From contig CP064975.1 of assembly GCA_016699425.1 (NCBI GenBank), positions 1,149,369 to 1,213,368 on the forward strand: DNA of 64,000 bases, written 5' to 3'. Under the pieces are notes generated by a model. The model made no database searches. It saw nothing but the letters and a program-made list of their open reading frames with translations, and was not told where the DNA came from. Origin of the DNA: Candidatus Moraniibacteriota bacterium. Its GTDB lineage: Bacteria; Patescibacteriota; Minisyncoccia; Moranbacterales; UBA1568. Made by a program: the position numbers and the translations under genes. Of the stretch, positions 1 to 64,000 are shown piece after piece (position 1 is the first letter of the stretch; the number at the start of each line of letters is the position of its first letter).

Positions 1-78
1 TGCTCCAGGACGGTATCCTCAAGGCCAAGCAGGGTGTGACGACCATGTCCGAAGTGATGCGGGCGTCCAAGGAGTAAA
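1..78 (+). CDS. C-terminal fragment of a GspE/PilB-family secretion/pilus ATPase; the window starts inside the gene
   Basis: Frame 3 reads ...LQDGILKAKQGVTTMSEVMRASKE*. This resembles the conserved C-terminal tail of PilB/GspE ATPases and lies directly upstream of pilC. Confidence 0.45.
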
Positions 79-99
79 CGATTTTTTCACCTACGAGCT

Positions 100-1152
100 A
101 TGTTCTTCCGCGTCAGCATGATGCAGAAAATGCTCTTTACCCGAGAGCTGGCACTCTACCTGAAGAGTGCTGTACCCTTGAACGAGGCGCTGGAATCGCT
201 CGGTCAGCACGAGAAGCTGCCGGGGTTCAAAGGGGTCATCGGTCAGCTGCGGAACGACATCGAGAACGGTCAGTCCTTCGCGCATGCCTTGGCGCGCCAC
301 CCGAAGGTTTTTGATAACCTGTATGTGAGTCTGGTTTCAGTTGGTGAAGCATCCGGGACGCTCTCACACAGCCTCGAGCACCTTGCGGATTTCCTCGAGC
401 GCTCGTACGCGCTTCGCAAGAAAGTGGGGAGTATCTTTCTCTACCCGAGCATGATTATCTTCTCGGCCCTCGCGCTCGGTGGATTCATCACGGTGTATAT
501 TCTCCCGCAACTGGTCCGCTTGTTTGGTTCGTTCCATATCGAGCTCCCGCTCGCGACAAAGATTCTCCTTGGGTTTGCGGAGCTCGTGGAGCGACACGGG
601 CTCGTAGTGCTCGGCGGAATTGCCATCTTCGTAATCGGCCTGCGTTTTCTCCTCGCTTTCGGCTGGGCGAAACGTATTGCACACAGGACCGTACTCGCGC
701 TTCCGATCGTGGGGCCGTTTCTTCGTCAGTACTATCTCGCCGCCTTCTTCCATGATATCGGGGTGCTCCTCCGGAGCGGGATGCCAATCGCCGAAGTCTT
801 CCTTGTCGAAGAGAAGGCACATCGCAATGTTGTCTTTTCAGCACTCTCAGCGGACTTGGGACGGGCCTTGCAGAGCGGAAAGGAACTGTGGCAGGAAATC
901 GAGCTCCATCAAAGCAGTCTCTTCCCTCCTCTGGTCGCCAAGATGATCGCGGCCGGCGAGCGGTCAGGAAAGCTCGAGGAGACGTTCTTCTACCTGAGCG
1001 ACTTTTTCGATGCCGAAGTCGACCGGGCGGTGAAGAATTTTACCATTCTGCTCGAGCCGTTCCTGCTTATCGTGATCGGAGCGATCGTCGCATTTCTGGC
1101 GGTCGCTATTCTCGCGCCGATCTATTCGCTCTCGGGCTCCATCCATCGCTAA
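100..1152 (+). CDS. pilC: Type IV pilus / T2SS inner-membrane platform protein (GspF/PilC family)
   Basis: 350-aa ORF with an ATG start. It has the GspF-domain pattern, polytopic TM segments and the operon position after the ATPase. Confidence 0.85.
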   Translation: MFFRVSMMQKMLFTRELALYLKSAVPLNEALESLGQHEKLPGFKGVIGQLRNDIENGQSFAHALARHPKVFDNLYVSLVSVGEASGTLSHSLEHLADFLERSYALRKKVGSIFLYPSMIIFSALALGGFITVYILPQLVRLFGSFHIELPLATKILLGFAELVERHGLVVLGGIAIFVIGLRFLLAFGWAKRIAHRTVLALPIVGPFLRQYYLAAFFHDIGVLLRSGMPIAEVFLVEEKAHRNVVFSALSADLGRALQSGKELWQEIELHQSSLFPPLVAKMIAAGERSGKLEETFFYLSDFFDAEVDRAVKNFTILLEPFLLIVIGAIVAFLAVAILAPIYSLSGSIHR

Positions 1153-1159
1153 GCGTTTT

Positions 1160-1597
1160 ATGCAACTCCAAGGATTCACCCTCATCGAGAGCATTCTCGC
1201 AACGTCAATCATTCTTCTGCTCGGAGGGGCCGTGAGTGCTTTCAACACACAGTTCTTTTCCGCGCGTGATACGGTGGTCGCAATCCACATCCTTCGCGAG
1301 AGTCTGGATCGGGCCCAGGTCTATGCTCGGTCAGGCCGACAAGATTCGGATTGGGGGGTAGTTCAGGTCGGAACTGACATCGTCGTTTTTTCTGGTGCTA
1401 CCTATGCCCTCCGGACGGCCGGGCAGGATGAATTCGTCGGTATACCCGGAGGCATTTCCATGGTCGGCCTTGGCGAGACCGTCTTTGCTCGGTCGACTGG
1501 CCGGCTCCCAGCGGCCAAGATCATTGATATCGACGGAGCAGATCGCACGTTACACCTCTCTATATCAGAAGAGGGTACGGTCAACGAGTATGAGTAA
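1160..1597 (+). CDS. Pseudopilin / minor pilin with a prepilin-type N-terminal cleavage-methylation motif
   Basis: N-terminus MQLQGFTLIESILATSIILLL has the class III signal peptide G|FTLIE followed by a hydrophobic helix. Confidence 0.7.
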   Translation: MQLQGFTLIESILATSIILLLGGAVSAFNTQFFSARDTVVAIHILRESLDRAQVYARSGRQDSDWGVVQVGTDIVVFSGATYALRTAGQDEFVGIPGGISMVGLGETVFARSTGRLPAAKIIDIDGADRTLHLSISEEGTVNEYE

Positions 1598-2054
1598 CCT
1601 CTCCTCACTACCACCGCGCGGATTCTCGATCCTCGAAGTGGTTTTTGCTTCCGCCCTGTTCCTCATCATCGCTTCCGCCCTCGTCATGCTGGTTCTCCAG
1701 GGGCTCGCGGTCGAGACACAAAGTCAGGAGTATCAGTCGGCCGTAGCATACGCCGAGGAAGGTCGGGACGCTGTGCGGATGCTCCGCAAGGCGGGTTTCG
1801 AAATGCTCGGCACGGTGACGGATGGCGGATTCGCGTCCGATGGCTATGGCAGCCTTCGGCTCGATGGTGGGGCCAATGCTTTTGGGATATTTGAGCGGCG
1901 TATGACGATAGCGGATATCTCGCGCTTCGATGGAACCGGTAATGATGGCTCGACGAAACGCGTCACCGTGACGGTGACCTGGCCAGTCGGATCAGAAACA
2001 CCGCGGACAGTCATCCTGACCGATTACCTGGTCTATTGGGAGAACGGATACTAG
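1590..2054 (+). CDS. Pseudopilin / minor pilin (prepilin-like N-terminus)
   Basis: Internal ATG at 1590, in frame within ORF 1395..2054. MSNLSSLPPRGFSILEVVFASALFLII is prepilin-like. The ATGAGTAA overlap with the upstream stop suggests translational coupling. Confidence 0.6.
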   Translation: MSNLSSLPPRGFSILEVVFASALFLIIASALVMLVLQGLAVETQSQEYQSAVAYAEEGRDAVRMLRKAGFEMLGTVTDGGFASDGYGSLRLDGGANAFGIFERRMTIADISRFDGTGNDGSTKRVTVTVTWPVGSETPRTVILTDYLVYWENGY

Positions 2055-2057
2055 CCT

Positions 2058-2558
2058 ATGCGACGAAATCACCATCTCTCCCGCGGGTTTACACTCATCG
2101 AGATACTCTTGTATGTCGCATTGTCGGCGATCGTTTCGCTCGCGATCGTTTCGGCGAGCTGGAATATCATCCGTCTCAGCGAGGAGGGGTTCTGGTATCA
2201 GGCAGCAGCGGCCGATATGTCCCGAGCGACTAAGCGAATCAATGTGCTCATCCGGAACGCTGACAGTATCGAGGTCCCGGCACCTGATCGGCTTGAGCTC
2301 GGGCTACTGGGTACGAGTGCGACGATCGTCATCACGCTCGAATCGGGTCGCATAGTCCTCGATAGCGGCACGCCCGTTCCATTGACCGGGGATGCACTGG
2401 CAGTCACATCGCTTCAGTTCACTTCGGCCTCGCCCGACAATACTGATGCCACGATGGTTTCATATGATATTTCAGGAAACTCAGGATTTCTGGGGAATCT
2501 CTGGTATCTTTCCGTTCACAGCGGAGCGGAAGCGAGAGGTCTCTTCAACCAAGAATAA
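2058..2558 (+). CDS. Pseudopilin / minor pilin (prepilin-type N-terminus)
   Basis: MRRNHHLSRGFTLIEILLYVALSAIVSL has the canonical GFTLIE motif plus a TM helix. Confidence 0.7.
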   Translation: MRRNHHLSRGFTLIEILLYVALSAIVSLAIVSASWNIIRLSEEGFWYQAAAADMSRATKRINVLIRNADSIEVPAPDRLELGLLGTSATIVITLESGRIVLDSGTPVPLTGDALAVTSLQFTSASPDNTDATMVSYDISGNSGFLGNLWYLSVHSGAEARGLFNQE

Positions 2559-2564
2559 TCTTCT

Positions 2565-2942
2565 ATGCACCAAAAACCCGGCTTTATTCTCATCACGACG
2601 ACACTCATCCTGCTCGCTGTTTCAGTGACGCTGGTCGCAGCAACGTTTTCCTTTTCGCTTGGCAGTACAGGGAGGTCGCTTGCTTTGGAGCGAGGGGAGC
2701 AGGCACTCGCCATGACAGAGGGGTGCATGGAGGAAGCGCTGTTCCGGATCCGAGGGAATGCGGACGCGGGCGACGAGACGATCGAACTCGATGGTGTGGC
2801 CTGCGATATCGAGGTGGAGCGTGCGGGTGATGACTATACGGTCGTCGTAGAAGTGGAAAGTAGCGGTCATACGCGGCGCGTGACGGCCGAAGCGAATCGG
2901 GGGGCAAACCAGATGACACTCAGCTCTTGGATAGTTGAATAG
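2565..2942 (+). CDS. PilX-like minor pilin
   Basis: MHQKPGFILITTTLILLAVSV has a prepilin-like hydrophobic N-terminus. 125 aa, located inside the pilin operon. Confidence 0.5.
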   Translation: MHQKPGFILITTTLILLAVSVTLVAATFSFSLGSTGRSLALERGEQALAMTEGCMEEALFRIRGNADAGDETIELDGVACDIEVERAGDDYTVVVEVESSGHTRRVTAEANRGANQMTLSSWIVE

Positions 2943-2962
2943 CGACGGAGTATACTACGGGA

Positions 2963-3793
2963 ATGATATTCTCTCATACTCAAACCGTTTTCTATCCTTC
3001 CTCTGAGAGTGTGCGCGCAGCGACTGGCGATATACGAACCGGTATGATTGGCCGTGAGTCGGAATTTCCATTGGCCGATGATGGACTGCGTGGCGCGCTC
3101 CGGGCAGCGAGCAGCGAGTATACTTCGCCAGCCCGGTTCATCGTACCCGAAGAATACCTGTATCTGACCCAGGTAGAAGTTCCTGCTACCGAAGCGAGCC
3201 GCTCCCAGCTCGTGAAGTTGGTCGATACCGTTTTCCCCGAGACACTCTCTGAGCTCGCCTGGGATTTCGAAGTGATTGCAGAAGCGGATGGGCGTGCGAC
3301 GATTGATGTTTCGGGCGTTACGAAGGATTTCGGCGGCCTGCTCAAGGAGGCACTCGCTAGCTCCCGGGTTCGTTTGGAAGCGGTGATCCCAGAGTCGTAT
3401 GCTCTCGCCCGGGCATTACCCACCGATGATGCCGTACTCTTTGTCCATGAGCGCCGCGGCCTGACGATCGTCTCTATCGCCCGGATGCGGCGTGTCGTTT
3501 CAGCTATCGTCCTGGATCACCGTCCGAGTGAGGCGGAGCTGAGGGACTTCATCGAATTTGGGAAAACACACAAGCAGTGCACGCCGGAAAAACTTATTCT
3601 TTCAGGGATCGAAATCCGTCCAGAAGAATTTTCCTCACTTGGGCTCGACGCTCTCCCACTCGCTCTTCCACTCGATCCGGTCCATGGTGCGCTGCTCCTC
3701 GATCTCTCCTCACGTCGTGATGCTGACCGTCTCGATCTGCCGCTACGCGGATACCGGGAGCCTTGGTATCGGCGACTGTTTCATTTTTTCTAA
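2963..3793 (+). CDS. PilM-like pilus assembly protein (truncated relative to canonical PilM)
   Basis: Segments DFEVI..., EAVIPESYALARAL and AVLFVHERRGLTIVSIARMRRVVSAIVLD resemble the PilM middle and C-terminal regions. The N-terminal actin-like ATPase subdomain is not apparent. Confidence 0.4.
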   Translation: MIFSHTQTVFYPSSESVRAATGDIRTGMIGRESEFPLADDGLRGALRAASSEYTSPARFIVPEEYLYLTQVEVPATEASRSQLVKLVDTVFPETLSELAWDFEVIAEADGRATIDVSGVTKDFGGLLKEALASSRVRLEAVIPESYALARALPTDDAVLFVHERRGLTIVSIARMRRVVSAIVLDHRPSEAELRDFIEFGKTHKQCTPEKLILSGIEIRPEEFSSLGLDALPLALPLDPVHGALLLDLSSRRDADRLDLPLRGYREPWYRRLFHFF

Positions 3794-3806
3794 ATCCGGC
3801 AAGCAT

Positions 3807-4247
3807 ATGCGTTCTCCCAAAGCTTTCACTCTCCCCGAGGTGCTCATCGTCATCGGTATCTTGGCGATCCTCGCCGTGATCGTCATCCTCGCGGTCGATC
3901 CGGTGGCGCGATTCGAAAATGCCCGTGATGCTCGTCGCCTCTCGGATACCCAAGCGATGACGAGTGCGCTCCATCAGTACGTTATCGATCATAAAGGGGT
4001 ATTTCCGGATGGGCTGGATGCGACCGAGCGGCAGATTGGTACCGCCCGATCAGGCTGCGCTCTCACCACCCGGCAGTGTGCGGTGCAAGGTGATCAGGAT
4101 TGTCTGGACCTCACGAGTGCACTGACACCGTATCTCCACGGCATCCCGTCTGATCCAAAGAATGGAAATGATGGACTGACACACTACTCAGTCCGGGTTG
4201 GTCCCGATAACGCCCTCCTCGTCGAGGCTTGTGACTTGTCAGAATGA
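3807..4247 (+). CDS. Type IV pilin (major pilin candidate, paralog 1)
   Basis: Start at ATG 3807 inside ORF 3558..4247. MRSPKAFTLPEVLIVIGILAILAV is a class III signal peptide. Shares the ARDARRLSD...HQYVID...ERQIGTA...ACD framework with the next gene. Confidence 0.75.
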   Translation: MRSPKAFTLPEVLIVIGILAILAVIVILAVDPVARFENARDARRLSDTQAMTSALHQYVIDHKGVFPDGLDATERQIGTARSGCALTTRQCAVQGDQDCLDLTSALTPYLHGIPSDPKNGNDGLTHYSVRVGPDNALLVEACDLSE

Positions 4248-4268
4248 ACGGTAGAGTAAGAAAGAGAT

Positions 4269-4730
4269 ATGAAAACAAAACACGCGTTCACCCTCATTGA
4301 GATTCTCTTGGCCATTGGTATCATTGCTGTCTTGGCGACGGTCGTGGTGGTTTCGCTCGATCCGATTAGCCGCTTTCGTGATGCCCGTGATGCTCGCCGG
4401 CTTTCGGACATTCAGAGTATCCTTTCCGCCGTCCATCAGTATGTGATCGATAACCAGGGCGCGTTTCCGGCTGGCCTCGATACGACGGAGCGCCAGATCG
4501 GCACCGCTTCCTCGGGGTGTACTATCGGTGGGCAATGCGCTGTTGCTGGGGATGGCGATTGTGTCGATGTGTCTACGAGCCTCGAACGCTACCTCAAAGA
4601 TATTCCGTTTGATCCCTCGGCCGGAGAACTGGCCCGCTCGCACTATTCGATTTCGCTCAATCCGAACAATATCGTGACCGTTACGGCTTGCGATTCAGAT
4701 GATGCCTCGATTGCAGCCGTCTCTCGCTGA
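4269..4730 (+). CDS. Type IV pilin (paralog 2)
   Basis: MKTKHAFTLIEILLAIGIIAVLA is a canonical prepilin N-terminus. The protein closely parallels 3807..4247. Confidence 0.8.
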   Translation: MKTKHAFTLIEILLAIGIIAVLATVVVVSLDPISRFRDARDARRLSDIQSILSAVHQYVIDNQGAFPAGLDTTERQIGTASSGCTIGGQCAVAGDGDCVDVSTSLERYLKDIPFDPSAGELARSHYSISLNPNNIVTVTACDSDDASIAAVSR

Positions 4731-4827
4731 GTGAGGGTTGCCTCTCTCTTCATGCATGCCATGTGAGGCATCTGACTGGGAGCGTCTCGAGTCCAGAAGG
4801 AATAATCGATGAATCCCCCTACGCTCT

Positions 4828-5280
4828 ATGGACAAACTGCGCGTGATGCGGACTTCATCAGACTGGTCCAGGCGTGCTACTCGAGTGCTAGCCTGGGCGG
4901 CTGTTGTCGGAGTGTCCATCGTCATTTTCATCGCTGTCAGGTATGTCCTCGATGCCTACTGGAATGCCGAACGGCTGAAGGATGTCCAAGCGATCACGGT
5001 CGCTCTCCGTCAATATGCGGCAGATCACAAGGGCACATATCCAGCCGGACTTGATGCCGATGACAAGCAGCTGGGGAGTTCCTCAACCGGTTGTGAAATC
5101 ACTACCTCGCAGTGTTCAATTTCAATACCAAGTTGTCTCGATCTCACCCGAGAACTTGGGCCATACCTCGCTGAGATTCCTTCCGACCCTGCGAGGTGGG
5201 GCAAGACACGGACGCGGTATGCGGCCACAGTTGACCGGGATGGCGGACTACTCGTGACGGCGTGCGATTACTCGAAGTGA
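4828..5280 (+). CDS. Pilin-domain paralog lacking a canonical prepilin cleavage motif
   Basis: The C-terminal two thirds align with the two preceding pilins (KDVQAITVALRQYAADHKG...GLDADDKQLGSS...TACDYSK). The N-terminus is a plain TM anchor (VLAWAAVVGVSIVIFIAV) with no G|FTLIE motif. Confidence 0.5.
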   Translation: MDKLRVMRTSSDWSRRATRVLAWAAVVGVSIVIFIAVRYVLDAYWNAERLKDVQAITVALRQYAADHKGTYPAGLDADDKQLGSSSTGCEITTSQCSISIPSCLDLTRELGPYLAEIPSDPARWGKTRTRYAATVDRDGGLLVTACDYSK

Positions 5281-5322
5281 ATCATGACCTCTTCGTCGAG
5301 CAGGCGCAGGGGCACACATCGG

Positions 5323-5341
5323 CTGTGATGGTATACTGAAG
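5323..5341 (+). promoter_or_regulatory. Extended -10 promoter motif CTGTGATGGTATACT upstream of the first LytR_C gene
   Basis: TGgTATACT at 5330-5338. The same 14-mer TGTGATGGTATACT recurs upstream of the second LytR_C gene at 23493-23508. Confidence 0.5.
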
Positions 5342-5388
5342 AAAACCCGTCGGGCATGATGTCTTTTCCAGAATAAACACCAACCACT

Positions 5389-6045
5389 ATGAAAACACCC
5401 AAAGAGACAAAGGTGACGCAAGGAACGTCCACTTCAGCAATCCCTTCTTCCGGAGAAGAATTGACTGCGGCACCGGCGAGTGTCCCGGATGTGCCGACCG
5501 TTGGCAAGGCATCCCAGGAGCCGAATGAGGCTTTCCTCGGCAGTCTGCTCTTGTTCTGTCTCGTCCTCTCGCTCATCGCTGCCACCGGCTACTTCGGTTT
5601 TGCTGGGTACCGGTATTTCAAACAGACTCGGGCCGAGCAAGCCATCCCCTCGATCGACTCACTGCCGCGACCCGAGGTACCCGTGGCGATAGCGGAGCCG
5701 AAGGGTGAAGTGAAGCCATCAGAGGCGCCAGCTGCGACGGAGCAGACTTCAACAGTCGACAAGAAGACACTTGTAGTCAAAGTGCTGAATGGTGGATCGG
5801 CCAAGGGCGTAGCGGGGACGTATGCCGAAAAACTGAAGCAAGCGGGATTCGCCAAGACAACCATCGGGAACAGCTTCGGCAGCTATACTGGCCAGACCTT
5901 GTACTATGCCAAGGGGCAGGAAGCGGGATCCAAGGCGCTCAAAGAGGAAATCGTGAAGACCTATCCGGCACTCACGGTCAAGGAGGCTCTGCCTACTGAC
6001 AAAGATGCAGCGGCCGCGACCTTTGTTCTTATCCTCGGCCGCTAG
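5389..6045 (+). CDS. Membrane-anchored LytR_C (LytR/CpsA/Psr C-terminal) domain protein
   Basis: Single TM (LLLFCLVLSLIAATGYFGFAGY). C-terminal VKVLNGGSAKGVAG...GF...TIGNS...GQTLYYAKG matches the LytR_C pattern. Confidence 0.65.
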   Translation: MKTPKETKVTQGTSTSAIPSSGEELTAAPASVPDVPTVGKASQEPNEAFLGSLLLFCLVLSLIAATGYFGFAGYRYFKQTRAEQAIPSIDSLPRPEVPVAIAEPKGEVKPSEAPAATEQTSTVDKKTLVVKVLNGGSAKGVAGTYAEKLKQAGFAKTTIGNSFGSYTGQTLYYAKGQEAGSKALKEEIVKTYPALTVKEALPTDKDAAAATFVLILGR

Positions 6046-6078
6046 TCGCACGCTCCTTCGGAATATTATTTTCTTGCC

Positions 6079-7164
6079 ATGAGTATTTTCCGTCGCTGCC
6101 GAGAGCTTCTCCAGAAGGTGCTGGCGCTTCCCTTGGGGGTGTCGCTTTTGTTTGCGTTTCCGGCGAGCACGAACTTTCAATTGAAGGATTTCGGCTATGG
6201 CGGCGGCGGGGTGGCCAATGGGACCTCGACCAATTACGCCATCGAGGGTATCGCGGGTGAGCAGAACGCGACCGAGCTCAGTGGCACGACCTATGATCTG
6301 GGTCCTGGGCTGCAATTCACCAATCAAGCGAATGTGCCGCCAGCGCCGACCTTTACCAATCCAGCCAATTACTACAATAAACTGCAGCTGACACTGGCGA
6401 CCGGTGGAAATCCGAGCGATACCTTGTTCGCCATCGCCATTAGCACGGACAATTTCACGACAACGAACTATGTCCAGAGTGACAACACGGTGGGAGCTAC
6501 ACTCGGGCTCGAAGACTATCAGACGTATAGTGCTTGGGGTGGGGGATCGGGATTTCTGATTATTGGTCTCACAGCGTCGACGACGTACAAAGTGAAGGTG
6601 AAGGCTTGGCAGGGGAAATTCACCGAGACCGGGTATGGCCCAGAAGCGAGTGCTGCGACCGTCGGTGCCCGGCTGACCTTTGATATCGATGTCTCAGCCT
6701 CAGATACAGACACGGGGCCGCCCTATACGACGGACATCGGCAGTCTCATTGCGGGTACGGTGACCGATAGTCCAGAGAAGATCTGGGTCGATTTCGATAC
6801 AAATGGTGAGAGCGGTGGCCGAGTCTATGTCGTCGCTTCCAATGCCGGCCTTCAGAGCAGTCGGGCGGGCTACACGATCAGCTCGGTGACGGGTAATCTC
6901 ACGAGTCTCCCCGAAGGTTTCGGCGCTCAAGGTTCGAGTGCGACCCAGTCCGCGGGTGGTCCGTTTGCGGTCGCGACCGCCTACAACCTCGCCTCGAACA
7001 ATGTGGCGGTGACCGATACGACGATCCGAGAGATATTCACCTCGTCTGCTCCAGTGACGAGTGCCCGGGGATCGTTTCTCTTGAAGGCCAAATCCTCGGC
7101 GGTGACTCCGGCCGCCTCGGACTACACCGAAACCTTGACAGTTCTCGCTTCGGCAAGTTTCTGA
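6079..7164 (+). CDS. Secreted Thr/Gly-rich surface protein (paralog A) with a conserved C-terminal motif
   Basis: Signal peptide (LALPLGVSLLFAFPAS). Beta-rich low-complexity body. C-terminus ...AASDYTETLTVLASASF parallels the next gene. Confidence 0.5.
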   Translation: MSIFRRCRELLQKVLALPLGVSLLFAFPASTNFQLKDFGYGGGGVANGTSTNYAIEGIAGEQNATELSGTTYDLGPGLQFTNQANVPPAPTFTNPANYYNKLQLTLATGGNPSDTLFAIAISTDNFTTTNYVQSDNTVGATLGLEDYQTYSAWGGGSGFLIIGLTASTTYKVKVKAWQGKFTETGYGPEASAATVGARLTFDIDVSASDTDTGPPYTTDIGSLIAGTVTDSPEKIWVDFDTNGESGGRVYVVASNAGLQSSRAGYTISSVTGNLTSLPEGFGAQGSSATQSAGGPFAVATAYNLASNNVAVTDTTIREIFTSSAPVTSARGSFLLKAKSSAVTPAASDYTETLTVLASASF

Positions 7165-7233
7165 TCGGGTAGCCAAATCTGGATAGTATGTTGTATACTA
7201 TTATAAGTACCGTGTGAATAGGTGAGAGGATTA

Positions 7234-7262
7234 TTGACAGGCCACTTTTTTTCGTGTATACT
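7234..7262 (+). promoter_or_regulatory. Sigma70-type promoter TTGACA-17-TATACT
   Basis: TTGACA at 7234-7239, a 17-nt spacer, then TATACT at 7257-7262. Confidence 0.6.
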
Positions 7263-7277
7263 GGGTACATGAATGAG

Positions 7278-7313
7278 AAACGGGTGGCCATCATGGTATC
7301 CGTTTTCTTTTTT
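7278..7313 (+). terminator. Intrinsic-terminator-like hairpin plus U-tract in the leader of gene 7340 (alternatively the terminator of gene 6079..7164)
   Basis: Stem AAACGG / CCGTTT with a structured loop, followed by TCTTTTTT. Confidence 0.5.
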
Positions 7314-7339
7314 GGGATAGAATAAAATAAACATTCATT

Positions 7340-8401
7340 ATGGTCCGTTTCTCTGCAGTCCAAAAAACATCAATCCTTGAGATTTTCTCGCTGCTTTTGG
7401 TTGTCGTACTTCCATTGTTCCTTCCGACGCACTCGGCACAAGCAGCGGGTTTTCTTCAAACATGGGTGCGGCTTGATCGAATGAAAGCCTCGACCTTTAC
7501 GAGTGGCTTAGTGTGTGCTCAGACTCCGGCAACTGATACGGGCACCGAAGTCGATGTCCAAGTTGTCTTTCCGAGTGACTTTGTTGTTGGTACCACGCTC
7601 ACTGATTGGGCTGTGGCCACAACGGATCTTCCCTCGGGTGCTACGATATGGCCAGGCATTGGTCAAGCAACAGCGGCTAATAACACTACGAAAACAGTCA
7701 CTTTTCCATCAACCGCACTTACCACGAGCACGCTCTATTGCTTCCGGTGGACCAACAGTACAGCGGCCCTGCAAACTGGTTCAAGCGGAGCCAATAAGAC
7801 GGGTACCGTGACGACGCGGGCTACCGGACCGACAGATCTTGATTCCTCGGCATATTCGACGGCCATCGTTTCTGACGATCAGGTTGTCATTACAGCAACT
7901 GTTCCCGCCACGTTTAGTTTCAGTCTTCCCACTAACTCGATTGCGTTTCTATCCAATCTTACGACAACACCCGTTCTAACCAGTACCTCAGTAGCTACTA
8001 TCTCAACCAATGCAGCTTCGGGCTGGGTAGCCTGGGTGAAGAGTGCTAACGCTGCCCTCAGCTCGGTTTCGACTGGGGCATCGATACCAACTGCCGGATC
8101 GATTGATAATGCGGTGACAGATGTTGCTTCGACCAACGGATATTTCCTTGATGTTGCTTTCACAGATAGTGGCACTGGCACCGGGACTGTTACTCAAGCA
8201 GCTAATTATGGTCAGGAATACAATGGTGATGCTACGCATGGTGGGACACTTTCAACCACATTTCAACCAGTGGCTGCGAGTAGCGGTACTACTGACGGAG
8301 ATACGCTAACCTTTACGGCACTTGCAAGAATCTCGGCTATTCAGGCAGCAGCGACGGACTATACTGATACATTGACTATCGTGGCCGCGGGCCGGTTCTA
8401 A
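7340..8401 (+). CDS. Secreted Thr/Ala-rich surface protein (paralog B) with a conserved C-terminal motif
   Basis: Signal peptide ending SAQAAG. C-terminus ...AATDYTDTLTIVAAGRF parallels paralog A (DYT[ED]TLT[VI]xA..F). Confidence 0.5.
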   Translation: MVRFSAVQKTSILEIFSLLLVVVLPLFLPTHSAQAAGFLQTWVRLDRMKASTFTSGLVCAQTPATDTGTEVDVQVVFPSDFVVGTTLTDWAVATTDLPSGATIWPGIGQATAANNTTKTVTFPSTALTTSTLYCFRWTNSTAALQTGSSGANKTGTVTTRATGPTDLDSSAYSTAIVSDDQVVITATVPATFSFSLPTNSIAFLSNLTTTPVLTSTSVATISTNAASGWVAWVKSANAALSSVSTGASIPTAGSIDNAVTDVASTNGYFLDVAFTDSGTGTGTVTQAANYGQEYNGDATHGGTLSTTFQPVAASSGTTDGDTLTFTALARISAIQAAATDYTDTLTIVAAGRF

Positions 8402-8424
8402 AGGCAATTTTCAAAGTAACCACG

Positions 8425-8447
8425 AAATCCCCGTTCTGGGGATTTTT
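8425..8447 (+). terminator. Rho-independent terminator
   Basis: AAATCCCC-GTTCT-GGGGATTT followed by TTGC. Lies 24 nt after the 7340..8401 stop. Confidence 0.6.
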
Positions 8448-8563
8448 GCTTATTCTGGGCTCATTTCACGATTTCCGATATACTGGTAGTGAACCATTTT
8501 ATCTCTCCCCTACGACGCTCACGAAACCGATCCTGAGATATTCTTTCGCCCTGACGCTCGCGT

Positions 8564-9599
8564 TTGGGTTTTTCCTCCCCCCCACCCTCGCCTTCCGCCC
8601 AGGACGGATCCCTGCCTGACCGGCAGGCAGGCCTTCGCATCGTCACTTCCCCCCTCCCGATCTCACTCGTCGCCGAACCAGGGACGACCATCACGACCGA
8701 ACTGAAGGTGAAGAACGGCGGCACCGAACCTGAGACCCTGAAGATTGATATCCTGAAGTTCAACGCCTATGAAGACACGGGGAAGCCCGCCCTCCACGAC
8801 CTTGAACCGACGGATGAGTTCGCGAAATGGGTGACCTTCTCCGAACCGACCTTTACCGTGTTGCCCGAGGAGTGGAAGACGGTCACGGCCACGTTCACCG
8901 TCCCGGAGGAAGCCTCGTTCGGTTACTACTACGCCTTCGTTTTCTCTCGGGCCGAGGATCAGGAAGCCAAGCCTGGAGAGACGGCGGTCGTCGGCGGCAC
9001 GGCGACCCTCGTCCTCCTCGAAGCACGGGTACCAAATGCCTTGCGTGAGATCACCGTCACCGAGTTCTCGACGGACAAGACGGTCTATGAGTTCCTCCCG
9101 GTCAACTTCACCGTTTCTCTCAAGAATTCGGGCAATGTCCATGTCGCCCCGCGGGGCAATATCTTCCTCTCTCGGGGCAGTAACAAAGACATCGCCCTCC
9201 TCGAACTCAATTCCGGCAAGGGGAGCATCCTCCCGGATTCAACGCGTATCTTTGAGACGGGATGGAAGGATGGCTTCCCAGTTTACGAGGAAACGATCGA
9301 AAATGGCCAAGTCGTGCTCGATGAACTCGGTCATCAGACCTATCACCTGACCTGGGACTTCAAGAACGCTTCCCACCTCCCGTTTCGGCAAGTATACTGC
9401 CAAGATGCTCCTCGTTTACGATGATGGGACGCGGGACATCCCGATCGAGGGAGTGGTATCGTTTTGGGTGATGCCGTGGCGGTTGATTGCGGGGGCGGTG
9501 TTCAATTTCGCACTCATTATCGGACTCGGCTGGTATGTCATCCGCCTGCGCCGACGTTTGAAGCGGCTTCAATCAAATGATCAGTCACTCGTGAAATAG
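8564..9599 (+). pseudogene. Cell-surface beta-sandwich protein with a C-terminal TM anchor (duplicated family, copy 1); frameshifted
   Basis: Body ORF 8564..9424 continues as ORF 9405..9599 (TM tail WVMPWRLIAGAVF...) after a +1 C in a C-run near 9392. The signal-peptide region carries a further +C shift. Confidence 0.5.
8592..9530 (+). repeat. Tandem gene duplication, copy 1 (~940 bp, period ~1063 bp)
   Basis: Identical to 9655..10567 except for three short homopolymer indels. The shared antisense ORF N-termini (MNFRISIFRVSGSVPP...) confirm the repeat. Confidence 0.85.
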
Positions 9600-9602
9600 A
9601 GT

Positions 9603-10654
9603 ATGAAGTATTTCTTCCTCATCCTGACCATCGCTTTCCTCACCCCCTCCCTCGCTTCCGCCCAGGACGGATCCCTGCCTGACCGGCAGGCAGGCCTTCG
9701 CATCGTCACTTCCCCCCTCCCGATCTCACTCGTCGCCGAACCAGGGACGACCATCACGACCGAACTGAAGGTGAAGAACGGCGGCACCGAACCTGAGACC
9801 CTGAAGATTGATATCCTGAAGTTCAACGCCTATGAAGACACGGGGAAGCCCGCCCTCCACGACCTTGAACCGACGGATGAGTTCGCGAAATGGGTGACCT
9901 TCTCCGAACCGACCTTTACCGTGTTGCCCGAGGAGTGGAAGACGGTCACGGCCACGTTCACCGTCCCGGGAGGAAGCCTCGTTCGGTTACTACTACGCCT
10001 TCGTTTTCTCTCGGGCCGAGGATCAGGAAGCCAAGCCTGGAGAGACGGCGGTCGTCGGCGGCACGGCGACCCTCGTCCTCCTCGAAGCACGGGTACCAAA
10101 TGCCTTGCGTGAGATCACCGTCACCGAGTTCTCGACGGACAAGACGGTCTATGAGTTCCTCCCGGTCAACTTCACCGTTTCTCTCAAGAATTCGGGCAAT
10201 GTCCATGTCGCCCCGCGGCAATATCTTCCTCTCTCGGGGCAGTAACAAAGACATCGCCCTCCTCGAACTCAATTCCGGCAAGGGGAGCATCCTCCCGGAT
10301 TCAACGCGTATCTTTGAGACGGGATGGAAGGATGGCTTCCCAGTTTACGAGGAAACGATCGAAAATGGCCAAGTCGTGCTCGATGAACTCGGTCATCAGA
10401 CCTATCACCTGACCTGGGACTTCAAGAACGCTTCCCACCTCCGTTTCGGCAAGTATACTGCCAAGATGCTCCTCGTTTACGATGATGGGACGCGGGACAT
10501 CCCGATCGAGGGAGTGGTATCGTTTTGGGTGATGCCGTGGCGGTTGATTGCGGGGGCGGTGTTCATCGGCATCTTCTTCCTCATCGGTATGAAGTCAACT
10601 CTCTCAAAAATATGGAAACGTCTCTTCTCGCGTTCATCCGAAACTTCTGTCTGA
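9603..10654 (+). pseudogene. Cell-surface beta-sandwich protein with a C-terminal TM anchor (duplicated family, copy 2); two frameshifts
   Basis: Good signal peptide MKYFFLILTIAFLTPSLASA. A +G at about 9967 and a -GG at about 10212, relative to copy 1, split the reading frame across ORFs 9603.. and 9890..10654. Confidence 0.5.
9655..10567 (+). repeat. Tandem gene duplication, copy 2
   Basis: See copy 1. The flanking signal-peptide and C-terminal tail regions differ between the two copies. Confidence 0.85.
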
Positions 10655-11568
10655 TGCGGACTTGTTGGTGTCTTATTTTTGCCCTGTCGATACTCCTGTT
10701 GTACACCTCGATTGCTCAGGGTGCGGGTTTCACGGTGACCCCGATGATTCAGGAAGTAGTCTTGGGCGAAGGTGAAGCAGCGAAGACATACGACGCGACG
10801 GTTGCCAATGAGAGTGACAGTCTGGCGACACTTGAAATTTCAGTTATTGACTTTGGCAGCTTGGATGAATCCGGAGGCGTCGCATTCCTCGGTGCGTCGG
10901 GCGAATTGGACGAGCGGTATGCGCTCGCTTCTTGGATGCAGCCGGAGACAAGCGAGGTCACCCTCCAGCCCGGTGAGGTACGATCGGTCAAAGTGCGGAT
11001 TGAGAATCGTGAGAGTTTGTCGCCAGGTGGGCACTATGGGGCGCTGGTGTTCAAGACAGTCTCAACCACCAAACCAGATATCCCAAGTGTCGCCATCAAT
11101 CAGATATTTTCGTCGCTCGTTCTCGTGAAGAAAACTGGTGGGGCGGTTTACGGCCTTGATTTGGTCTCGGTCGAACATCCGGATCAGGTGTTTTCATTCG
11201 GCGCCACGGTTGTACCGCGTTTCAAGAATCCTGGCAATGTCCATGTCGTCCCTCGCGGCGTGGCGAGCGTGACGGATCCGTTGGGCCGGCTCGTCTATCG
11301 AGGCGTCCTCAATGAGGGGTCTGCCATTATCCTGCCTGAGACATTCCGTGAATTCCCGTTCAAGCTTTTCCCTGTGGAGAAAGCCTTTGTTCCAGGAGCG
11401 TATGTTCTGACGCTTCAGTACCGCTATGATGGGAAGGACGCCTTTGAGACCTGGTCGAAGCGTTCCTTCCTATTCCCTCCACTCCTTACGAGTATCTTGG
11501 CCGCACTTTTCACTCTCAGTCTTGTCGCCTTCGGTGTCCTCCGACGTCGAGGTCGCCGGTCTGTCTAG
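10654..11568 (+). CDS. Cell-surface beta-sandwich protein with a C-terminal TM anchor (diverged intact paralog of the duplicated family)
   Basis: ATG at 10654. Signal peptide ...SIAQGAG. Conserved FKNPGNVHVVPRG vs LKNSGNVHVAPRG in the duplicates. C-terminal TM plus basic tail RRRGRRSV. Confidence 0.6.
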   Translation: MRTCWCLIFALSILLLYTSIAQGAGFTVTPMIQEVVLGEGEAAKTYDATVANESDSLATLEISVIDFGSLDESGGVAFLGASGELDERYALASWMQPETSEVTLQPGEVRSVKVRIENRESLSPGGHYGALVFKTVSTTKPDIPSVAINQIFSSLVLVKKTGGAVYGLDLVSVEHPDQVFSFGATVVPRFKNPGNVHVVPRGVASVTDPLGRLVYRGVLNEGSAIILPETFREFPFKLFPVEKAFVPGAYVLTLQYRYDGKDAFETWSKRSFLFPPLLTSILAALFTLSLVAFGVLRRRGRRSV

Positions 11569-11614
11569 AAACACTCGTCGTCAGGCGGGGGTCAGCGTGT
11601 TAGGATATCGTCAT

Positions 11615-12241
11615 ATGGAGGAAGAAAAGATTGATAACATCGCTCATCGCCGGCCATCCCGTCGCTTAGTGTACTGGTTAGTAGTTTTGGTGCTGCTCAG
11701 TCTCATTCTCTGGTTTCTTTGGTGGCTGTTCCAGCGTCCATCGCATGGAACCGTATCGATTGCCCCGGCGGTCGAGAAAACGGACTACGCCGATCCCGAT
11801 CATCGCAAGCGCTATCAGGGAAAGTTCTTTACTTTCACGTACCCCTATGATTTCAATCGACGTGAAGAGGTAGAGACTGTCAAACATCCGCTGTTAGAGC
11901 GCGTTTACCTCTCACGGAGCGATATCGAGGGACGAAAAATTGCATTCACCCTGCAGGATAATTCTGGGTATGCCTTTGAAGAGTATTCGAGCTTCCGAAT
12001 GCGTGCGAATGATCCGGCAACCTATCGACAGGAGAAAATTGAGATAAATGGCTTGAACGCGGTCATCTTCACAAAAATTACGAGCGTTTTTGAAGAGAGT
12101 GCCTTTTTTCAGAACAATAACCGTGTCATGAGCGTTGTTGTTTCATCACCGACGACACAAAACGGGCTTCGAGAAGAGCTCGTGGCCATATTTGATTCGT
12201 TTGCTTGGATCAGCGAGAAATCTGAGCGAATTCAGCCTTGA
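11615..12241 (+). CDS. N-terminally TM-anchored hypothetical protein
   Basis: ATG at 11615 in frame within ORF 11426..12241. TM helix LVYWLVVLVLLSLILWFLWWLF. No recognisable domain. Confidence 0.45.
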   Translation: MEEEKIDNIAHRRPSRRLVYWLVVLVLLSLILWFLWWLFQRPSHGTVSIAPAVEKTDYADPDHRKRYQGKFFTFTYPYDFNRREEVETVKHPLLERVYLSRSDIEGRKIAFTLQDNSGYAFEEYSSFRMRANDPATYRQEKIEINGLNAVIFTKITSVFEESAFFQNNNRVMSVVVSSPTTQNGLREELVAIFDSFAWISEKSERIQP

Positions 12242-12279
12242 CACTGACGGGCATATTCCTTTTACTGGAGCCATTCTTT

Positions 12280-12288
12280 TGCTATACT
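12280..12288 (+). promoter_or_regulatory. Extended -10 element TGcTATACT upstream of the giant gene
   Basis: TG at 12280-81 and TATACT at 12283-88. A weak -35 TTTACT sits 16 nt upstream. Confidence 0.45.
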
Positions 12289-12305
12289 GTCAGCGTGTAA
12301 AGATT

Positions 12306-12339
12306 CTTGCTCCGACGGGTGAACGGAGCAAGGGTTTTT
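12306..12339 (+). terminator. Perfect 9-bp-stem hairpin plus U-tract between the promoter and the giant-gene start (terminator/attenuator-like)
   Basis: CTTGCTCCG-ACGGGTGAA-CGGAGCAAG followed by GGTTTTTC. Confidence 0.55.
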
Positions 12340-12373
12340 CATTATTCCGATAGAAAAATCGGAGCGTGCGTGT

Positions 12374-15300
12374 ATGTTGTCACCCAAAAAACACAAGCTC
12401 AAATCAAAAAATATTCAGCGCTCATTCCGCCGGTACTTCCCCGGTGTGGTTGGATTTTTTCTGCTCACGCTTGCATCGTTTCTCATCGCGACGGACATCG
12501 ATGCGGCGACGGGTATCAACAAGCAAATCAGTTTTCAGGGCAAGGTCGTGAATACGAACGGGACGAATGTCTCGAACGGGAGCTACAACTTCCTGTTCTG
12601 TCTCTACACGACTGCGAGTCCAGCGACGCCGTGTACGGCTGGATCAAACAATGATGCGGTCTGGCGTGAATCAAAAAGTCTCACGGTCACGGACGGCATC
12701 TTCCAATCAAATCTCGGCGATACTACAGCGCTCCCGGGTTCGGTGGATTTCAATACAGACAATATTTATCTCGGCATAAATTTCAATAGCGACGGGCAGA
12801 TGTCACCGCTTGTCCGATTCACGGCTGCGCCGTACGCGATGAACGCAGCGAAGGTCGGCGGGCTGACGGTGACGGACACGACCGGCACGCTCACGATCCC
12901 AAACGCCAAGACCGTTCAATTTGCGGATGCGTTTACGACGACGGGTGCATTTCCGTTGACACTGACGTCGACGGCCAGTACGACGGCGACACTGCCTTCG
13001 GGAACGATCACTCTGGTCGACCTGGCAACATCACAGTCGCTTACCAACAAAACAATCGGTTCGACAGGACTGACATTTTCCGGTGCGTCGACGGATATCA
13101 CGACGGCCACGGGCGAGGACCTGACAGTGGTGGCCAATGGGGCCGGGATAATCAATCTCAATGATTCGGTCACGACCGGTGCGCTCACCATTTCTGGTGC
13201 GACCACGGACATCACCACCGCATCGGGCGAGTCACTCGTCATCGTCGCCAACGGAGCGGGGGTCGTCGATATCCAGGATGCGACGACGGTGGATTCGCTC
13301 ACCGCAGACACCGGCGGCGTCTCGATCGCTAGTGGACAGAGCTATACCGGTGCCGGCGCGGTCACGCTTTCATCGGCTGCGACGACCGCCCTCACCGTCG
13401 ATTCGGGGACGACCGGTGCACTCAATCTCGGGACCAGCAACAATGCGAAGACCATCTCACTTGGTACCGGTACCGCCGGCAACACGATCAATGTCGGGAC
13501 AGACAACACGACCAAGGACACGATCAATATCGGCTCGGCGCTCGATGATGTCGCTATCACTGGCGACCAATGGAGTATCACGAATGCGGGAGTCTTGACC
13601 GTGGTGTCGTGTAGTGGGTGCGGGGGAGGCGGAGGGACACTCGATAGCGCGTACACGGCTGGCAATACGATTACAACGGACAGTGGGAACAATGTCATCA
13701 TCACGCTTCAAGAGGTGGCGACCCCGACATCGTTCGTCGTCGAGAATCAGGATACGGCGGGCGTCTCGGCGGAGCGGGTCTTCAACTCGATCGCCTCTGG
13801 CACGCTCACCAATGGACTGCTCATCGAACAGGCCGGTGCAGGTACGATGACCAATGCCATCCAGATTGCCGAGACCGCCGGGACCATCACTGATGGCATC
13901 CTCATCACTGGCACACTGGGCAATATCTTGAACTCCCCCTCGCTCGATATCACGGGTGCAGGGGCCATCACTGGTGCGACCGGGATTACCTCGGCGACGG
14001 GGGATATCACCGCTACGGCAGGGAACATCGTCTTGAATAGCACAACGCGGATCTCAAATGCTGGTGTCGGTACATTCATCACAGGCACAGTGATCGGTTC
14101 GCAGACCTTTACGACCAACAATATCGCTGACTCAGGCGCACTCACGATTGCTTCTGCTGCCGCATCGGCCCTGACCCTGAACTCGGGCACGACTGGGACG
14201 ATCGATATCGGGACAGATGCCAGCGCTGAGACGATCAATATCGGCAATACCGGTGCGGCCGTGAAGACGATCGCGATCGGCAACAACTCACAGGCCAACA
14301 CCATCACCATTGGTGATGCGTCGGCGACGAGCGTCTCCATCACGGACAATAACTGGTCGATTTCAACAGCGGGTGCTGGGGCATTTACTTCACTCTCATC
14401 CACGGGTGCCATCGCTGCCAACGGTGGCATCACCTTCGACAACACCTCCGACACCGTTGGTTCCTTCACCTCATCCGGCACCATCCTGATGAACTCGAAC
14501 ATCCTCCAAGATATCGGCAACACCGGTACCGACTTCATCGCCAGTACCGGAGCCCTCACCCTCGCCGGCGTGCTGACAGCCAATGGCGGCATCACCTTAG
14601 CGGGGAGCCAGTCCTTCGCGGCTTCCGCCCTCTCCTATATGGACCTCGGTCTCATCACGCACAGTACGACTGCCAATCAAGGCCTCCGTCTCCCCAATGC
14701 GGCGAGTGCTACCCCGTCCAACCCAACCTCAGGGGAAGGCTATCTCGCGTGGGATGCCGCGGGGAATCAGCTCATTACGTACAATGGGAGCGCGTGGACG
14801 ACTTTGACCGGCAGTGCTTCAGATCTCCAAACTGCCTATAATACCGACGCTGACGGATCGAACGCGACCATCTCCCTCACTGCCGCTGATGACGGCCTCA
14901 TCATCACCAACCCTACCTCAGCCGGTAACAACCTCTCCGCCTTCACCCTCCAAGTCTCCCAGCTCAATACGACCGCGGCGATCACGGCTATTGATATCAT
15001 CCAAGCGAGCAATGCGGCGAACGGGGTTGACATCACCGCCAACGCCATTGATACGGAAACAGCGCTCGCCGTGACGGCCAATGTTCTGACTTCCGGCAGA
15101 GCCCTCACCCTCGCCTCCTCCTCCGTCGCCTTCACCGGTGCCCTCGAATCCATCACCCTCTCTGGCTCCAATGCCGCCAATACCGGCAATCTCCTCCTCA
15201 TCGCTGACACCGGTGCTCTCAATACCACCACCTCCTTCAAAGTCACCGCCAATGGGGCGGCTACTCAGGTTGCTGCCTTGATCGAAAACACCGGCTCCGG

Positions 15301-18300
15301 TACGAGCTTCCGTGTCAACGATGTCGCCAGTGACACCGACCCCTTCCTCATCGACGCGACTGGCAATGTCGGTATCGGCGACGCTACCCCGAACACGATT
15401 CTGGACGTTCTCTCCTCGGGTGCCGCGGACACGGTCTTCACCCTGGCCAATACCAATGCTGGTGACTTTGATCCGATCGTGAAGTTTGAACTCACCGAAG
15501 GCACCCCCCTCTTCACCCTCGGCATCGATGACTCAGACTCCGACAAGTTCAAGATCTACTCTGGGGATGGTCTCGCCAGTGGGGATGAGTTTGTCATTGA
15601 CGCGAGCGGTACCACCACCATCGCTAACCTCAACCTGGGCGCTACCTCCTTTGATACCGATGCTGGGGCCGTGACCTGGATCGATATGCCGGTGACGAGC
15701 GGGGCGGCGGACAATACGGTGGAATCGTACACGTCGCAGCTCGATGGCCAGAGTATGCTCACGGTGTACGCCCTCTCCGATGGGGCGGGGAGCATCGATA
15801 CTCGGCGTGTCCAGCTCGGGGACGGCGGGGCAGGTGTGGCTCAGCCGGTTCTGCTTGGATTGGATGTCCGGACAGGCACGGGGGATCCGACGGATGGTTT
15901 CGAAGGGGCCATGTACTACAACACGACGGACAATGTCTTCCGCTGTTACCAAAACACCGGCTGGACGAACTGCATCGGTTCGGGTGGTTCCACCGACCTC
16001 CAGACCGCCTACAACACGGACGCTGACGGTACCAACGCGACTATCTCCCTCACCGCCGCTGACGATGGCCTCATCATCACCAACCCGACCTCGGCCGGCA
16101 ACAACCTCTCCGCCTTCACCCTCCAAGTCTCTCAGCTCAACACGACTGCTGCGATCACGGCCATCGATATCATCCAGGCATCCAATGCGGCGAACGGCGT
16201 CGACATTACCGCCAACGCGATCGATACCGAGACGGCCCTGACGGTCACTGCCAATGCGCTGACGACGGGCCGGGGCCTCTCGATCGATGCGGGCAATACG
16301 ATGACGACGGGCGGCGCGCTCAGTATCAGCGGTACGACCTATGTTCATGGCGCGGAGACGGGGAGCCTTGTGAGCTTGGCCGTTACCGACGCGACGACGG
16401 CGGCAGTAACCAGTACGACCAACACCCTTCTCGTATCGCCCACGATCAATGCTCCCTCGGGTGCCGCAACGAGAACTATAAGCGGTGTTTCTGTCACTCC
16501 GACAACGACGGCCTGTGCCGCCGGTACCTGTGCCGTGAACGGTTTCAATGTGGGCGCTATCACCGAAGGTGCTGACGCAGCGAGATTCGCGAGTACAGCA
16601 CTCAATATCGGCACGGGTTGGGACACCTTCCTCGACACGGCTTCCCTTGATATCACCGGCGCGGGGGCCATCACCGGCGCGACGGGTGTTTCGACTACGA
16701 CGGTGACGGCCTCATCCACCATCGCGGCCAATGGTGGCATCACCTTCGACAACAACACCGACACCGTCGGCTCGTTCACCTCATCCGGCACCATCCTGAT
16801 GAACTCGAACATCCTGCAGGATATCGGCAATACCGGCACTGACTTCATCGCCAGTACCGGGGCCCTCACCCTCGCCGGCGTCCTCACAGCGAACGGCGGC
16901 ATCACCCTCGCGGCGAGCCAGACCTTCACGGGTTCGTCGCTCTCGTACATGGACCTGGGTGCCATCACGCACGGGACGACGGCAGTGCAGGGACTCCGAT
17001 TGCCGCAGGCGGCGAGCGCCAGCCCGTCGAGTCCGAGCTCGGGCGAGGGTTACCTGGCCTGGGACGCGGGCGGCAACCAGGTCATCTATTACAACGGCGC
17101 GGCCTGGGCGACATTTGGTGCGGGCGGCGGTTATAATTTGATCAAAGATGAAGCCTCAAGCCTTACGGCCCGGACCACGCTCGCCTTCCTCGGTGCGGGC
17201 GTATCGTGTGCGGACAATGCGTCGCAGACCGAGTGTACGATTTCAGGCGGCGCGGGCTCGGATCTGCAGGGGACCTATGGCGCTGATGCCGATGGTTCGA
17301 ATGCGACCATCTCGCTCACCAGCGCGGATGACTCGCTCGTCATCCGTAACCCGTCCTCGGCGGGCACCGACTCGGCCTTTACCTTCAAGGTGGAACAGCT
17401 CAATACCGGGATCGACAATGACGTCATCTATGCCGACAACCGCGGCACGGGCGACGGTCTCCGTATCGATGACACGTCTGGTGATACGACACCGTTTATC
17501 GTTGACCAGCATGGTCGGGTAGGCATCGGGACAGCGTCTATAAGTGGAAATGCTTCCACAGAGCGTCTGTTACAGGTTGGTTCCGAGACTACGCGCGGAA
17601 ATTCGGCGACCTATGGGGAAATAATCAGTAAGGGGCTGAATAGGCATACAGCTCTCACCAACATTCAAGACATCTTTGTCTATGATACGACAGGGGATAG
17701 TGATGGCGGACGTTGGATCGATTGGGCGACCACGGACAACCTGTCTTGGTACTCTGAAACACTTGATGATGGACCAAATGATCCGTGTAATATTGCCAGC
17801 GATGACCGTTGCTATAATAGCTCTTTTCCCCGGAAAGCCATCCTGGTCGTAACGACCGATGCTCTCTATATCTTCGACGCAGCGACGAACGACATGTGGA
17901 TGAAGTTTAGTCAGAATGCTTCGGGATATGCTCTCGGGGTAGATACCAACAATGATCCCTCGAGTGTTCATGCGCTGAATGGTGTCGTCTATGTTGGTGC
18001 CAACGGTACATCAGCTGGTGGTTTGTACGCCATCGACTTCGTGAATGATCGCATGTGGAACTACGGTGGCACCAATCGTTCTGCGGCGGATACTGGTATC
18101 AGCGGACGCAATGCTGCGGTGACATACAATGTCGACAGCAATGCCAAGCTTGAAATCTCACCCGTTGGGACACAGGCAGAATGGGAGCGAGTGAACGATG
18201 TCCATGCAGTGGTGATGTCGCGCACCCAATCAGCGGTAACGGCTCTCGGTAGTGCAACCAATACGAACCCTGGCTATGGTAAAGTCTTTATTGGACTTGC

Positions 18301-21300
18301 GACCGACTCTGGGGTAACGATAATCAACCCATCGGGCCAAGTCTTGAACCAGTATTCGGATGTCACCGCCGATGATTACACAGCGGTCGCACTCTCAAGC
18401 AGAGGGTTTATGTATGCGCTCAATACCACGCAGGACCAACTCGAGCGCTGGGATACGATTGACACTGATAAGGCGAGTGAGGTGAATGGTACGTTTAGTC
18501 GTAAATGGGATGAGACGATTGGGACTGGCCCAGCCCTCGCTTCGGCGACCTTCAATATTGTGGCTGGGATGCCAGATAACCTGGAGATTGCCGAACGCGC
18601 CTCGAATAATTTGAACACGGAAGACGTTATTTATGTTGGCCATAGTCTTGGCATGGCGGAACTGCATGAACATACGACGCAGGCCTTTGGCTGGGTCAAG
18701 CATTACAATGCAACCCGTCAAACGCCGATGATGATGCTCGCTGGTATAAATGATATGGTGCTTCCCATGGACGATACCTCTGGAACCCAGGCGCAGGACC
18801 TCGCTATCGCCAATACGGACATGGCCATCAAAGGAACACCAACGCTCGGGGTGAACGGTGTGCAGGGCAAGGCAATAAACTTCGATAATACCGACGATTA
18901 TCTGTGTTCTGATAATGATCAGAACAATACCTGCGATGTCGATACCGCTTTTAATATGTCGACGGTCGGTTGGACGCTCAGTCTGTGGTTTCGGCATTCG
19001 ACCACAGCACCGGCCTCGGGTGTCGATATGCTTTTTGAAAAATGCGTGACGGCGACACCGGGCCAGGCGATAGGCTGCGTAGCCGCCTACATGACTACTA
19101 CCGGTGTAGTAGTAGTTGCCAATGATGATGATGCGACTTGGACCCAAGGGTCGTCGTATGATATTACCGCTACCTCGACCTATGCTTACAATGACAACCA
19201 GTGGCACAACCTGATTATCACAAGAACCAACGCCAACGACGTGGATTCCTGGATCGATGGGCAGGGCATGAACCTTTCCACGGCTACCGGTCTGACAGCT
19301 ACGTTTGACGGTTCGCAGATCGTCAGTATTGGTGCTTCCTGTGTGACGACAGTGACCGCCAACTGTGGTGCAGCCACAAATTTCTGGGATGGCCAAATTG
19401 ACGATGTGCAATACATTGTCGGGACAACGACACAAGCGACCATGACTCAGCTCTATGTTCGCCGGTATTTCAATGTGGAACGACCCCGGGCGAGCAAGAA
19501 AACGGTATCTGTGACCAACGCTACCTCAGCTTCCTCGACTTCTTTGACCGATACGGGGGAGGCTTGGTATGTAAACGAATTTGCCGGACAGATTGTCGAG
19601 ATTACGGGGAGTGACGATGCGGATTGTATCGGCATCACACGACGTATCTCCTCCAACACGGCCACAGCACTCACTTTTACCCCGGCCGTACCGGGAGCGT
19701 GTACCATGGATACTTCGGCTGACTTTCGGATTGATCCAGAGAAGCTCTATGGTGCATCGAGTAGTATTGCCGGCATCGGCATTACGGCAGAAACGCCGCT
19801 TGGTGAAGCCCGTCAACTGTGTGTGGGAACCAATAGTGGCACCGATACGGGTGGTGTGACTTGTTATAACCATCAAGACGGCCCGAGTATCGTGGCTGAC
19901 GTCTATCATAGCCAAGCGAGCAAAACAGATGATAGCGGCACGGACTGGACAGGAACGGATTATGACGACATACGGGCAGTCGATCTTTCTTCTCGAACGC
20001 TCATCATAGCTTCCGAAGGACACTTTACCAGCAGAACGGAAGACGTGCGTCTGGGGCAAGGTCTGGAATATATCAGTAACCAACTCTATGCCATTCGTCA
20101 GGAAATCGTTCTCGACGGTATCACAGCGGTCGGGAGTACGGGTTCAGAAATCGGTTTCACTGGTGGGGCGGACTTGGCGGAGCGGTACTATTCGAATGAG
20201 GCGCTCGTAGCGGGCGAGGTGGTCGCGATTGATTCGTCTCTGGAGGCGGGCGTGAAGAAAACTGTCGGGGCGTATCAGCGTGATGTGCTCGGTATAGTGG
20301 CGACGACTCCTGGCATCGTCCTCGGCGCCGAGGCGGAAAACGGGTATCCGATCGCGCTCGTCGGCCGTGTCCCGGTGAAGGTGACGAATGAAAATGGCCA
20401 GATCTATGCGGGTGACCGGGTGACCGCCGCGAGCCGGCCGGGTCATGCCATGCTCGCGACTCAGGCCGGCCGCGTCATCGGCCAGGCGCTGGGCGATGCG
20501 GTCGACTGGACGGTCTGTGAAGGGGAGGACCCGTTGAATCACGATGCCGTACTCTGCACGACGGTCATGGTCTTCGTCAATCTGTCGGACTACTACGGCC
20601 AGCCAGTCGAGCTCGCCATGGCGGCCCGTGATGCGGCGGATGCAGCTCTGGCTCCGGAGGTCGGGGACGAGGAGCTGGGACTGTCCGGTGCGGGTACTAC
20701 GGTCCGGCTCGTGACGGCCGCTCCGACACGGGAGGAGAAAATCATGGCGTTTCTGAAGGAAATCCGTGACGAGCGGGCGCAGTCAAACGCTGCTCCGTCC
20801 GAAGTCTTCACCGATCGGGTGGCTGCCAGTACCGAGATCATCACACCGAAATTGATCGTCGATGAGATATTTGCGAAGTCGATCAAGGCGGACAGTATCG
20901 AAGGGCTGTCTATCTGGACGGATCAGATTGCATCACTCCAGGAAAAGTATGCTGGGCTCGAGGCGGCTCCTCTGACGGATACGACTGGTACCTCGGCTGT
21001 GCCTCCATCCCTCGCGGTCGCGATGAAACAGCTCGCCACGGATTCGATCACGGTGCAGCTCGATGGTTCTATCCTCGGCAAACTCTCGGTCGAGGGGGCA
21101 CTCCGGATTGGCGGGGATGCACAGTTCGATGGCAACACGGTCTTTGCCAGGCTCGCCTCCTTCCTCGGCGATACGTTGTTCCAGGGCAAGGTGTTCTTTG
21201 AGCAAGCACCGACCTTTGGTTCAAATACGGCGGGCTTCGCCCTCATCGAACAGGGAGCGAAACACGTGCGGGTGAGTTTCGATGAGTCGTATGAGGAGCA

Positions 21301-21769
21301 ACCGATCGTGACCATCACCCTCGCCCGCGACACCTCACTCCTCCTCGATGAAGCAGCCAGTGCTGAGCTGAAGGCCGATGTTGCCGCAGTGGACCAGGAC
21401 TTCGCCGAGACGGTCTTCGAGAGTGATGTCCGGTATATCATCACTGAGAAAGACCAGACGGGCTTCACCATCCTGCTCTCGGAGGCGGCGCCGGTCGATC
21501 TCCAGTTCAGCTGGGTCGCGCTCGCCGTGAAAGGCGCGAAGCCTTTTGTCTCGGACAAGCGTGAAACGTCAAACCAGGGAGAGAGTGAGACAGTAATACC
21601 GGTACCGGAACCCGCGACCCCTCCATCTCAAGTAGGGGTGGAACCAGAACCGGCACCGACGCCACTCCCCGAGACCCTGCCCGCGGATACCTCATCTGAC
21701 GAAGCGTCTCCTCCAGACACGGATCCACCGGTGGCCTCCTCGGACATCCCGCCCTCGGGCACCATCTAA
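12374..21769 (+). CDS. Giant (3131 aa) cell-surface fibre/adhesin-like protein
   Basis: Uninterrupted ATG ORF. N-terminal signal-anchor. Long Thr/Gly/Ala-rich beta-strand repeats (ITGAGAITGATGIT...). A large internal repeat pair. A LamG/concanavalin-like segment at about 18.8-19.5 kb. A Pro-rich C-terminal tail. Confidence 0.85.
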   Translation: MLSPKKHKLKSKNIQRSFRRYFPGVVGFFLLTLASFLIATDIDAATGINKQISFQGKVVNTNGTNVSNGSYNFLFCLYTTASPATPCTAGSNNDAVWRESKSLTVTDGIFQSNLGDTTALPGSVDFNTDNIYLGINFNSDGQMSPLVRFTAAPYAMNAAKVGGLTVTDTTGTLTIPNAKTVQFADAFTTTGAFPLTLTSTASTTATLPSGTITLVDLATSQSLTNKTIGSTGLTFSGASTDITTATGEDLTVVANGAGIINLNDSVTTGALTISGATTDITTASGESLVIVANGAGVVDIQDATTVDSLTADTGGVSIASGQSYTGAGAVTLSSAATTALTVDSGTTGALNLGTSNNAKTISLGTGTAGNTINVGTDNTTKDTINIGSALDDVAITGDQWSITNAGVLTVVSCSGCGGGGGTLDSAYTAGNTITTDSGNNVIITLQEVATPTSFVVENQDTAGVSAERVFNSIASGTLTNGLLIEQAGAGTMTNAIQIAETAGTITDGILITGTLGNILNSPSLDITGAGAITGATGITSATGDITATAGNIVLNSTTRISNAGVGTFITGTVIGSQTFTTNNIADSGALTIASAAASALTLNSGTTGTIDIGTDASAETINIGNTGAAVKTIAIGNNSQANTITIGDASATSVSITDNNWSISTAGAGAFTSLSSTGAIAANGGITFDNTSDTVGSFTSSGTILMNSNILQDIGNTGTDFIASTGALTLAGVLTANGGITLAGSQSFAASALSYMDLGLITHSTTANQGLRLPNAASATPSNPTSGEGYLAWDAAGNQLITYNGSAWTTLTGSASDLQTAYNTDADGSNATISLTAADDGLIITNPTSAGNNLSAFTLQVSQLNTTAAITAIDIIQASNAANGVDITANAIDTETALAVTANVLTSGRALTLASSSVAFTGALESITLSGSNAANTGNLLLIADTGALNTTTSFKVTANGAATQVAALIENTGSGTSFRVNDVASDTDPFLIDATGNVGIGDATPNTILDVLSSGAADTVFTLANTNAGDFDPIVKFELTEGTPLFTLGIDDSDSDKFKIYSGDGLASGDEFVIDASGTTTIANLNLGATSFDTDAGAVTWIDMPVTSGAADNTVESYTSQLDGQSMLTVYALSDGAGSIDTRRVQLGDGGAGVAQPVLLGLDVRTGTGDPTDGFEGAMYYNTTDNVFRCYQNTGWTNCIGSGGSTDLQTAYNTDADGTNATISLTAADDGLIITNPTSAGNNLSAFTLQVSQLNTTAAITAIDIIQASNAANGVDITANAIDTETALTVTANALTTGRGLSIDAGNTMTTGGALSISGTTYVHGAETGSLVSLAVTDATTAAVTSTTNTLLVSPTINAPSGAATRTISGVSVTPTTTACAAGTCAVNGFNVGAITEGADAARFASTALNIGTGWDTFLDTASLDITGAGAITGATGVSTTTVTASSTIAANGGITFDNNTDTVGSFTSSGTILMNSNILQDIGNTGTDFIASTGALTLAGVLTANGGITLAASQTFTGSSLSYMDLGAITHGTTAVQGLRLPQAASASPSSPSSGEGYLAWDAGGNQVIYYNGAAWATFGAGGGYNLIKDEASSLTARTTLAFLGAGVSCADNASQTECTISGGAGSDLQGTYGADADGSNATISLTSADDSLVIRNPSSAGTDSAFTFKVEQLNTGIDNDVIYADNRGTGDGLRIDDTSGDTTPFIVDQHGRVGIGTASISGNASTERLLQVGSETTRGNSATYGEIISKGLNRHTALTNIQDIFVYDTTGDSDGGRWIDWATTDNLSWYSETLDDGPNDPCNIASDDRCYNSSFPRKAILVVTTDALYIFDAATNDMWMKFSQNASGYALGVDTNNDPSSVHALNGVVYVGANGTSAGGLYAIDFVNDRMWNYGGTNRSAADTGISGRNAAVTYNVDSNAKLEISPVGTQAEWERVNDVHAVVMSRTQSAVTALGSATNTNPGYGKVFIGLATDSGVTIINPSGQVLNQYSDVTADDYTAVALSSRGFMYALNTTQDQLERWDTIDTDKASEVNGTFSRKWDETIGTGPALASATFNIVAGMPDNLEIAERASNNLNTEDVIYVGHSLGMAELHEHTTQAFGWVKHYNATRQTPMMMLAGINDMVLPMDDTSGTQAQDLAIANTDMAIKGTPTLGVNGVQGKAINFDNTDDYLCSDNDQNNTCDVDTAFNMSTVGWTLSLWFRHSTTAPASGVDMLFEKCVTATPGQAIGCVAAYMTTTGVVVVANDDDATWTQGSSYDITATSTYAYNDNQWHNLIITRTNANDVDSWIDGQGMNLSTATGLTATFDGSQIVSIGASCVTTVTANCGAATNFWDGQIDDVQYIVGTTTQATMTQLYVRRYFNVERPRASKKTVSVTNATSASSTSLTDTGEAWYVNEFAGQIVEITGSDDADCIGITRRISSNTATALTFTPAVPGACTMDTSADFRIDPEKLYGASSSIAGIGITAETPLGEARQLCVGTNSGTDTGGVTCYNHQDGPSIVADVYHSQASKTDDSGTDWTGTDYDDIRAVDLSSRTLIIASEGHFTSRTEDVRLGQGLEYISNQLYAIRQEIVLDGITAVGSTGSEIGFTGGADLAERYYSNEALVAGEVVAIDSSLEAGVKKTVGAYQRDVLGIVATTPGIVLGAEAENGYPIALVGRVPVKVTNENGQIYAGDRVTAASRPGHAMLATQAGRVIGQALGDAVDWTVCEGEDPLNHDAVLCTTVMVFVNLSDYYGQPVELAMAARDAADAALAPEVGDEELGLSGAGTTVRLVTAAPTREEKIMAFLKEIRDERAQSNAAPSEVFTDRVAASTEIITPKLIVDEIFAKSIKADSIEGLSIWTDQIASLQEKYAGLEAAPLTDTTGTSAVPPSLAVAMKQLATDSITVQLDGSILGKLSVEGALRIGGDAQFDGNTVFARLASFLGDTLFQGKVFFEQAPTFGSNTAGFALIEQGAKHVRVSFDESYEEQPIVTITLARDTSLLLDEAASAELKADVAAVDQDFAETVFESDVRYIITEKDQTGFTILLSEAAPVDLQFSWVALAVKGAKPFVSDKRETSNQGESETVIPVPEPATPPSQVGVEPEPAPTPLPETLPADTSSDEASPPDTDPPVASSDIPPSGTI
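14822..15075 (+). repeat. Intragenic repeat unit B, copy 1 (DLQTAYNTDADG...IDTETAL module)
   Basis: Roughly 90% nucleotide and near-identical amino-acid match to 15995..16250. A second module (ANGGITFDN...YNGSAWTT) also recurs, at about 14397-14810 and 16720-17110. Confidence 0.8.
15995..16250 (+). repeat. Intragenic repeat unit B, copy 2
   Basis: See copy 1. Synonymous-site divergence suggests an old duplication maintained at the protein level. Confidence 0.8.
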
Positions 21770-21770
21770 A

Positions 21771-21857
21771 CCCTCCCGCCATCTGGTCCTGTCATCGACT
21801 CCGAGGTCGCTCAGACTCGAAGAGAGCCAGTCGAAGGGGAGGGTTTTTGTTTTGTTT
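21771..21857 (+). terminator. Possible terminator after the giant gene (long-loop stem CCCTCCC/GGGGAGGG plus TTTTTGTTTTGTTT)
   Basis: Complementary 7-8-mers separated by about 58 nt, followed by a long U-rich tract. Confidence 0.3.
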
Positions 21858-22473
21858 CCACTTTCCATTCGTACACTCAATAATCCTTTAATCCTTCCAT
21901 TTTCTTTTGACAGCGGGTTTTATGTCTCTTTCTTTTCATACGCAAGTCCTTCCCACTTTCTTTGTGCAGACAAAGAAAGTTCCAAAGAAAACTGCCGCCC
22001 GGTTTTCAGCTCGGAGAGTTTCTCGATTGACTCCGACCATTTCCTCTCGAGGGACTGAGGAAATGGCTACTCTCCGCCAATCGGAAACCCTCGCCTCGCT
22101 TGTCACCAAGGGCGTATAGGGAAATCGAATGCATTCGCATAGAGAGCGGTCTTTTTGGATTCGAATTTCTGAAATCACCCATTGTGGAAGGTGAAACGAT
22201 TGCTCTATGGCCAGAAGATCAGGGCTTCATCAGTCCCTCGCGATGAAGCCCCTGAAGGCCATAGCCAGCAATCGCATGAACCGAGAACACGGGTGCGCTT
22301 TTCTTTGGTTCGTTTCTTTGTGCGGATAAAGAAATGAACGAAGACCCTTTTCTGTTAAAAGAAAGTGGAACATATCTCTGGCTCCCGCTCCCGGTAGCAT
22401 GTCATTGAAGCGAGGTGATCGGGAATTTCGTTAACGGGGCTTGATAGAAGGAAAATATGCTAGAATTATTCTT

Positions 22474-23472
22474 ATGAATGCGAAGATTTTTACTGCGCTT
22501 GCGGCGCTTTTTGGTGTCGGTCTCATCGGTGGCTATGTCCTGCGCGATGTATGGGACGCTCGCCAGACGACTGCGACTGCGGAAATGGACAGCACCTCGA
22601 GACAGGTCCGCCAAATGGGGCAGTATACCTATACCAATCCGCTCCTGGAGTGCGAGGTGGCTGAAGGGACGCTCGATGCTCGGAAGGAAAACTTCCATGA
22701 TGCCCTAGAAAAGTATGTGCGTCAGCTGAAAATCGAGAGAAAACTGTCGGATGTCGCCGTCTATTTCCGTGATCTGAATAATGGTCCGACCTTTGGCATC
22801 GGGGAACGAGGCGAGTTTTTCCCGGCGTCGCTCCTGAAAGTGCCGATCATGATGGCGTACTACCACCTCGCTGAGCAGAATCCATCCATCCTCGGCGTGG
22901 AGATCCGTTTCGAGAAACCGGTTGACTTTGACATCACGCCGACTATTTTACCCCGTGAATCGCTCGTCGTGGGTGAATCATATACGGTCGATGACCTCGT
23001 CCGGCGGATGATCGTCTACTCGGACAATCAGGCACTGTCTCTCCTCTCGGCCCGCCTCCCGCTAGCCGTCCTCCAAGACCTCTTCGCGATGCTCGACGTC
23101 GGTGGGGACGTGCTGGCCGATTCCGAGGCGAAGCTGACCGTGAAAGAGTATGCTGGATTCTTCCGTATCCTCTTCAATAGTTCGTATCTCTCGCGCAATT
23201 TTTCCGAAAAGGCGCTCGCGCTGCTCGCCAAGACGGATTACGCTGACGCGCTCCCAGCTGGTGTACCGTCCGACATGATGATTGCGCACAAATTCGGCGA
23301 AGCGGGGACGGAGGATGCCGAACGGCAACTCCATGACTGCGGTATCGTCTACTTCCCCGACCATCCGTATCTCGCCTGCATCATGACGCGGGGCAGCAAG
23401 GCGGAGGATCTGAAGGACACCATCGTCGACGTCTCGAAATTTATCTATGAGAAAATCGATGAACAGTACTAA
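22474..23472 (+). CDS. Class A beta-lactamase-like serine hydrolase with an N-terminal TM anchor
   Basis: SxxK (PASLLK), SDN (VYSDNQA) and KTG-like (HKFGEAG) motifs. The ORF track starts at TTG 22441; the ATG is at 22474. Confidence 0.6.
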   Translation: MNAKIFTALAALFGVGLIGGYVLRDVWDARQTTATAEMDSTSRQVRQMGQYTYTNPLLECEVAEGTLDARKENFHDALEKYVRQLKIERKLSDVAVYFRDLNNGPTFGIGERGEFFPASLLKVPIMMAYYHLAEQNPSILGVEIRFEKPVDFDITPTILPRESLVVGESYTVDDLVRRMIVYSDNQALSLLSARLPLAVLQDLFAMLDVGGDVLADSEAKLTVKEYAGFFRILFNSSYLSRNFSEKALALLAKTDYADALPAGVPSDMMIAHKFGEAGTEDAERQLHDCGIVYFPDHPYLACIMTRGSKAEDLKDTIVDVSKFIYEKIDEQY

Positions 23473-23492
23473 CCACTGGGCCAAAGAGTTTG

Positions 23493-23512
23493 GTGTGATG
23501 GTATACTAGAAG
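23493..23512 (+). promoter_or_regulatory. Extended -10 promoter motif GTGTGATGGTATACT, 9 nt upstream of the ATG (likely leaderless mRNA)
   Basis: Shares a 14-mer with 5323..5341. TATACT at 23503-08. Confidence 0.5.
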
Positions 23513-23516
23513 AGCT

Positions 23517-24257
23517 ATGGAAAGAAACCTGAAACCACGCATGGACCCGCTCTCGGGACAGGAATCTCGCTCGCGGCGTTCATCGAGCCGATTTTCCCCG
23601 GCTGTTCTCATCCTGACCGCGGCGCTGCTCGCGGCGCTCGGTGTGGCCGGCTACTTCTACTATCAGTATCGCCAGTCACCCAAAGTCCAAAGTGTCGGAG
23701 AGGTGAAGGACCTGAAAGAGGAGATCGGTGCCGTGTTCGAGCTCCCTACAGATGAGGAACCGACGCTCGCCACCGTGACCGACCGCGACAAGCTCGCTGA
23801 GCAGCCCTTCTTTCAAAAGGCTGAAAATGGCGACAAAGTGCTCATCTATTCGGCTTCCGGCCGAGCGATCCTGTATCGTCCGAGTACGAAGAAAATTGTC
23901 GATGTGACTTCGGTGAACGTCAATCAGCCGGCTGTTCCGGCACCCGCGGCTCCGGTGGCTGAGGCAGTGCCCGTGATCGTCCGCGTCGCCATCCTGAACG
24001 GTTCGACGGTGGCTGGAGCGACCGCTGCCGCTGAGGCGAAGCTGAAGGCGGCCCTTTCCAATGTCGCGGTCACGACCAAAGCGAATGCTGCGAAGCGTAC
24101 CTATACCGAGACGATAATCGTCGACGTAGCCGGCCAGCATGCCACGGCTGCCGCCGACATCGCGGCCGCCCTCGGCGGATCAGTCGCCGGGTTGCCAGCG
24201 GGGGAGACAGCTCCCTCAGACGCCGATGTTCTCGTCATCGTGACGAGTGGAGAGTAG
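23517..24257 (+). CDS. Membrane-anchored LytR_C domain protein (second paralog)
   Basis: TM helix AVLILTAALLAALGVAGYFYY. C-terminal VRVAILNGSTVAGATAAAEAKLKAA...KRTYTETIIVD. Confidence 0.6.
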   Translation: MERNLKPRMDPLSGQESRSRRSSSRFSPAVLILTAALLAALGVAGYFYYQYRQSPKVQSVGEVKDLKEEIGAVFELPTDEEPTLATVTDRDKLAEQPFFQKAENGDKVLIYSASGRAILYRPSTKKIVDVTSVNVNQPAVPAPAAPVAEAVPVIVRVAILNGSTVAGATAAAEAKLKAALSNVAVTTKANAAKRTYTETIIVDVAGQHATAAADIAAALGGSVAGLPAGETAPSDADVLVIVTSGE

Positions 24258-24390
24258 CTGCTAGATACTGTGCTTGGGCTGCCTGGGATATGCATCAGGG
24301 CAGCTTTTTGTTTTAGACCCCTCCCCCCGTATAATAGAGGGAGTCATTGCTCGCCGGTGGCTTTCAGAGTAGGATATCCAGACTATATAT

Positions 24391-26259
24391 ATGAGTACTA
24401 CGACCGAAGACATCAAATCCCGCCTGAACATCGTCGACGTGGTCGGCCAGTACGTGAAGCTGCAGAAGGCTGGGTCACACTGGAAGGCGAATTGCCCGTT
24501 CCACCAGGAGAAGACGCCCTCTTTCTCCGTGAACGAGGAGCGCAATATGTGGCACTGTTTCGGCTGTGGCAAGGGCGGGGATGTGTTCGCGTTTGTCATG
24601 GAGATCGAGGGGCTCGAATTTCGGGAGGCACTGAAGCTCCTCGCGGAGAGAGCCGGAGTCGAGCTCCCAGAGTATCATGGCAGCGGCCGGCCGGCCGGCG
24701 AGACCAAGGATCGCGGACTGGAAATATTGGAGCTTGCGACGAAATTCTATGAGAAACAGCTCTGGGAGAGCGAGCGTGGCAAGGCGATACTCGCCTATCT
24801 CCATAAACGCGGACTGACCGACGAATCCATCCGCACCTATCGGCTGGGCTATGCGCCGGATGGCTGGCGTTTCATTTTTGAATTTCTCCTGAAACGAGGG
24901 TATAGCGCAGACGAAATAGAACGTACTGGCCTGGTCATTCGTAAAACCAACAACCAACAACCAACAACCAGCAACACGGATCCCTCCCAACCCACAACCC
25001 ACAACCTACAACCCACAACCTCTGGTTACTACGATCGCTTCCGTGACCGGATCATGTTTCCGATTGGTGATATCTTGGGCCGCCCAATCGGTTACTCGGC
25101 GCGGGTCGACCCAGGCGGTGATGAGACTCAGGCAAAGTATATCAATACGCCCGAGACGAACCTGTACCACAAGAGCCGAGCACTCTATGGTCTCGCCCTT
25201 GCCAAACAAGCGATCAAAGAGGCGGGACGGGCGATCCTCGTCGAAGGCAATATGGATGTGATCGCACTCCATCAGGCGGGGCTGGCCAATGTCGTCGCAG
25301 TGTCTGGGACGGCGCTGACTGTTGAGCAGCTCGGGATATTGAAGCGCTATGGGAAGAAACTCGCCCTGTTCTTCGATATGGACAAGGCGGGACAGGCAGC
25401 GGCCTGGAAGAGTGCCATCCTCGCGTTTGGTCTGGACTTCGCGGTCGAAGCCGTCGCGCTCTCGAGTGGCAAGGACGCGGCTGATATGAACCGCGAAGAC
25501 CCGGAGCAGTTGCGTGCCGCCGTAGCGGATGCCCAGCCGGCGATGCGGTACTTTCTCGATTCGCTCCTCCGGGATGCTGATGCCGGGAGTCAGGACGGCA
25601 AGAACCAAATCGTCGAACGCTATGCTGAGCTCTTGGCCGCGACTCAGAATGAGCTCGATCGATCGCACTGGACCAAGGAACTCGCGGCCGCCATCGGTGC
25701 TGAACCAAAGGTCGTCCAGGCAACGGTCGAAAAAGTCTTTCGCTCGCTGCAACGCGGCGATCACTTCATCGAAAGCCGTCCGAGTGGGACCTTTCTCCCG
25801 AAGACTTTTGGCCGTCGATCGGAAGTCTTGCGTGAAGGACTCATCGGTCTCATGCTCGCCAGTCCGACGGCGCAAGAGGTCGTCGCGCTTGAGACAGACA
25901 GAGCCGTCTCGGACTTTCTCGCGCTCCACCCGATCGCTTTCTTCATTCGCAATAATCCATCGGATCCGATCGCCGCGATCGAGGATCGAACCCTTCAGAG
26001 TCTCGCGAGTGATATCTTGTTCCGGACACTCGAGCTCCCCAGTTTGCGCGCGGCCGAAGAGGAGAGAGAAACGGTCGCAGCGAATATCACAGGTGAATAT
26101 CTTCGCGACCTGCGGTCCGAATTGCATGAAAAGGATGAACGTCTCGCCCTCGGGCGCGCGATCGAAGCCGCTCGACAGGCTGGCGACAAAAAGGAGGAAC
26201 GTCGTCTTTTCGAGGAATTTGCTCGACTGACCAAGGGCGATGCTTCCCAGAACGGGTGA
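24391..26259 (+). CDS. dnaG: DNA primase
   Basis: CHC2 zinc-finger (CPFHQEKTPSFSV...WHCFGCG), TOPRIM region, position directly upstream of rpoD. Contains a low-complexity insert NNQQPTTSNTDPSQPTTHNLQPTTS. Confidence 0.9.
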   Translation: MSTTTEDIKSRLNIVDVVGQYVKLQKAGSHWKANCPFHQEKTPSFSVNEERNMWHCFGCGKGGDVFAFVMEIEGLEFREALKLLAERAGVELPEYHGSGRPAGETKDRGLEILELATKFYEKQLWESERGKAILAYLHKRGLTDESIRTYRLGYAPDGWRFIFEFLLKRGYSADEIERTGLVIRKTNNQQPTTSNTDPSQPTTHNLQPTTSGYYDRFRDRIMFPIGDILGRPIGYSARVDPGGDETQAKYINTPETNLYHKSRALYGLALAKQAIKEAGRAILVEGNMDVIALHQAGLANVVAVSGTALTVEQLGILKRYGKKLALFFDMDKAGQAAAWKSAILAFGLDFAVEAVALSSGKDAADMNREDPEQLRAAVADAQPAMRYFLDSLLRDADAGSQDGKNQIVERYAELLAATQNELDRSHWTKELAAAIGAEPKVVQATVEKVFRSLQRGDHFIESRPSGTFLPKTFGRRSEVLREGLIGLMLASPTAQEVVALETDRAVSDFLALHPIAFFIRNNPSDPIAAIEDRTLQSLASDILFRTLELPSLRAAEEERETVAANITGEYLRDLRSELHEKDERLALGRAIEAARQAGDKKEERRLFEEFARLTKGDASQNG

Positions 26260-26304
26260 AATTTGCTAGCCTGAGCCTACAAAACGGTAATCTCTTTGCT
26301 CACT

Positions 26305-27615
26305 ATGGCCAAAAAACCGCTGAAAAAGAAGAAGCCGACGCCGAAGAAACCGGCTTCCAAGAAGAAGTCAGCCAGGAAACCGGCTCCGAAAAAGCCGGCC
26401 AAGAAGCGACCGGTTGCCAAGAAGACGCCGCGGAAGGTGAAAAAATCAGCCCCGAAAAAGAAGCCCGTTGCCAAGAAGCAGTTGTCTCCGAAGAAGTCTG
26501 TAGCAGGGAAGAAACCCTCACGTGGGGAGTTGGCCCAAAACGCTTTTGATGAACTGATCAGCCGTGGCAAGCAGCGCGGCTTTGTCACCGAAGACGAGAT
26601 CATTCACATCCTCCCGGATATCGAGCAGGACCTCGATGGTCTCGAAAATCTCTATGAGCAGCTCGAGACTTCCGGCATTCGCATCGTCGGTTCCGAAGAA
26701 ATGTTGAAGGTCCATGAAGAGAAAGAGGAAGTCGTTGAAAAGGGGAAGAAGAAAGACAAGATGATGGACTTGGGCGAGAGCGATGATGCCTCGGACTTGG
26801 TCCAGATGTATCTGAAGGAAATTGGCCGCGTGACCCTCCTCACGGGCGATGAAGAGGTGAAGCTCGCCAAGGCCATCGAGAAGGGTGACCTCGTCGCGAA
26901 ACAGCGGCTGACCGAGGCCAATCTCCGACTCGTCGTTTCGATCGCCAAGAAGTATGTCGGCCGTTCGCACAATCTGTCACTTCTCGACCTCATTCAAGAG
27001 GGGAATATCGGCCTCTTCCGGGCGGTGGAGAAATTCGATTACCGCAAGGGGTTCAAGTTTTCGACGTATGCGACCTGGTGGATTCGCCAGGCGATCACTC
27101 GGGCTCTGGCCGACCAGTCCCGCACCATCCGCATCCCGGTCCACATGGTGGAGACGATCAATAAGTACGCCCAGGTGACCCGACGTCTCGTCCAGGAGCT
27201 CGGGCGTGAGCCGCTCGCCGAGGAAATCGCGGCTGAAATGAATCTGGAAGTCGACAAAATCCGCCATATTCAGAAGATCTCGCAGGAGACGGTCTCACTC
27301 GAGACGTCCGTCGGTGACAATGATGATGACTCCGTGCTTGGTGACTTTATCGAAGATACCGAGACCGTCATGCCGCACCAGATGGCGGCGCGTAAGCTCT
27401 TGCGCTCCCATATCGGAGCCATCCTCGACGAGCTCACCCCGCGCGAGCAGAAGATACTCCGGATCCGGTTTGGATTGGAAGATGGTGTCACCCACACGCT
27501 CGAGGAAGTTGGACAGGAATTCGGCGTCACCCGCGAGCGTATCCGTCAGATCGAAGCCAAGGCACTCGAGAAAATCCGTGAACATGACCACCTGAAAAAG
27601 CTCCGAGATTACTAA
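26305..27615 (+). CDS. rpoD: RNA polymerase primary sigma factor with a Lys-rich N-terminal extension
   Basis: Regions 1.2-4 ([12 protein letters not shown]..., [13 protein letters not shown]..., [15 protein letters not shown]..., C-terminal HTH). About 60 N-terminal residues of KKPxxKK repeats. ATG at 26305. Confidence 0.9.
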
Positions 27616-27626
27616 GAGAGAGCACC

Positions 27627-27649
27627 CGCCCCCAATTTCGGGGGCGTTT
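27627..27649 (+). terminator. Weak terminator-like hairpin after rpoD
   Basis: CGCCCCC-AATTTC-GGGGGCG followed by TTT. Only 3 U. Confidence 0.3.
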
Positions 27650-27653
27650 ATCT

Positions 27654-28130
27654 ATGCCACATATCCATACCGAACCGGGCCAGATTGACTCCATCGCCGA
27701 GGTGTTTGTCGTTCATCGGGACCGAGTACTCATCCGATTCCATGAGAAATACCATATCTGGATCGCCCCGGGTGGACACATCGAACTCGATGAGATGCCG
27801 GAAGAGACGGCTGTCCGTGAGGTCAAAGAAGAAACGGGTCTCGACGTGGCACTCTATACCGGGAACCGACTGCCAGCAGAGCGTGGAACAGGCCGACTGC
27901 AACCGCTCACTCCACCGATGTTTATGAATGTCCATGTGGTGAATGCGAACCATCGCCATCTCGTGTTTGTCTACTTCGCGACGACCGAGACGGACCAGAT
28001 CGTCCAACCTGAGACGCATGAGAAGTCTGATTGTCGTTGGATGAATCGGGGAGAAATCCTGGCGGCGACGGATATGGAGGAGACTATCAAGTCCTACGCT
28101 TTGAAGGCGCTTGAGATACTCTCGGTCTAG
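27654..28130 (+). CDS. NUDIX hydrolase
   Basis: Nudix box GGHIELDEMPEETAVREVKEETGL. Confidence 0.8.
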   Translation: MPHIHTEPGQIDSIAEVFVVHRDRVLIRFHEKYHIWIAPGGHIELDEMPEETAVREVKEETGLDVALYTGNRLPAERGTGRLQPLTPPMFMNVHVVNANHRHLVFVYFATTETDQIVQPETHEKSDCRWMNRGEILAATDMEETIKSYALKALEILSV

Positions 28131-28186
28131 GCTCATTTGTCCAATGGGGTTGCATTTGCTAACCTACACTCTCCACTTCGGAGATC

Positions 28187-28750
28187 ATGTTCATTCACAA
28201 GGAGGCAATGATGAATACTATCCTTCGGGAATTAACCTATCCGTTGGATATACCGAGGACGTATCTCGCGATGATCTGGGGGAGTATCGATTCTCGGGAG
28301 TACCAAAGAGTCTTTATTCAGACACCGACAGGCTCGATCGATGCCACGGACGGAGGGAATTTCTCTTGTGCCATCTATGTATCATCAGTCCTTTCACGGT
28401 GCGGTCTTACGACGGGGGGTATGCACGCAACTGTTGCTGAGACGATTCGCGATATGTGTGAGTCTGGCTGGCATGAGGTGTATTACTCATCGGATACAGT
28501 ACACTCGTTGCCCACGGGCTGCGTCATTCTCTGGGGTGAGGCTGGCACGTGTTCTGACGGTAGACTGCATCGGCATATCGGGTTCTACGTTGGGAATGGC
28601 GAGGCAGTCAGTAATCATCCCGTCGACCGGGTCCCGAGGCGGCACCATATAACCTTTGGTGAAGATGAAAATGGTGCGCCAGTGCGTCCAGTGGTGCGGG
28701 TGTACCACAATACTTTGCTCTGGAGAGACACGCCTGTCCCCGGTGTATAA
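28187..28750 (+). CDS. Papain-like cysteine peptidase/amidase (NlpC/P60-CHAP-like)
   Basis: Candidate Cys (GNFSCAIYVSSVL) and His (HIGFYVGNGEAVSNHP) spaced as in NlpC/P60-type hydrolases. Confidence 0.35.
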   Translation: MFIHKEAMMNTILRELTYPLDIPRTYLAMIWGSIDSREYQRVFIQTPTGSIDATDGGNFSCAIYVSSVLSRCGLTTGGMHATVAETIRDMCESGWHEVYYSSDTVHSLPTGCVILWGEAGTCSDGRLHRHIGFYVGNGEAVSNHPVDRVPRRHHITFGEDENGAPVRPVVRVYHNTLLWRDTPVPGV

Positions 28751-28906
28751 TTGGACGGATCGATTCGAGCTCCTGAGCTTTCCTTGAAGGGTAGCCGCCG
28801 CGACGGTTGCCTTTTTTCTTTTCTTCCCTATAATGAGAACGTTGCCTACGAGGCAGCTTAACAATCGAATATTCCGGCGTAGCTCAGTGGTAGAGCAGGT
28901 GACTGT

Positions 28907-29480
28907 GGACATATGGATGGTATACCGATGAATGGATGCCAGACACAAGAACCTATGCTGATCGTCGAGAGTACTTGAAACGGGCGGTTGCCAAACGGCG
29001 CAAGGCCGTGCGGAGGCGCGCGATCGAGTACAAAGGCGGAAAGTGTTCCCGTTGCGGTTATAAACGGTGTCAAGACGCGCTCGAATTCCATCATGCCCAT
29101 GGCGGCAAGGATTTCGGGATTCCTCAGGATGGACTCACTCGAAGTTGGGACAGAGTCCGAGAGGAAATAGACAAGTGCATCTTGGTATGCGCCAATTGCC
29201 ATAGGGAGGAACACGCAGAATTACGCAGCCTTTCGGAGAAATCCGAGAGTGATAAATGAGGTGAATTGCTGGAAGCCTACGGTCGATCAGCTCGGCTATG
29301 GTAATCAGCAGCCAAGCCCCAGTTTGTATTGGGGAAGGTTCAGAGACTATCTCGCAAGAGAGTACTTCGATATCATACGATATCGCGGGAAGCGCCTCAC
29401 TCCTAAGTCCGCTCTGTGAAGACAGATGACGGAGACGGAGATGATATAGTCCATTCTTTTCGGAAACGAAGAGGGAAATG
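28907..29480 (+). mobile_element. Group I self-splicing intron carrying an HNH endonuclease ORF
   Basis: Conserved core elements are readable: P AATTGCTGGAAG (29265-76), Q AATCAGCAGCC (29303-13), R GTTCAGAGACTA (29338-49), S ATGATATAGTCC (29441-52). U precedes the 5' splice site and G ends the intron. Confidence 0.75.
28936..29259 (+). CDS. HNH homing-type endonuclease encoded within the group I intron
   Basis: CSRCGY...LEFHHAHGGKDF...CILVCANCHREEH is an HNH / zinc-finger motif. Lies in a peripheral loop 5' of the P3-P9 core. Confidence 0.8.
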   Translation: MPDTRTYADRREYLKRAVAKRRKAVRRRAIEYKGGKCSRCGYKRCQDALEFHHAHGGKDFGIPQDGLTRSWDRVREEIDKCILVCANCHREEHAELRSLSEKSESDK

Positions 29481-29514
29481 TAATCACTTGGTCGTAGGTT
29501 CGAACCCTACCGCC

Positions 29515-29600
29515 GGAGCAGTTAAATTCAAGGCTTACTCAAGCCTTGTTTTTTGTTACCCTTCATGAAGGTTAGAACCTGGTATAATCAGGGTATGAAT
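29515..29600 (+). repeat. Intergenic cassette A: tRNA 3' end + terminator + GTTACCCT + extended -10 (TGgTATAAT at 29580-88)
   Basis: Homologous to cassettes at 30262..30345 and 34012..34090. The -10 lies 6 nt before the ATG at 29595. Confidence 0.6.
29530..29554 (+). terminator. Rho-independent terminator after the tRNA (part of repeated cassette A)
   Basis: AAGGCTT-ACTC-AAGCCTT followed by GTTTTTT. Confidence 0.65.
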
Positions 29601-29825
29601 AAATCTTGGCACGAAAAACATAAGTTATTGATGCCCTCTATTCTTCAAGAGAGGGTGAAGTGGCACGAGCAACATTCTAAACATTGTGGCTGCCGAAAAG
29701 ATCTGCCGAAAACAATTGTTGCTGCTCTCAAAGAACAAGGCAAAAAAGTCTGTAGTCGCGGACACATTTACAGCGGCAGCAGTTCCTGTCCTATTTGTTG
29801 GCCCGGACAACAAAAACAACACTAG
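29595..29825 (+). CDS. Small Cys/His-rich zinc-ribbon-like protein
   Basis: MNKSWHEKHK...CGC...C...H...CPICW. AT-rich island gene. Confidence 0.35.
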   Translation: MNKSWHEKHKLLMPSILQERVKWHEQHSKHCGCRKDLPKTIVAALKEQGKKVCSRGHIYSGSSSCPICWPGQQKQH

Positions 29826-29828
29826 CGT

Positions 29829-30211
29829 ATGAACACGACTCTCTATAAAGACGCACTTGGTTGGGGAATTATGCTTTGGCTTGTTGGCTATGTTCTTGGG
29901 ATCGTCCTTTTACACTTGTGGCACCCTCTATCCTTGGATGGATTATTATGCCCATCGGAACAATCATTACGCTTTGGGTACTCCTCAAGAAAATAAGGAG
30001 TGAATCTTTTCAGGACTATGTTTTTATCGCAATTGCCTGGACTCTTATCGCCGTGGTTTTTGACTATGTATTTCTCGTGATGATATTCAAACCAGTAGAT
30101 GGATATTATAAGTTGGATGTGTACGTATACTATGCTCTCACCCTGATTCTCCCACTGGCTACTGGTTGGAGCAAAAGAATTTCTCAAAAAATAGATAGTT
30201 CAGGTATATAA
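29829..30211 (+). CDS. Small integral membrane protein, apparently frameshifted at about 29905-29925 (ATG-frame 29829, continuing in the 29861 frame)
   Basis: Two overlapping hydrophobic reading frames join into a plausible multi-TM protein. A single downstream ATG alternative is at 29948. Confidence 0.3.
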
Positions 30212-30261
30212 ATATTCTCGTACTGGCGTAAAATTACGGTTCTAACACCATTCACGATGCG

Positions 30262-30345
30262 GAGCAATGAAATGTGAGGCTTACTGAAGCCTCTTTTTTG
30301 TGCCACAAGGAGTAGGTTAGAACCTGGTATACTTTCGATATGAAA
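30262..30345 (+). repeat. Intergenic cassette B: terminator + extended -10 (TGgTATACT at 30326-34), 6 nt before the ATG at 30341
   Basis: Near-identical hairpin and GGTTAGAACCTGGTATA motif to cassette A. Confidence 0.6.
30276..30299 (+). terminator. Rho-independent terminator (cassette B)
   Basis: GAGGCTT-ACTG-AAGCCTC followed by TTTTTTG. Confidence 0.6.
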
Positions 30346-30737
30346 CTAAAGTCATTTTTTCAAGTATAGCCACCTTTTTTATAGGAGGAGTTATTTTTCT
30401 TTGGAAAGAAAAACAATTGACTCTGGATCATCCTCAAGCAAGCGATAGTCGAGCAGAGACTTGTTTGGTGGAAACGATTAGAGAAAGGCCTGATATTGGA
30501 TACGATGCCTGGAAGGAAAGTCATCCAGAGAGAATGCAATTGGCTGGTTATTATTCAAGAGATTCAGAGGGAGTTTATTGGTATCATACGAAGATTATTG
30601 GTGCAGATCCAGGGACCTTTGACGTTTACAGTGATCGCTATGCTCACGATATGTCAAACGTCTACTACGCGGGGAATAGTGATTTATATACCATTATTGG
30701 AGCGGATACTGAGAGTTTCCAAGCAAAATGCTTTTAA
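30341..30737 (+). CDS. Secreted DKNYY-repeat-like protein; frameshift in a T-run near 30356-30361
   Basis: DKNYY-like repeats (GVYWYHTKIIGADPGTFDV..., NVYYAGNSDLYTIIGADTESF). The signal peptide MKLKSFF/SSIATFFIGGVIFLW is only recovered by a 1-nt shift in the homopolymer. Confidence 0.4.
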
Positions 30738-30777
30738 AAGTCTCAATTACCACCCACAAATTGATAAGTAATTCAAT

Positions 30778-31335
30778 ATGAACCAAGAAATCACATTTAT
30801 TACAGGTAACGAAAAGAAGGCAGAATATCTTGCCAAGTATCTTGGCTTTCCGGTAAAGCGCGCGAAGCTTCATCTTGAAGAAATTCAATCTTTAGACTTG
30901 AGAGAGATTGTAGAACATAAAGTTCGGCAGGCATTCGAAAAAGTCAAAAGTCCAGTGATAGTGGAGGACGTTTCGCTCGAATTTGAAGCTCTGGGAAAGT
31001 TACCTGGCCCATTTATACGCTTTTTCGTTGAAGAAGTTCCTTTTGAAACGATTTGCTCGATGATTGATGGTAAGTCTCGAAAAGCTACCGCCCGCTGTGT
31101 TTTTGGATATTACAATGGCAAAACTCTCAAGCTCCTGGAAGGAAAACTAGACGGTGAAATAGCTAAGGCTCCTGCAGGTGAAAATGGCTATGGCTGGGAC
31201 AAGATTTTCATTCCAGAAGGGTACTCTGTTACCAGAGCAGAGCTGGATGAAGCAGATGATGAAAAAACATACTTACAGATAAAGCCATTTGCTGAGTTGA
31301 AGAAGTTTCTTCAGGAGGTCAGTAATTCGAAGTGA
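30778..31335 (+). CDS. rdgB: Non-canonical purine NTP pyrophosphatase (Ham1/RdgB/ITPase family)
   Basis: FITGNEKKAEYL...IVEDVSLEFEALGKLPGPFIRF...GYGWDKIFIPEGY matches the Ham1 fold pattern. Confidence 0.75.
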   Translation: MNQEITFITGNEKKAEYLAKYLGFPVKRAKLHLEEIQSLDLREIVEHKVRQAFEKVKSPVIVEDVSLEFEALGKLPGPFIRFFVEEVPFETICSMIDGKSRKATARCVFGYYNGKTLKLLEGKLDGEIAKAPAGENGYGWDKIFIPEGYSVTRAELDEADDEKTYLQIKPFAELKKFLQEVSNSK

Positions 31336-31347
31336 AATAGTTAACAT

Positions 31348-32343
31348 ATGCCTAAATCTATTGAAATATCCCATCTTTCGAAAAAATTTACTTTTCCTGT
31401 CAAAAGCAGTGCTTCAGGTTGGGTAAAGAACTTATTTAATCCAGAGGTAAAGGAAATTGCTGCAGTAAATGACGTTTCCTTTTCGGTAGCCGAAGGTGAG
31501 AGAATTGCCTTTATTGGCCCAAATGGCGCAGGGAAATCTACCACGATCAAGATGCTCACGGGGATACTATTTCCCACGTCGGGCAGTATAAGTGTGCTCG
31601 GACTTGATCCGACCAAAGACAGGAAGAAACTCGCCTACCAAATCGGAACCGTTTTTGGCCAGCGTTCACAGTTACTCCCTAATCTTCCTGTAACAGATTC
31701 TCTAGAGTTTTTTGGCGTTATGTATGATATGTCGGATGGGGAGATCAAGGAGCGGATTGCTCAATTAACAGAGCTTTTCGAGCTTAATGATTTTATTGAT
31801 CAGCCAGTTCGTAAACTTTCCCTTGGACAGAGAATGAGAGCTGAAGTTGCTACCTCTCTTATCCATAAGCCAAAAGTTATTTTCTTAGATGAACCCACTA
31901 TTGGTCTTGATGTAGTAGCTAAAAAGTCTCTGAGGGACTTATTGTTGCGAATCAACGAAGAGGAAGGAACTACAATATTCTTAACTTCTCACGATGTGGG
32001 AGACATACAGTCTCTATGCAATAGAACAATCATTATAAATCACGGGAGCGTCATCAAAGATTTGCCTACAGAAGACTTATCAAAAACTTTTGTTTATGAA
32101 AAATATATTGACCTTATTCCTACCGAAAAGTTTCAAGACTTTCCTGAACTTATTGCTGGGATTCAATACTCAAAAAAGAGTCCTAACCTTATAACTGTGG
32201 TGGTGGACATCAATAAAATAAGTGTCAAAGAGTCTCTTAAGAAACTTCTAGATATGTTTGATTTGGAAGATGTTGACGTTTACAACGCTGACCTTGAAAC
32301 GGTTATTAGGCACATTTATGAGAAGGATGCGACTAGCCTCTAA
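31348..32343 (+). CDS. ABC transporter ATP-binding protein
   Basis: Walker [11 protein letters not shown], signature LSLGQRMR, Walker [12 protein letters not shown], plus a C-terminal accessory domain. Confidence 0.85.
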
Positions 32344-33118
32344 AATTCTCAGAACATTGATAAAAGATCAGATGTATCATCCTGATCGTCTTATTGCTGA
32401 TACTTTTGCCATAGTGGCTCGATGCGGAGTTCTTCTGGCTCTCTATTGGTATGTTTTTCAACTAAAGGGAGGTGAAGTAAATGGAGTAAGTTTTACTGTA
32501 GTGGCCTGGAGTATGTTTTTTTACTTTGCCTTTTCGGTTTTACGATTAAGGGATATTTCAAGGTTAATAATGGGAGATGTCCAATCTGGGAACGTGGAAG
32601 TTTTATTTAATAAGCCGATCTCATACTTAGCCTATAGAATGTGGTGGCAACTTGGAGCTGGTCTCTACCCTTTCCTCATTACCACTCTTCTCGGCGGGGC
32701 AGTGCTGGCTCTTGTTACAGGTACTCCTGACACTATGAGACTCTACATCTTTTTGCCCTCGCTCTTTCTAGCTTTCATTGGCGCGGCACTTCTTTCTCTC
32801 GTTCTCTACTCCATCATAGGACTACTCGCTTTTTGGATTGAAGAAATAAATCCTATTTTCTGGATAGTAGACAAGGCCGTAATGATATTAGGTGGATCAT
32901 ATCTGCCTGTGGCGTTATTCCCAGTTTTTATGTATAAATTAGCAATTTTTAGCCCTTTCGGAGCTTCACAATTCATTACCCACTCAGTTTATGACTCCTG
33001 GCAATCAAATTGGTATACGTTACTCGGAATCCAATTATTTTGGATAATCGTTCTTTCTCTAGTTGCTTACATAATGTTTGCTAAGGCGAGACAGAAGGTT
33101 TCAATAAATGGAGGTTAA
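32318..33118 (+). CDS. ABC-2 type permease subunit
   Basis: Six predicted TM helices, positioned after the ATPase. ATG 32318 is in frame within ORF 32258. Confidence 0.55.
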
Positions 33119-33917
33119 GCCTATGTGGAAGGAACTAAAATTTGCTTTCTATACAATCAAAAAGAACATCCAAAGTAGTGCTGAGCTTCGCACGAGCTTT
33201 CTGATGAATATTATTGGGATGGCCATTAACAATACCTCCTTTATCATTTTATGGATTTTCTTTGTTCAGTCAGTAGGAGTGATCGGGGGATGGACTGCCG
33301 CTGATATAGTGGGACTCCAAGGCTTCCTCGCTATCTCTTATGGCATAGTTTTTTCCGTAGGAGTAGGCATAAGAAAACTTCCAGAATATGTAACTTCAGG
33401 AGCTTTTGATAGATTTATGCTTTCTCCTAAAAGCTTACTTACTCGAGTAGCTACGGCTTCATTTAGCCCATCTGGAATTGGGGACATTGTTTTTGGGGCT
33501 ACTTGCCTGATAATCTATGGAATTTTAATTCACGCTACTGCTTTTCAGGTAGCCTTGATGCTCATCTTTGTTTTTCTCTCTGTGATCGTCTTTGGTGCTA
33601 CCGCTATAGCGATCTACTCCCTTAGTTTTTTCTTTATGGATTCGACTGCCACAACAAACGGGATTTTCGAGTTATTTATGACACCTACTCTTTTTCACGG
33701 GGGAGCATTCCAAGGAGGAATGAGGTTTATATTCACTTTTATTATCCCCTCGCTTCTTATTGGAGCTCTGCCAGTAGAGGCAGTGAGAGATATTTCACTC
33801 CTCAAGCTCTTACTTGTGAGCGTATTAGCCATTCTTTGGCTGATTTTGGCTATTAAGATTTTTCACAAAGCTATCCGAAGATACGAAAGTTCGAATTTAA
33901 TGACCTTTGGAAGCTAG
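33108..33917 (+). CDS. ABC-2 type permease subunit (second)
   Basis: Polytopic membrane protein. Start overlaps the upstream stop. Confidence 0.55.
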   Translation: MEVKPMWKELKFAFYTIKKNIQSSAELRTSFLMNIIGMAINNTSFIILWIFFVQSVGVIGGWTAADIVGLQGFLAISYGIVFSVGVGIRKLPEYVTSGAFDRFMLSPKSLLTRVATASFSPSGIGDIVFGATCLIIYGILIHATAFQVALMLIFVFLSVIVFGATAIAIYSLSFFFMDSTATTNGIFELFMTPTLFHGGAFQGGMRFIFTFIIPSLLIGALPVEAVRDISLLKLLLVSVLAILWLILAIKIFHKAIRRYESSNLMTFGS

Positions 33918-34011
33918 CTGTTATAAGCCAATAGTGGGAACGCTTCTAGCTCGAACTTCAAATCTTGAGCGATCTGTTTCCAGTTCAGAGTTCTAAAGCT
34001 GTCCGCTAGGG

Positions 34012-34090
34012 GGAGCAGTTAAAAACAGGGCTAAGATGAGTCTTGTTTTTTGTTACCCTAAGCAGGGCTTGAACTGATATACTGGATGCA
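34012..34090 (+). repeat. Intergenic cassette C: GGAGCAGTTAAA (direct repeat of the tRNA 3' end) + GTCTTGTTTTTTGTTACCCT + TATACT (34078-83)
   Basis: About 50-nt imperfect direct repeat of 29515..29565 at the far side of the AT-rich island. Confidence 0.5.
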
Positions 34091-34105
34091 GTTAAAGAAT
34101 CTTCT

Positions 34106-34738
34106 GTGGAACTATTTCTCACCTCAAGTGTTCATGCTGTGGCACATGACATTGCAAAAAAAGTAAATCTCTCCAAAGCCAACAAGTTGGTGTTTATTGA
34201 TACTGCATCCGAACCAAAGGGAGAGCGAGAAGACTTGGAGTGGCAAAAAATTGATAGACAAGCACTGGCAGATGCTGGGTTTGTAGTCAGTGACTATACC
34301 ATCACTGGAAAATCAAGAAGCCAAATAGAAACAGATTTGGACTTGTTTGACTGCATATATCTTTCTGGCGGAAATACGTCCTATCTTCTACAACAATCCC
34401 AGATAACAGGGTTTGATACTTTAATTAAAGAGCTCGTTCAAAAGAAGGGGAAAATATATATTGGCACGAGCGCAGGCTCAATCATCACGGGGCCAAAACT
34501 CCTCGACTACTTCAAGACTGAAGAGGTGAAACTGGAGAGCAAAAATTGCTATGGCCTTGTGAACTTTACCATCGTGCCACATTGGGGTTCTGAGGATTTT
34601 AAAGAGAAATACTTGGGTGAAAGAATGGAAATAGTTTATAAGGAAGACCAGGTGCCACCACTCTTACTCACAGATAATCAATATGCCCATGTGCAGGGTG
34701 GTCAGATGGAAATTGTTGATGTCAAATCAGGTACATAA
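34106..34738 (+). CDS. Peptidase S51 (dipeptidase E / cyanophycinase-like)
   Basis: YLSGGNTSYLL...IYIGTSAGSII motif. GTG start. AT-rich. Confidence 0.65.
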   Translation: MELFLTSSVHAVAHDIAKKVNLSKANKLVFIDTASEPKGEREDLEWQKIDRQALADAGFVVSDYTITGKSRSQIETDLDLFDCIYLSGGNTSYLLQQSQITGFDTLIKELVQKKGKIYIGTSAGSIITGPKLLDYFKTEEVKLESKNCYGLVNFTIVPHWGSEDFKEKYLGERMEIVYKEDQVPPLLLTDNQYAHVQGGQMEIVDVKSGT

Positions 34739-35046
34739 ACTAACCCTTGTCTTCCAAGGGCGATTCTAACGTCCTGAATCGGAACGGGGAGAAATCCCCA
34801 TTCGAGCGGTGAAGCCTATCTCTATAGGCCGATCCGCTTTTTGTTTGTAAGTGAAAACCCATCAGCTTTCACAAGCGGGTAGGTCTTGGTTTCGTTTTCA
34901 TTTATCTGGTTGGATCTGGAGGAGTGGTATCGGTCTGGTCTGGTCTGGTCTGGACGCACTGGGGAATATGCGGTAGGATACTGGGTCCATTTCGGGACTC
35001 TGTCGGGAAACCTCGGTAGCTTAAAATCTCATGGAAGGAGAGCTGA

Positions 35047-35475
35047 ATGTTGGCAAGATTATATCCGGATCTTTCAGCACTGGATCCGCAGATTGTGCCT
35101 CTGGTTCGAGTGATTACAGCGATTGGTTTGCCACCAGTGTACGCTTGTGCCGGACACGCGGAGGAACGTCGGGGTATCATGCAGTATGCCTACCCGGTGG
35201 TCTTTCTGTCACTGGAAACGAATGATGAGAGACAAGAGAAGTGTTTCCAACGGCTCGTCGAGATGCTTGGGATTTTCAATAACAGCTGCCACAGCCAGTA
35301 TGATGTGGCTTGGGTGTTGGATCGGGTGGAGAGCCAGCAGTTTGGCCATGTCCGGTCTCTCAGGCCAGCGAGTACCGGTCGTCAACTCAGGGAACTCCAC
35401 CGCGGCATCGAACTCCTGGTGTACAACCTCGGGTTGATGAATGAGTGGTATACCCAGACTGGAGATGGAAGTTGA
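35047..35475 (+). CDS. Hypothetical protein
   Basis: ATG with the upstream GGAAGGAG RBS. No recognisable domain. Confidence 0.4.
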   Translation: MLARLYPDLSALDPQIVPLVRVITAIGLPPVYACAGHAEERRGIMQYAYPVVFLSLETNDERQEKCFQRLVEMLGIFNNSCHSQYDVAWVLDRVESQQFGHVRSLRPASTGRQLRELHRGIELLVYNLGLMNEWYTQTGDGS

Positions 35476-35530
35476 TCCGTCTTAGCAGAAAATCTGCTCC
35501 GGCGGATTTTTTGTTTGCCGATGGAGTACA

Positions 35531-35564
35531 AAAAAAGCGGGTGACTCGAAGTCCTCTCCCGCCC
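35531..35564 (-). terminator. Terminator for the minus-strand gene 35584..35961
   Basis: On the minus strand: GCGGG-loop-CCCGC followed by TTTTTTT. Confidence 0.45.
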
Positions 35565-35583
35565 TCTTGTTCATCGAATCTGA

Positions 35584-35961
35584 CTACTTCTTCCCCGTGG
35601 TGCGCGTTGCCTTTTTGAGCGCATCCTCCTTGGCAGTCTTGGCGAGCTTGCTCATCGACTTCCAGTGTTTCTTCAAATCCTTGGCAATTTCTTCAATTTC
35701 CGCCTTACCGGCGCGCTTGCCCTTCGTGTATTCCTTGGCGACGGCATCGATGATTTCGTGATAGACGGGTTCTGTGATCTCGCGGGCGTGCTCGAGTTGT
35801 TCGACGACTTCACCCTTCATCTTGATGACCCAGGCGCGGGCATGCTTCTGATGGACTTTGCCTTTCGGTCCGAAGAAGAAGTAGGCGGTGGCGGCGATGC
35901 CAGCGAGGCTAGCGCCGATGACAGTGTACAGAGCGGCATTCGAAGATGGTTTCTTGGGCAT
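35584..35961 (-). CDS. YtxH-like membrane-anchored stress protein
   Basis: N-terminal TM followed by a charged helical region rich in K/E/A. Confidence 0.45.
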   Translation of the reverse strand: MPKKPSSNAALYTVIGASLAGIAATAYFFFGPKGKVHQKHARAWVIKMKGEVVEQLEHAREITEPVYHEIIDAVAKEYTKGKRAGKAEIEEIAKDLKKHWKSMSKLAKTAKEDALKKATRTTGKK

Positions 35962-36288
35962 ATGATTGATAATGAGTAATTGTCTGCAGTGATGAGGGCG
36001 ATTCTAATGACGAGAGCAGGAAACGATGGATCTCATTCGCGTTTTTTCTGTGCCATACAGAGAGGTATACGACTTATGGCTCTAGAATAGTCCTATTTCT
36101 CCCATTAAGCAAAGTGGCAGGTGCCGAAAGCGGGTCGAAGGGATAGAGAGTACTTGAACGATACTCAGGATGAAAAAGCTCGACATTGCCACGCTCGAGG
36201 CAGCAGCCCAGGGGAGCGGTTAGTAACGCTGGTCTTGGATGAAACTACCGAGGGAAAGGGACTCACCGAAGCCTCTTTTTTTGATTCC

Positions 36289-36317
36289 TTGACATACCCC
36301 CAGGGGGGTATTACGAT
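36289..36317 (+). promoter_or_regulatory. Promoter of the cop operon with a CsoR operator palindrome in the spacer
   Basis: TTGACA (36289-94), then the 17-nt spacer ATACCCCCAGGGGGGTAT (36294-36311, a GC-tract inverted repeat typical of CsoR operators), then TACGAT (36312-17). Confidence 0.65.
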
Positions 36318-36346
36318 AGAGAGGTAAATATTCTGTTGATAGTGCT

Positions 36347-36610
36347 ATGACGCCAGAGAAAGAGAAGCTCGTCCGTCGGCTGAAGATCATCGAGGGCCAG
36401 GTGCGTGGCCTGCAGGAGATGCTCGTGAAGGATGCGTACTGCATCGATGTCATCACGCAGACTTCGGCCGTGAAGCAGGGTCTGACCGTCGTAGAGGACG
36501 CGCTCATGGAAAGCCATCTCGGCACCTGCGTCATCGCCCAGATCAAGGGTGGAAAGGAAGCAAAAGCGAGGGAGGAAATTCTCAAGGTCTATCGGCTGAA
36601 GAGAAAATAA
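36347..36610 (+). CDS. csoR: Copper-sensing transcriptional repressor (CsoR/RcnR family)
   Basis: RLKIIEGQVRGLQEML...C..D...Q..A...AL...HL..C fits the CsoR metal-ligand pattern. Confidence 0.8.
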   Translation: MTPEKEKLVRRLKIIEGQVRGLQEMLVKDAYCIDVITQTSAVKQGLTVVEDALMESHLGTCVIAQIKGGKEAKAREEILKVYRLKRK

Positions 36611-36636
36611 TTGAAATAATCTTTGAAAATATTCAT

Positions 36637-37200
36637 ATGCCATCCTCTCTCTCGCTTCCGTTCGCCATCGTACTCATGATTATTACAGGAATTCTTGGGA
36701 TGGGAATTGGATATTCTCTGACCCCTGAGTATCGCCTTTCGATGTATGAAAAGAATACAATGAATCTCGGTCGAGCTGACCGGACACTCGATCTTCGCTA
36801 TGTGAATGCGATGATCGCTCATCATCGGGGAGCGATGCTGGTCGCGGAGCAGGCTAAGAAAAGCGAGCGGGCCGAGGTGAAGAATCTTGCTGAGGTGATA
36901 CTCAAAGACGAACCGAAAGCCATCGCAGAATTGTACGCCTGGAAAAAGGATTGGTATCAAGATGAACGAAAAGTTGTGGATCCGATTGTTCCAATTCTTG
37001 GAACGTACGATAAGTCTTTCGATTTGCGATTTCTCAATGCAGTCATAGTGCATCATGAGAACGGCATTGTGATGACCCAAGATGTTCGATTGAAATCGAA
37101 CCGATCTGAGGTACTTGATAATGCTGATGCCGTGGAGGCTTTCCTGAAAGGTGGGATTGCGATGCTCAAGGAGTGGCGAAGCGCGTGGTATAGTCTGTAA
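36637..37200 (+). CDS. DUF305-family metal-binding membrane protein
   Basis: Repeated [14 protein letters not shown] / [13 protein letters not shown] motifs. Confidence 0.65.
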
Positions 37201-37208
37201 TTACCGGT

Positions 37209-39494
37209 ATGAAAAAAACAATACTCTCCGTATCGGGAATGCACTGTGCCAGCTGTGCCGCCATCATCACGAAATCCCTCCAGAAGATTGAAGGCATTGC
37301 TGAAGTGCAGGTGAATTATGCCACCGAGACGGCAAGCATTTCATACGAGCAGCCGAGCCCGCCAGTTGAGGCCATGAATGAAGCCGTCACAAAGTATGGC
37401 TATAGCCTCAGTCGACGGGAAGCCATCCAGTCAGTTACGTCTACGGCCGAGCATGGGGAACATGTTCCGTCAGTAGGGGGCGGCCACGATCACTCCCTCA
37501 ATGTAGCTGAGTTAGCTGGCCAGCGCGCTAAAACGGAATTCGTATTTCCGCTCGCACTTACTGTCTTCATCATCATGATGTGGGATATCGCAGCCAAGTC
37601 GTTTGCTACTGTTCCGAATCTGCCGCTCCCGATGGAAATTTTTAATGTCGTTTCGCTTGTTCTCGCCACGATCGTGATGTTCTGGATTGGCCAACCATTC
37701 ATTGCTGGCGTTATCCGGTTTATCCGGTATCGTGTTGCCAATATGGATACACTCGTCGGCATCGGGACGCTCTCGGCGTATTTGTACAGCGCTATCGTCA
37801 CGCTTTTGCCTGTGGTGCGTGAGCGGTTTCAACTGCCGGACTACACGTACTTCGATGTCGTTATTGTCGTCATCGGTTTCGTCACCCTTGGTAAATATCT
37901 CGAGGCCCGTTCGAAAGAGAAGACGGGCGAAGCTATCAAAAAACTGCTTAATCTCCAAGCGAAAACGGCACTCGTTTTGCGTGATGGCAAGGAGAAAGAG
38001 ATTCCGGTAAATGAGGTGGTTGTTGGTGACACGGTTATCGTGAAGCCGGGAAGCAAGATCCCAGTCGATGGGAAAATCATCGAAGGCAAGACTTCGGTAG
38101 ATGAGTCAATGATCACGGGAGAGTCGATGCCGACAGATAAGATCGTCGGTGATATGGTTATCGGTGCAACCATCAATAAGCAGGGAAATATTCAGCTCAC
38201 CGCGACCAAGATTGGAACTGACACCATGCTTTCTCAGATTATCCACATGGTGGAGGAGGCCCAGGGTTCAAAAGCGCCAATTCAGGCTACCGCGGATAGA
38301 ATATCGGGTATCTTTGTGCCGGTAGTTCTGGGTATCGCTCTGGCCGCTCTCCTCGCGTGGATTGTGATCGGTTCGTTTTTCATTGGCCAGACACTCGCCA
38401 TTTCTTACGGACTACTCTCATTTGTCGGGGTGTTGGTGATTGCGTGCCCCTGCGCGCTTGGTCTCGCTACTCCCACAGCGATCATTGTCGGAGTCGGTAA
38501 AGGGGCGCAGTACGGCATCTTGGTGAAGGACGCGGAGAGTCTTGAGCTCCTCAGTCAGGTCGATACGGTAGTTTTTGACAAGACAGGCACTATTACCAAA
38601 GGTGAGCCCTCGGTGACAGATATTGTTGTCCTCGATAGTCACTATACGGAGCAGCAAATCGTCGTATTTGCCGGGAGCGTTGAAAAGAAATCAGAACATC
38701 CGCTCTCGGCGGCGATTGTTGCACGAGTCAAGGAAATGGGGTTGGATTTTGCGCCGACCGAGAACTTCCAGGCACTTGAGGGAGTGGGCGTCCAGGCACA
38801 TGTTCTAGACGCACAAGTTTCTATTCACAAGCCGGAGAAGAATAACCAGGATTCAGGACTTCGAACCCTTCAATCCGAAGGGAAGACAGTCGTTGTCGTC
38901 GAGGTGGATGGCAAGGATGTAGCGTTCATCGCTCTTGCAGACACTCTAAAAGAGGAAGCAGTCACCGCTGTCGCTTTACTTCGAAAAAAAGGGATTCGGA
39001 CCATTATGCTGAGCGGGGATAATCAGATCGTGGCTAATCAGATTGCTAAAGAAGCCGGGATCGATACGGTTATCGCTGAAGTCCTGCCCAATGAGAAGGC
39101 GGGAAAAATTCGCGAACTGCAGGTATCGGGGAATGTCGTTGCGATGGTGGGTGATGGGATTAATGATGCCCCGGCCCTGGTTCAAGCGAATGTAGGAATT
39201 GCCATGGCAACCGGAACGGATATCGCGATCGAGTCAGCGGGGGTGACGGTGCTCCATGGCGACTTGCACCGAGTTGTTCAGGCAATTGAGCTCTCGCGGG
39301 CGACGATTCGAACAGTGAAGCAAAATCTCTTCTGGGCGTTCGTCTATAATGTCATCGGTATTCCGGTAGCCGCGGGATTATTGTATCCGCTTTGGGGTAT
39401 TATCTTGAACCCGGTGTTTGCCGGACTCGCGATGGCATTCTCTAGCGTATCGGTGGTTGGAAACTCACTCCGGTTAAAAACGAAAAAACTCTAA
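37209..39494 (+). CDS. copA: Copper-translocating P1B-type ATPase
   Basis: N-terminal HMA (GMHCASCA), [18 protein letters not shown]. Confidence 0.9.
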
Positions 39495-39503
39495 TTGCAC
39501 CTT

Positions 39504-40526
39504 ATGAATACAACTTACACATTTCACATTTCGGGGATGCACTGTAATGCCTGCATCCTCTTGACGGAAAGCGAACTCCTCGAACATCCGTCGGTCTCCT
39601 CCGCACGATCGAGCTTGAAGACCCATTCGGTCGAAGTCACTGGTGACTTTGGAGCAGCCACCCCGGACGATATCGCACTGAAACTCTCGGCGCTGCTCGA
39701 AAAGCATGGCTATCACCTCTCGACCGAGAAAACTGTCGCCCCGAAAAACTGGGCCGATTTCCGATACGCTCTGCCGATCGCACTGGGATTCGTGGCGCTC
39801 TTCGTAGCGCTCCAGAAAATGGGCATCGTGAATCTCGTCGATACGGGTACGGTCTCTTATGGCACGACCTTTCTCGTAGGCGTCATCGCCTCGCTGTCGA
39901 CCTGCATGGCGGTAGTCGGTGGCCTGGTACTGTCCATGTCGGCGACGTTCGCTAGAGAAGGGGACCGGGTGAAGCCGCAACTCCTGTTCCATAGTGGTCG
40001 ACTCAGCACATTCTTCCTCCTTGGTGGTGTGATCGGGGCGCTGGGCGCGAACTTTTCTCTGAATACTACGGCGACGTTCGTCCTGAGTCTCATCGTCGGT
40101 CTCGTGATGCTTATCCTCGGCATCAATCTCCTCGGAGTGTTCCCGTGGGCGAAGCAGCTCCAGCCGACGATACCGAAGTTTTTGTCCAAACATGCCTATG
40201 GTGTTTCAAAGTTGAACCACACCCTCACGCCGCTCCTGATCGGTGTGGCCACGTTCTTCCTCCCATGCGGTTTCACTCAGTCGATGCAGCTCTATGCTCT
40301 GACGACCGGGAGCTTCATGAGCGGAGCGTTGACGATGTTCGCCTTTGCCCTCGGAACCTTACCCGTCCTTGCTCTCATCAGCTTCAGCTCTTTCAGTATT
40401 CAAGGAAGCGCCAAAGCGGGGATTTTCTTTAAGTCAGCTGGCCTCATTGTGATCTTGTTCGCTCTTATGAATATCACCAACAGTCTCGTCATCGCCGGAC
40501 TCATTCCGCCCGTGTTTAACTTTTAG
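39504..40526 (+). CDS. HMA-domain fused to a polytopic membrane domain (DsbD_2/UreH-like); putative metal transporter or chaperone
   Basis: GMHCNAC HMA motif followed by about 8 TM helices. ATG at 39504 (the ORF track uses TTG at 39495). Confidence 0.55.
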   Translation: MNTTYTFHISGMHCNACILLTESELLEHPSVSSARSSLKTHSVEVTGDFGAATPDDIALKLSALLEKHGYHLSTEKTVAPKNWADFRYALPIALGFVALFVALQKMGIVNLVDTGTVSYGTTFLVGVIASLSTCMAVVGGLVLSMSATFAREGDRVKPQLLFHSGRLSTFFLLGGVIGALGANFSLNTTATFVLSLIVGLVMLILGINLLGVFPWAKQLQPTIPKFLSKHAYGVSKLNHTLTPLLIGVATFFLPCGFTQSMQLYALTTGSFMSGALTMFAFALGTLPVLALISFSSFSIQGSAKAGIFFKSAGLIVILFALMNITNSLVIAGLIPPVFNF

Positions 40527-40536
40527 CTCGAGGACT

Positions 40537-40929
40537 ATGAAAATCATCTTTGGTTTGATCGTCGCCACCGCTGTCATTTTCCTTGGGTATTTGCTCCTGC
40601 AGATGGGCGGGGCGACTCCTCAGGATCAGTCCGTCTCGGTGAGCAATGTCAGTATCGTCGATGGGCAACAGATCGTGGAAATATCAGCCAAGGCTGGGTA
40701 TACTCCGCGCGTGAGTCAGGTGAAGGCTGGACTGCCGACGGTTCTGCGAGTGGATACCCAGGGCACGTTTGACTGCTCTTCTCAGATTCGTGTCCCGAGC
40801 CTGGATATCAGCCGTTCATTACCACCCTCGGGGGTCACGGATATCGCGCTCGGTACACTGGAGCCCGGGGTACTCCAGGGCACCTGCGGGATGGGTATGT
40901 ATCCCTTCGAGCTCAATGTCAAGAACTGA
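40537..40929 (+). CDS. Membrane-anchored cupredoxin-like copper-binding protein
   Basis: N-terminal TM. Cys...Cys-Gly-Met-Gly-Met C-terminus as in Cupredoxin_1-type proteins adjacent to copA. Confidence 0.45.
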   Translation: MKIIFGLIVATAVIFLGYLLLQMGGATPQDQSVSVSNVSIVDGQQIVEISAKAGYTPRVSQVKAGLPTVLRVDTQGTFDCSSQIRVPSLDISRSLPPSGVTDIALGTLEPGVLQGTCGMGMYPFELNVKN

Positions 40930-41010
40930 TTGTGCGAACCACTCTTTTCATTCGGAACCCCGCGAGCTATCAGGGAGGATTGTCCGCCGAGATTCAGTAA
41001 TGATAAAACG

Positions 41011-41042
41011 AAACCCCCCGGAGAGAAGTCCAGGGGGTTTTG
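41011..41042. terminator. Bidirectional Rho-independent terminator between the cop operon and the convergent SWIB gene
   Basis: AAACCCCC-loop-GGGGGTTT with A-run and T-run flanks. Confidence 0.6.
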
Positions 41043-41060
41043 CTTATCCAATTGGATCGA

Positions 41061-41315
41061 CTATGAGAGATGCTTGGAGACAAGCTTCGTCATCTCGAAC
41101 ATGTTCACCACGTCCTTGCCGCCGAAGACCGCCTTGAGGGCTTCGTCCGCATTGATATTGCGCTTGTTCTCCGGGTCTTGGAGATTCTTGCTCTTGATAT
41201 AGACCCAGAGCTGCTTCACCACTTCGGAACGGGGCATGGGCCCGGCACCTACGACTGCTGCGAGTTCGGCACTAATCTTCATCGGCTTCATGAACGCGGA
41301 ATTGCTCGTCGCCAT
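41061..41315 (-). CDS. SWIB/MDM2 domain protein
   Basis: ISAELAAVVG...RSEVVKQLWVYIKSKNLQDPENKRNINADEALKAVFG...VNMFEMTKLVSKHL. ATG at 41315 (the ORF track starts at GTG 41324). Confidence 0.7.
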   Translation of the reverse strand: MATSNSAFMKPMKISAELAAVVGAGPMPRSEVVKQLWVYIKSKNLQDPENKRNINADEALKAVFGGKDVVNMFEMTKLVSKHLS

Positions 41316-41435
41316 AAAATCCACTATTTAGGGGTTACGGGACCCATTATACACCTTTTCCAGGAAAAGCGATGCCCAGGCCTGTCTGGGTGGCTGTGTG
41401 GTAGAGTAAAGTCACTACCCTTAGCATCAACTATT

Positions 41436-42632
41436 ATGAGTGTCGAGGAACGGATTGTCATCAATGACATGGCGGGCGAGAGTCAGATGGACTATATCAT
41501 CCAAGAGGCGGCCCGGCGGGGAACATCAGATATTCATATCGATCCCTTGCCGAATGAAGTGCTCGTCCGCTTCCGTATCGACGGTGTGCTCCAGGAGGCG
41601 AAGCGTTTCCCTCGGGAGCATCTCGATCATGTTATCAATCAGCTCAAGGTACTTTCGAATCTCGAAATTGGGGCCGTCCGTCTTCCTGAGGACGGACATT
41701 TCTCTGCCCGACTGACCGATGATCACACCGTGTCCAACCGGGTGCTCGATGTAAGAGTCTCGATCTTCCCGAGCGTGAACGGGGCAGCTGCCGTGCTTCG
41801 GCTTCTCAATCGTTCCGATATGCTCATCTCATTGGATGAAATATTCGTCGATCCCGAGCTCCGGGCCAAGGTACGAGAGATGACGCTTTCGAGCTATGGC
41901 ATGGTACTCACGACCGGTCCAACGGGTTCGGGCAAGACCACCTCACTCTATGCGATGCTCATGGAGACAAACCGCCAGGAGCGCAATATCCTCACGCTCG
42001 AAGACCCGGTCGAGATGTATTTCGACGACATGCGTCAGAGTCAGATCCATCCGGAAATTGGCTTCTCGTTTTCCAAGGGAATGAAGAGTATCCTCCGTCA
42101 AGATCCAGACGTGATCATGATCGGCGAAATTCGGGATGCGGAAACTGCCGAGTATGCTGTCCAGGCATCGCTCACGGGCCGACTTGTCTATTCGACACTT
42201 CACGCGAACACCACGATCGGCGCGATTGCTCGGATGATCGATATGGACATCGAACGCGGACTCATCGCGTACGCCGTCCGGGGGATCATCACGCAGCGGC
42301 TCGTTCGCAAGATCTGCACGGCGTGTAGTGCGCCAGATCCCAATCCGCGGACCGAATTCCTCACCTTCCTCGGACTCGGTGGGATGGACATCGCATACCA
42401 GAGAGGTGCGGGCTGTGCGGCCTGCGACGGTACAGGGTATCATGGCCGCGCGGGTATCTTCGAGGTACTGACTTTTGATGACAACTTGCGGGCGATGATT
42501 GTCGACAAGGCATCGATGAGCGATCTCCAGGCATACGCAGTCCAGTCCGGGATGCGGACACTGCGTCAAAACGCGATCAATCTCGTCTCATCTGGCATCA
42601 CGACGGTCGAAGAGATCGTGCGTGTTGTTTAG
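41436..42632 (+). CDS. GspE/PilB-family secretion ATPase (second copy; core plus C-terminal zinc-binding domain, no long N-terminal domain)
   Basis: Walker A GPTGSGKTT, Asp/His boxes, CTAC...GCAAC tetracysteine. Start at ATG 41436; the ORF-track 5' extension overlaps the SWIB gene. Confidence 0.8.
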   Translation: MSVEERIVINDMAGESQMDYIIQEAARRGTSDIHIDPLPNEVLVRFRIDGVLQEAKRFPREHLDHVINQLKVLSNLEIGAVRLPEDGHFSARLTDDHTVSNRVLDVRVSIFPSVNGAAAVLRLLNRSDMLISLDEIFVDPELRAKVREMTLSSYGMVLTTGPTGSGKTTSLYAMLMETNRQERNILTLEDPVEMYFDDMRQSQIHPEIGFSFSKGMKSILRQDPDVIMIGEIRDAETAEYAVQASLTGRLVYSTLHANTTIGAIARMIDMDIERGLIAYAVRGIITQRLVRKICTACSAPDPNPRTEFLTFLGLGGMDIAYQRGAGCAACDGTGYHGRAGIFEVLTFDDNLRAMIVDKASMSDLQAYAVQSGMRTLRQNAINLVSSGITTVEEIVRVV

Positions 42633-42678
42633 TAGTGAGACTCTACGTTTTTGGCGCGTGCTAAAATAGGGGAGTCAT

Positions 42679-44040
42679 ATGGCTCTCATCCGACGTCGCA
42701 GCAAGCTGAAATGGGTCGCCCGGCTTCACTTCTGGGTCATGTTTTTTTCGTTTTTTCTGTACCTCGGTCTTGGCTTTGCACTCGGACATGAATTTCTCTA
42801 TCAGGATATTCGGAAGAAATTTTTCGTATTTGCCGATGATACGATCGTCGTGACAGCTATCGTTCCGGGCCCACCCGCGGTACCGGTCGTGACTGCGACA
42901 CCTGCTTGTGCGGCCTTGGTACCACGTGTCACCCTCGACTGGGCGGAGGATACTGGGACGGTCACCTGGGATATCGATCGTGATGGCTTGCCACTCTCGA
43001 CCGGACTCACCGTCTCTGGCTATACCGATATGGCTGTCGCGGCGAATACGAGCTATACCTATCAGGTGACGGCCTATGGCCCGATGTCTCCTGGCGTCGC
43101 GATTTCAGCGCTGGTTTCGGTGACGACGCTCGACTGCGCGAGTATCGCTCCGGTCACGGTCACGATTGAGACTCTGGGCGGGAAAAACGTCACGCCGGGG
43201 AACCGCGGAAATACGGATCTCTCCAAACGCCGGCCCAAGGTGACTGGGACGACCAATACCCCGTATGCCATCATCGATATCGTGGTGACCAATCCGACTA
43301 TCCGGGCTCGGATACTGGCCAATGCCAATGGGTATTTCGAATGGATTCCGCCAATCGGACTCGACACGGGAAACCATATTCTGAGCGTGACGGCCACTGA
43401 CCCAAACGATGCGAACCGGAGCGGCACGGACAGTCTCCTCTTTTGGACCAAGAATGTGAGTGGCCGAGCGGGAGGGAAAGGGGAGACGCCACCCATTTCG
43501 GTCGAACGGCACGACGCTTTCGATTTTGCGATCACCATTAGAAATCCTGAGAAAACACTCTTCCAAGAAGAAGCGCTCACTGTGGATATCGTCGCACGAT
43601 CGGGGGTCTTCCCCGAGGCCTCCATCGGCCAGTCAGTCCTGAATGATCCGACTCGGCGGGACGTGTTGCGGCTTGGGTCGGTTGACCCGAGTGGGGCAGC
43701 TGGGACGACAATCGAGTCGCAAATCCCGCTGTATCTCGAACCAGGCACGTATCGGGTGCGGGTGGACATCATGATTGATGGCGAGATCATCAGTCGCGAA
43801 GACGCATTTACTCTGAAAGGATTGCCACTCCTCACGGTCGCCGGCCGCGAGGTGAGCTATGCAGAAGTCGCGAGCTATATCGGGACGCTCTTTTTCCTCC
43901 TCCTGTTCCTTCTCTTCTTCTTTCTCCTGTTCTTCATTCGCGAATACTGGCTCTATCTCCATAGTCTGCGGGCGATTACCGAGCGGCAGCTGGCACGGAT
44001 CGGTTTCTTCGGGCCAAGAAAGGGGGTGACCCGGTCATGA
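42679..44040 (+). CDS. Membrane protein with Ig/FN3-like extracellular domains and a C-terminal TM
   Basis: N-terminal and C-terminal hydrophobic helices. Beta-sandwich-like repeats (YTYQVTAYG..., NGYFEWIPP...ILSVTATD). Confidence 0.45.
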   Translation: MALIRRRSKLKWVARLHFWVMFFSFFLYLGLGFALGHEFLYQDIRKKFFVFADDTIVVTAIVPGPPAVPVVTATPACAALVPRVTLDWAEDTGTVTWDIDRDGLPLSTGLTVSGYTDMAVAANTSYTYQVTAYGPMSPGVAISALVSVTTLDCASIAPVTVTIETLGGKNVTPGNRGNTDLSKRRPKVTGTTNTPYAIIDIVVTNPTIRARILANANGYFEWIPPIGLDTGNHILSVTATDPNDANRSGTDSLLFWTKNVSGRAGGKGETPPISVERHDAFDFAITIRNPEKTLFQEEALTVDIVARSGVFPEASIGQSVLNDPTRRDVLRLGSVDPSGAAGTTIESQIPLYLEPGTYRVRVDIMIDGEIISREDAFTLKGLPLLTVAGREVSYAEVASYIGTLFFLLLFLLFFFLLFFIREYWLYLHSLRAITERQLARIGFFGPRKGVTRS

Positions 44041-44372
44041 CAGATTTCCTCTTACTCTTTCTTTCATTTCTGACAGTGACCTCGCTCCTCTTGTCACTCG
44101 TGTTTGTCGTCGGTATCGTCTGGCGGGTGGAGCTGGAACTCGACTTGTCTTTCAAGTTCTTTTCCTTTGCGGTGATTTTCCTCCTCGCAGCCGAGGTACT
44201 CGACCTCTTGCCTGTGACACGGCTTGCACCATGGTGGTCAGTAGCGCTCCCCGTGGTGAAACTCTGCATCGCGGCGAATCTCCTCCTCGGACTGTTCTTC
44301 ATGCGCGACCTCATTCGTCGCATGGACGGAGAGAAAGAATCATCTGCGAGGGTCGTTCCAGAGCGGCGCTAG
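44037..44372 (+). CDS. Small integral membrane protein
   Basis: ATGA overlap with the upstream gene. Three predicted TM helices. Confidence 0.4.
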   Translation: MTDFLLLFLSFLTVTSLLLSLVFVVGIVWRVELELDLSFKFFSFAVIFLLAAEVLDLLPVTRLAPWWSVALPVVKLCIAANLLLGLFFMRDLIRRMDGEKESSARVVPERR

Positions 44373-44527
44373 GAACTCCTCCCTCAAACCCGTCCCTGAA
44401 TCAGAAACGCTGCAGAGTTTCTGGTGTCTGATTGTTTCGTCTTGCTTCAAGTCGGTGCGCTTGGTACCATGGTTGCTGTGGTGTGCTTCTGTCCGACGGG
44501 ACATTTTTTTATTGGTCCAGATTGCTT

Positions 44528-44926
44528 ATGCCTACTCAACAAGATCAGTCGAAGCGGGTACGCGTGAAACGGACGGGAATTGGACTTGGTCTTTTTGCTG
44601 CGGCTAATTTTAAACGACACGAAACCATCATCGAGTACATCGGCGAGCGGATACCGACGAGCGTCGGCGACGAGCGAGACAATCGCTATATTTTCAATGT
44701 GAGTTCACGCTTCGATATCGATGGCAGTGCGCGGCATAATACGGCGCGCTACACCAATCATTCGTGCCGTCCCAACTGTGATGCGATCAATCGGCGGGGC
44801 CGGATCTTCATCGTCGCCAGGAAACAGATCGCACTCGGCGAGGAAATCACCTTCCATTATGGTAAGGACCACTTCGAGGGGTATATCAAACCAGCTGGCT
44901 GTAAGTGTAAGAAATGTATCGCCTAG
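44528..44926 (+). CDS. SET-domain protein (putative protein-lysine methyltransferase)
   Basis: NHSCRPNC motif, post-SET Cys cluster (CKCKKC), FHYG. Confidence 0.8.
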   Translation: MPTQQDQSKRVRVKRTGIGLGLFAAANFKRHETIIEYIGERIPTSVGDERDNRYIFNVSSRFDIDGSARHNTARYTNHSCRPNCDAINRRGRIFIVARKQIALGEEITFHYGKDHFEGYIKPAGCKCKKCIA

Positions 44927-45000
44927 GGAGTCTAGTTTGGCGCGTATCCGAGAAGACAATTAGTGGCAGCCGATCTTTTCGTTGACGGATTCACGTATCT

Positions 45001-45747
45001 GTGGCATGCTCCGGGAACTATGGAAGAACAAATCCCCTTCCCGTCCGCATCAACCGGTATCTCGCTCTCCGTGGGCTTACGACGCGCAAGGCGGCCGATG
45101 GGTTGATCGCGGCTGGTCGGGTGTTTGTCAACGGTCAGCTGGCGACGCTTGGTATGCGGGTGAATGCCGAGGACCAGATTGAGGTCCGGGGTGAAGCCCG
45201 GAGCAAGCCCTATCGCTACATCGTGTACTACAAGCCGCGCGGCATCATCACGCATTCACCGGTGAAGCGAGAAAAAAGTATCGCCGACATCTACCCAGAA
45301 AAGGGAGTCTTCCCCATCGGCCGACTCGACAAGGCGTCCGAAGGGCTCATGCTCTTGACCGATGATGGTCGTGTCACCGAACGACTGCTCCATCCGCGCT
45401 TTGTCCATGAGAAAGAATATGAAGTGACACTTCAGGAAACAGTCGCTTCCGGTATCGAGGAGAAACTCGTGCGCGGCATCGAGAGTGAAGGGGAACGTCT
45501 CCAGGCCAAACGCGTGAAGGTGCTCAATCGCTCCGAACTCTCGATCGTCCTCACTGAAGGTAAAAAACATCAGATCCGACGCATGCTCTCGGCGCTCCAT
45601 CTCACTGTGAAAGCCTTAAAGCGCGTCCGTATCATGGATCTCCGAATTGGATCGCTCATCCCAGGGGAGGGACGACAGCTCACCCGTCCGGAAGCAGCAG
45701 CATTTCTCGCCGCCCTCGGTATCCCTGAGGCGGGCACCCGACGGTAA
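45001..45747 (+). CDS. Pseudouridine synthase (RsuA/RluB family)
   Basis: S4 domain (RINRYLALRGLTTRKAADGLIAAGRVFVNG) and catalytic FPIGRLDKASEGLMLLTDDG. GTG start; the true start is uncertain. Confidence 0.8.
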   Translation: MACSGNYGRTNPLPVRINRYLALRGLTTRKAADGLIAAGRVFVNGQLATLGMRVNAEDQIEVRGEARSKPYRYIVYYKPRGIITHSPVKREKSIADIYPEKGVFPIGRLDKASEGLMLLTDDGRVTERLLHPRFVHEKEYEVTLQETVASGIEEKLVRGIESEGERLQAKRVKVLNRSELSIVLTEGKKHQIRRMLSALHLTVKALKRVRIMDLRIGSLIPGEGRQLTRPEAAAFLAALGIPEAGTRR

Positions 45748-45873
45748 CCGGAGTATCGCCCGGGGCACAGGCTTGACAGAGGGAGTATAAACCTGATTAA
45801 ATGGGATTCCGTCCTGAAAGAGAGACCCTGCTTCTTATTTTGTGGGATTTGGTCCCGTTTTCCGTTTTCAGTT

Positions 45874-46656
45874 ATGTCTGACCGCCGGCTCTCAGTCATC
45901 ATCCCCACACTCAATGAGCGGGGGAATATCGAACCGCTCCTCCGGCGCCTGAGTGATTTTTTGACGCATCATCAGTATGTCTGGGAGGCGATTGTGGTTG
46001 ATGATCGATCAACCGATGGGACGTTTCAAAAATTAGAACGGTTGCAAGAGGAGGGTCTTCCTATCCGTCCGTTTCGAAAGATTGGTTGCCGAGGCAAGGC
46101 ATACTCGCTTCTCGAAGGATTTGAACGGGCGCAGTTTGATAACATCGCTATTTTGGACGCGGACCTCCAGTGTCCACCCGAGGCAATCGGTCCGATGTTT
46201 GAGTATCTTCTCTCGGGTACGGACGTTATCGTTGCGAATCGGAGCAATGCTGTTGGAAACCCATGCCGTCGAATGGCGAGCTGGATTTTTCAGGAAGTCT
46301 TCGCTCGGCGGTTGAATGGCCTTCAAGTAGATTCACAGTCAGGACTGAAGCTCTTCCGCCGCTCGGTGTTAGAGTCAGTGACGCTTGCTCCATCCCCGTG
46401 GACCTTTGACATGGAATTCCTTTTGAAGGCACAGCTCGCGGGGTATGCTGTGAGAGGGTATACGGTTGATTTCTCTGAACGGAACTCTGGCGAATCGAAG
46501 ATCAGTCTCTGGAGTGCTTCGGTCGAGATCGCGTGGAATGCGCTTTCCCTCTGGTATCAGCATCGGCTTCCGGTACTGGCACGTTCTGTGGGCGCCGGAC
46601 TTCTGGGAAAGGGGAGGCGGCTCACGGGACTGATCAGTAATCGTCGCCTGTTTTAA
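45874..46656 (+). CDS. GT2 polyprenyl-phosphate sugar synthase (DPM1/GtrB-like)
   Basis: LSVIIPTLNE...VVDDRSTDGT...ILDADLQ. Confidence 0.8.
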   Translation: MSDRRLSVIIPTLNERGNIEPLLRRLSDFLTHHQYVWEAIVVDDRSTDGTFQKLERLQEEGLPIRPFRKIGCRGKAYSLLEGFERAQFDNIAILDADLQCPPEAIGPMFEYLLSGTDVIVANRSNAVGNPCRRMASWIFQEVFARRLNGLQVDSQSGLKLFRRSVLESVTLAPSPWTFDMEFLLKAQLAGYAVRGYTVDFSERNSGESKISLWSASVEIAWNALSLWYQHRLPVLARSVGAGLLGKGRRLTGLISNRRLF

Positions 46657-46669
46657 GTAACATCTTTGT

Positions 46670-47095
46670 ATGTCCAATCAACAGCCACTCGTGCTCCCGA
46701 TCATCAACATTGCTCTTCCGAGGACGCTTATCCTCTACTTCTTCATTGGCTCGAGCGCAGCCCTCGTTGATGTGGTCGGGTTTTTCCTCCTGTTCAATAC
46801 CTATGGGATACCGGCAGTAGTTGCGACGGCAATTTCTGTTTCCCTCGCGACGATCTACTCATTTGTGCTCAACGCGAAATATAACTTTAAGGTCAGCGAT
46901 CGTCTGGGGATGCGTCTCGTCCTCTTCTCTCTGGTCAGCGGCGCTGGACTTCTCCTCTCAGCTCTCGCGCTGTATGTCGCGCATGATATGTACGGAATCA
47001 ACGGAAACATCGTGAAGATCGCCTCATTGCCGGTTATTTTTGTGGTGCAGTTCTTGTTGAACAAGCATATTTCATTTAAGTCGAATACTTTATGA
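46670..47095 (+). CDS. GtrA-family membrane protein
   Basis: About 140 aa, 4 TM, GtrA-like pattern. Confidence 0.7.
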   Translation: MSNQQPLVLPIINIALPRTLILYFFIGSSAALVDVVGFFLLFNTYGIPAVVATAISVSLATIYSFVLNAKYNFKVSDRLGMRLVLFSLVSGAGLLLSALALYVAHDMYGINGNIVKIASLPVIFVVQFLLNKHISFKSNTL

Positions 47096-48432
47096 ACGAG
47101 ACCGCTATGAAGAAATCAGTTGCTATCATCGGTGCTGGATATACTGGCCTCGTCGCTGCCTATCGCCTCGCCAAGGCTGGGCAGGCGGTTACGGTCTATG
47201 AACGAGAGTCGTATGTCGCCGGTCTCGTCTCAGGATTTTCTTTGGATGGGATTGCGATGGAGAAGATCTATCACTTTCTCTATAAGACCGATGCGGATAT
47301 CCTCGGCCTCCTCGAAGAGCTGGGCGTCCGAGAGAAACTCGTCTTCCATGATAGCTCCGTCTCGACGTACTATGATGGAAAACTGTATCCATTCATGACC
47401 CCCGTGGACATCCTGCGCTTTACCCCGCTTTCATTTTTGAATCGGATCCGTTTTGGTGTTGTTGGTCTGTATTTGCAATTTTTGACCCGCTGGGAGCCCT
47501 TGACCCGTGTTACAGCCTACGATTGGATGCTGAAATGGTCAGGCAAAGAAGTCATGGACATTATCTGGACCCCGCTGCTTAAGGGGAAGTTCTCGAAATA
47601 CTATGACAAGATTGCCATGTCTTGGCTTTGGTCACGAATCCGGGTTCGGGCACGATCCAAGGAAAAGGGTGATGTCGTGGAGAAGTTAGGTTATTTTACC
47701 GGCGGTTGGCACATTGTGGCCGATCGTTTGGTCGAAGAGATTGAGAAGCTTGGTGGGGAAGTCCGCACAGGCGTACAGATCGAATCCCTTCGCTCCATCC
47801 CTGAGTCGGGGAAGGTTGAGGTGATGATTGATGGTTCTCCGATTCTTCACGATACCGTGATCGCGACTATTCCGACCCATGTCTTTGGTCGTCTCGTTGA
47901 AAATGATCCGTTGGCGACAGCTGAATACAAGTCACAGCTCGCGAGCATCGACTACATCGGTGCCGTCGTCATGCCGTTTGTTTCAACAGAACGTATCACC
48001 TCATATTACTGGCACAACATCAACGATCCTCGCTGTCCGTTCCTCGTATTTCTCTCGCTTTCAGAGCTAGCCGGTTCGGAAAATTTTGGCGGTAAGCATG
48101 TGTATTACGTCGGTGCCTATGTTTCGCACGACCACCCCTATTTTTCTCTCGAGAAGGAGGCTATCATGGATGAATGGAAAGCCGGACTGAAGCTGATGTT
48201 TCCGGATTTCGATGCTTCGAAGATAACCGCCGCTGAGCTGTTCCGCTTCAAGAACGCACAGCATATTGTCGGAATGGGTTACAAGGAAAAGATGCCGGCG
48301 TATCAGACACCGCTTCCAGGCGTCTACCTCGCAAACTTTTCTCAGATCTACCCGGACGACCGTGGTACCAACTATGCGGTTCGTGACGGCAATGTGATTG
48401 CTGATATGGTATTGCGTAACCTGAACGCCTGA
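47092..48432 (+). CDS. FAD/NAD(P)-binding oxidoreductase (amine oxidase / desaturase-like)
   Basis: Rossmann GAGYTGL. ATGA overlap with gtrA. Confidence 0.65.
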   Translation: MNETAMKKSVAIIGAGYTGLVAAYRLAKAGQAVTVYERESYVAGLVSGFSLDGIAMEKIYHFLYKTDADILGLLEELGVREKLVFHDSSVSTYYDGKLYPFMTPVDILRFTPLSFLNRIRFGVVGLYLQFLTRWEPLTRVTAYDWMLKWSGKEVMDIIWTPLLKGKFSKYYDKIAMSWLWSRIRVRARSKEKGDVVEKLGYFTGGWHIVADRLVEEIEKLGGEVRTGVQIESLRSIPESGKVEVMIDGSPILHDTVIATIPTHVFGRLVENDPLATAEYKSQLASIDYIGAVVMPFVSTERITSYYWHNINDPRCPFLVFLSLSELAGSENFGGKHVYYVGAYVSHDHPYFSLEKEAIMDEWKAGLKLMFPDFDASKITAAELFRFKNAQHIVGMGYKEKMPAYQTPLPGVYLANFSQIYPDDRGTNYAVRDGNVIADMVLRNLNA

Positions 48433-48448
48433 GACAGCATTCTCACCT

Positions 48449-51274
48449 ATGCCCAAGCTTGACCTCACTATCCTCCTACCGACCTATAACGAAGCGGCCA
48501 ACATCGCTCCGTTGCTTCGGGCTGTCGCTCGCTCGCTTGAAGAGAGCGATGTGCGGTATGAAATCGTCTTTGTCGACGATAGTTCGGACATGACACCGGA
48601 TGTCATCACTCGGATGCGAGAGGTTTACAAGGATGTCCGGCTAATTCGTCGAGCACCCGAAGAACGAACAGGTCTCGCAACAGCGCTCATCGCAGGCTTC
48701 GCAGCGGCGAAGGGCGAATACATCCTCTGTATGGATTCCGATCTCCAACACCCACCCTATGCCATACCGGAGCTTATTGCGAAACTTCGCGAGACGGGCG
48801 CTGATGTGACCGTCGCGACGCGGTATGCTGCCGGCGGGAGCGCCGAGGGACTTGGTACGTTGTACCGTCGAGCCGTCTCCCACCTGTGTCGATTTGCGGC
48901 GTGGGCGATCATTCCGCAGACGCACAAGACCACCGACCCGGGGAGCGGCTTCTTTGTGTTTCGGAAATCTATTGTCGAGAATCTTAATTTTCAGGGCCTT
49001 CAAGGATTCAAGATCCTGATCGATATCCTCGCCCGGACCAAGAAGCTCCGAGTTTCTGAAGTTCCCTATACTTTCCGAAAGCGAATCAATAATGAAAGCA
49101 AGGCGACCGTCGAACAGGGGATCGCCTTCCTTCGGCACCTTGTTCTTTTGAAGTGGCAGAGTCTCGTGCCTGAGGCAACAGGTCCGAAAAGTATCGAAAG
49201 CGCTATCCCGGCGCGTCGAGAGCCCCGGAACTGGGGTCGCATCTCTCAGACGCTTTTGATCGACGGCGCTATCGCCCTCGCGATTGGTCTGGTGGGGTGG
49301 TACCTGGTTGGTTACTACGCCGCCTTCAATTATTTGTACACGGGCTATGAGGACTGGATCTACCATGCGTTCCGAGTGAAGTCGCTGCAGGACCATGGGC
49401 TGGTCGCCTGGGACCATATCTGGAGTAACGGTATCGGTTATTGGAAACTGTACCAGTATGTGGCGCACTACATCATGCTCGGCGTCGTCGAGCTCACGGG
49501 TCTCCCAATTACCAAGGTGCTGCTGCTTTCTCTCGTTGTTCTCTACATCGGTCTTCGGGTGGCATTGTACGGCATCCTCCGTCTCCTCGGCGCGAATCGG
49601 TTTTTTGCCGTGTTGCCAGTGATCGCTTCGTACACCATCGTCCAGGAGTGGGGTTCCATGCAGGATTACTCAATCTACATCGCTTTCATCGCCTTTCCCC
49701 TCCATCTCCTGCTTTGGATCATGGCTTTTCGTGATCTCAAGTGGATTTATGTCTTGGCGGCGGTCACCGGTGCTGTCTGGACTTTTCATCCCGTATTTGG
49801 TTTCAATGCCTCAATCCTGCTTGGACTCCTCGTTGTCTTTTCAAAACTGAAATCCGATTTCTCAAAAATCTTCCGGGTAGGCATCGTCTATTTCATCGCA
49901 GCGGCACCATTTTTAACCTCGTACTTTACGGCCGGTTACTTCTTCACTAACCCGCTCTTCAAATCGTACATCTACCTCTCGACATCGGTACTGGCTCCGT
50001 ACGGCGGCCTCAGTATGCTCTATTGGCTCCTTTTCGGGATTATCTGGCTTTTGGTTATCTGGCGCTCACAACTCGTCCCGACCTGGACCAAGGTGCTGCT
50101 GGTCTACGCGAGCGTTTATCTCGTACTCATTTACCTTGGACAGAAGGATTATCTTCCGAATTTCCTCGTCCAGTTCCAGTTCTCACGCGGCATCACAGCG
50201 GTCGCATTTGCTCTCGTCCTCGTTTTTGGTGTCGTGCTCCAGCGGACGCTCGGCGCGGTACAGGGACTTGGTATCAAGCTTGTCGCTACTGTTCTCATCG
50301 CTGCAGGCATCGTCCATGCTGTTGATATCGCTTCGCGTTACTACGTTTCACCGCCGGTCAATGAAATCCAGAATGCCGTTGCTGAGTATTTCACCGATCA
50401 TGACTTGCCGAAGGGCAGTGTCTTTACAGAAAACGTTTCTGAAGCAACCTACTTTGCTCCGGCTGGCGTACGGTACGTCACGTCATACAATGAGCATATG
50501 CAGCCGCATCCCTATTCGACGCGTCTTCGCGTTCTCATGAATAGTCGGCTCGGTTACACGGGTATTTCACAGGCCCATCTCCGGAACATCGAGAATTACG
50601 CCACCGTTCTTGGTATCGAATATCTCTTTTTGCCCGCAGCCTCACCGTTGGTCACGGGGCTGACTTCCAAGGACGGAGCAATGTTCGAGTTGGTTGCGCT
50701 TGAGAATAGCGAACCGCTGACCGACGCGATTGCTGTGCTCCGTAATACGTCGCCAATCATATCAGCCTTTGCTGTTTCGCGCTCGGAAATTTCTGACCGT
50801 CTCCTTAGTGATGAGCTTCCATTGCCAACGATTCATATTGCCTCCTACAAGCCGTGGGATGAACGGATTGCTGAGATGGCAGAGATCGTGCGTTCCTCGG
50901 CCATTGTGCCGATCGAAGTCGGATTTGTTCCGACCAATGTACTGGAGATTGGTGGCGAGTCATTTCCCAAGTTGGATACGATGAATGATCCAATCATCCT
51001 CGTCAATCAGAGCTATGATGCGAAATGGCAGGTAGTTTCTCCTCAGGCGGGCGCATGGTCTGTTCAGCCATCGACACTTCGGCTTATGGTGTTGGAAAAA
51101 TCGGGGAGTGTCCCGGTTCAGGCCTTTGAATTACGCAATGATTGGCCGTGGTGGTACTGGCCGGTGCAGTCCCTCGGGGTCGTGATGACTCTTGTGGCTG
51201 TGCTTTGGACTATGAAGACGCATGGTCTTATCCGAATTTCGTTCAGGAAACTCTCCCGCTATGTCAACAAATAA
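48449..51274 (+). CDS. Fusion of an N-terminal GT2 (DPM1/GtrB-like) domain to a large polytopic membrane domain with an extracytoplasmic C-terminal region (GT-C/GtrC-like)
   Basis: LTILLPTYNE...FVDDSSD...MDSDLQ followed by about 12 TM helices and a roughly 300-aa soluble tail. Confidence 0.7.
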   Translation: MPKLDLTILLPTYNEAANIAPLLRAVARSLEESDVRYEIVFVDDSSDMTPDVITRMREVYKDVRLIRRAPEERTGLATALIAGFAAAKGEYILCMDSDLQHPPYAIPELIAKLRETGADVTVATRYAAGGSAEGLGTLYRRAVSHLCRFAAWAIIPQTHKTTDPGSGFFVFRKSIVENLNFQGLQGFKILIDILARTKKLRVSEVPYTFRKRINNESKATVEQGIAFLRHLVLLKWQSLVPEATGPKSIESAIPARREPRNWGRISQTLLIDGAIALAIGLVGWYLVGYYAAFNYLYTGYEDWIYHAFRVKSLQDHGLVAWDHIWSNGIGYWKLYQYVAHYIMLGVVELTGLPITKVLLLSLVVLYIGLRVALYGILRLLGANRFFAVLPVIASYTIVQEWGSMQDYSIYIAFIAFPLHLLLWIMAFRDLKWIYVLAAVTGAVWTFHPVFGFNASILLGLLVVFSKLKSDFSKIFRVGIVYFIAAAPFLTSYFTAGYFFTNPLFKSYIYLSTSVLAPYGGLSMLYWLLFGIIWLLVIWRSQLVPTWTKVLLVYASVYLVLIYLGQKDYLPNFLVQFQFSRGITAVAFALVLVFGVVLQRTLGAVQGLGIKLVATVLIAAGIVHAVDIASRYYVSPPVNEIQNAVAEYFTDHDLPKGSVFTENVSEATYFAPAGVRYVTSYNEHMQPHPYSTRLRVLMNSRLGYTGISQAHLRNIENYATVLGIEYLFLPAASPLVTGLTSKDGAMFELVALENSEPLTDAIAVLRNTSPIISAFAVSRSEISDRLLSDELPLPTIHIASYKPWDERIAEMAEIVRSSAIVPIEVGFVPTNVLEIGGESFPKLDTMNDPIILVNQSYDAKWQVVSPQAGAWSVQPSTLRLMVLEKSGSVPVQAFELRNDWPWWYWPVQSLGVVMTLVAVLWTMKTHGLIRISFRKLSRYVNK

Positions 51275-52787
51275 CACTCAAAAACCAGAACGCTTTCTCG
51301 CCTCGACACGGATCGATAATCTGACGATTGTCTTTCTGCTCTCGGCACCGTTTGTCGTAGTCTTCTACGCTTCTTTCGTCTTCAATCCAGCCAATGCCGA
51401 TCACCTCGTGCTCTATGCTTTCCAGGTGTTGGCGGATGCGATCAGTATCACGGTACTCGCCGGACTCTGGGTGACCGTCCTTCTCGATGTCGTTGTTGAG
51501 TGGCATCATCGTTTGAAGCGTGTCTGGGATGCCTCATTTCTCGAGACGAGCCCAACGATAGACTGTATCGTAACGACATATAATGAGCCGATTCCAGTGA
51601 TCCGCAGGACGCTCAAGGCCGTCATCTCGATGGAGTATCCCCATACGACGTATGCCTTTGACGACGGACAATCGGCTGAAGTTGCAGCACTCGCGAAGGA
51701 GCTTGGAGTCCGCTACGTGACGCGCGAGAGCCGTCAGCATGCGAAAGCGGGGAATTTGAACAATGGCCTTCAGCAATGCGAAGGAGACTTTTTTGCGGTC
51801 TTTGATGCCGATCAGGTGCCAAAGCCAGACTTTATCACGACACTCCTCCCCTATATGGCCAATGCTCGTGTCGCGATGGTTCAATCGCCGCAGCACTACG
51901 CGAATACCGAACACTTTATCGCCTCTGGCGCAGCCCAGGCGCAGGAAGTTTTTTACCGCTATGTCTGCCCGTCAAAGAACATCTCGAATTCAGCCTTTTG
52001 CGTTGGGACGAACATGATTTTCCGTCGGGCGGCGATCGATAGCATTGGTGGAATCGCGTTCAATAAATCAGAGGACATCTGGACCTCGCTCAAGCTTCAT
52101 GAGGGCGGCTGGCAGACTATTTTCGTGAACCGTATCCTCGCTATCGGACAGGCGCCTGATACAGTCGTCTCGTATTTCAAGCAGCAGCTCCGCTGGGCCC
52201 GTGGTGGACTCGAGATGTTGTTCTATCATAACCCACTGCGTTCTACTCGACTTCAGCTCGACCAGCGTATCCAATACTTCATGTCGAATTCATTCTTCTT
52301 GGTCGGGATTTCGATTTTCGTCTACCTCATTTTTCCGCTCCTCTATCTCCTCTTCTCCATCAAGCCGCTCGAGTCGCTATCGCCATTTACCTGGCTCGTC
52401 CACTACGTTCCGTTCTTCCTCCTCTATTACTCCCTCACGTGGCTGTTGACTGGCCGACTCCATCTCTCGACCCTCGCGACTGCGCTTGCGACATTCTACC
52501 CGTACCTCATGGCACTCCTCTCTGTATTCTTTGACAAGGAGCATGAGTGGACCGCGACGACGTCGAAGAAAAGCTCCCAGGACTACTTTATGAAGTGGGC
52601 GTGGCCGCATGCTTTTATCATGTTCCTCACGCCGCTCGCGCTTATAGTTGGTTGGTATAATAATTACGATTTCTGGTCGACACTCTTCTATTCTGTCTGG
52701 TCTGTCGTGAACATGCTCCTCCTCTATGTGTTTCTCACCGGTGAAGGTCGCACCGGGAGCGGTCCGCGAAAAGAATCAGAAGCCTAA
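51261..52787 (+). CDS. Processive GT2 beta-glycan synthase (cellulose/curdlan synthase-like, CESA family)
   Basis: D, DxD, TED-like and QQLRWARGG (QxxRW) motifs flanked by TM helices. Confidence 0.8.
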   Translation: MSTNNTQKPERFLASTRIDNLTIVFLLSAPFVVVFYASFVFNPANADHLVLYAFQVLADAISITVLAGLWVTVLLDVVVEWHHRLKRVWDASFLETSPTIDCIVTTYNEPIPVIRRTLKAVISMEYPHTTYAFDDGQSAEVAALAKELGVRYVTRESRQHAKAGNLNNGLQQCEGDFFAVFDADQVPKPDFITTLLPYMANARVAMVQSPQHYANTEHFIASGAAQAQEVFYRYVCPSKNISNSAFCVGTNMIFRRAAIDSIGGIAFNKSEDIWTSLKLHEGGWQTIFVNRILAIGQAPDTVVSYFKQQLRWARGGLEMLFYHNPLRSTRLQLDQRIQYFMSNSFFLVGISIFVYLIFPLLYLLFSIKPLESLSPFTWLVHYVPFFLLYYSLTWLLTGRLHLSTLATALATFYPYLMALLSVFFDKEHEWTATTSKKSSQDYFMKWAWPHAFIMFLTPLALIVGWYNNYDFWSTLFYSVWSVVNMLLLYVFLTGEGRTGSGPRKESEA

Positions 52788-52816
52788 TCACGATTTCTCT
52801 CTAATCTCTCACCTCT

Positions 52817-53710
52817 ATGTCGCAATCAACCAATCGCTCAATCAAGACGCTTGTCGTCAACGGCCTCTACCTCGGTGCTGCTTTTCTGTTTGCGTTTATG
52901 ATCGCGACACAGGCACTGATGCACAAGATCAATAACTACGAACTCAACAAGAGCCTTATTTTCCTTACGGTAAAGAAGGAGCGAGTGGATGTTTCAACCA
53001 CTGTTGCTGGCCGGATTGAAGAGATTCTGGTCCGACAGGGGTCATCGGTAAAAGAAGGTGAAATCGTTGCTCGATTGAAAGATGAGGGGAGAGTGTTAAA
53101 AATTGCCGCACTACGTCCAGTCGCTGGGGCAAACCTCTCCGCTCGTACCGAGCTCGAGCTGCTTTTGGCACAGGAGGATGAGTTCGAGATTCGTGCTCCG
53201 CGCTCTGGTGTCGTAGAGAAGGTCCATTCGACCAAGGGTACTTCCGTTATCGAGGGGTCTGTCCTACTCACGGTGTATGCCAATGATGATCTTGAACTCG
53301 TCGGCACTATTCGCCCAGAGCAATATAACCTCATCGACAAGCACCGGAGCATCAGTGTCTTTAACCCGCGGCTCGGCCAGGCCTTCACTGCTTCGTTCCA
53401 GGGTATCACTGGTGTCCGTGACGATCTCTTGCCAGATGGGACCATCGCACCAGTCCAGAATGACGCGGTAAAGAAAAACGAGATGTACGAAATTCGGTTC
53501 TCGCTCAATGAAAAGGAAGAAGGAGGATCCTTTATTGAAGGAGAGAAGCTCGAGGTCATCTCGGAAAACGCTGATGTCGAGCAGTTGAAGCCCCTCTATC
53601 GTCTGGCGCGGATGTGGAACAGCCTGATCCTTGGGACAGATTTCGACGCGCTCCGTAAATACAATGAAGGAAATAATAATGACATTCCCAAGACTGAAGA
53701 ATCTCAGTAA
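52817..53710 (+). CDS. HlyD/membrane-fusion-like protein
   Basis: N-terminal TM. Biotinyl-lipoyl-like hairpin EIRAPRSGVVEKVHSTKGTSVIEGSVLLTV. Confidence 0.5.
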   Translation: MSQSTNRSIKTLVVNGLYLGAAFLFAFMIATQALMHKINNYELNKSLIFLTVKKERVDVSTTVAGRIEEILVRQGSSVKEGEIVARLKDEGRVLKIAALRPVAGANLSARTELELLLAQEDEFEIRAPRSGVVEKVHSTKGTSVIEGSVLLTVYANDDLELVGTIRPEQYNLIDKHRSISVFNPRLGQAFTASFQGITGVRDDLLPDGTIAPVQNDAVKKNEMYEIRFSLNEKEEGGSFIEGEKLEVISENADVEQLKPLYRLARMWNSLILGTDFDALRKYNEGNNNDIPKTEESQ

Positions 53711-55652
53711 GTACATCCTCGGGGCGGCCGTTATCGGCAGTTCCGTTCTTTGGTTTGTCTGGTCACAGAAGTCGGCTGATCCGATAGTCACTCCAAAACA
53801 CGAAGAAGTAACCGTTTATACCCCGAAAGAGCGAAGCGTCGGGGAGCGGACCAACACCTGGTTTTCCAGCCTGTACCGACGTTTCCCGTCCGCACCACTT
53901 TTTGTCTTCCCAGGATCCTATCAGTTTACGGAAAGCGGGCTATCCATCAGTGATTCGCAGCTTGTCCCGACTGAAAAAACGCTGTACGGGAGTTTCAACC
54001 CGGTTTGTACAGTGAATGGCACCATCTCGGTCAAGAACGTCACGGTGGAACGCTATGGCGACTGGGATGTTTCCGTCGCGGTTGAGCCATCAGTGGGGGA
54101 TTCTTGGAGAGCGCAGCTCGTCCAGGGTTCGCCGATCGTGAATATCTCGGACTTTGTTTCCGATATGAAACCAGCCTGTGGAGATGGTGTCCAGCCGTCA
54201 AGATATCGCCAGGACGCGATTCTCGTAAAGCGCGGCGACCAGCCGGTACTGCTTATCCAGGCGATGGATGCCGAAGCAACAGAGGGTATCGTTCTCCGGT
54301 CTGAATCTGACCGGTACCGAGTGATCCAGCTCCCAATCTCTACCGACCAATCACTCGATTTCTTCCTCGATCTCGCTTGGGATCGAGTTCTGGATACCCA
54401 GTACGACTGGTCCGAAGATCAGAGTACTGAACGTATCAGACTCGTCACGCTCACCGAGAGTGGTCAGTCGTCTCTCACCACCGTCTGGCCACATCACCGT
54501 CTGGCGGGTGTGAGTATGGCATCATTTGGGAGCTATTCGACGGTGTATGGTCGTCTTGATCTCGTCCGTTCCGATCGGATCGAATTCCGCCAGTCACGAC
54601 CCGAGCTCCCGATCGGATTCAAGCCGGTAAGCGACGAGGTTGAACGGGCTAAAATCGAGGAATCTCTCCGCACGGACAGCCTGCGGTATCAAACGGAGAC
54701 ACCTCCATCCGGAGTGTATTTCCGTGGCGCCTGGTTTGGCGGCTTAGCGAGTCTCATCCTCTTGGCGGATGCGTACGGGCTTGAGGATGAGCGATCGAAA
54801 CTGCTTGATCTACTCGAGACACATTTCCGTCCCGCGCTCGTTGACTTTGCGTATGATGATGCAAAGAAAATGCTCATTGCTGCGAAGAATTCGGAATTCG
54901 GCAACGAAAAGGGGAATGATCACCATTTTCATTACGGCTACTATCTCCGCTCGGGTGCCGTGCTCGTCCAGTATCGTCCAGAGATCCGGGGAGAGCTCGT
55001 GCCGATTCTGAACGAAATGGCGCTCGATATCGCGAATACCGATCGATCATCTGATCGTTATCCGTTCCTGCGCCACTTCTCGCCGTACGCCGGTCATTCG
55101 TGGGCGGATGGGGAAGCGCTCTTTCAGGATGGCAACAATCAAGAATCAAGCTCGGAGGCGTTGAACGCTTGGTATGCCCTCTCGCTTTGGGGGAGTGTGA
55201 CCGGCCAAGAAGTCTATGCTACTACGGGGCGGAATCTCTACGCGCACGAACTCCTCGGCATCCGGTCATATTGGTTTGGCGAAGGGAATGCGTTTCCGTC
55301 TGAATACCGTCACCCGATCGTTTCACTCGTCTGGGGTGGAAAGCGTGACTACGCGACCTGGTTCAGCGCTGACCCGATGCATATCCAGGGGATACAGTGG
55401 CTGCCGATGACACCGGCATCGACCTACCTCGGCCGACTCCCGGGCCATGAGGCACGGATGCGTGATCTGGGATCGAGTGGAGCTCTTGCAGCGACTCATG
55501 AGTGGGGCGACCTCTATATCGCGTATCTGTCGTATCATGATCCGGCGGAAGCGCTCCGGAATCTCGAGTTGGCCGTCCCACGCCAGGCAATCAAATCAAC
55601 CGCACTCCTCCGGCACATTGTCTACACGAACTCGTCCTCAGGTAATCGCTGA
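53664..55652 (+). CDS. Glycoside hydrolase family 81 endo-beta-1,3-glucanase-like protein with a signal anchor
   Basis: NDHHFHYGYY motif and the surrounding C-terminal catalytic region characteristic of GH81. Confidence 0.65.
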   Translation: MKEIIMTFPRLKNLSKYILGAAVIGSSVLWFVWSQKSADPIVTPKHEEVTVYTPKERSVGERTNTWFSSLYRRFPSAPLFVFPGSYQFTESGLSISDSQLVPTEKTLYGSFNPVCTVNGTISVKNVTVERYGDWDVSVAVEPSVGDSWRAQLVQGSPIVNISDFVSDMKPACGDGVQPSRYRQDAILVKRGDQPVLLIQAMDAEATEGIVLRSESDRYRVIQLPISTDQSLDFFLDLAWDRVLDTQYDWSEDQSTERIRLVTLTESGQSSLTTVWPHHRLAGVSMASFGSYSTVYGRLDLVRSDRIEFRQSRPELPIGFKPVSDEVERAKIEESLRTDSLRYQTETPPSGVYFRGAWFGGLASLILLADAYGLEDERSKLLDLLETHFRPALVDFAYDDAKKMLIAAKNSEFGNEKGNDHHFHYGYYLRSGAVLVQYRPEIRGELVPILNEMALDIANTDRSSDRYPFLRHFSPYAGHSWADGEALFQDGNNQESSSEALNAWYALSLWGSVTGQEVYATTGRNLYAHELLGIRSYWFGEGNAFPSEYRHPIVSLVWGGKRDYATWFSADPMHIQGIQWLPMTPASTYLGRLPGHEARMRDLGSSGALAATHEWGDLYIAYLSYHDPAEALRNLELAVPRQAIKSTALLRHIVYTNSSSGNR

Positions 55653-55674
55653 AGTGGCGAGGAGAAGCTGAGAC

Positions 55675-55705
55675 AATAAAAAAATCAATCCGCCAACTGG
55701 CGGAT
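55675..55705. terminator. Bidirectional Rho-independent terminator
   Basis: ATCAATCCGCC-AACT-GGCGGATTGAT with A-run and T-run flanks. Confidence 0.7.
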
Positions 55706-55733
55706 TGATTTTTTAGTGAGGTGGGGGACTCTC

Positions 55734-55913
55734 TTACAAGAGTCCGACCTGGCCGAAGAAAGTGAGCGTGAGGACCGGTACGAGAGCGAGGAGGAACGCC
55801 ATCGACGTTTCCTGACTTTGCGCTTGTTCCTGTGCGACTTTGGCACAGTTCTCACACGCGGGTCCGCTGCACGGAGCCTCCATCAGGGGCTCATTGCCTT
55901 TCATCTCCATAGG
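55734..55913 (-). CDS. Possible 59-aa Cys-rich small membrane protein
   Basis: MEMKGNEPLMEAPCSGPACENCAKVAQ... plus a C-terminal TM. Below the ORF-track length cutoff. Confidence 0.25.
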   Translation of the reverse strand, partial: PMEMKGNEPLMEAPCSGPACENCAKVAQEQAQSQETSMAFLLALVPVLTLTFFGQVGLL

Positions 55914-56206
55914 AGTGTTTGTTTTTATTAATTATTTAAACGACCTGTTGAAAAGAAAAAACGGGGGACCTGGGTCACCCGTTTCGCTCACTTCAACATA
56001 TTTAGTATACTCCCGTTTTTGACAAAAGTCAACCCCTACCACCAAAGCTTTTCAAGGATTGGCGATTCTGATATTGACCGGAAGCAAGGGCTTCCAAAGA
56101 CTCGGCGGATATGAGCTGGCGGCGCTGTCTGTCTGCTGCCTGGATGCTGCCCGAACTGGAGAGTGGATAAAAAATAGTGTACACTAGAATACACTAAAGG
56201 AGACAC

Positions 56207-56965
56207 ATGCATATGCAAAAACGGAAACATCAACAACTGGCGATCTCGATCGCACTCCTCGGTGGAGCCATGCTCATCCTCGCGGGTTGCTCTTGGGAGA
56301 GTGCCCCGGTTGCAAAGGACCCGAAGCCGGCTGAGCTCCCGCTCGACAAACTGAAGCGGGCCGAGACCGACAAGACACTCGCCGAGGAAGCGAAAAAGAA
56401 AGAACAAGAAAAAGAAGTCGCTAAACCAGTAACCACCGCACCTGCTATGACAAGCAAACAATATCCGTCAGCGCCTGTGATGAGTATCGATCCAGCCAAG
56501 AAATATACAGCCGTACTCCACACGGAGAAAGGCGACATCGAAATTGAGCTGGCCGCTGCCGCGACACCGATCACCGTGAACAATTTTGTTTTCCTCGCCC
56601 GCGAGAAGTTTTATGACGGTGTCGTCTTCCATCGGACGATTCCCGGGTTCATGATCCAAGGAGGTGATCCGACGGGGACAGGGGCGGGTGGCCCAGGTTA
56701 TCGCTTCGATGACGAATCATTTTCTGGGGAGTACAAGCGCGGGACAGTCGCGATGGCCAATGCTGGACCGGATACGAATGGAAGCCAGTTCTTCATCATG
56801 CATGCTGACTATGCCTTGCCACCAAACTATGTTATTTTCGGCCAGGTCATGAAAGGCCTCGAGGTAGTGGACACGATTGTATCTGCGCCGACTCAGACTG
56901 GAGGTGAAGGATCGAAGCCGGTGACTCCGGTGAAGATCACCTCTGTCGATATCATCGAAAAGTAG
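56207..56965 (+). CDS. Cyclophilin-type peptidyl-prolyl isomerase lipoprotein
   Basis: Lipobox LAGC. FHRTIPGFMIQGGDP...GTVAMANAGPDTNGSQFFI. Confidence 0.85.
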   Translation: MHMQKRKHQQLAISIALLGGAMLILAGCSWESAPVAKDPKPAELPLDKLKRAETDKTLAEEAKKKEQEKEVAKPVTTAPAMTSKQYPSAPVMSIDPAKKYTAVLHTEKGDIEIELAAAATPITVNNFVFLAREKFYDGVVFHRTIPGFMIQGGDPTGTGAGGPGYRFDDESFSGEYKRGTVAMANAGPDTNGSQFFIMHADYALPPNYVIFGQVMKGLEVVDTIVSAPTQTGGEGSKPVTPVKITSVDIIEK

Positions 56966-57085
56966 TGCCATCTGGACCCCGCACCATATTTGGCCACGTT
57001 GACCACTAGCCTTGGGAAGAGGCGTAGCAGATACTTTGAGCCCCGCGCCATCCGGCATACTGTGTCTGGGGAATATGGTGCGGGG

Positions 57086-57114
57086 TTGACCGAGGCCCCT
57101 TTTCGGGCTATACT
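57086..57114 (+). promoter_or_regulatory. Sigma70-type promoter TTGACC-17-TATACT
   Basis: Exact spacing of 17 nt. Confidence 0.55.
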
Positions 57115-57128
57115 GTGATTGCTCAAAT

Positions 57129-57150
57129 AAAAGGCGGAAACGCCTTTTTT
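57129..57150 (+). terminator. Terminator-like hairpin plus U-tract about 8 nt downstream of the predicted TSS
   Basis: AAAAGGCG-GAAA-CGCCTTTTTT. Confidence 0.6.
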
Positions 57151-57178
57151 CGATACATAACGTCTGGGATACACATAT

Positions 57179-58968
57179 ATGGAGACACGCAACGTCGCAA
57201 TTATCGCGCACGTCGACCACGGCAAGACAACTCTGACTGACGCTCTCATGCGCCAGACGGGAGTCGCGATGGCCGTCGGTGCCTCGATGGATTCGAATGC
57301 GCTCGAACAGGAACGCGGCATCACTATCTACGCCAAGAACTGTTCATTGTTCTATAAGAACACCAAGATCAATATCGTCGATACGCCTGGTCACGCGGAT
57401 TTCGGTTCGGAAGTAGAGCGCGTGCTTCGCTCCATCGATGATGTCATCCTCGTCGTCGATGCTCAGGAGGGTCCGATGCCGCAGACCCGCTTTGTCTTGA
57501 AGAAATCACTCGAGCTGGGTCTCCGACCGATCGTCGTCATCAACAAGATCGATAAACCAGCCGCTCGTCCAGACGAGGTGAAGGAGATGGTCTATGAACT
57601 CTTCCTCGACCTCGGAGCGGACGATCATCAGCTTGATTTCCCGGTGGTCTATGCCATCGCCCGCGAAGCGGTGCTATGAAGGAGCTGGCTGATCCGCGCA
57701 CCGATCTCTCGCCGCTCCTCGATACCATCCTCGAGCGTGTTCTTCCTGCTAGCCACGATGTCGATAAGCCGCTCCGTGCTCAGCCGTTCAATCTCGGCTA
57801 TGACAATTTCGTCGGTCGCCTGGCCATCGCTCGCGTCTATGATGGTCGTCTCGCAGTGAACGATTCGGTCATGCTCCGGAACGTCAATGGCAAACAGTCG
57901 TCCGGTCGCATTGTGAAACTCTTCACTTTTCGTGGAATGGAGCGCGTCGAGAGTCAGTCTGTCGAAGCGGGGGACATCGTCATGATTGCCGGATTGCCGG
58001 ATGTCGAGATCGGGGACACGATCACGACCTATGCGAACGCCGAGCTTCTTCCAGCCATCGCGATCGATGAGCCAACCATTTCGCTTGACTTCATGGTAAA
58101 TGACTCTCCTTTTGCTGGCCGCGAAGGAAAATTTGTTACGAATAAGCAGATTCGCGAACGTCTCGAAAAAGAGCTCGAGATCAATGTCGGTCTCCGGATC
58201 GAATTCGCTGATGACCACTACAAAGTCTACGGTCGCGGTGAGCTCCACATCTCTATTTTGCTCGAAAACATGCGCCGTGAGGGCTACGAAGTCCAGGTGT
58301 CACAGCCACAGGTCATCATCAAGGATGTCGACGGCGTGAAGTCAGAACCGTTTGAGGAAGTGACCGTCGAGTGCCCGATGGAAGTGACTGGCCCTGTCAT
58401 TGAAAAGATGGGCAAGCGCAAGGGTATCATGATGGATATGCGTGAAGGCTCGGGTGGGTACCAGCGACTGCTCTTCGAAATCCCAACGCGTGGCCTCCTC
58501 GGCTATCGTGGTGAGTTCATGGTGGATACACGCGGTGAGGGGACACTGTATACTCGTGTTCTCGGCTTTCGGCAGTACGCGGGCACGATTGATCACCGCG
58601 ATGTCGGCGCCAGGATTTCGATGGAGACGGGCAAGGCAGCTGCGTTCTCGCTCGACAATCTCCAGACGCGTGGTACGCTCTATATCGGCCATGCGGCTGA
58701 AGTATACGAGGGGATGGTCATCGGCAACGCCACCAAGGGCGAAGATATGTCGGTGAACCCGACCAAAGGTAAAGCGATGAGCAATATGCGCTCATCGGGG
58801 GCCGATGAAGCGATCAAGCTGACCCCGCCGTGGGAGCTGAATATCGAACGCGGCCTGGAAGTTATGAACGCGGACGAGTACCTTGAGATCACTCCGCTCT
58901 CGGTTCGGCTCCGCAAGCAATTTCTGAAAGAGACTGACAGAATACGGGCGACTCGAAGTAAAAAATAA
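57179..58968 (+). pseudogene. typA: Translational GTPase TypA/BipA, split into two ORFs (57179..57679 and 57676..58968) by a frameshift at an ATGA junction
   Basis: G domain ([18 protein letters not shown]) in ORF 1; domains II-V in ORF 2. The junction falls in the loop that is contiguous in BipA homologs. Confidence 0.7.
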
Positions 58969-59032
58969 GATAGGTGAAAGCCCCGAGAGCCGGGGCTTTT
59001 TTCTATGTATTGAATGGAAAGAGGATGAAGAT

Positions 59033-60568
59033 CTATTTCTCAACTCGGAAGACTTTCACATAGTTGCCCGGACGGTCATCGAGCTCGAGCGACCAGACGG
59101 GTGGGATAGCGGTTTGGCGGTAGTAGCGATGGGCGGTAAGTCCAGAGAGGCGTTCCCAGCGGTCGAAGCGTGACATATAGCGAGCCTCGCCGCGCCGAGT
59201 GAGGACATAGTAGTCGGGCTTAATCTGGGTGCCATCAAAGGTATAGGCGGTGAGGCAGCGCCCTACAAAGAATTCGCAGACACCGTAGTAGTCGCTCCAG
59301 ACGGTGAGTGCGGAAGCGTTCGGGAGCGTGTTTAGGTATTGGGCGGCTTCATAACCACCATAGCCCCAGGCATCAGCGATGAGAGCGTTTTTCGGCAGGA
59401 GGGTATTGGCGTAGTTTGCATAGAACGGGTAGATGGCACAGAGCGAAACGGCCGAAGCGATGATCACACTGATCGCGACGATGTTGCGGAAGTAAGACCA
59501 TTTCCTCTCGCCCCAGAAAGCGAATTCACGCAATCCGAAGGCGCCGAGGACAGCGAGAAGTGGGAAGAGGATAATGGCGTAGCGCGCGGTGGCGAGGATA
59601 TTGGAGTGGATCAGGATGAACGTGAAACCGAGCATGAAGAGTGACAGTGTGAGAATAATAGATCCGTCAGTGATTGCTCGACGCCGGAGTGCGATAATCC
59701 CAAGTCCGAAGAGGCTCAGGAGAAGCACTGGCGGGAGCGAGAAGACAATGGCATTCCATTCGAGGAAGAAGGCTTCGAGAAAGTTCGGTACACTCGCATG
59801 GTAACGGGCGTCGGTCAGGTCTTTGATGTCGAAGGGGATCGCATAGATGTTCCAGCCGGGGAAGGCATACCGGCTGATGATGACAGCAGTGAAGAGGAAG
59901 AGGAAGAAGATCGGTACGAGTTTGACGCTTGGCGCAGCCTTTCGGAGAAGGTAGCGGAGCTTCAGAAGGCACCAGGACTTGAGGAGGAAGAGATCAATGA
60001 GAAAGAGCAGCACGACCGGAGCGAAGGAATAAAGAAGGACTTCTTTGTCAGGGACGGTCGCGAGATACTCGGCCAGATATTTTCGGTCAAGGAAGAAGGC
60101 GGGGACGGCAGCGAGGACAAGGACGACGGAGGCTGCAGCGATCATGACGAGACGGTAGAAACCGGTCGAGAGTTGCGTGCGGAGCGAATCAAGAGTCTCC
60201 TCTTCCGAAGCAGCGATGAAGTGGATGATGTACGCTAAGCCGAAAGCTGGGAATAGGATAAGCGCAGTGTATTTCCGAAAGAGTGCCAGCGTGGTGAACA
60301 GGAGAGTCGCGAAGAGGTCGCCGAGTGTCGAATCTGAGCAGCGCGAAATAGGAAAGAAAGCGGCGGTCGAAGTTGACCAGAGAAGGGCATCAGGGTTTTA
60401 CGATTTGTGTCATGCCAAGAAGCACTGGCGAGAGCGCGGTGAGGCCCGAAGCGAAGAGTGCGGTCCACGGATCGAAGAGCCGGGCGAGGAGGAAAGATGT
60501 AGATGAGAATGAGGCCGTTCACGAGGAGGAGCGGTAACCGGAAGGCGAGGAGAGCGGCGCAGTTTCAT
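59033..60568 (-). pseudogene. GT-C family 39 / ArnT-PMT-like glycosyltransferase with a frameshift-fragmented N-terminus
   Basis: 370-aa intact C-terminal ORF. The upstream 420 nt encode the N-terminal TM region across three frames (MKLRRS.../...LFDPWTALFASGLTALSPVLLGMTQIVKP*/DALLWSTSTAAFF...). Confidence 0.45.
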
Positions 60569-60945
60569 CGACCTGGCACTGGTACAGCCGATTGTCTTGC
60601 TCCACGCAGTGTGTGGCCCGTGTCAGGGGGGCGGAGGGCTGGCCAGTGATGAGGGCGAGCGAGACTCCGGGTTTGTCATTGATGAAGGTTTTTCGAAGCT
60701 CCCAGTCACCCCAGGCATTCCAATATTTCGGTACCCGCTCGTAAGCCAGTAGTGTTCGTCCGCGGTCAGAAACTGAGTCAGGTGGACGAGCTGAAGAGCG
60801 CATAGAGCCCCATGACCAGGACGAAAAGCGGCTTGGGTTGAGGGGGTTGGTGAGGAAGGACATAGGTTGGGATCGGATGACAGGTGTATATGTAGCATAG
60901 CATCCACTTTCGAGCGAGACTCCTCGGGAGTAGGGTACAATAGGG

Positions 60946-61450
60946 ATGCTCATCGAATGGATCATTCAATTCGGACCGATTACAAGCTTCTTCCTTGTTT
61001 TTGAAGCATCAGGATGGAATTTTTGCGGCGACTGCGGTACTCATGGCGACGGTCGTCCTCGCGACTGCTGCGAGCTGGTATCGGTCAAGCAGGTGGCTTG
61101 GTTTCGCTTTGGAGTACTGCCTTCAGCCTCGTCTTCAACGGCGCGACACTCTATTATGTGGACCCGCAGTGACTCATCCTGAAGGACACACTCTACGATG
61201 GCCTCTTCGGGCTGATGTTGCTGTTCGGGCTGGCGTTTCGGAAAAACTTGCTTCGGAAATTCTTCATGCCACTCTTTGCGATTACCGATCGCGGGTGGCA
61301 TATCCTGCCGTTCGCTGGGCACTTTTTCCTCGTCTCGTCGGCGCTCAATGAAGTGGTCCGGCATTGGGTGACACCGGAAGTCTGGGTGCACTACAAGATT
61401 GGCAACACACTCGCTCTTATCAGCTTCGGGCTGTATCAGTTGAGACTCAC
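60946..61450 (+). pseudogene. YciB/IspZ-like inner-membrane septation protein remnant (at least 2 frameshifts)
   Basis: Fragments across three frames resemble YciB. Confidence 0.35.
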
Positions 61451-61552
61451 GGGGCGAGAGCGACCTCACCACGGAAGCAGATCGGTTCAGTATGCGGCTC
61501 ACTCGGGAGAAGCAGCGATCCCGGTGATGGGTGATGGTAGGGAAGGAATATC

Positions 61553-61715
61553 TCTTAGTAACTATCTCAAATCTCCTATTGTTCTGCAAAAATGGTTTTG
61601 GTTACGCAAAACGCTCAGGTCTCGTCGTTACTCTCCGGTAGCCTTCCTCCGCTTACACTTTGCTCAAAGCCACATACTTACTTAGTAACGAAAGAGATTT
61701 GAGATAGTTACTGAG
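61553..61715. repeat. 20-bp terminal inverted repeats enclosing about 118 nt (MITE-like or structured RNA)
   Basis: TCTTAGTAACTATCTCAAATCTC ... GAGATTTGAGATAGTTACTGAG. Confidence 0.45.
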
Positions 61716-62339
61716 GCATGGATAGAAAAGAAGAAACCGCGGACCGAATCATCGCACCGCAGTTTTCTGTGAGGATTGAAATGGGGCTACCGCCTCACTT
61801 TAACAGGTTCCGTGAAAGTTCGAGATTTCGGTGGCGTGGCCCTGGCGAGATTCAGGGTTTTCAGGAGAGATCGCGGATCTCGCATGCCTGACAAACATGC
61901 TCTCAGAAACACCATCAGGGATATGGACTTGCCGCAAAATTGGTTTCTTCAAAGAATGCTTCCTCGGATGACCCCAGCCAAGTTCTCGACGAAGCACCAA
62001 TGCCAGGTTGCTCGTGCCGAATGAGAATAATCAACGCGTCAAGGATGAAGCAATTTTCCATGGCGAAAACCTAATACCAACAAGACGGCAAACATGCCAG
62101 TTGTGCTGCCGATAGTGATCAATAAGGAATGGTGGACAAACGTCCATGGCAATTATTCAAACAGGCCGTGTGTTTTGAGCGTGCTCATAACAAGCTCTTT
62201 GCATAGCTCGAGATCTTCCTGTGGGAGGTTCCACGTGACTCTCCTTGTGGGTGTATGACGGTGGGTGGACAAGTTGGGAAAGGACGGTAGAAGAGCGAGT
62301 GTACTCGTTACCGCCTGGTTTGTCAACGTTGGCGGCTTT

Positions 62340-63000
62340 TTCTCTACATCAAACCACATCGTAGATGACCGGGATGAAGAAGAGCTTGGCGACACCGGAG
62401 AAACAGAGTCCAGCGATGATGGCACCGCCGCGTCCCTCCAGATCGGGTCGGAGAGAGGGATCGGGATGAGGGCTGACGATGGTCGTGAGCGCAGTGAGAG
62501 ATGGTTCGAGCCGGTTCTCGTGGCGCCCTCGACGACCGCTTCACGGACGGGGAGTCGAGTCGAGGTTCTTGTTGATCTTGTCGACCATGATGATAGAGTT
62601 GTTCACCACGATGCCGAAGAGTGCCAGGACGCCGATCAAGGCTGGGAAGGAAAAAGCGGGATCCCGAAGAGCGCAAAGATGACAAAGAACACCGGAAACG
62701 GCGATTGGGATCACGAGAAGGACGATCAAAAGCTTTCCGGAAGGAATGGAACTGAATCACCATAGTGCCGAAGATGGGGCCGGGGATCATCGCGTAGAGG
62801 ATGGACTGGACGGACTTGCTGTTCTCTCATTCACGCCCCCAGTTTTCCAGCTGTAATCGGCCGGGAGACCCAGCTCGGTATGGCGAAGGTTTCAAGTCCT
62901 TTGTTGAGTTCAGTGACCGAATAGCCTTCGGTCAACCGGGTGGCAGAGACAGAGGTCGTTCTCTTTTCATCCTCGCGGAAGGGTGAGGAGTTGGATTTTT
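62340..63000 (-). pseudogene. RND/SecDF-superfamily transporter remnant
   Basis: ALIGVLALFGIVVNNSIIMVDKI-type motif in one frame, with flanking fragments in other frames. Confidence 0.3.
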
Positions 63001-64000
63001 CTCAATGCCCGAGGGGTGCGAGTGAAAGGAGTGGTATCAGCTTTCCGGCAGGAGTCATCACGACCAGTCGTCTCCGAGGTCTTCGGGTGAGCTGAAACCC
63101 TCGCCGGTAAAGCGGATCACGATATCGCGCTTTCGCCGTTGAAACGCATATCTCTTACCGTATAAAATAAACTCCAAGAGTCACGGATGAAGAGGGCGGT
63201 GTCAGCGGGACTGAGTCCATCGCTGCAAGCGCAGCTTCGTTCGGTGTGAAAGTGAGTTTTCCGGCACTTGAAAGCGAGATAGGGATTTGACCGTTCCTGG
63301 AACACTCTGGAGATAGGTTTTCGTCTTTCCGCGAGGTGTTGAAGAGCATCAAGGTCTTTGCCGAGCAGCTTGAGCTGGAGATCGGCACCTGCCGGCGGTC
63401 CACCAGAAAGCTGGGGAAGCTGTCACAGTGCCGCCGTTCAATCCGAGAATTCTGTGTTCAGAGCTCCCTTTACGATTTCTGCACCCCGAGGATTTCAACC
63501 GTTCCTTGGCCTTGATGAGGTGAACCGTAAAGAGGATATGGTTGAAGCCCTCGTTGCCGGTTGTACTCGTTTGCTGTCAGTCAGAGCGCCGGACCGATTT
63601 CCCGCAGATTAAATCAAGCTCGGCGAGCGAACGGAAGCGAGGAAGGAGTTCGTCCGACGATCTTCCTCGCGGTCCTGGTTGGAACCGATAGGGAGTCCGG
63701 TACTGGCGTAGACCGGTAACGATATCGTCTTCCGGGAAAAATCGTTCACGACGAAGCCGAGAGGTAGAAGGGGCGTAGGAGGAAAGCATGAAGACGACGG
63801 AGAGAATGATGTGAGTCGTCGCGCTCGCTTCGAAGAGAGAATGCGCTCGATCAGTGCCGAGTACCAGGTACTCAAGCGATCGAACGAGAGGAAACCGTGA
63901 TCTTTGAAGCCGTCCCAGACTTTACCGGCTTGGGTCTGATGCCAGGCGGTGACGGACAAGAAGAAGGAATGTGCGAGACGGAATCACGAGGAAGAGCATG

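Follow-up and report, generated by a model that had tools for sequence, protein, structure and literature searches.

In the window, a stretch of 64,000 nucleotides of DNA that probably comes from a Moranbacteria-like patescibacterium, the anticodon loop of a tRNA-Asn(GUU) gene is very probably interrupted, after U35 and before U36, by a subgroup IA group I intron that is intact and of a mobile type. An open reading frame (ORF) for a predicted HNH endonuclease lies within the loop of the intron's P1 helix. With an insertion between positions 35 and 36 and the anticodon GUU, two features by which the published patescibacterial tRNA-Asn intron class is recognized (PMC13011429), the element is a further member of that class, and our survey of related loci leaves this classification unchanged.

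The split tRNA-Asn gene and its intron

With default settings ARAGORN called no tRNA across the whole 64 kb. When introns were allowed it called tRNA-Asn(gtt), with 574 nt of intron following position 35, and this is the sole tRNA gene within the window. As the default search finds no tRNA here, such a genome would be scored as lacking tRNA-Asn. Missed intron-split tRNAs thus affect estimates of how complete patescibacterial genomes are, as PMC13011429 has already pointed out. The initial annotation had proposed a split tRNA-Asn(GUU) at 28873-29518, and both exons, the acceptor stem and the T arm are indeed present there, in agreement with ARAGORN. The gene and its flanks contain the following features:

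28807-28834, + strand: promoter-like site of the tRNA gene, TTGCCT-16 nt-TATAAT (10/12 consensus matches; the tRNA starts about 38 nt further downstream)
28873-28906, + strand: tRNA-Asn exon 1 (ARAGORN), with the acceptor 5' strand, D arm, anticodon stem 5' strand and loop bases C32 U33 G34 U35
28907-29480, + strand: group I intron, subgroup IA, 574 nt (from Rfam, ARAGORN, junctions in relatives and paired structure)
28918-28926, + strand: extended -10-like element TGGTATACC, 9 nt ahead of the HNH start codon
28936-29259, + strand: HNH endonuclease ORF, 107 aa, within the P1 loop
29481-29518, + strand: tRNA-Asn exon 2 (ARAGORN), with U36 A37 A38, anticodon stem 3' strand, variable loop, T arm and acceptor 3' strand
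29529-29555, + strand: terminator-like hairpin of 8 bp followed by a T run

Exon 1 ends in ...CTGT at 28906; exon 2 begins with TAATCAC at 29481 and ends with the discriminator G73 at 29518, CCA being unencoded. Joined, the exons make a 72-nt mature tRNA-Asn(GUU) without CCA, with the acceptor stem TCCGGCG/CGCCGGA, the T arm GTAGG-TTCGAAC-CCTAC (in exon 2) and the spliced loop CUGUUAA, and the spliced product would read ...GGUGACUGUUAAUCACU... across the junction. The RNAfold minimum-energy structure of the joined tRNA is not a clean cloverleaf, which is common among tRNAs.

The intron matched Rfam RF00028 (Intron_gpI) at 29171-29473 on the + strand over the full model (1-253), with 76.3 bits against a gathering score of 50 bits (E = 1.3e-17), and RF00028 was the sole Rfam family above threshold within the window. 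This score and the length of 574 nt from ARAGORN bear out the group I intron of the initial annotation. The core elements claimed with it held up as well: R (GGTTCAGAGACTA) and S (GATGATATAGTCC) match the consensus near-perfectly. The intron runs from GGACAT... to ...AAATG with the terminal omega G at 29480, so that, as had been noted earlier, U is the last base before the 5' splice site and G the final intron base. The junctions CTGT/...G/TAA recur in 76 of 81 related loci, and a G directly precedes TAA in all related loci that fit the exon model. Given the junctions common to these 76 loci, the intron and tRNA signal in the sequence is far above chance.

We drew the secondary structure from P2 to P9 by hand and scored it on 74 related sequences:

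28903-28907, + strand: P1 5' strand (exon CUGU plus intron G+1), paired with CGCAG at 29224-29228; 5' splice site at 28906/28907
29220-29228, + strand: internal guide sequence, AUUA (P10 partner of 3' exon UAAU), then CGCAG (P1 3' strand)
29230-29249, + strand: P2 hairpin, 8 bp, GAAA loop; 91.9% of cells paired, both-side changes in 8/8 pairs
29257-29263 with 29393-29399 (29257-29399), + strand: P3, 92% paired; encloses P4-P6a, the P7 5' strand, P7.1 and P7.2
29267-29272 with 29305-29310, + strand: P4 (P4/P5 97-100% paired)
29275-29277 with 29300-29302, + strand: P5 (P4/P5 97-100% paired); P5a, 29281-29285 with 29293-29297
29311-29313 with 29337-29339, + strand: P6 (97-98% paired); P6a, 29317-29322 with 29329-29334
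29345-29349, + strand: P7 5' strand (P7 99.7% paired, nearly invariant)
29350-29353 with 29358-29361, + strand: P7.1, 92% paired
29368-29374 with 29379-29385, + strand: P7.2, 72% paired
29400-29403 with 29437-29440 (29400-29451 with the P7 3' strand), + strand: P8, 95% paired, both-side changes in 4/4 pairs
29447-29451, + strand: P7 3' strand, TAGTC (P7 99.7% paired, nearly invariant)
29453-29454 with 29478-29479 (29453-29479, enclosing P9), + strand: P9.0, paired in 73/74 sequences
29456-29462 with 29467-29473, + strand: P9, GAAA loop, 88% paired

Across the 74 sequences 90.9% of the 4540 cells were paired, compared with 35-44% in slid-partner controls, and 58 of the 72 pairs of the hand-drawn structure showed compensatory changes; none of 500 shuffles reached the observed values of pairing and compensation. 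Compensatory changes were present in P3, P4/P5, P6, P7.1 and P7.2, and P3 and P7 form the group I pseudoknot. P1 carries a U-G wobble at the splice site and its +1 pair covaries among the 74 relatives (G:C 58, A:U 9, U:A 1, G:U 1, unpaired 5), while the guide-sequence GCAGC is invariant among them. P9.0 occurs in seven strand combinations (AC/GU 45, AU/AU 21, plus GU/AC, GC/GC, GC/GU, AA/UU and GA/UC). P10 has 4 bp in the window and is weak or variable among relatives; an inner P8 hairpin (29413-29426) is specific to the window, with 47% of cells paired and few letters in the other sequences.

The Rfam alignment has a 41-nt insertion at the point where we place P7.1 and P7.2. Extra helices P7.1/P7.2 between the P7 5' strand and the P3 3' strand are the Michel-Westhof criterion for subgroup IA. 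Because both helices are present and covary, the intron belongs, on this comparative evidence, to subgroup IA.

The HNH reading frame and transcription signals

The HNH ORF had been placed in a 5' peripheral loop, and this loop is precisely that of P1. Codons 96-107 traverse P10/IGS and P2; P3 then opens with the TGA stop codon as its first three bases. As the last 12 codons thus encode the guide and P2, translation and ribozyme folding are not possible simultaneously on one RNA molecule. Upstream, the frame is closed by a single in-frame stop, TGA at 28900-28902, and contains no ATG, GTG or TTG before the start codon.

A comparison of the ORF with HNH profiles, suggested in the initial annotation, gave a score of 20.3 bits against Pfam HNH (PF01844), just short of the cut-off of 21.4. 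All residues that are invariant in a 28-member family alignment are kept (two CxxC pairs, HH, and N..H in CANCHRE). These residues, C37, C40, H52, H53, C85, N87, C88, H89 and H93, comprise the catalytic His/Asn/His and the zinc Cys pairs, and several close homologues have precomputed PF01844 hits. NCBIfam had no family for the window HNH, and an exact search for its sequence in the contig collection gave no match. The AlphaFold model was of moderate confidence (pLDDT 75.7). Foldseek gave no significant match to it; the top matches were mostly HNH enzymes (T4 endonuclease VII, Cap5, Cas9 HNH, Gme HNH), all weak, with a best E of 0.13 for T4 endonuclease VII. The best PDB sequence match, also weak, was to the maturase/reverse transcriptase of a group II intron, in its HNH domain (6me0_C, E = 1e-4), and we dismissed matches to cytochromes as chance CxxCH. 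Compared with close relatives for which dS was computable, dN/dS was 0.03-0.12, a substitution pattern (about 0.1) that indicates strong purifying selection on the ORF. Among the 75 ORF-bearing loci, about 73 have an intact ORF or one that is open from a non-ATG start; just two, L014 with a frameshift and L030 with an in-frame stop, looked damaged.

We take the site at 28807-28834 as the putative promoter of the tRNA. Inside the intron, TGGTATACC is a possible promoter for a nearly leaderless HNH mRNA. A TAnnn[T/C] hexamer was found 4-12 nt before the HNH ATG in 59 of 65 relatives, compared with a mean of 30.6 after shuffling. A sigma-70 promoter scan did not call this internal promoter because it has no -35 hexamer. 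Several further genes in the window have the same -10-like layout ahead of them.

Relatives, proposed mechanism and alternative readings

HNH relatives were found in 529 of 185,579 species genomes scanned. Both HNH and RpoD matched best in metagenome-assembled genomes (MAGs) labelled Moranbacteria/Moraniibacteriota, with which the window also shares its gene order; MAGs bearing the labels Omnitrophota, Planctomycetia and Limisphaerales likewise contain the HNH-carrying form. The label of L012, the closest host locus, is an implausible 'Bdellovibrionales'. In the published study, 95 complete Patescibacteria genomes have 22 intron-containing tRNA genes, 15 of which are tRNA-Asn interrupted at 35/36, and PF01844 HNH genes lie in four of these 15 introns (PMC13011429). 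A tRNA-Asn intron with its own HNH gene, described as uncommon in the initial annotation, is thus rare across bacteria overall (529 of 185,579 genomes) but ordinary within Patescibacteria (4 of 15).

The order dnaG-rpoD-(nudix/ORF)-tRNA-Asn[intron] is shared with relatives, with dnaG in 25 and rpoD in 36 of 80 related loci. Between the window and L001, HNH had a dN of 0.10 and a dS of 1.0, and RpoD a dN of 0.18 with saturated dS; between the window and L012, dN was 0.07 for RpoD and 0.18 for HNH. Neighbour-joining trees of RpoD and HNH disagreed in topology, and these discordances may be read as signs of mobility. Synonymous divergence of host genes was saturated for most pairs, and therefore the argument for transfer rests mainly on dN and tree shape. 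We found no integrase in the low-GC island adjoining the tRNA (29.56-34.06 kb). HNH identity also correlated with the RpoD identity of the host (Spearman 0.69). As the one tracks the other overall, inheritance of the HNH gene is mostly vertical, and active homing is putative.

In phages, the same HNH family is free-standing within tRNA arrays and adjoins tRNA-Asn in 60 of 80 loci, a count uncorrected for relatedness (single linkage at 70% put 68 of the 80 phage HNH cores in one cluster). At three loci (L070, L100 and L102) a free-standing HNH gene accompanies a tRNA-Asn with an ORF-less 35/36 group I intron, and in the window and about 75 other loci the gene lies inside the P1 loop. We tentatively suggest, as an idea with rather less than even chances, that this HNH lineage is specialized on the tRNA-Asn gene and exists in three layouts: free-standing without intron, free-standing with an ORF-less intron, and within the P1 loop. 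If so, the family preserves steps from a free-standing phage homing gene to an intron-borne gene, the intron probably travels between Patescibacteria and other phyla by way of phages, and the guide-overlapping ORF with its possible own promoter would separate expression of the nuclease from maturation of a probably single-copy tRNA.

For the window we propose the following mechanism, in which splicing follows standard group I chemistry. The tRNA would be transcribed as its own unit, from the promoter near 28807-28834 to the terminator at 29529-29555. By sequence and covariation, CUGU and G+1 pair with CGCAG (29224-29228) to form P1 with its U-G wobble; the guide sequence lies 318 nt downstream of the 5' splice site because the HNH gene fills the P1 loop. 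The P3-P9 core would then fold and free guanosine attack at 28906/28907, after which P10 (UAAU with AUUA at 29220-29223) and P9.0 would set G29480 in the G-binding site of P7, and exon joining would yield the loop CUGUUAA. Splicing by the window intron is suggested by analogy with a homologous ORF-less intron that was spliced in vitro (PMC13011429). The HNH protein, a predicted zinc-bound beta-beta-alpha-metal nuclease with a basic N-terminal helix, would probably be expressed on a nearly leaderless mRNA that starts from the internal -10-like promoter. It would probably cut or nick intron-less tRNA-Asn genes near the insertion site, with repair copying the intron in (homing).

The alternative that survives best, which we nevertheless consider unlikely, accepts that the intron splices and holds that the HNH protein no longer serves mainly in homing and is kept for another job, for example as a maturase-like protein or a host-beneficial nuclease. 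Strong conservation (dN/dS about 0.1) of an ORF that is intact in nearly all ORF-bearing loci and its mostly vertical inheritance (Spearman 0.69) would fit such a role, since a pure homing gene is expected to decay if few unoccupied alleles are left in the lineage, and the best PDB match is to a maturase/reverse transcriptase HNH domain (6me0_C, E = 1e-4). However, homologous ORF-less introns exist (L070, L100), one such homologue splices alone in vitro (PMC13011429), the family stands free in phages with no intron nearby, as fits a DNA-targeting selfish gene, and the HNH and host trees disagree. Much less probable still is a dead locus, in which a non-splicing intron has left a tRNA pseudogene and tRNA-Asn is supplied from elsewhere. 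ARAGORN's finding of no other tRNA in the 64-kb view is neutral on copies elsewhere in the genome, whereas all core helices are intact with P7 nearly invariant, purifying selection acts on the ORF, the tRNA-Asn lies between promoter-like and terminator-like sites, and the locus is syntenic in dozens of genomes. Finally, a tRNA-Thr(UGU) gene with the intron two bases upstream, at 33/34, is scarcely credible and was rejected: ARAGORN calls Thr(tgt) i(33/34) in about half of the related loci and joining 28904 to 29479 also yields a foldable Thr(tgt) in the window, but the intron would then end in A (29478) and not G, the P1 register would be wrong (GCAG in register with CUGU puts the U-G wobble at U35, not U33), every relative has G directly before TAA and G as discriminator, and the sequenced spliced product of a homologue has its junction at 35/36 (PMC13011429).

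Under the preferred reading, an intact, mobile-type IA intron in tRNA-Asn, a reduced genome would leave the maturation of a probably single-copy tRNA to a ribozyme, and the set of HNH gene, intron and phage relatives offers a concrete system in which to test how homing endonuclease genes come to lie in introns.

Comparison with known introns and endonucleases

This type of tRNA-Asn intron was catalogued in 2020 as Asn.4Ug (Williams 2020, bioRxiv 10.1101/2020.01.27.920355), and the patescibacterial tRNA-Asn 35/36 introns were characterized in 2025-26 as subgroup IA (Nakagawa et al., mSystems 2026, PMC13011429). The published introns and that of the window share the host gene, the site, the U at -1, the 3' G and subgroup IA, probably the phylum, and also the Asn/Thr confusion by ARAGORN/tFind. 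Self-splicing at 35/36 was demonstrated in vitro for one homologous intron, and was abolished by a G-to-C change of its 3'-terminal base; that intron is ORF-less, whereas the window intron has an HNH ORF (PMC13011429). We found no mention of an ORF in the P1 loop, of the guide/P2 overlap or of phage relatives in the available part of PMC13011429. The spread over 529 genomes, the HNH-carrying form in MAGs with labels of other phyla, the free-standing phage relatives beside tRNA-Asn and the three paired loci go beyond the four complete-genome cases reported there.

The cyanobacterial tRNA-fMet(CAU) intron (I-Ssp6803I) is likewise an anticodon-loop group I intron with its own homing endonuclease gene, but it occupies another tRNA at site 33/34. 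Its nuclease belongs to the PD-(D/E)XK family (PF11645), and most bacterial tRNA introns are of group IC (PMC13011429). Self-splicing anticodon-loop group I introns, as we propose for the window, are those of tRNA-Leu(UAA) in cyanobacteria and plastids, tRNA-Ile(CAU) in Azoarcus and tRNA-Arg(CCU) in Agrobacterium. These classical bacterial tRNA introns are IC3, about 200-250 nt long and located at 34/35 or 36/37, and to our knowledge the Leu, Ile and Arg introns have no ORFs. In them, as in the window, the anticodon stem adjoins P1 and P10. The window intron differs in being IA with P7.1 and P7.2, at 35/36 and ORF-bearing.

An IA-type core combined with an HNH homing endonuclease, as in the window, is known from I-HmuI of SPO1 and I-TevIII of the T-even nrdB intron; the phage introns, however, lie within protein-coding genes and carry their ORFs in other loops. 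The endonuclease genes of T4 introns have their own promoters inside the intron. By PDB sequence search and Foldseek, the 107-aa HNH protein had no detectable close sequence relation to the HNH enzymes of phage IA introns. SegB of T4 and the HNH genes of the T5 tRNA region are free-standing in phage tRNA clusters, like the relatives of the window HNH, although SegB is a GIY-YIG enzyme. Bonocora and Shub reportedly described 'collaborative homing' as a route to mobile introns, and the three loci with a free-standing HNH gene and an ORF-less tRNA-Asn intron appear, by analogy, to resemble that layout.

The split tRNA-Asn gene and its ribozyme

The initial annotation had described a tRNA-Asn(GUU) gene split by a group I intron at 28873-29518, and the window sequence agrees with this description:

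28807-28834, + strand: predicted promoter-like site upstream of the tRNA gene
28873-28906, + strand: tRNA-Asn exon 1, TCCGGCG TA GCTC AGTGGTA GAGC A GGTGA CTGT
28936-29259, + strand: HNH endonuclease ORF (107 aa) inside the intron
29481-29518, + strand: tRNA-Asn exon 2, TAA TCACT TGGTC GTAGG TTCGAAC CCTAC CGCCGGA G
29529-29555, + strand: predicted hairpin and T run downstream of the tRNA gene

With default settings, ARAGORN reported no tRNA across the entire 64 kb; once introns were allowed, it called tRNA-Asn(gtt), interrupted after position 35 by a 574-nt intron. The Rfam group I intron model matched 29171-29473 (76.3 bits, E = 1.3e-17, gathering score 50) and was the sole Rfam family above threshold in the window. 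The overall observation is confirmed, and its interpretation is supported. We then compared the window with its best 80 relatives using a strict tRNA-Asn exon model. The junctions ...CTGT / intron ...G / TAA... were present in 76 of these 81 loci, the other five being truncated by contig ends or containing Ns. About half of the related loci were labeled Thr(tgt) 33/34 by ARAGORN, and this two-base Asn/Thr ambiguity of such calls is already in the literature (PMC13011429). The Thr(tgt) 33/34 reading of the window gene was rejected, as the intron would have to end in A.

Almost every locus shows the order invariant GCAGC, 8-bp hairpin, UGAAnAAUGAGGUGAAUUGCUGG; the hairpin loop is of the GNRA type, most often GAAA or GUAA. 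The exon CUGU pairs with GCAG in P1, which gives a U-G wobble at the splice site, and covariation is seen at the adjoining pair, formed by intron position +1 and the base 5' of GCAG (G:C 58, A:U 9, U:A 1, G:U 1, unpaired 5). P2-P9 were drawn by hand on the window sequence and the pairs were counted across a 74-sequence alignment. The proposed group I fold was borne out: 90.9% of cells were paired compared to 35-44% after sliding the partners by 1-3 columns, changes on both sides were seen in 58 of the 72 pairs, and none of 500 shuffles attained the observed values. P7 was essentially invariant. P9.0, in which the dinucleotide after P7 pairs with the one preceding the terminal G, was paired in 73 of the 74 sequences, with seven different strand combinations. 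The hairpins P7.1 (UCUC-GCAA-GAGA) and P7.2, both with compensatory changes, lie between the 5' strand of P7 and the 3' strand of P3; their presence in the predicted fold marks the intron as subgroup IA, in agreement with the published classification. A minority of relatives (e.g. L024, L037, L041, L051, L060 and L070) lack P7.1/P7.2 and have a variant P3.

We also observed a possible pairing of the intron start with the intron end (window 28909-28912 with 29478-29481). In ORF-bearing introns, the first 10 bases tend to hold the complement of the last three: CAC occurred near the start in 29 of 47 loci with the tail GUG versus 2 of 29 with other tails, and the rare tails ACG, GCG and UCG had their complement there in 6 of 6 cases. 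This complement was absent from the ORF-less intron of L070, a bacterial relative. As the same three-base tail also pairs with J7/9 as P9.0, the start-tail complement might form a helix that closes the intron, or might compete with P9.0.

The HNH reading frame inside the intron

The start of the ORF lies 30 nt inside the intron and that of the guide sequence at intron position 318-319, so that the ORF occupies the P1 loop; in the 237-nt ORF-less intron of L070 the guide sequence is at position 11. The last 12 codons (..ELRSLSEKSESDK) span the RNA segment that forms the P10 strand, guide sequence and P2, and P3 begins with the three bases of the TGA stop codon. Because of this overlap, RNA constraints are probably behind the conserved C-terminal peptide LRSL.EKSES. 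The dN/dS values of 0.03-0.12 (close relatives with computable dS), which were similar without the overlapping codons, indicate that the HNH protein is under purifying selection. The residues C37, C40, H52, H53, C85, N87, C88, H89 and H93, invariant in an alignment of 28 homologues, make up the predicted zinc-bound HNH motif. The ORF scored 20.3 bits against the Pfam HNH profile (cut-off 21.4), and its closest PDB hit by sequence was an HNH domain from a group II intron maturase (6me0_C, E = 1e-4). An AlphaFold model (pLDDT 75.7) placed a beta-beta-alpha unit after a long N-terminal helix, and its Foldseek matches, all weak (best E = 0.13), were mostly HNH nucleases. Two relatives carry a damaged ORF: L014:2963-3509 has a frameshift near the start, and L030:2974-3536 has an in-frame stop at about codon 24, which could be an alternative genetic code instead of damage. 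In L075 and L077 the frames are open without an ATG start.

Upstream of the ATG at 28936 the frame is closed by a TGA at 28900-28902, and the interval holds no ATG, GTG or TTG; no Shine-Dalgarno sequence precedes this ATG. Inside the intron, 9 nt ahead of the ATG, lies TGGTATACC (28918-28926). A -10-like hexamer was found 4-12 nt ahead of the HNH start in 59 of 65 relatives (shuffled mean 30.6), the usual forms being TGGTATACT at a distance of 9 nt and TATAAT at 6 nt. We infer a putative internal promoter, which would yield a nearly leaderless HNH mRNA. The same layout (extended -10-like TGnTAnnnT) is present at window positions 18742, 22458, 23499, 29580, 42659 and 28918; these motifs lie 4-11 nt ahead of long-ORF start codons, where a Shine-Dalgarno sequence would not fit, pointing to leaderless mRNAs as a probable common feature of the genome.

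Relatives in genomes and phages

A protein search with the ORF returned 2046 homologues; among those with a name, the closest were from Candidatus Moranbacteria. A scan of one genome per species found HNH relatives in 529 genomes, the best 80 of which were retained for locus analysis. Although the published survey of complete genomes recorded the HNH-bearing tRNA-Asn intron in Patescibacteria only, it also occurs in MAGs with labels outside that phylum, namely Omnitrophota (L061, L062, L075, L077), Limisphaerales (L074) and Planctomycetia (L076), these taxa being assembly labels, which for several TPA assemblies are implausible (e.g. Bdellovibrionales, Gammaproteobacteria).

HNH relatives, 46-65% identical, were found on at least 568 IMG/VR viral contigs, and relatives were also present in 277 deposited phage records, including the cultured Vibrio phage VH1_2019 (a KVP40 relative) and Bacillus phage Goe5. 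In the best 80 viral loci the gene is mostly free-standing within tRNA arrays. The nearest tRNA within 400 nt on either side was tRNA-Asn(GTT) in 60 of the 80, which are not independent events as many of these loci are mutually related, while tRNA-Asn made up only 11% of all tRNAs there. It often lies 0-10 nt downstream, abutting the 3' end of the ORF. Despite their relatedness, the loci vary widely in the tRNA on the other side. At three loci a free-standing HNH gene stands beside a tRNA-Asn with an ORF-less intron:

L070:2629-3291: bacterial MAG labeled Altimarinota; 237-nt intron, fits the 35/36 model, GCAG guide sequence
L100:655-1149: viral contig; 206-nt intron, 35/36 junction, GCAG guide sequence, R and S elements
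L102:3037-3758: viral contig; 194-nt intron, ARAGORN call only, outside the strict exon model and with no R motif found

These loci could be intermediate between a free-standing and an intron-borne HNH gene. In a neighbour-joining HNH tree (midpoint root, no support values), most intron-borne copies formed one large clade with L070 nested within it and the phage copies outside. This fits, but does not prove, the movement of a free-standing gene targeting tRNA-Asn into the intron.

Host neighbourhood and the published intron class

Upstream of the window tRNA are dnaG, rpoD, a NUDIX gene and a 187-aa ORF; of the best 80 related loci, 25 contained dnaG and 36 contained rpoD. Ahead of its conserved sigma-70 regions, the RpoD homologue carries a long N-terminal extension (26296-26560) rich in lysine, proline and alanine. 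HNH identity to the window correlated with RpoD identity (Spearman 0.69), indicating mostly vertical descent. The closest host, L012, is an exception: its identity to the window is 98% in the conserved part of RpoD (dN 0.07) and 78% in DnaG, but only 71% in HNH (dN 0.18). L001, in contrast, is distant in RpoD (dN 0.18, saturated dS) and DnaG (dN 0.71), with an HNH dN of only 0.10 (dS 1.0). In neighbour-joining trees, built without support values and for HNH from a short alignment, the window grouped with L012 by RpoD but with L001/L002 by HNH. This mismatch suggests at least one lateral replacement.

A 4.5-kb low-GC segment (29515-34059, GC 0.40 versus about 0.55) starts at the 3' end of the tRNA-Asn gene. 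Direct repeats of the tRNA 3' end and terminator delimit it:

29515-29562: direct repeat
30261-30308: direct repeat, 67% identical
34012-34059: direct repeat, 81% identical

A degenerate T-arm/acceptor remnant lies near 33990-34016. Besides small ORFs, the segment encodes an RdgB/HAM1 NTP pyrophosphatase and an ABC-2 ATPase; the two ORFs adjacent to the ATPase gave no NCBIfam match and are taken to be its permeases. No integrase was seen in the segment, and none of its cargo was found beside tRNA-Asn in relatives, except for weak generic ABC ATPase matches. The segment looks like one or two putative tRNA-targeted islands. Elsewhere in the window, an identical 25-mer (TGATATCCTGAAGTTCAACGCCTAT) occurs twice on the + strand, 1063 nt apart (8746-8770 and 9809-9833), and may reflect duplication of a segment or a domain that is repeated.

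Finally, we compared the element with published tRNA introns. Williams 2020 (bioRxiv 10.1101/2020.01.27.920355) raised the intron-interrupted tRNA types from 4 to 21 cases, with Asn.4Ug among them according to PMC13011429. That article (Nakagawa et al. 2026) reports 15 tRNA-Asn introns at 35/36 in 95 complete Patescibacteria genomes, with PF01844 HNH genes in four tRNA-Asn introns, and precise self-splicing in vitro that was abolished by a 3'-terminal G to C change. It assigns 25 of 28 introns at 35/36 to subgroup IA and no Patescibacteria tRNA intron to IC, and in its data set HNH-bearing IA introns at 35/36 occur only in Patescibacteria. A tRNA-Asn intron with its own HNH ORF had initially been regarded as uncommon; by this account it is ordinary for the phylum and already described. 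The phage tRNA-Asn link and the details of how the ORF is built into the ribozyme add slightly to the modest interest of the element. As it fits every one of the PMC13011429 points, the window element is a member of the class described there.

Follow-up and report, generated by a model that had tools for sequence, protein, structure and literature searches.

A probable integrase-less, strain-variable array of three cassettes at the 3' end of tRNA-Asn(GTT) in a Candidatus Moraniibacteriota bacterium

Immediately behind an intron-containing tRNA-Asn gene of a Candidatus Moraniibacteriota bacterium, in the chromosomal context dnaG-rpoD-tRNA-Asn ... csoR-copA, lies a segment of AT-rich DNA that had been predicted to be an integrative element targeted to the tRNA. 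We asked whether this segment is a single element or was put together in another way. All coordinates refer to the whole 64,000-nucleotide stretch analyzed (the window; 64 kb), and all features discussed lie on its forward strand.

The AT-rich segment and its borders

Sliding composition along the window revealed that GC content drops from 0.51-0.58 to 0.36-0.44 across ~29.5-34.75 kb. The predicted shift in composition was borne out by both GC and tetranucleotide checks: the island (29521-34750) has a GC content of 0.404, compared with a mean of 0.547 (sd 0.017, minimum 0.514) for all other 5.2-kb windows (z = -8.3), and it stands at a tetranucleotide distance of 0.525 from the remaining window sequence, as against ≤0.28 elsewhere. 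Likewise, GC3 is 0.35-0.42 in island genes versus 0.50-0.75 in flanking genes.

The left edge of the AT-rich segment coincides with the last bases of tRNA-Asn(GTT), the gene for which is split. ARAGORN returned no tRNA for the raw window, but joining the 5' exon (28873-28906, acceptor stem to anticodon positions 34-35) to the 3' exon (29481-29518) yielded a canonical tRNA-Asn(GTT), which differs little from the tRNA-Asn that L140 has without an intron. The final bases of the 3' exon double as the first bases of the core of the first junction described below. The 574-nt insertion in the anticodon loop (28907-29480) is a group I intron (Rfam RF00028, 76.3 bits at 29171-29473), as the original prediction of an intron-containing tRNA had held, and its boundaries could be read directly (i.e., T is the last base of the 5' exon and G the last of the intron). 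Inside it lies an HNH homing-endonuclease ORF (28936-29259), for which the Pfam HNH match is below the curated cutoff; L002, L209, and L013 contain the same intron and ORF.

The right border (34739-35046), where GC content climbs back, contains a GC-rich terminator at 34803-34850 that is predicted to be strong (its fold reaches -28.1 kcal/mol, z = -3.5), as well as a non-coding stretch that precedes host gene p142 (35047-35475) and is unusually conserved (97% column identity among the window, L209, and L081). An nhmmer search found no significant copy of the junction repeat at this end of the array. The array is neighbored by rpoD, a NUDIX gene, a gene for a 187-amino acid protein without a Pfam family, and tRNA-Asn on one side, and by p142 and csoR on the other. 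Its right junction, between the S51 peptidase gene and p142, also occurs in independent assemblies (L081, L209-L213), and the island is therefore no artefact of chimeric assembly.

Three junctions and the cassettes between them

An imperfect direct repeat including the tRNA 3' end had been proposed to bound the segment. The repeat is real and does include the tRNA end, but it is present in three copies (starting at about 29516, 30262, and 34013) and is not a boundary, since no significant copy lies at the right end and the S51 gene lies beyond the copy at 34012. Copy identity is 67% at 30261 and 81% at 34012, the copy at 29515 being the tRNA end itself, and the number of copies of the junction pattern expected in shuffles is 0. 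The three copies share GGAGCA, the 5-6 nt that end the tRNA and the sole part of it repeated exactly, upstream of which the non-tRNA copies have a diverged T-arm-like motif. Further copies were not found in the 64-kb window by nhmmer, at odds with the idea of a regulatory cassette recurrent elsewhere; nor is the repeat solely regulatory, as it carries a terminator and promoter but is also a point of exchange.

The junctions share one order of parts, i.e., a T-arm-like GTTCKAA 16 nt ahead of the core, the GAGCA core, an intrinsic terminator, and an extended -10 promoter. More specifically, J1 (29516-29588; repeat family D1/D2, terminator scan, and RNA fold) comprises GAGCA (29516-29520), a terminator hairpin (29529-29548) with a T-run, TTGTTACCCT, GGTTAGAACC, and the extended -10 element TGGTATAAT (29580-29588), and its RNA fold reaches -12.9 kcal/mol (z = -3.4). 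J2 (30262-30333; repeat family, terminator scan, and RNA fold) comprises GAGCA (30262-30266), a hairpin (30276-30293), GGTTAGAACC, and TGGTATACT (30325-30333), and J3 (34013-34083; repeat family and RNA fold) comprises GAGCA (34013-34017), an A-tract, hairpin, and T-run (34021-34051) in which pairing is maintained via G-U pairs, TTGTTACCCT, GGCTTGAAC, and TGATATACT (34075-34083). Every junction therefore has a terminator-like hairpin with a T-run (terminator scan matches at 29529 and 30276; fold z from -2.5 to -3.4) and a TGnTATAMT extended -10 behind a GTTMGAAC-like motif (GGCTTGAAC at J3), with TGGTATAAT, TGGTATACT, and TGATATACT lying 6-22 nt upstream of start codons. The combined GTTMGAAC-like/extended -10 motif matched in the island only (J1 and J2) and not once in the host DNA on either side of it. 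These features identify each junction as a predicted intrinsic terminator followed by a predicted sigma-70 extended -10 promoter. The geometry of the left arm is fixed, with GTTC 23 nt ahead of GAGC (compared with 18 nt in the true tRNA) in W2, W3, L081_J2, L013, L140, L147, L210, L217, and L201; when spacings of 14-18 nt were scanned, 6/6 terminator-bearing matches had exactly 16 nt.

The three junctions divide the island into cassettes carrying a Zn-ribbon and a membrane protein (A); DKNYY, Ham1, and an ABC-2 exporter (B); and an S51 peptidase (C). Cassette A (29521-30261), recognized from its ORFs, contains the Zn-ribbon ORF (29595-29825) and the ORF of the small membrane protein (29829-30211), which is apparently frameshifted, and ends in the left arm GTTCTAA-N16 (30239-30261). 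A 72%-identical homologue of this membrane protein is found in L217/L218, an unrelated contig, where the gene is preceded by a junction of canonical form and the same promoter/start; L217 has a single recognizable junction along what seems to be a longer row of small genes. Cassette B (30262-34012), annotated by Pfam, encodes DKNYY (30417-30737), Ham1/ITPase (30778-31335), an ABC ATPase (31348-32343), and two permeases (32258-33118 and 33108-33917), and its left arm lies at 33990-34012. Cassette C (34013-34790) is the innermost one and carries the S51 peptidase gene (34106-34738; Pfam Peptidase_S51, 1.9e-27). The predicted cargo list was upheld by Pfam matches to DKNYY, Ham1p_like, ABC_tran, ABC2_membrane_6, and Peptidase_S51; no significant Pfam family was obtained for the Zn-ribbon protein, the small membrane protein, or the first permease, and the Pfam matches of island ORFs include no recombinase. 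All cargo genes are typical of Patescibacteria (65-83% identity to thousands of homologues), and the ABC trio alone also occurs in AT-rich recombinase/defence islands of other members of this group.

Cassette content and recombinases in relatives

Downstream of the same tRNA, L001, L002, L081, L209, and L210 all differ, and the segment is absent or different in each, so that the comparison with related genomes that had been proposed as a check came out in favor of a mobile segment. L081 is 98.9% identical to the window over 5.6 kb, and the match starts exactly at 30262 (the GAGCA of J2) and runs rightwards, so that L081 has cassette B and lacks cassette A. Left of J2, L081 has another cassette, 3.8 kb long (NTP_transferase, GT4, NUDIX, and inositol-1-P synthase) and flanked by junction copies at L081 positions 3 and 3797. 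Identity to L081 is uneven, i.e., 100% for the ABC genes (protein), 95% for S51 (nt), and 94% for p142 (nt). In the sister species L209 (~90%), which lacks both A and B, identity is 91.5% over window positions 24390-29527 and 88.7% over 34047-44749; homology ends at 29527 (J1) and picks up again at 34047 (J3), and between the same tRNA and S51 there is an 835-nt NUDIX cassette and nothing else. L210 and L213, which belong to the species of L209 and come from other samples, have additional cassettes; in L210, the sequence right of GAGCA matches the L209 tRNA-end junction without a single difference, and left of GAGCA, a left arm replaces the tRNA. Cassette C is common to all relatives, lying beside the same host genes in L081 and L209-L213, and its 87% nucleotide identity to L209 is on par with that of host genes. 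These alignments reveal a turnover of cassettes among relatives with breakpoints exactly at GAGCA, and the S51 cassette dates back to the sister-species split, whereas A and B do not. Junction-like copies also lie 3' of tRNA-Asn in other Patescibacteria (L013, L109/L144, L137, L140, L147, and L152; nhmmer E-values 1e-13 to 4e-4), and L152, which is a different locus from ours, has a classical 15-nt duplication.

Large-serine-recombinase genes abut or overlap the tRNA-Asn 3' end in L002, L088, L129, L155, and L201, and a remnant of such a gene lies there in L112, which marks this end as an integration hotspot in the lineage. The L201 element (10.2 kb) terminates distally in GTTCTGA-N16-GAGCA; in L002, no clean distal left arm was found. 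As originally noted, no integrase was recognized at our locus: when five recombinases of related loci were used as tblastn queries against the 64-kb window, no match had an E-value below 0.05, and sister loci have no recombinase within 10 kb.

Assembly of the array and its likeness to known systems

We consider it probable that the locus is an integrase-less, strain-variable array of three cassettes inserted successively at the tRNA-Asn(GTT) 3' end. Delimited by its breakpoints, the cassette unit runs from the GAGCA core through the intrinsic terminator, extended -10 promoter, and cargo to a left arm of ~25 nt (GTTCKAA + 16 nt), in which the T-arm and acceptor end of tRNA-Asn are mimicked. With this anatomy, an incoming cassette would stop the tRNA (or upstream) transcript and express its cargo from its own promoter, and any read-through from a cassette would meet the terminator at the junction that follows. 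Since the tRNA followed by GAGCA and the new terminator again resembles the original target, the site would remain receptive and the array would grow from the tRNA side; we infer an order of insertion in which the oldest cassette (S51) sits innermost.

The exchange itself would proceed by site-specific recombination in trans or by homologous exchange. In the former case, recombination may occur at or near GAGCA, and the hypothetical recombinase may belong to the large-serine-recombinase family present at the same tRNA-Asn end in relatives, a link for which we cite the L201 element, as it terminates in the same left arm. The right arms of recombinase-bearing elements (recombinase coding sequence) are unlike those of the cassettes (terminator and promoter), which weakens the case for one enzyme acting on both. 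Further points count against our preferred reading: attL is not normally a site at which large serine recombinases act again, the right end of the array has no significant junction copy, L002 has no clean distal left arm, L217 has just one recognizable junction, and in the assembled sequences compared, neither excised circles nor empty sites were seen.

It is possible, though we hold this only tentatively, that the same array formed without a dedicated site-specific system, the junctions being terminator-promoter punctuation and the cassettes being swapped via ordinary homologous recombination anchored in the conserved tRNA/rpoD region and in the ~85-nt right arms of the junctions. Double-strand breaks by the intron HNH enzyme might act as a stimulus, with co-conversion of flanks during intron homing. 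Breakpoints fall in stretches that are near-identical between strains, as would be expected under such exchange also, and the patchy identity to L081 suggests frequent recombination; moreover, the window and sister loci are without a recombinase, and a mere ~40 nt or so separate the HNH-bearing group I intron from the junction in the window as well as in L209, L002, and L013. Breakpoints at the repeat are likewise expected from homologous recombination within the ~85-nt right arms. Such exchange leaves unexplained the invariant 16-nt spacing of the left arm to GAGCA behind unrelated cargo in different genomes, the mimicry of the tRNA end by that arm, and its presence at the end of the recombinase-bearing L201 element; it is also at odds with the arrays that are present behind intronless tRNA-Asn (L140, L147, and L152).

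We regard it as very unlikely that the locus is a single conventional tRNA-targeted island, delimited by attL (29515) and attR (34012), whose integrase has been lost. The original prediction of a tRNA-targeted element with att-like repeats holds insofar as AT-rich, foreign DNA starts at the tRNA 3' end, the tRNA end forms part of the repeat, the repeats are breakpoints, and the site is a hotspot occupied by integrase-bearing elements in L002 and L201. It fails for one element with two att sites, which is contradicted by the internal third copy at 30261, at least three cassettes with three junctions, the AT-rich S51 gene outside the proposed attR, the independent gain or loss of the three blocks (L081 and L209), and the age of S51 (that of the species split, with A and B younger). 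Scarcely credible is a last reading in two versions, in which either an ordinary region was inherited vertically and reuses a regulatory cassette locally, or assembly or binning placed low-GC DNA of Patescibacteria into a high-GC MAG: the source is indeed a MAG, the cargo is typical of Patescibacteria, and S51 stands in an ordinary context between CTP synthase and L27 in another Moraniibacteriota genome, but the S51/host junction (L081, L209-L213) and the type of tRNA/island junction (L209) recur in independent assemblies, content differs between 98.9%-identical strains, and composition is an outlier by 8 sd, which together contradict both versions.

Among known systems, the three-cassette array may be compared with staphylococcal SCC elements (SCCmec, ACME, and pseudo-SCC), which insert at the 3' end of rlmH/orfX without inactivating the gene and regenerate the site on integration, so that they pile up in tandem with site repeats between units; many units lack a recombinase and depend on the large serine recombinases (CcrAB/CcrC) of sibling elements, and content varies among close strains. 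By analogy, our array directly adjoins the 3' terminus of a conserved gene and has a repeated site, recombinase-less units, and strain-variable content, and the site appears to be regenerated at each junction, as the GAGCA core and similar right arms recur at J1-J3 and in L081/L209/L210. Unlike SCC, the target is a tRNA gene rather than rlmH, the host belongs to the Patescibacteria, the units are much smaller (0.75-3.8 kb) with a terminator and promoter at each start, the site has a T-arm-like arm at a fixed 16-nt spacing from the GAGCA core, and the link between recombinase family and cassettes is drawn from sequence. Integrons similarly comprise small one-to-few-gene cassettes in the same orientation, each with a conserved recombination-site-like end, and here too there is apparently one proximal insertion site and content differs in close strains. 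However, beside the array we found no intI tyrosine recombinase, attI, or Pc, and reading the junctions revealed no R-box consensus of attC; the anchor is a tRNA gene, the junctions are a tRNA-end mimic plus terminator rather than attC imperfect palindromes, and a promoter and a terminator come with every cassette, while most integron cassettes lack a promoter.

With tRNA-targeted islands, CIMEs, and integrative mobilizable elements, the array shares the tRNA 3' hotspot, foreign composition, and, at its junctions, att-like repeats, and integrase-less units with att sites lie beside or replace integrase-bearing elements at the same site. It differs in having no integrase/recombinase of its own beside the tRNA, in the extent of its repeat, which reproduces just ~5 nt of the tRNA exactly and continues in a diverged arm that exceeds the tRNA original by 5 nt, where an exact copy of 15-50 nt would be usual, and in its cassette-sized, self-insulated units. 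IMEX at dif and the pdif modules of Acinetobacter plasmids are recombinase-less as well: flanked on both sides by a short recombination site, they depend on an enzyme whose gene lies elsewhere, and several of them can line up in an array. In our case, no dif-like (XerC/XerD) inverted 11-nt arms are recognizable around GAGCA, and the anchor is a tRNA gene, not a replication terminus or plasmid. Phage morons are likewise autonomous, terminator/promoter-flanked units with a composition unlike their surroundings, but the array resides in a bacterial chromosome, not a prophage, and its units share a conserved recombination-type junction. The locus appears to be a gene-swapping hotspot without a recombination enzyme of its own, in a tiny-celled bacterium of the CPR/Patescibacteria.

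Composition, repeat copies, and host locus

Our analysis confirmed that the AT-rich island at the 3' end of tRNA-Asn(GTT) is real and sharply delimited: GC content is 0.404 at positions 29521 to 34750, compared with 0.547 ± 0.017 in all other 5.2-kb windows (z = −8.3), tetranucleotide distance is 0.525 (≤0.28 elsewhere in the window), and GC3 is 0.35 to 0.42 for island genes versus 0.50 to 0.75 for flanking genes. The cargo genes named in the original prediction likewise stood upon re-examination. The direct repeat that it described is also real (0 matches in shuffled sequences), but there are three copies rather than two, at 29515, 30261, and 34012 (junction copies J1, J2, and J3, with GAGCA cores at 29516, 30262, and 34013, respectively), and a junction HMM detected no others in the 64-kb window. 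J3 does not mark the right bound of the island, as had been proposed, because it falls 0.73 kb short of the compositional border and the S51 peptidase gene (34106 to 34738) lies beyond it. With nhmmer, no recognizable junction was found at the right end of the array; a fourth copy discerned there by eye (ATTCTAA...GAGAA / GAGCGG plus a hairpin, 34763 to 34850) was rejected, having no nhmmer support and a spacing of 19 nt instead of 16 nt. No ungapped copy of the tRNA 3' end rose above noise in searches that covered the downstream part of the window and the recombinase-bearing loci.

The surrounding DNA is a bacterial chromosome, with dnaG, rpoD, and a NUDIX gene upstream of the island and csoR, DUF305, copA, and a DsbD-like gene downstream. 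Its RpoD is nearest to those of Candidatus Moraniibacteriota and other Patescibacteria MAGs (91%, 80%, and 72% for L001, L002, and L019, respectively; L numbers denote contigs of other genomes or samples). A phage origin, prompted by the one-strand gene bias, was ruled out, as rpoD gave the only phage megablast match and the neighbors are dnaG, rpoD, and copA.

ARAGORN reported no tRNA in the raw (unspliced) window; joining 28873 to 28906 with 29481 to 29518 yields a canonical tRNA-Asn(GTT), the anticodon loop of which is interrupted by a 574-nt intron (28907 to 29480) that contains an Rfam group I match (29171 to 29473) and encodes an HNH endonuclease (28936 to 29259). Linkage of rpoD and tRNA-Asn is kept among relatives, and the intron is polymorphic: the HNH ORF-bearing form is present in the window, L002, L209, and L013, L001 carries a shorter intron devoid of the ORF (L001 8720 to 8915), and the tRNA is intronless in L019, L004, L140, and L216. 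This polymorphism makes the locus a good system for studying intron homing in Patescibacteria (CPR).

Two proteins of the left flank deserve mention. Directly 5' of the tRNA, a 187-aa protein (28187 to 28750) without a Pfam family displays 98.8% nucleotide identity to L209, its neighbors being far less conserved (NUDIX, 86%; dnaG, 87%); by eye, its Cys/His pattern is reminiscent of NlpC/P60-type hydrolases. On the plus strand, 12374 to 21769 constitute a single ORF of 3131 aa (the L209 counterpart is called at 3866 aa), which we take to be a giant protein of the kind typical for CPR genomes.

Junction architecture and cassette turnover

The anatomy of the junctions was derived by aligning the three window copies with homologous copies from other loci. 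The left arm begins with GTTCKAA, 23 nt (7 + 16) before the core; in copy 1, the true tRNA T-loop replaces this arm and begins 18 nt before the core, which within the tRNA is formed by the final two bases of the acceptor, then the discriminator G and CA. The right arm opens with an A-tract, hairpin, and T-run that are scored as terminators and fold better than shuffled sequences (z −2.5 to −3.4). Since the copy 3 hairpin retains its pairing via G-U pairs, the predicted terminator appears to be under selection at the RNA level, which points to a real terminator. It is followed by a TTTGTTACCC-like sequence, a GTTMGAAC box, and a predicted extended −10 element (TGGTATAAT, TGGTATACT, or TGATATACT) located 6 to 22 nt upstream of the next start codon. 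At J1 and J2, transcripts are predicted to be leaderless, beginning 6 to 7 nt past the −10 element. These junctions (predicted terminator plus promoter) thus split the island into three self-insulated units: cassette A (Zn-ribbon protein and small membrane protein), cassette B (DKNYY protein, Ham1, and a three-gene ABC-2 exporter), and cassette C (S51 peptidase).

The same type of promoter also follows tRNA-Asn in low-GC Patescibacteria loci (L137, L123, L115, and L163). The idea that GTTMGAAC-TGnTATAAT is a general promoter of the genome was rejected, given that within the window it is confined to the island. A minus-strand "..RTLNW.." peptide in the left arms was likewise dismissed as a gene remnant: it represents T-loop-like nucleotides read in one frame, with no ORF and no homology to recombinase C-termini.

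Outside this locus, the junction HMM matched 3' of tRNA-Asn in other Patescibacteria (L109/L144, 2e-13; L137, 2e-10; L013, 1e-9; L140, 4e-6; L152, 4e-4), and the enclosed units are small (0.4 to 0.8 kb in L013, L140, L147, and L152). A regular-expression scan of 2.06 Mb, in which 14 to 18 nt were permitted between GTTCKWA and GAGCR, gave six hits with a terminator, all six with a spacing of exactly 16 nt and in tRNA orientation; further N16 left arms occur in L140, L210, L217, and L201. In an unrelated contig (L217/L218), a homologue of the cassette A membrane protein (72% identity) follows a left arm and core of canonical form and shares the promoter and initial codons; another lies downstream of rpoD-tRNA-Asn in L216. 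A metagenome scan with the tRNA 3'-exon pattern retrieved mostly high-GC bacteria that are unrelated, and the left junction of the window did not turn up a second time; IMG/VR scans with junction patterns returned only chance or coding matches, none with a terminator.

Two other kinds of sequence were noted after tRNA-Asn. In L152 (3549 to 3956), which is related to L001, an ORF for a 104-aa GIY-YIG-type nuclease has been inserted directly behind the tRNA; next come 15 nt that repeat the tRNA 3' end exactly (CCTACCGCCGGAGCA) and a terminator of the junction type. We read the repeated 15 nt as a classical att-like duplication at the same hotspot. In L109 (345 to 530), L147 (9798 to 9935), and L144, with remnants in L209 (9150 to 9203) and L210 (2651 to 2704), the tRNA and terminator are followed by an element of ~140 to 190 nt that opens with the 5' strand of the tRNA-Asn acceptor (GCTCCGGCG in L109, GCTCCGAGC in L147) and closes with a hairpin resembling a T-arm, plus CGCCGGAG. 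This element, for which the L109 copy gave no Rfam match, may represent a tRNA-like RNA that has escaped annotation.

Relatives differ from the window by whole cassettes. In L081, a 9.4-kb contig from an independent run, ERR14173749, that is 98.9% identical to window positions 30262 to 35866, the match begins exactly at the G of GAGCA in J2. To the left of that point lies a different 3.8-kb unit (NTP-transferase, GT4 glycosyltransferase, NUDIX, and inositol-1-phosphate synthase; GC, 0.43 to 0.47), which ends in its own left arm, with another junction copy at the very start of the contig. The 65.9-kb contig L209, from a sister species, is 91.5% identical to 24390 to 29527 and 88.7% identical to 34047 to 44749; between its intron-bearing tRNA-Asn and S51 there is only an 835-nt NUDIX cassette with junction copies on both sides. 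Two contigs of the same species from other samples (L210 and L213) carry extra cassettes upstream of the NUDIX cassette (DUF2726; HD_4 plus a 100-aa protein). In L210, the sequence that follows GAGCA on the right matches the tRNA-end junction of L209 without a difference, and GTTCTAA-N16 stands to the left of the core in place of the tRNA. The contigs L209 to L213 derive from the samples JGI 3300045392/95/96/79 and SRR23702475. L001 and L002 diverge from the window directly after ...CCGGAGC(A). As three independent pairs place them there, the exchange breakpoints lie at the GAGCA core.

The S51 cassette is present alike in L081 and L209 to L213, beside the same host genes. Since it is common to all and its nucleotide identity between the window and L209 (87%) is within the range of the flanking host genes (86 to 99%), we infer that it is the oldest, innermost unit and was in place before the species split, even though its GC content is unameliorated. 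A single element bounded by two att repeats, as originally predicted, is thus contradicted by the three-copy repeat, by the L081 and L209 comparisons, and by the age of S51. An assembly or other artefact is contradicted by the independent contigs and the strain comparisons.

Origin and details of the cargo

All cargo genes are typical of Patescibacteria: the ABC ATPase is 76 to 83% identical to thousands of proteins, and homologues of the S51 peptidase and the cassette A membrane protein reach 65 to 92% and 60 to 77% identity, respectively. The closest ABC trios (L203, L204, and L205 to L208; ~80% identical) form discrete modules within AT-rich islands of other CPR genomes, where they neighbor HTH_17, large serine recombinases, SHOCT, HEPN_AbiV, Shedu (SduA_C), KAP NTPase, and DUF5677, and where homology stops exactly at the trio borders; the island of L205 lies downstream of tRNA-Asp. 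In another Moraniibacteriota genome, S51 is flanked by CTP synthase and L27, an ordinary setting. With its cargo typical of Patescibacteria and its kin in AT-rich CPR islands, the island thus represents CPR DNA of low GC content that a high-GC CPR genome has captured. It shows that apparently core CPR genes (i.e., Ham1, ABC-2 exporter, and S51 peptidase) move horizontally between CPR lineages of differing GC content.

Several features concern individual genes. The cassette A membrane-protein gene (29829 to 30211) is split over two frames (29829 to 29996 and 29861 to 30211) relative to intact 123- to 127-aa homologues in L217 and L216, and NCBI calls only an 87-aa product; either this is a real frameshift (pseudogene) or an assembly indel error. 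The Zn-ribbon ORF and the L217 membrane-protein gene have a common promoter and first four codons (MNKS; compared over 29595 to 29610 in the window and 3787 to 3800 in L217), and beyond the stop codon of the Zn-ribbon ORF the window membrane gene starts anew with MNTT; judged from these sequences, the Zn-ribbon gene seems to have been inserted secondarily at the 5' end of a membrane-protein cassette. An ATG right after the J2 promoter (30340 to 30420, equivalent to L081 3875 to 3955) opens a signal-anchor-like N-terminus (MKLKSFF..SIATFFIGGVIFLW) in a frame one base off the DKNYY ORF, at a T6 run. Because the independent contig L081 has the identical state, this offset is probably real, reflecting a frameshifted gene or programmed slippage. 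To the right of S51, the noncoding spacer preceding the 142-aa host gene p142 (34739 to 35046) is ~97% identical across the window, L209, and L081, with flanking genes at only 87 to 94%. It contains two strong hairpins, a conserved segment just 5' of the start codon, and a strain-variable (TCTGG)n microsatellite (34934 to 34953; two units fewer in L209, a point change in L081). The spacer may be an unrecognized leader or small RNA; Rfam yielded nothing for it (best E = 0.8).

Recombinases, mode of insertion, and implications

No recombinase was found in the 64-kb window or within 10 kb in the sister loci. In L002, the slot from tRNA-Asn to csoR holds four genes: one for a 497-aa large serine recombinase, the final codons of which extend into the tRNA 3' end, along with one each for a tyrosine integrase and an HTH_17 protein and one unknown gene. 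Homologues of the large serine recombinase likewise extend into the end of tRNA-Asn in L088, L129, L155, and L201, and a 47-aa remnant persists in L112. The L201 element (10.2 kb; recombinase, type III restriction-modification system, and SpoVG) has GTTCTGA-N16-GAGCA at its distal end, a strict pattern for which the estimated chance expectation in 10 kb is ~0.004. This end appears to place elements that carry a recombinase and cassettes that lack one in a single site family, and mobilization in trans is proposed because both kinds of element share it.

We consider it probable that self-insulated cassettes were serially inserted at the 3' end of tRNA-Asn, the crossover falling within or beside GAGCA, and this is the best-supported reading. 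Each incoming unit would bring a predicted terminator for the tRNA transcript and a predicted promoter for its own genes; its right arm would re-form a target-like site, and its left arm would stay with the unit on the distal side. Such insertion explains where the breakpoints fall, why left arms on unrelated cargo keep a fixed geometry, why all right arms are similar, and why the oldest cassette is the innermost. Homologous exchange between strains, anchored in the tRNA region and the junction right arms and perhaps stimulated by the intron HNH nuclease, would account for the breakpoints and for the absence of a recombinase, but it fits neither the conserved arm geometry nor the L201 end, and we regard it as the main, though less likely, alternative. 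Serial insertion may, more tentatively, reflect a hitherto undescribed, integron-like gene-capture platform on tRNA-Asn of Patescibacteria, in which small self-insulated cassettes bearing a conserved recombination site in the form of a tRNA T-arm/acceptor mimic (GTTCKAA-N16-GAGCA) would be inserted one by one at the 3' end of the tRNA by a recombinase acting in trans, probably of the large-serine-recombinase family that targets the same tRNA.

In function, the locus would resemble SCC composite islands at rlmH, chromosomal integrons, and tandem tRNA islands with cis-mobilizable units. Unlike integrons, the island contains no intI, attI, or attC, and it lacks the integrase of a classical tRNA island; an SCC-type array with recombinase-less members may be the closest analogue, the recombinase link here being putative. 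In full-text literature searches, neither cassette arrays nor tRNA-targeted islands were found described for Patescibacteria.

Patescibacteria have tiny genomes, and to our knowledge their mobile elements and gene-exchange routes are poorly known. The rpoD-tRNA-Asn region provides a defined hotspot that is locatable in any CPR genome, and with the cassette-boundary signature the pool of flexible genes can be searched. Public metagenomes contain natural alleles (the window, L081, L209, and L210) that differ in entire cassettes, which makes turnover rates and circular intermediates directly testable. There is also practical interest in the candidate large serine recombinases, for which attB (the tRNA-Asn end) and attP arms are predicted, as tools for genome integration. 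If the gene-capture platform exists, reduced CPR genomes would have in it an accessory locus with hot-swappable contents, and the ~80% identity of ABC-2 exporter-type modules across very distant CPR lineages could be explained by it.

Follow-up and report, generated by a model that had tools for sequence, protein, structure and literature searches.

A seven-gene operon of a candidate-phylum bacterium encodes a CESA-like synthase, an HlyD-like protein and a GH81 enzyme and most likely makes a curdlan-like beta-1,3-glucan

In the Bcs systems for cellulose, a processive GT2 is encoded together with a partner outside the cytoplasm and with its cognate endoglucanase (as bcsABZC in E. coli), and a cyanobacterial variant, composed of BcsA, an HlyD-like protein, a TolC-like protein and BcsZ (PMC8892547), follows the same logic as the genes g5-g7 described here (Table 1). 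HlyD-like adaptors are also paired with CESA-like synthases in the rhizobial BgsBA system (PMC9495663, PMC13438883), a synthase-dependent beta-glucan system (BgsB-BgsA, plus TolC) in which a CESA-like GT2 without a PilZ domain adjoins an HlyD-family gene. Alg44 is a further example, in that the GT2 synthase Alg8 needs this single-pass protein, whose extracytoplasmic part is MexA/HlyD-like (PMC8892547). This resemblance provides a precedent for an MFP-like co-polymerase, although Alg44 has a cytoplasmic PilZ domain and belongs to a diderm system with AlgK/AlgE, another polymer and a lyase. Agrobacterium CrdASC shares with the present locus a CESA-like GT2 without PilZ and the linear beta-1,3-glucan that would be the product here, but the crd operon, also in a diderm, contains CrdA and CrdC (PMC9495663), which are not described as HlyD-like or GH81, and CrdS is set against g5 by description only. 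Finally, GtrA/GtrB/GtrC, CsbB/GtcA/YfhO, ArnC/ArnT and PpgS/Rv3632/Rv3779 combine, in general terms, a GT2 for a polyprenyl-phosphate sugar, a GtrA-family protein and a GT-C acting outside to decorate an existing polymer.

The window analysed (the whole stretch of 64,000 nucleotides) comes from a genome of Candidatus Moraniibacteriota (CPR), a candidate-phylum bacterium (Moranbacteria) with a tiny genome, and contains seven ORFs, all on the + strand, between positions 45874 and 55652. Consecutive ORFs are spaced by -32 to +29 nt, and a 126-nt gap lies upstream of the cluster. Because of the overlaps and of the terminator behind the last gene, g1-g7 constitute one tightly packed operon. The gene set and order given by the first-pass annotation are all present, and its family assignments, including the GT2::GT-C fusion and GH81, are upheld throughout by Pfam and structure matches. 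The conservation of this gene association across phyla puts it far beyond chance. Most likely, the operon serves to synthesise a curdlan-like beta-1,3-glucan and to export, decorate and trim it, and the evidence leans towards synthase-dependent secretion of a beta-glucan, in a form suited to cells that lack an outer membrane.

Table 1. The operon and its terminator, with positions in the window
Feature	Description	Position	Strand	Basis
g1	soluble DPM1/GtrB-like GT2, 260 aa	45874..46656	+	PF00535 7.8e-26
g2	GtrA-family four-helix membrane protein, 141 aa	46670..47095	+	PF04138 GtrA_DPMS_TM 8.4e-18; hydropathy
g3	FAD-dependent oxidoreductase, protoporphyrinogen-oxidase/phytoene-desaturase/amine-oxidase superfamily, 446 aa	47092..48432	+	Amino_oxidase 9.4e-25
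g4	GT2::GT-C fusion, 941 aa	48449..51274	+	sequence and AF2 model
g4, N-terminal domain	cytoplasmic DPMS-like GT2, residues 1-239	48449..49165	+	PF00535 1.2e-29
g4, C-terminal domain	GT-C-fold membrane glycosyltransferase, residues ~258-941	49220..51274	+	AF2 and Foldseek
g5	processive CESA-like GT2 glucan synthase, 508 aa	51261..52787	+	homologue starts; ORF opens at 51222
g6	short membrane-anchored HlyD/MFP-like protein, 297 aa	52817..53710	+	Biotin_lipoyl 2.2e-10, HlyD_3 1.4e-9
g7	GH81 endo-beta-1,3-glucanase (predicted), 657 aa	53679..55652	+	homologue starts; ORF opens at 53631
terminator	strong bidirectional intrinsic terminator hairpin closing the operon	55679..55714	.	16-bp stem, A-run and T-run flanks, 3' of last stop codon

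The synthase g5 (100% identical to P0121) carries the motifs HAKAGN, DAD, SED and QQLRW and matches the BcsA structures across residues 95-491 (6e-48), and no PilZ domain was found in it. Its match to TIGR03030 (3.7e-73) is under the cut-off. It scores better with BgsA-type synthases (1e-53 to 1e-57), which also ranked first among its matches in the plasmid collection searched, than with BcsA-type ones (1e-42 to 1e-48). In a crude neighbour-joining tree, which has no support values, the synthases linked to GH81 fall into a clade of their own, separate from BgsA, and they share a signature, AFCVGTN(M/V)xFRR, SED(I/V)WT and QQxRWAxG (FFCGS and TED being the BcsA equivalents of the differing motifs), whose differences fall around the acceptor site. 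As a processive GT2 of the BcsA/BgsA type, g5 has its membrane channel built in, and it would polymerise UDP-glucose at the cytoplasmic face and thread the chain outwards. Apart from this acceptor-site motif, g5-g7 differ from Bcs in the hydrolase (GH81 instead of GH8), in a locus without BcsB, BcsC and PilZ, and in the monoderm host.

Regarding g6, Pfam matches and alignment give an N-terminal TM helix followed by lipoyl/barrel-sandwich and beta-barrel domains, with only ~30 aa at the position of the coiled-coil hairpin, and the match to TIGR01730 (8.9e-13) is below the cut-off. In BgsB, in contrast, 410 aa long, the two lipoyl halves are separated by a long insert, presumably the hairpin. 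Hence, g6 appears to be a membrane-anchored, hairpin-less MFP-like protein, always encoded after the synthase. Whereas BgsB acts together with TolC in a diderm (PMC13438883), the CPR host of g6 has no outer membrane, and therefore g6 cannot be a TolC adaptor; it would instead be required as a co-polymerase or guide, the part played by Alg44, BgsB and BcsB in their own systems. The BgsBA operon differs as well in its order, with the MFP gene first, and in having neither hydrolase nor GT-C.

The third gene of this core, g7, matches Glyco_hydro81C (PF17652, 7.7e-46) and the GH81 structures 6FOP (7e-58) and BH0236 (2e-45), which, together with the BcsA structures for g5, confirms the classification of the two enzymes as GH81 and CESA-like. 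Residues D430, E505 and E509 are invariant across 30 homologues, and an N-terminal signal-anchor (hydrophobic residues 27-44) places the catalytic domain outside the membrane, so that g7 is a membrane-anchored, extracytoplasmic GH81 with intact active-site residues. Characterised GH81 enzymes are beta-1,3-glucanases, as known from solved structures and otherwise from the family at large. As the cognate hydrolase of the system, like BcsZ for cellulose, g7 may clear, trim, release or recycle the polymer, and that role would imply a product containing beta-1,3-glucosidic bonds, the simplest candidate being a curdlan-like (1->3)-beta-D-glucan.

How general is this arrangement? The best 80 GH81 loci in reference genomes were searched with the synthase of the window, and 33 of them contained a match; wherever the synthase gene precedes the GH81 gene on the same strand, as it does in 27 loci, the two are separated by an HlyD-like ORF (27/27). 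These triad loci come from CPR, from Ktedonobacteria (Ktedonobacteraceae; Chloroflexota) and from ~20 actinobacterial genera, including Cellulomonas, with protein identity down to ~30-40% and differing flanking genes. Moreover, a Levybacteria locus contains three distinct synthase-hydrolase pairs (GH5, GH81 and GH26), which fits the cognate-hydrolase rule. Cellulomonas is a curdlan producer in which two CrdS-like GT2s and two GH81s are present in every sequenced genome, and in which the route of curdlan re-use was left unexplained (PMC3544764, PMC3035266); its GT2s of this general kind share 35-39% identity with CrdS (PMC3544764). The three-gene core thus recurs in a genus whose curdlan genes had not been identified. 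The fixed order and the curdlan of Cellulomonas lend strong comparative support to the first-pass proposal that a synthase encoded with its own endo-beta-1,3-glucanase makes a beta-1,3-glucan, while the type of linkage is supported by context; GT2 sequences do not reveal linkage specificity. That annotation had also regarded the combination of GH81 with an HlyD-like partner as undescribed. Its HlyD half does not stand, given the precedents of BgsBA, cyanobacterial cellulose and Alg44; for the GH81 triad and for the GT-C coupling, on the other hand, no description was found in the literature searched, and the pairing of GH81 with a CESA-like synthase appears new as far as that literature goes.

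The same comparison bears on whether the GH81 belongs to the system at all. The synthase might make cellulose or another non-1,3 polymer, and the GH81 might be a co-transcribed enzyme for feeding or attack, directed for example at the beta-1,3-glucan of fungi, algae or a host. An episymbiotic life is frequent among CPR bacteria, the match of g5 to the BcsA structures is good, and many GH81 genes are solitary and presumably catabolic: among the best 80, no synthase match was found in the GH81 loci of Verrucomicrobiota, Planctomycetota, Pseudomonadota (Proteobacteria) and Paenibacillus. Nevertheless, a synthase-MFP-GH81 order fixed in all those loci of three phyla is not expected for an unrelated enzyme, the reading frames overlap in the window, the GH81 is anchored in the membrane beside the synthase instead of being secreted, g5 reaches 246 bits against the 699 of the CelA/BcsA equivalog cut-offs, and no BcsB homologue was found in the operon, all of which makes this reading highly improbable.

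A closer competitor for the linkage is the mixed (1,3;1,4)-beta-glucan made by BgsA, the nearest characterised MFP-linked synthase, whose product counts against a pure beta-1,3 reading. The same machinery could make such a polymer, as BgsBA does, or a glucan with occasional 1,3 bonds, with the GH81 cutting at the 1,3 positions. BgsA is the closest characterised synthase adjoining an HlyD-like gene (31% identity, 8e-66; loci L081, L082 and L086) and is presumed to have evolved from enzymes of the CrdS type (PMC10374906), and the JGI annotation labels homologous GH81s 'endo-1,3(4)-beta-glucanase'. However, the clade of GH81-linked synthases stands apart from BgsA, with AFCVGTN against FCCGSCS at the acceptor site; g5 (508 aa against 664 aa) has no counterpart of the C-terminal extension of BgsA, c-di-GMP-binding according to the literature; and the match between g6 and BgsB is limited to the lipoyl motif. 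Considering also the activity of characterised GH81 enzymes and a triad-bearing Cellulomonas that makes curdlan, we regard a mixed-linkage product as unlikely.

Upstream of the synthase-MFP-GH81 core, the N-terminal domain of g4 matches DPMS (5MLZ, 1e-40) and GtrB (1.4e-11), its top Foldseek matches are DPMS, ArnC and GtrB, and NCBI names the protein polyprenol monophosphomannose synthase; the domain is predicted to be a polyprenyl-phosphate hexose synthase, the hexose being probably mannose. The C-terminal domain (~680 aa) includes a large extracytoplasmic portion and ends with a TM helix (mean pLDDT of the AF2 model 82, in the membrane part mostly >90 by 10-residue blocks), with Foldseek matches to AftD (8.5e-6), DPY19 (2.5e-5), AftA (7.6e-5) and AglB/PglB (~1e-3), and D302 and W303, directly past TM1, are invariant among homologues. 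This GT-C family, which has no Pfam model, counts 164 representatives among 1.84 billion proteins, its distant members touching PTPS_related, DUF6541 and YfhO. In every related CPR locus examined, and down to 23% identity, the GT-C gene lies immediately upstream of the synthase (and MFP) genes, so it is a fourth fixed partner of the triad in CPR lineages; in one CPR locus (L083), GT-C, synthase and MFP are retained, with no GH81 found nearby. Thus, the families of the 'Gtr-like module' proposed at first pass are correct, but the conserved partner of the CPR synthase is the GT-C protein and not the whole module. Unlike three-component Gtr-type systems, whose GT-Cs serve O-antigen, teichoic acid or arabinogalactan pathways, the operon has GT2 and GT-C in one chain, an extra GT2 and an FAD oxidoreductase, and its GT-C is coupled to a processive glucan synthase.

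Do g1-g4 act on the glucan? They could form a separate glycosylation system that is merely co-located, for protein O-mannosylation or lipoglycan assembly, for instance. Actinobacterial polyprenol-phosphate-mannose synthases feed protein O-mannosylation and lipomannan synthesis, and the dolichol/polyprenol-phosphate-mannose synthases are closest to the N-domain of g4; likewise, no GT-C homologue was detected in the actinobacterial triads, and g1, g2 and g3 are not conserved beyond the Moranbacteria subclade among the CPR loci compared. The constant place of the GT-C gene and the very small size of its family argue for a dedicated partner role, and we find a separate system rather doubtful. As a branch of the glucan system, g1-g4 would charge polyprenyl phosphate with a hexose, probably mannose and/or glucose, within the cell and present the product outside, where the GT-C domain might attach the sugar to the glucan as it emerges or to the anchor of the glucan.

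Only in this Moranbacteria clade, among the CPR loci compared, is the GT-C fused to a DPMS-like GT2, and there the fusion occurs together with GtrA, the FAD oxidoreductase and another DPM1-like GT2. The GtrA-family g2, a candidate flippase or detached membrane domain of a DPMS-type enzyme, and g3 (55% identity) are kept in the sister Moranbacteria loci L002 and L003. The oxidoreductase exceeds the cut-off of NF005560/PRK07233 (440 bits against 252), has PPOX (1SEZ, 2.9e-12) and phytoene desaturase (5MOG, 4e-6) as best PDB matches and, as a guess, might modify the lipid carrier or the lipid-linked sugar. With DPMS (5MLZ, 2.3e-22), GtrB (1.6e-16) and ArnC (7.7e-15) as its closest solved relatives in the PDB, g1 is a candidate polyprenyl-phosphate hexose synthase; no orthologue was found in L002 and L003, and in L006 a g1-like GT2 is placed after the GH81 gene.

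The seven genes considered here (g1 to g7) encode, in this order, a GT2 glycosyltransferase, a GtrA protein, an FAD oxidoreductase, a GT2::GT-C fusion, a synthase, an HlyD-like protein and a GH81 protein. The ORF analysis of the window places them all on the + strand, filling their stretch with successive spacings of +13, -4, +16, -14, +29 and -32 nt (negative values being overlaps, and gene starts those backed by homologues). With a 126-nt gap 5' of g1 and a terminator at the other end, they have the layout of one operon. The products are 100% identical to GenBank QQR78647 to QQR78653, from a 1,217,328-bp Candidatus Moraniibacteriota MAG contig, where the GH81 gene carries no annotation beyond "hypothetical protein IPJ68_06310". 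All family assignments of the first-pass annotation hold for g1 to g7 in Pfam, NCBIfam, PDB and Foldseek comparisons, and the analysis shows which domains the proteins have, that they are membrane-anchored, that the genes form an operon and that their order is conserved.

Coordinates of the operon, of further features of the window, and of two comparison loci
Sequence	Position	Strand	Feature	Remarks
window	12374-21769		giant 3131-aa ORF	almost domain-less, weak Laminin_G_2 match only; possibly a surface or adhesion protein of this CPR bacterium
window	~30000-34000		low-GC stretch (0.40 vs about 0.55)	Ham1-like NTPase, ABC transporter ATPase and ABC-2 permease, peptidase S51 nearby; may be a horizontally acquired island
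window	37209-40929		copper-handling cluster	P-type ATPase with HMA, HMA-DsbD_2 membrane protein, cupredoxin
window	41070-44926		genes after the copper cluster	type IV pilus/T2SS ATPase, two ORFs without Pfam matches, SET-domain protein
window	45874-55652	+	g1 to g7
window	55679-55714		bidirectional terminator hairpin, 16 bp	just 3' of the operon
window	55734-55910	-	58-aa ORF	Cys-rich N-terminus (CSGPACENC), hydrophobic C-terminal helix
window	56032-56004	-	good -35/-10 match	flanks the 58-aa ORF, with the operon terminator on the other side
window	57179-58968		TypA/BipA translational GTPase in two ORFs	166 aa and 430 aa, in different frames
L004 (JACDET010000007.1, Levybacteria MAG)	1524-15294		three adjacent synthase-hydrolase pairs	GT2 + PMT_2(GT-C)::GH5 fusion; GT-C/GT2/HlyD-like/GH81 set; CESA-like GT2 + GH26
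L086 (Bradyrhizobium plasmid pBb38S5a)	2601-5776		HlyD-family adaptor + "cellulose synthase"	IS-flanked, followed by a cache-domain protein

By family, g7 belongs to GH81 and is predicted to be an endo-beta-1,3-glucanase. The (alpha/alpha)6 C-terminal catalytic domain (PF17652) scores 157.4 bits against a cut-off of 25.6 (E 7.7e-46), and the homology to solved GH81 structures is full-length, with residues 57-634 aligning to residues 50-663 of BH0236 (E 2e-45) and 6FOP matched at 7e-58; Pfam PF03639 itself was undetected in g7. Residues D430, E505 and E509 (motifs NDHHFHYGY and DGNNQES(S/T)SE), taken to be the catalytic ones in view of GH81 structures, are invariant in 30 homologues of 31-93% identity. 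The protein also has an N-terminal signal-anchor.

The synthase g5 carries the motifs HAKAGN, FDADQ, SED and QQLRW, which align with BcsA and BgsA and correspond to the D, DxD, (T/S)ED and Q(Q/R)xRW signature of processive CESA-like GT2 enzymes. Its residues 95-491 align to residues 125-557 of 5EJ1, past the catalytic domain and into the C-terminal membrane helices, and its hydropathy agrees with a BcsA-like membrane channel region. It falls well below the cut-offs of the BcsA equivalogs (TIGR03030, 246.7 vs 699.1; PRK11498, 195 vs 992), and Pfam and NCBIfam searches found neither PilZ in g5 nor a BcsB-like gene in the operon. Within the plasmid collection, BgsA-type proteins score higher against g5 than the BcsA type and far higher than NodC or PgaC; CrdS was sought in the same collection, where only BgsA-type, BcsA, NodC and PgaC relatives were found. 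A "curdlan synthase" record of R. leguminosarum CB782 was dropped as a CrdS proxy, since the "hemolysin D" gene preceding it makes it apparently a BgsBA-type pair.

In a crude neighbour-joining tree without support values, the GH81-linked synthases of three phyla cluster together, and S. meliloti BgsA, E. coli BcsA and an HlyD-linked synthase of Bradyrhizobium lie outside the cluster. They share AFCVGTN(M/V)xFRR, whose counterpart is FFCGSCAV in BcsA and FCCGSCSI in BgsA, SED(I/V)WT in place of TEDxxT in the others, and QQxRWAxG. The AFCVGTN, SED and QQxRW positions line the acceptor site in BcsA structures, and a clade-specific signature at this site fits a linkage specificity of its own.

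The main new evidence is comparative and concerns the order synthase, short HlyD-like protein, GH81 (hereafter, the triad). GH81 relatives were scanned in one genome per species and the 80 best loci were taken, 33 of which (33/80) have synthase matches when the window proteins are used as queries. Wherever a same-strand synthase lies upstream of GH81, iterative searching from g6 as the seed detects a g6 homologue between the two (27/27 loci), and Pfam identifies the intervening ORFs of Leifsonia and Ktedonobacteraceae as HlyD-like. The carriers among the candidate-phylum bacteria (CPR, Patescibacteria) are Moranbacteria, Levybacteria and two MAGs labelled Gammaproteobacteria, one of them with a sortase; the others are one Ktedonobacteraceae MAG and about 20 actinobacterial lineages, including Cellulomonas, Microbacterium, Leifsonia, Microlunatus, Nakamurella, Isoptericola, Mycetocola and Propionicimonas. 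The GH81 proteins of these loci share as little as about 30% identity, the synthases as little as 36%, and the neighbouring genes are unrelated. Among the 80 best loci, those from Verrucomicrobiota, Planctomycetota, Pseudomonadota and Paenibacillus lack a synthase match. The persistence of the triad in such diverged loci, together with this absence in other phyla, marks it as a functional module that is conserved among bacteria lacking a classical outer membrane.

Some taxon labels of these records are at odds with other evidence. The TPA MAGs of L001-L003 are labelled "Bdellovibrionales", while NCBI names proteins identical or near-identical to that set Moraniibacteriota; L006 and L007 are labelled "Gammaproteobacteria", and L006 encodes the sortase. 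These labels look unreliable. In the Levybacteria locus L004, the three adjacent pairs suggest several self-made beta-glycans with one hydrolase each, which supports a cognate-hydrolase pattern.

The prevailing view is that CPR cells have no outer membrane, which bears on how g6 is to be read. Its HlyD/membrane-fusion protein (MFP) domains are clear, with Biotin_lipoyl at 40.7 bits and HlyD_3 at 39 bits, both above cut-off (TIGR01730 reaches 47.9, the cut-off being 94.9), and BSH_RND matches are found in its homologues. The layout, shared with them, comprises an N-terminal TM helix (residues 9-33 in g6), a split lipoyl domain and a beta-barrel domain, and was read from domain matches and alignment, the single-sequence structure model having a pLDDT of 38.8. 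A long alpha-helical hairpin for docking to an outer-membrane channel was found neither in g6 nor in any of the 17 aligned homologues (17/17), the lipoyl halves being only about 25-35 residues apart. In a host without an outer membrane, g6 cannot be a TolC adaptor.

Known synthase-MFP partnerships differ in several respects. BgsB works with BgsA and TolC (PMC9495663, PMC13438883), a cyanobacterial HlyD-like/TolC-like pair goes with BcsA and BcsZ homologues, and Alg44 is the MFP-like partner of Alg8 (PMC8892547). Due to these precedents, the earlier view that an HlyD-like partner was undescribed in this context is not right; the novelty of the pairing lies in the shortness of the MFP-like protein, in the monoderm host and in GH81. 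The operon is also distinct from BgsBA systems, as a BgsA orthologue with a C-terminal c-di-GMP domain and a long BgsB-type MFP are both absent from it: g5 is 31% identical to BgsA, falls in a separate clade and is 156 aa shorter, and BgsB, with 410 residues and a long insert between its lipoyl halves, matches g6 only over 29 lipoyl residues. As for the BgsBA-type loci themselves (L081, L082 and L086), the IS-flanked pair of the Bradyrhizobium plasmid is one instance, and such pairs seem to move between rhizobia. No description of the GH81/synthase/HlyD-like module was found in open-access text on GH81 with synthases, HlyD or GT2, or on glucan and cellulose synthases in Moranbacteria or Patescibacteria.

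A physiological link is offered by Cellulomonas. C. flavigena produces curdlan and breaks it down when starved (PMC3544764, PMC3035266), and the genome papers of the genus report many GT2s, two per genome being 35-39% identical to Agrobacterium CrdS (PMC3544764), and tabulate two GH81 per genome (PMC3544764, PMC3035266). Since the triad occurs in four Cellulomonas loci among the 80 best GH81 loci, it is an obvious candidate for the Gram-positive curdlan system. The curdlan-like beta-1,3-glucan initially proposed for this operon gains support from the constant triad order and from the presence of Cellulomonas among the carriers, although the linkage is deduced from the pairing with GH81.

The first four genes form a putative lipid-linked-sugar branch. 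Profiles and PDB comparisons identify g1 as a DPM1/GtrB-like GT2 and g2 as GtrA, so that the GT2 and GtrA components of a three-component Gtr-type system are present. The oxidoreductase g3 is a clear member of NCBIfam NF005560, within the PPOX/phytoene-desaturase/amine-oxidase superfamily. A DprE1-like role was rejected for it, given this different flavoenzyme superfamily and the absence of a partner reductase, and a role like that of UDP-galactopyranose mutase is only weakly possible (3HDQ, E 0.007; GLF Pfam match absent).

The fourth protein was rightly called a GT2::GT-C fusion at fold level. Its N-terminal domain is a DPMS-like GT2 (Pyrococcus DPMS 5MLZ at 1e-40), and residues 240-941, which take in the C-terminal 680 residues, have no Pfam match. 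An AlphaFold2 model built on 40 homologues has a mean pLDDT of 82, the membrane part being mostly >90 per 10-residue block. Foldseek searches against the PDB relate the modelled N-terminal domain to the polyprenyl-phosphate GT2s DPMS, ArnC and GtrB, and the membrane part, with probability 1.00, to AftD (8.5e-6), DPY19 (2.5e-5), AftA (7.6e-5) and AglB/PglB (~1e-3), which is consistent with a multi-pass GT-C fold; the TM-scores are low (0.26-0.44) because the query is multi-domain. In GT-C enzymes, the first extracytoplasmic loop opens with the catalytic acid. In g4, TM1 (262-292) is directly followed by the motif YTGYEDW, whose D302 and W303 are invariant in alignments of 40 and of 15 homologues, and by analogy D302 would be catalytic. 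The profile of this domain retrieves only 164 representatives among 1.84 billion proteins, and its most distant relatives touch the GT-C families PTPS_related, DUF6541 and YfhO, mostly below cut-off (two DUF6541 matches lie above). The domain falls in no named Pfam GT-C family and constitutes a small family without its own Pfam model.

Six-frame translations of all 80 loci, searched with the GT-C HMM, place homologues of the g4 membrane domain in CPR loci only. No GT-C homologue was found upstream of the actinobacterial triads; two long Leifsonia ORFs considered as candidates were negative against the g4 profile in hhalign, and appear to be wrong-frame ORFs, an artefact of the high GC content of the genome. 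Fusion to GT2 is found only in relatives of at least about 47% identity, and in more distant CPR lineages the GT-C protein stands alone (about 660 aa). Homologues at 33%, 31% and 23% identity each lie directly upstream of synthase and MFP; GH81 comes after in locus L084, before in L085 (as in L010) and is absent from L083. A g1-like GT2 comes after GH81 in one locus, and GtrA and the oxidoreductase are kept only in the closest Moranbacteria, L002 and L003, where g1 is not kept.

A working mechanism can be proposed from these assignments. The synthase g5 would polymerise a glucan and export it, assisted by g6 as a co-polymerase or guide, and g7 would act as the system's cognate hydrolase, a role parallel to that of BcsZ in E. 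coli bcsABZC. If g7 is the cognate hydrolase, the product would be a beta-1,3-linked glucan, most simply a curdlan-like one. On the other branch, g1 and the N-terminal domain of g4 would make a polyprenyl-phosphate hexose, which g2 would help to present outside and which the GT-C domain of g4 might add to the glucan or its anchor; as a guess, g3 may alter the polyprenyl carrier, in view of its PPOX/phytoene desaturase similarity, or the lipid-linked sugar. In sum, the locus is confirmed as first described and its first interpretation is partly supported; it probably represents a new form of synthase-dependent beta-glucan secretion, with a GH81 for its cognate hydrolase, an MFP-like partner that lacks the hairpin in monoderm lineages and, in CPR, a dedicated GT-C partner. 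A much broader scenario, which we regard as rather improbable, would have CPR, many Actinobacteria and Ktedonobacteria build a beta-1,3-glucan surface layer by an unrecognised four-part machine, in which the MFP is an obligatory co-polymerase without an outer-membrane partner and the CPR GT-C branches or anchors the glucan via polyprenyl-phosphate sugars, giving a fungal-like branched glucan and the missing basis of Gram-positive curdlan.

The triad provides a testable gene candidate for the making and re-use of curdlan in Cellulomonas and Gram-positives, which the genome papers left open (PMC3544764, PMC3035266). It would also bring GH81, and cells that have no outer membrane, under the rule of synthase, co-polymerase and cognate hydrolase; in such cells the job of the MFP-like partner must differ from bridging to TolC. 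In CPR, a surface glucan is suggested, which the GT-C may decorate; to our knowledge, CPR envelopes are almost uncharacterised, and their 1.2-Mb genomes rarely retain a 10-kb locus that is not needed. Curdlan is an industrial polymer, and new synthases with a matched trimming enzyme could have practical value.

As to the surroundings of the operon, the SET and RluA genes hold their place upstream of it in the Moranbacteria locus L002 too. The split of TypA/BipA corresponds to a 1-nt frameshift near 57670 relative to the intact gene of L002; an assembly error and a pseudogene are the two explanations.
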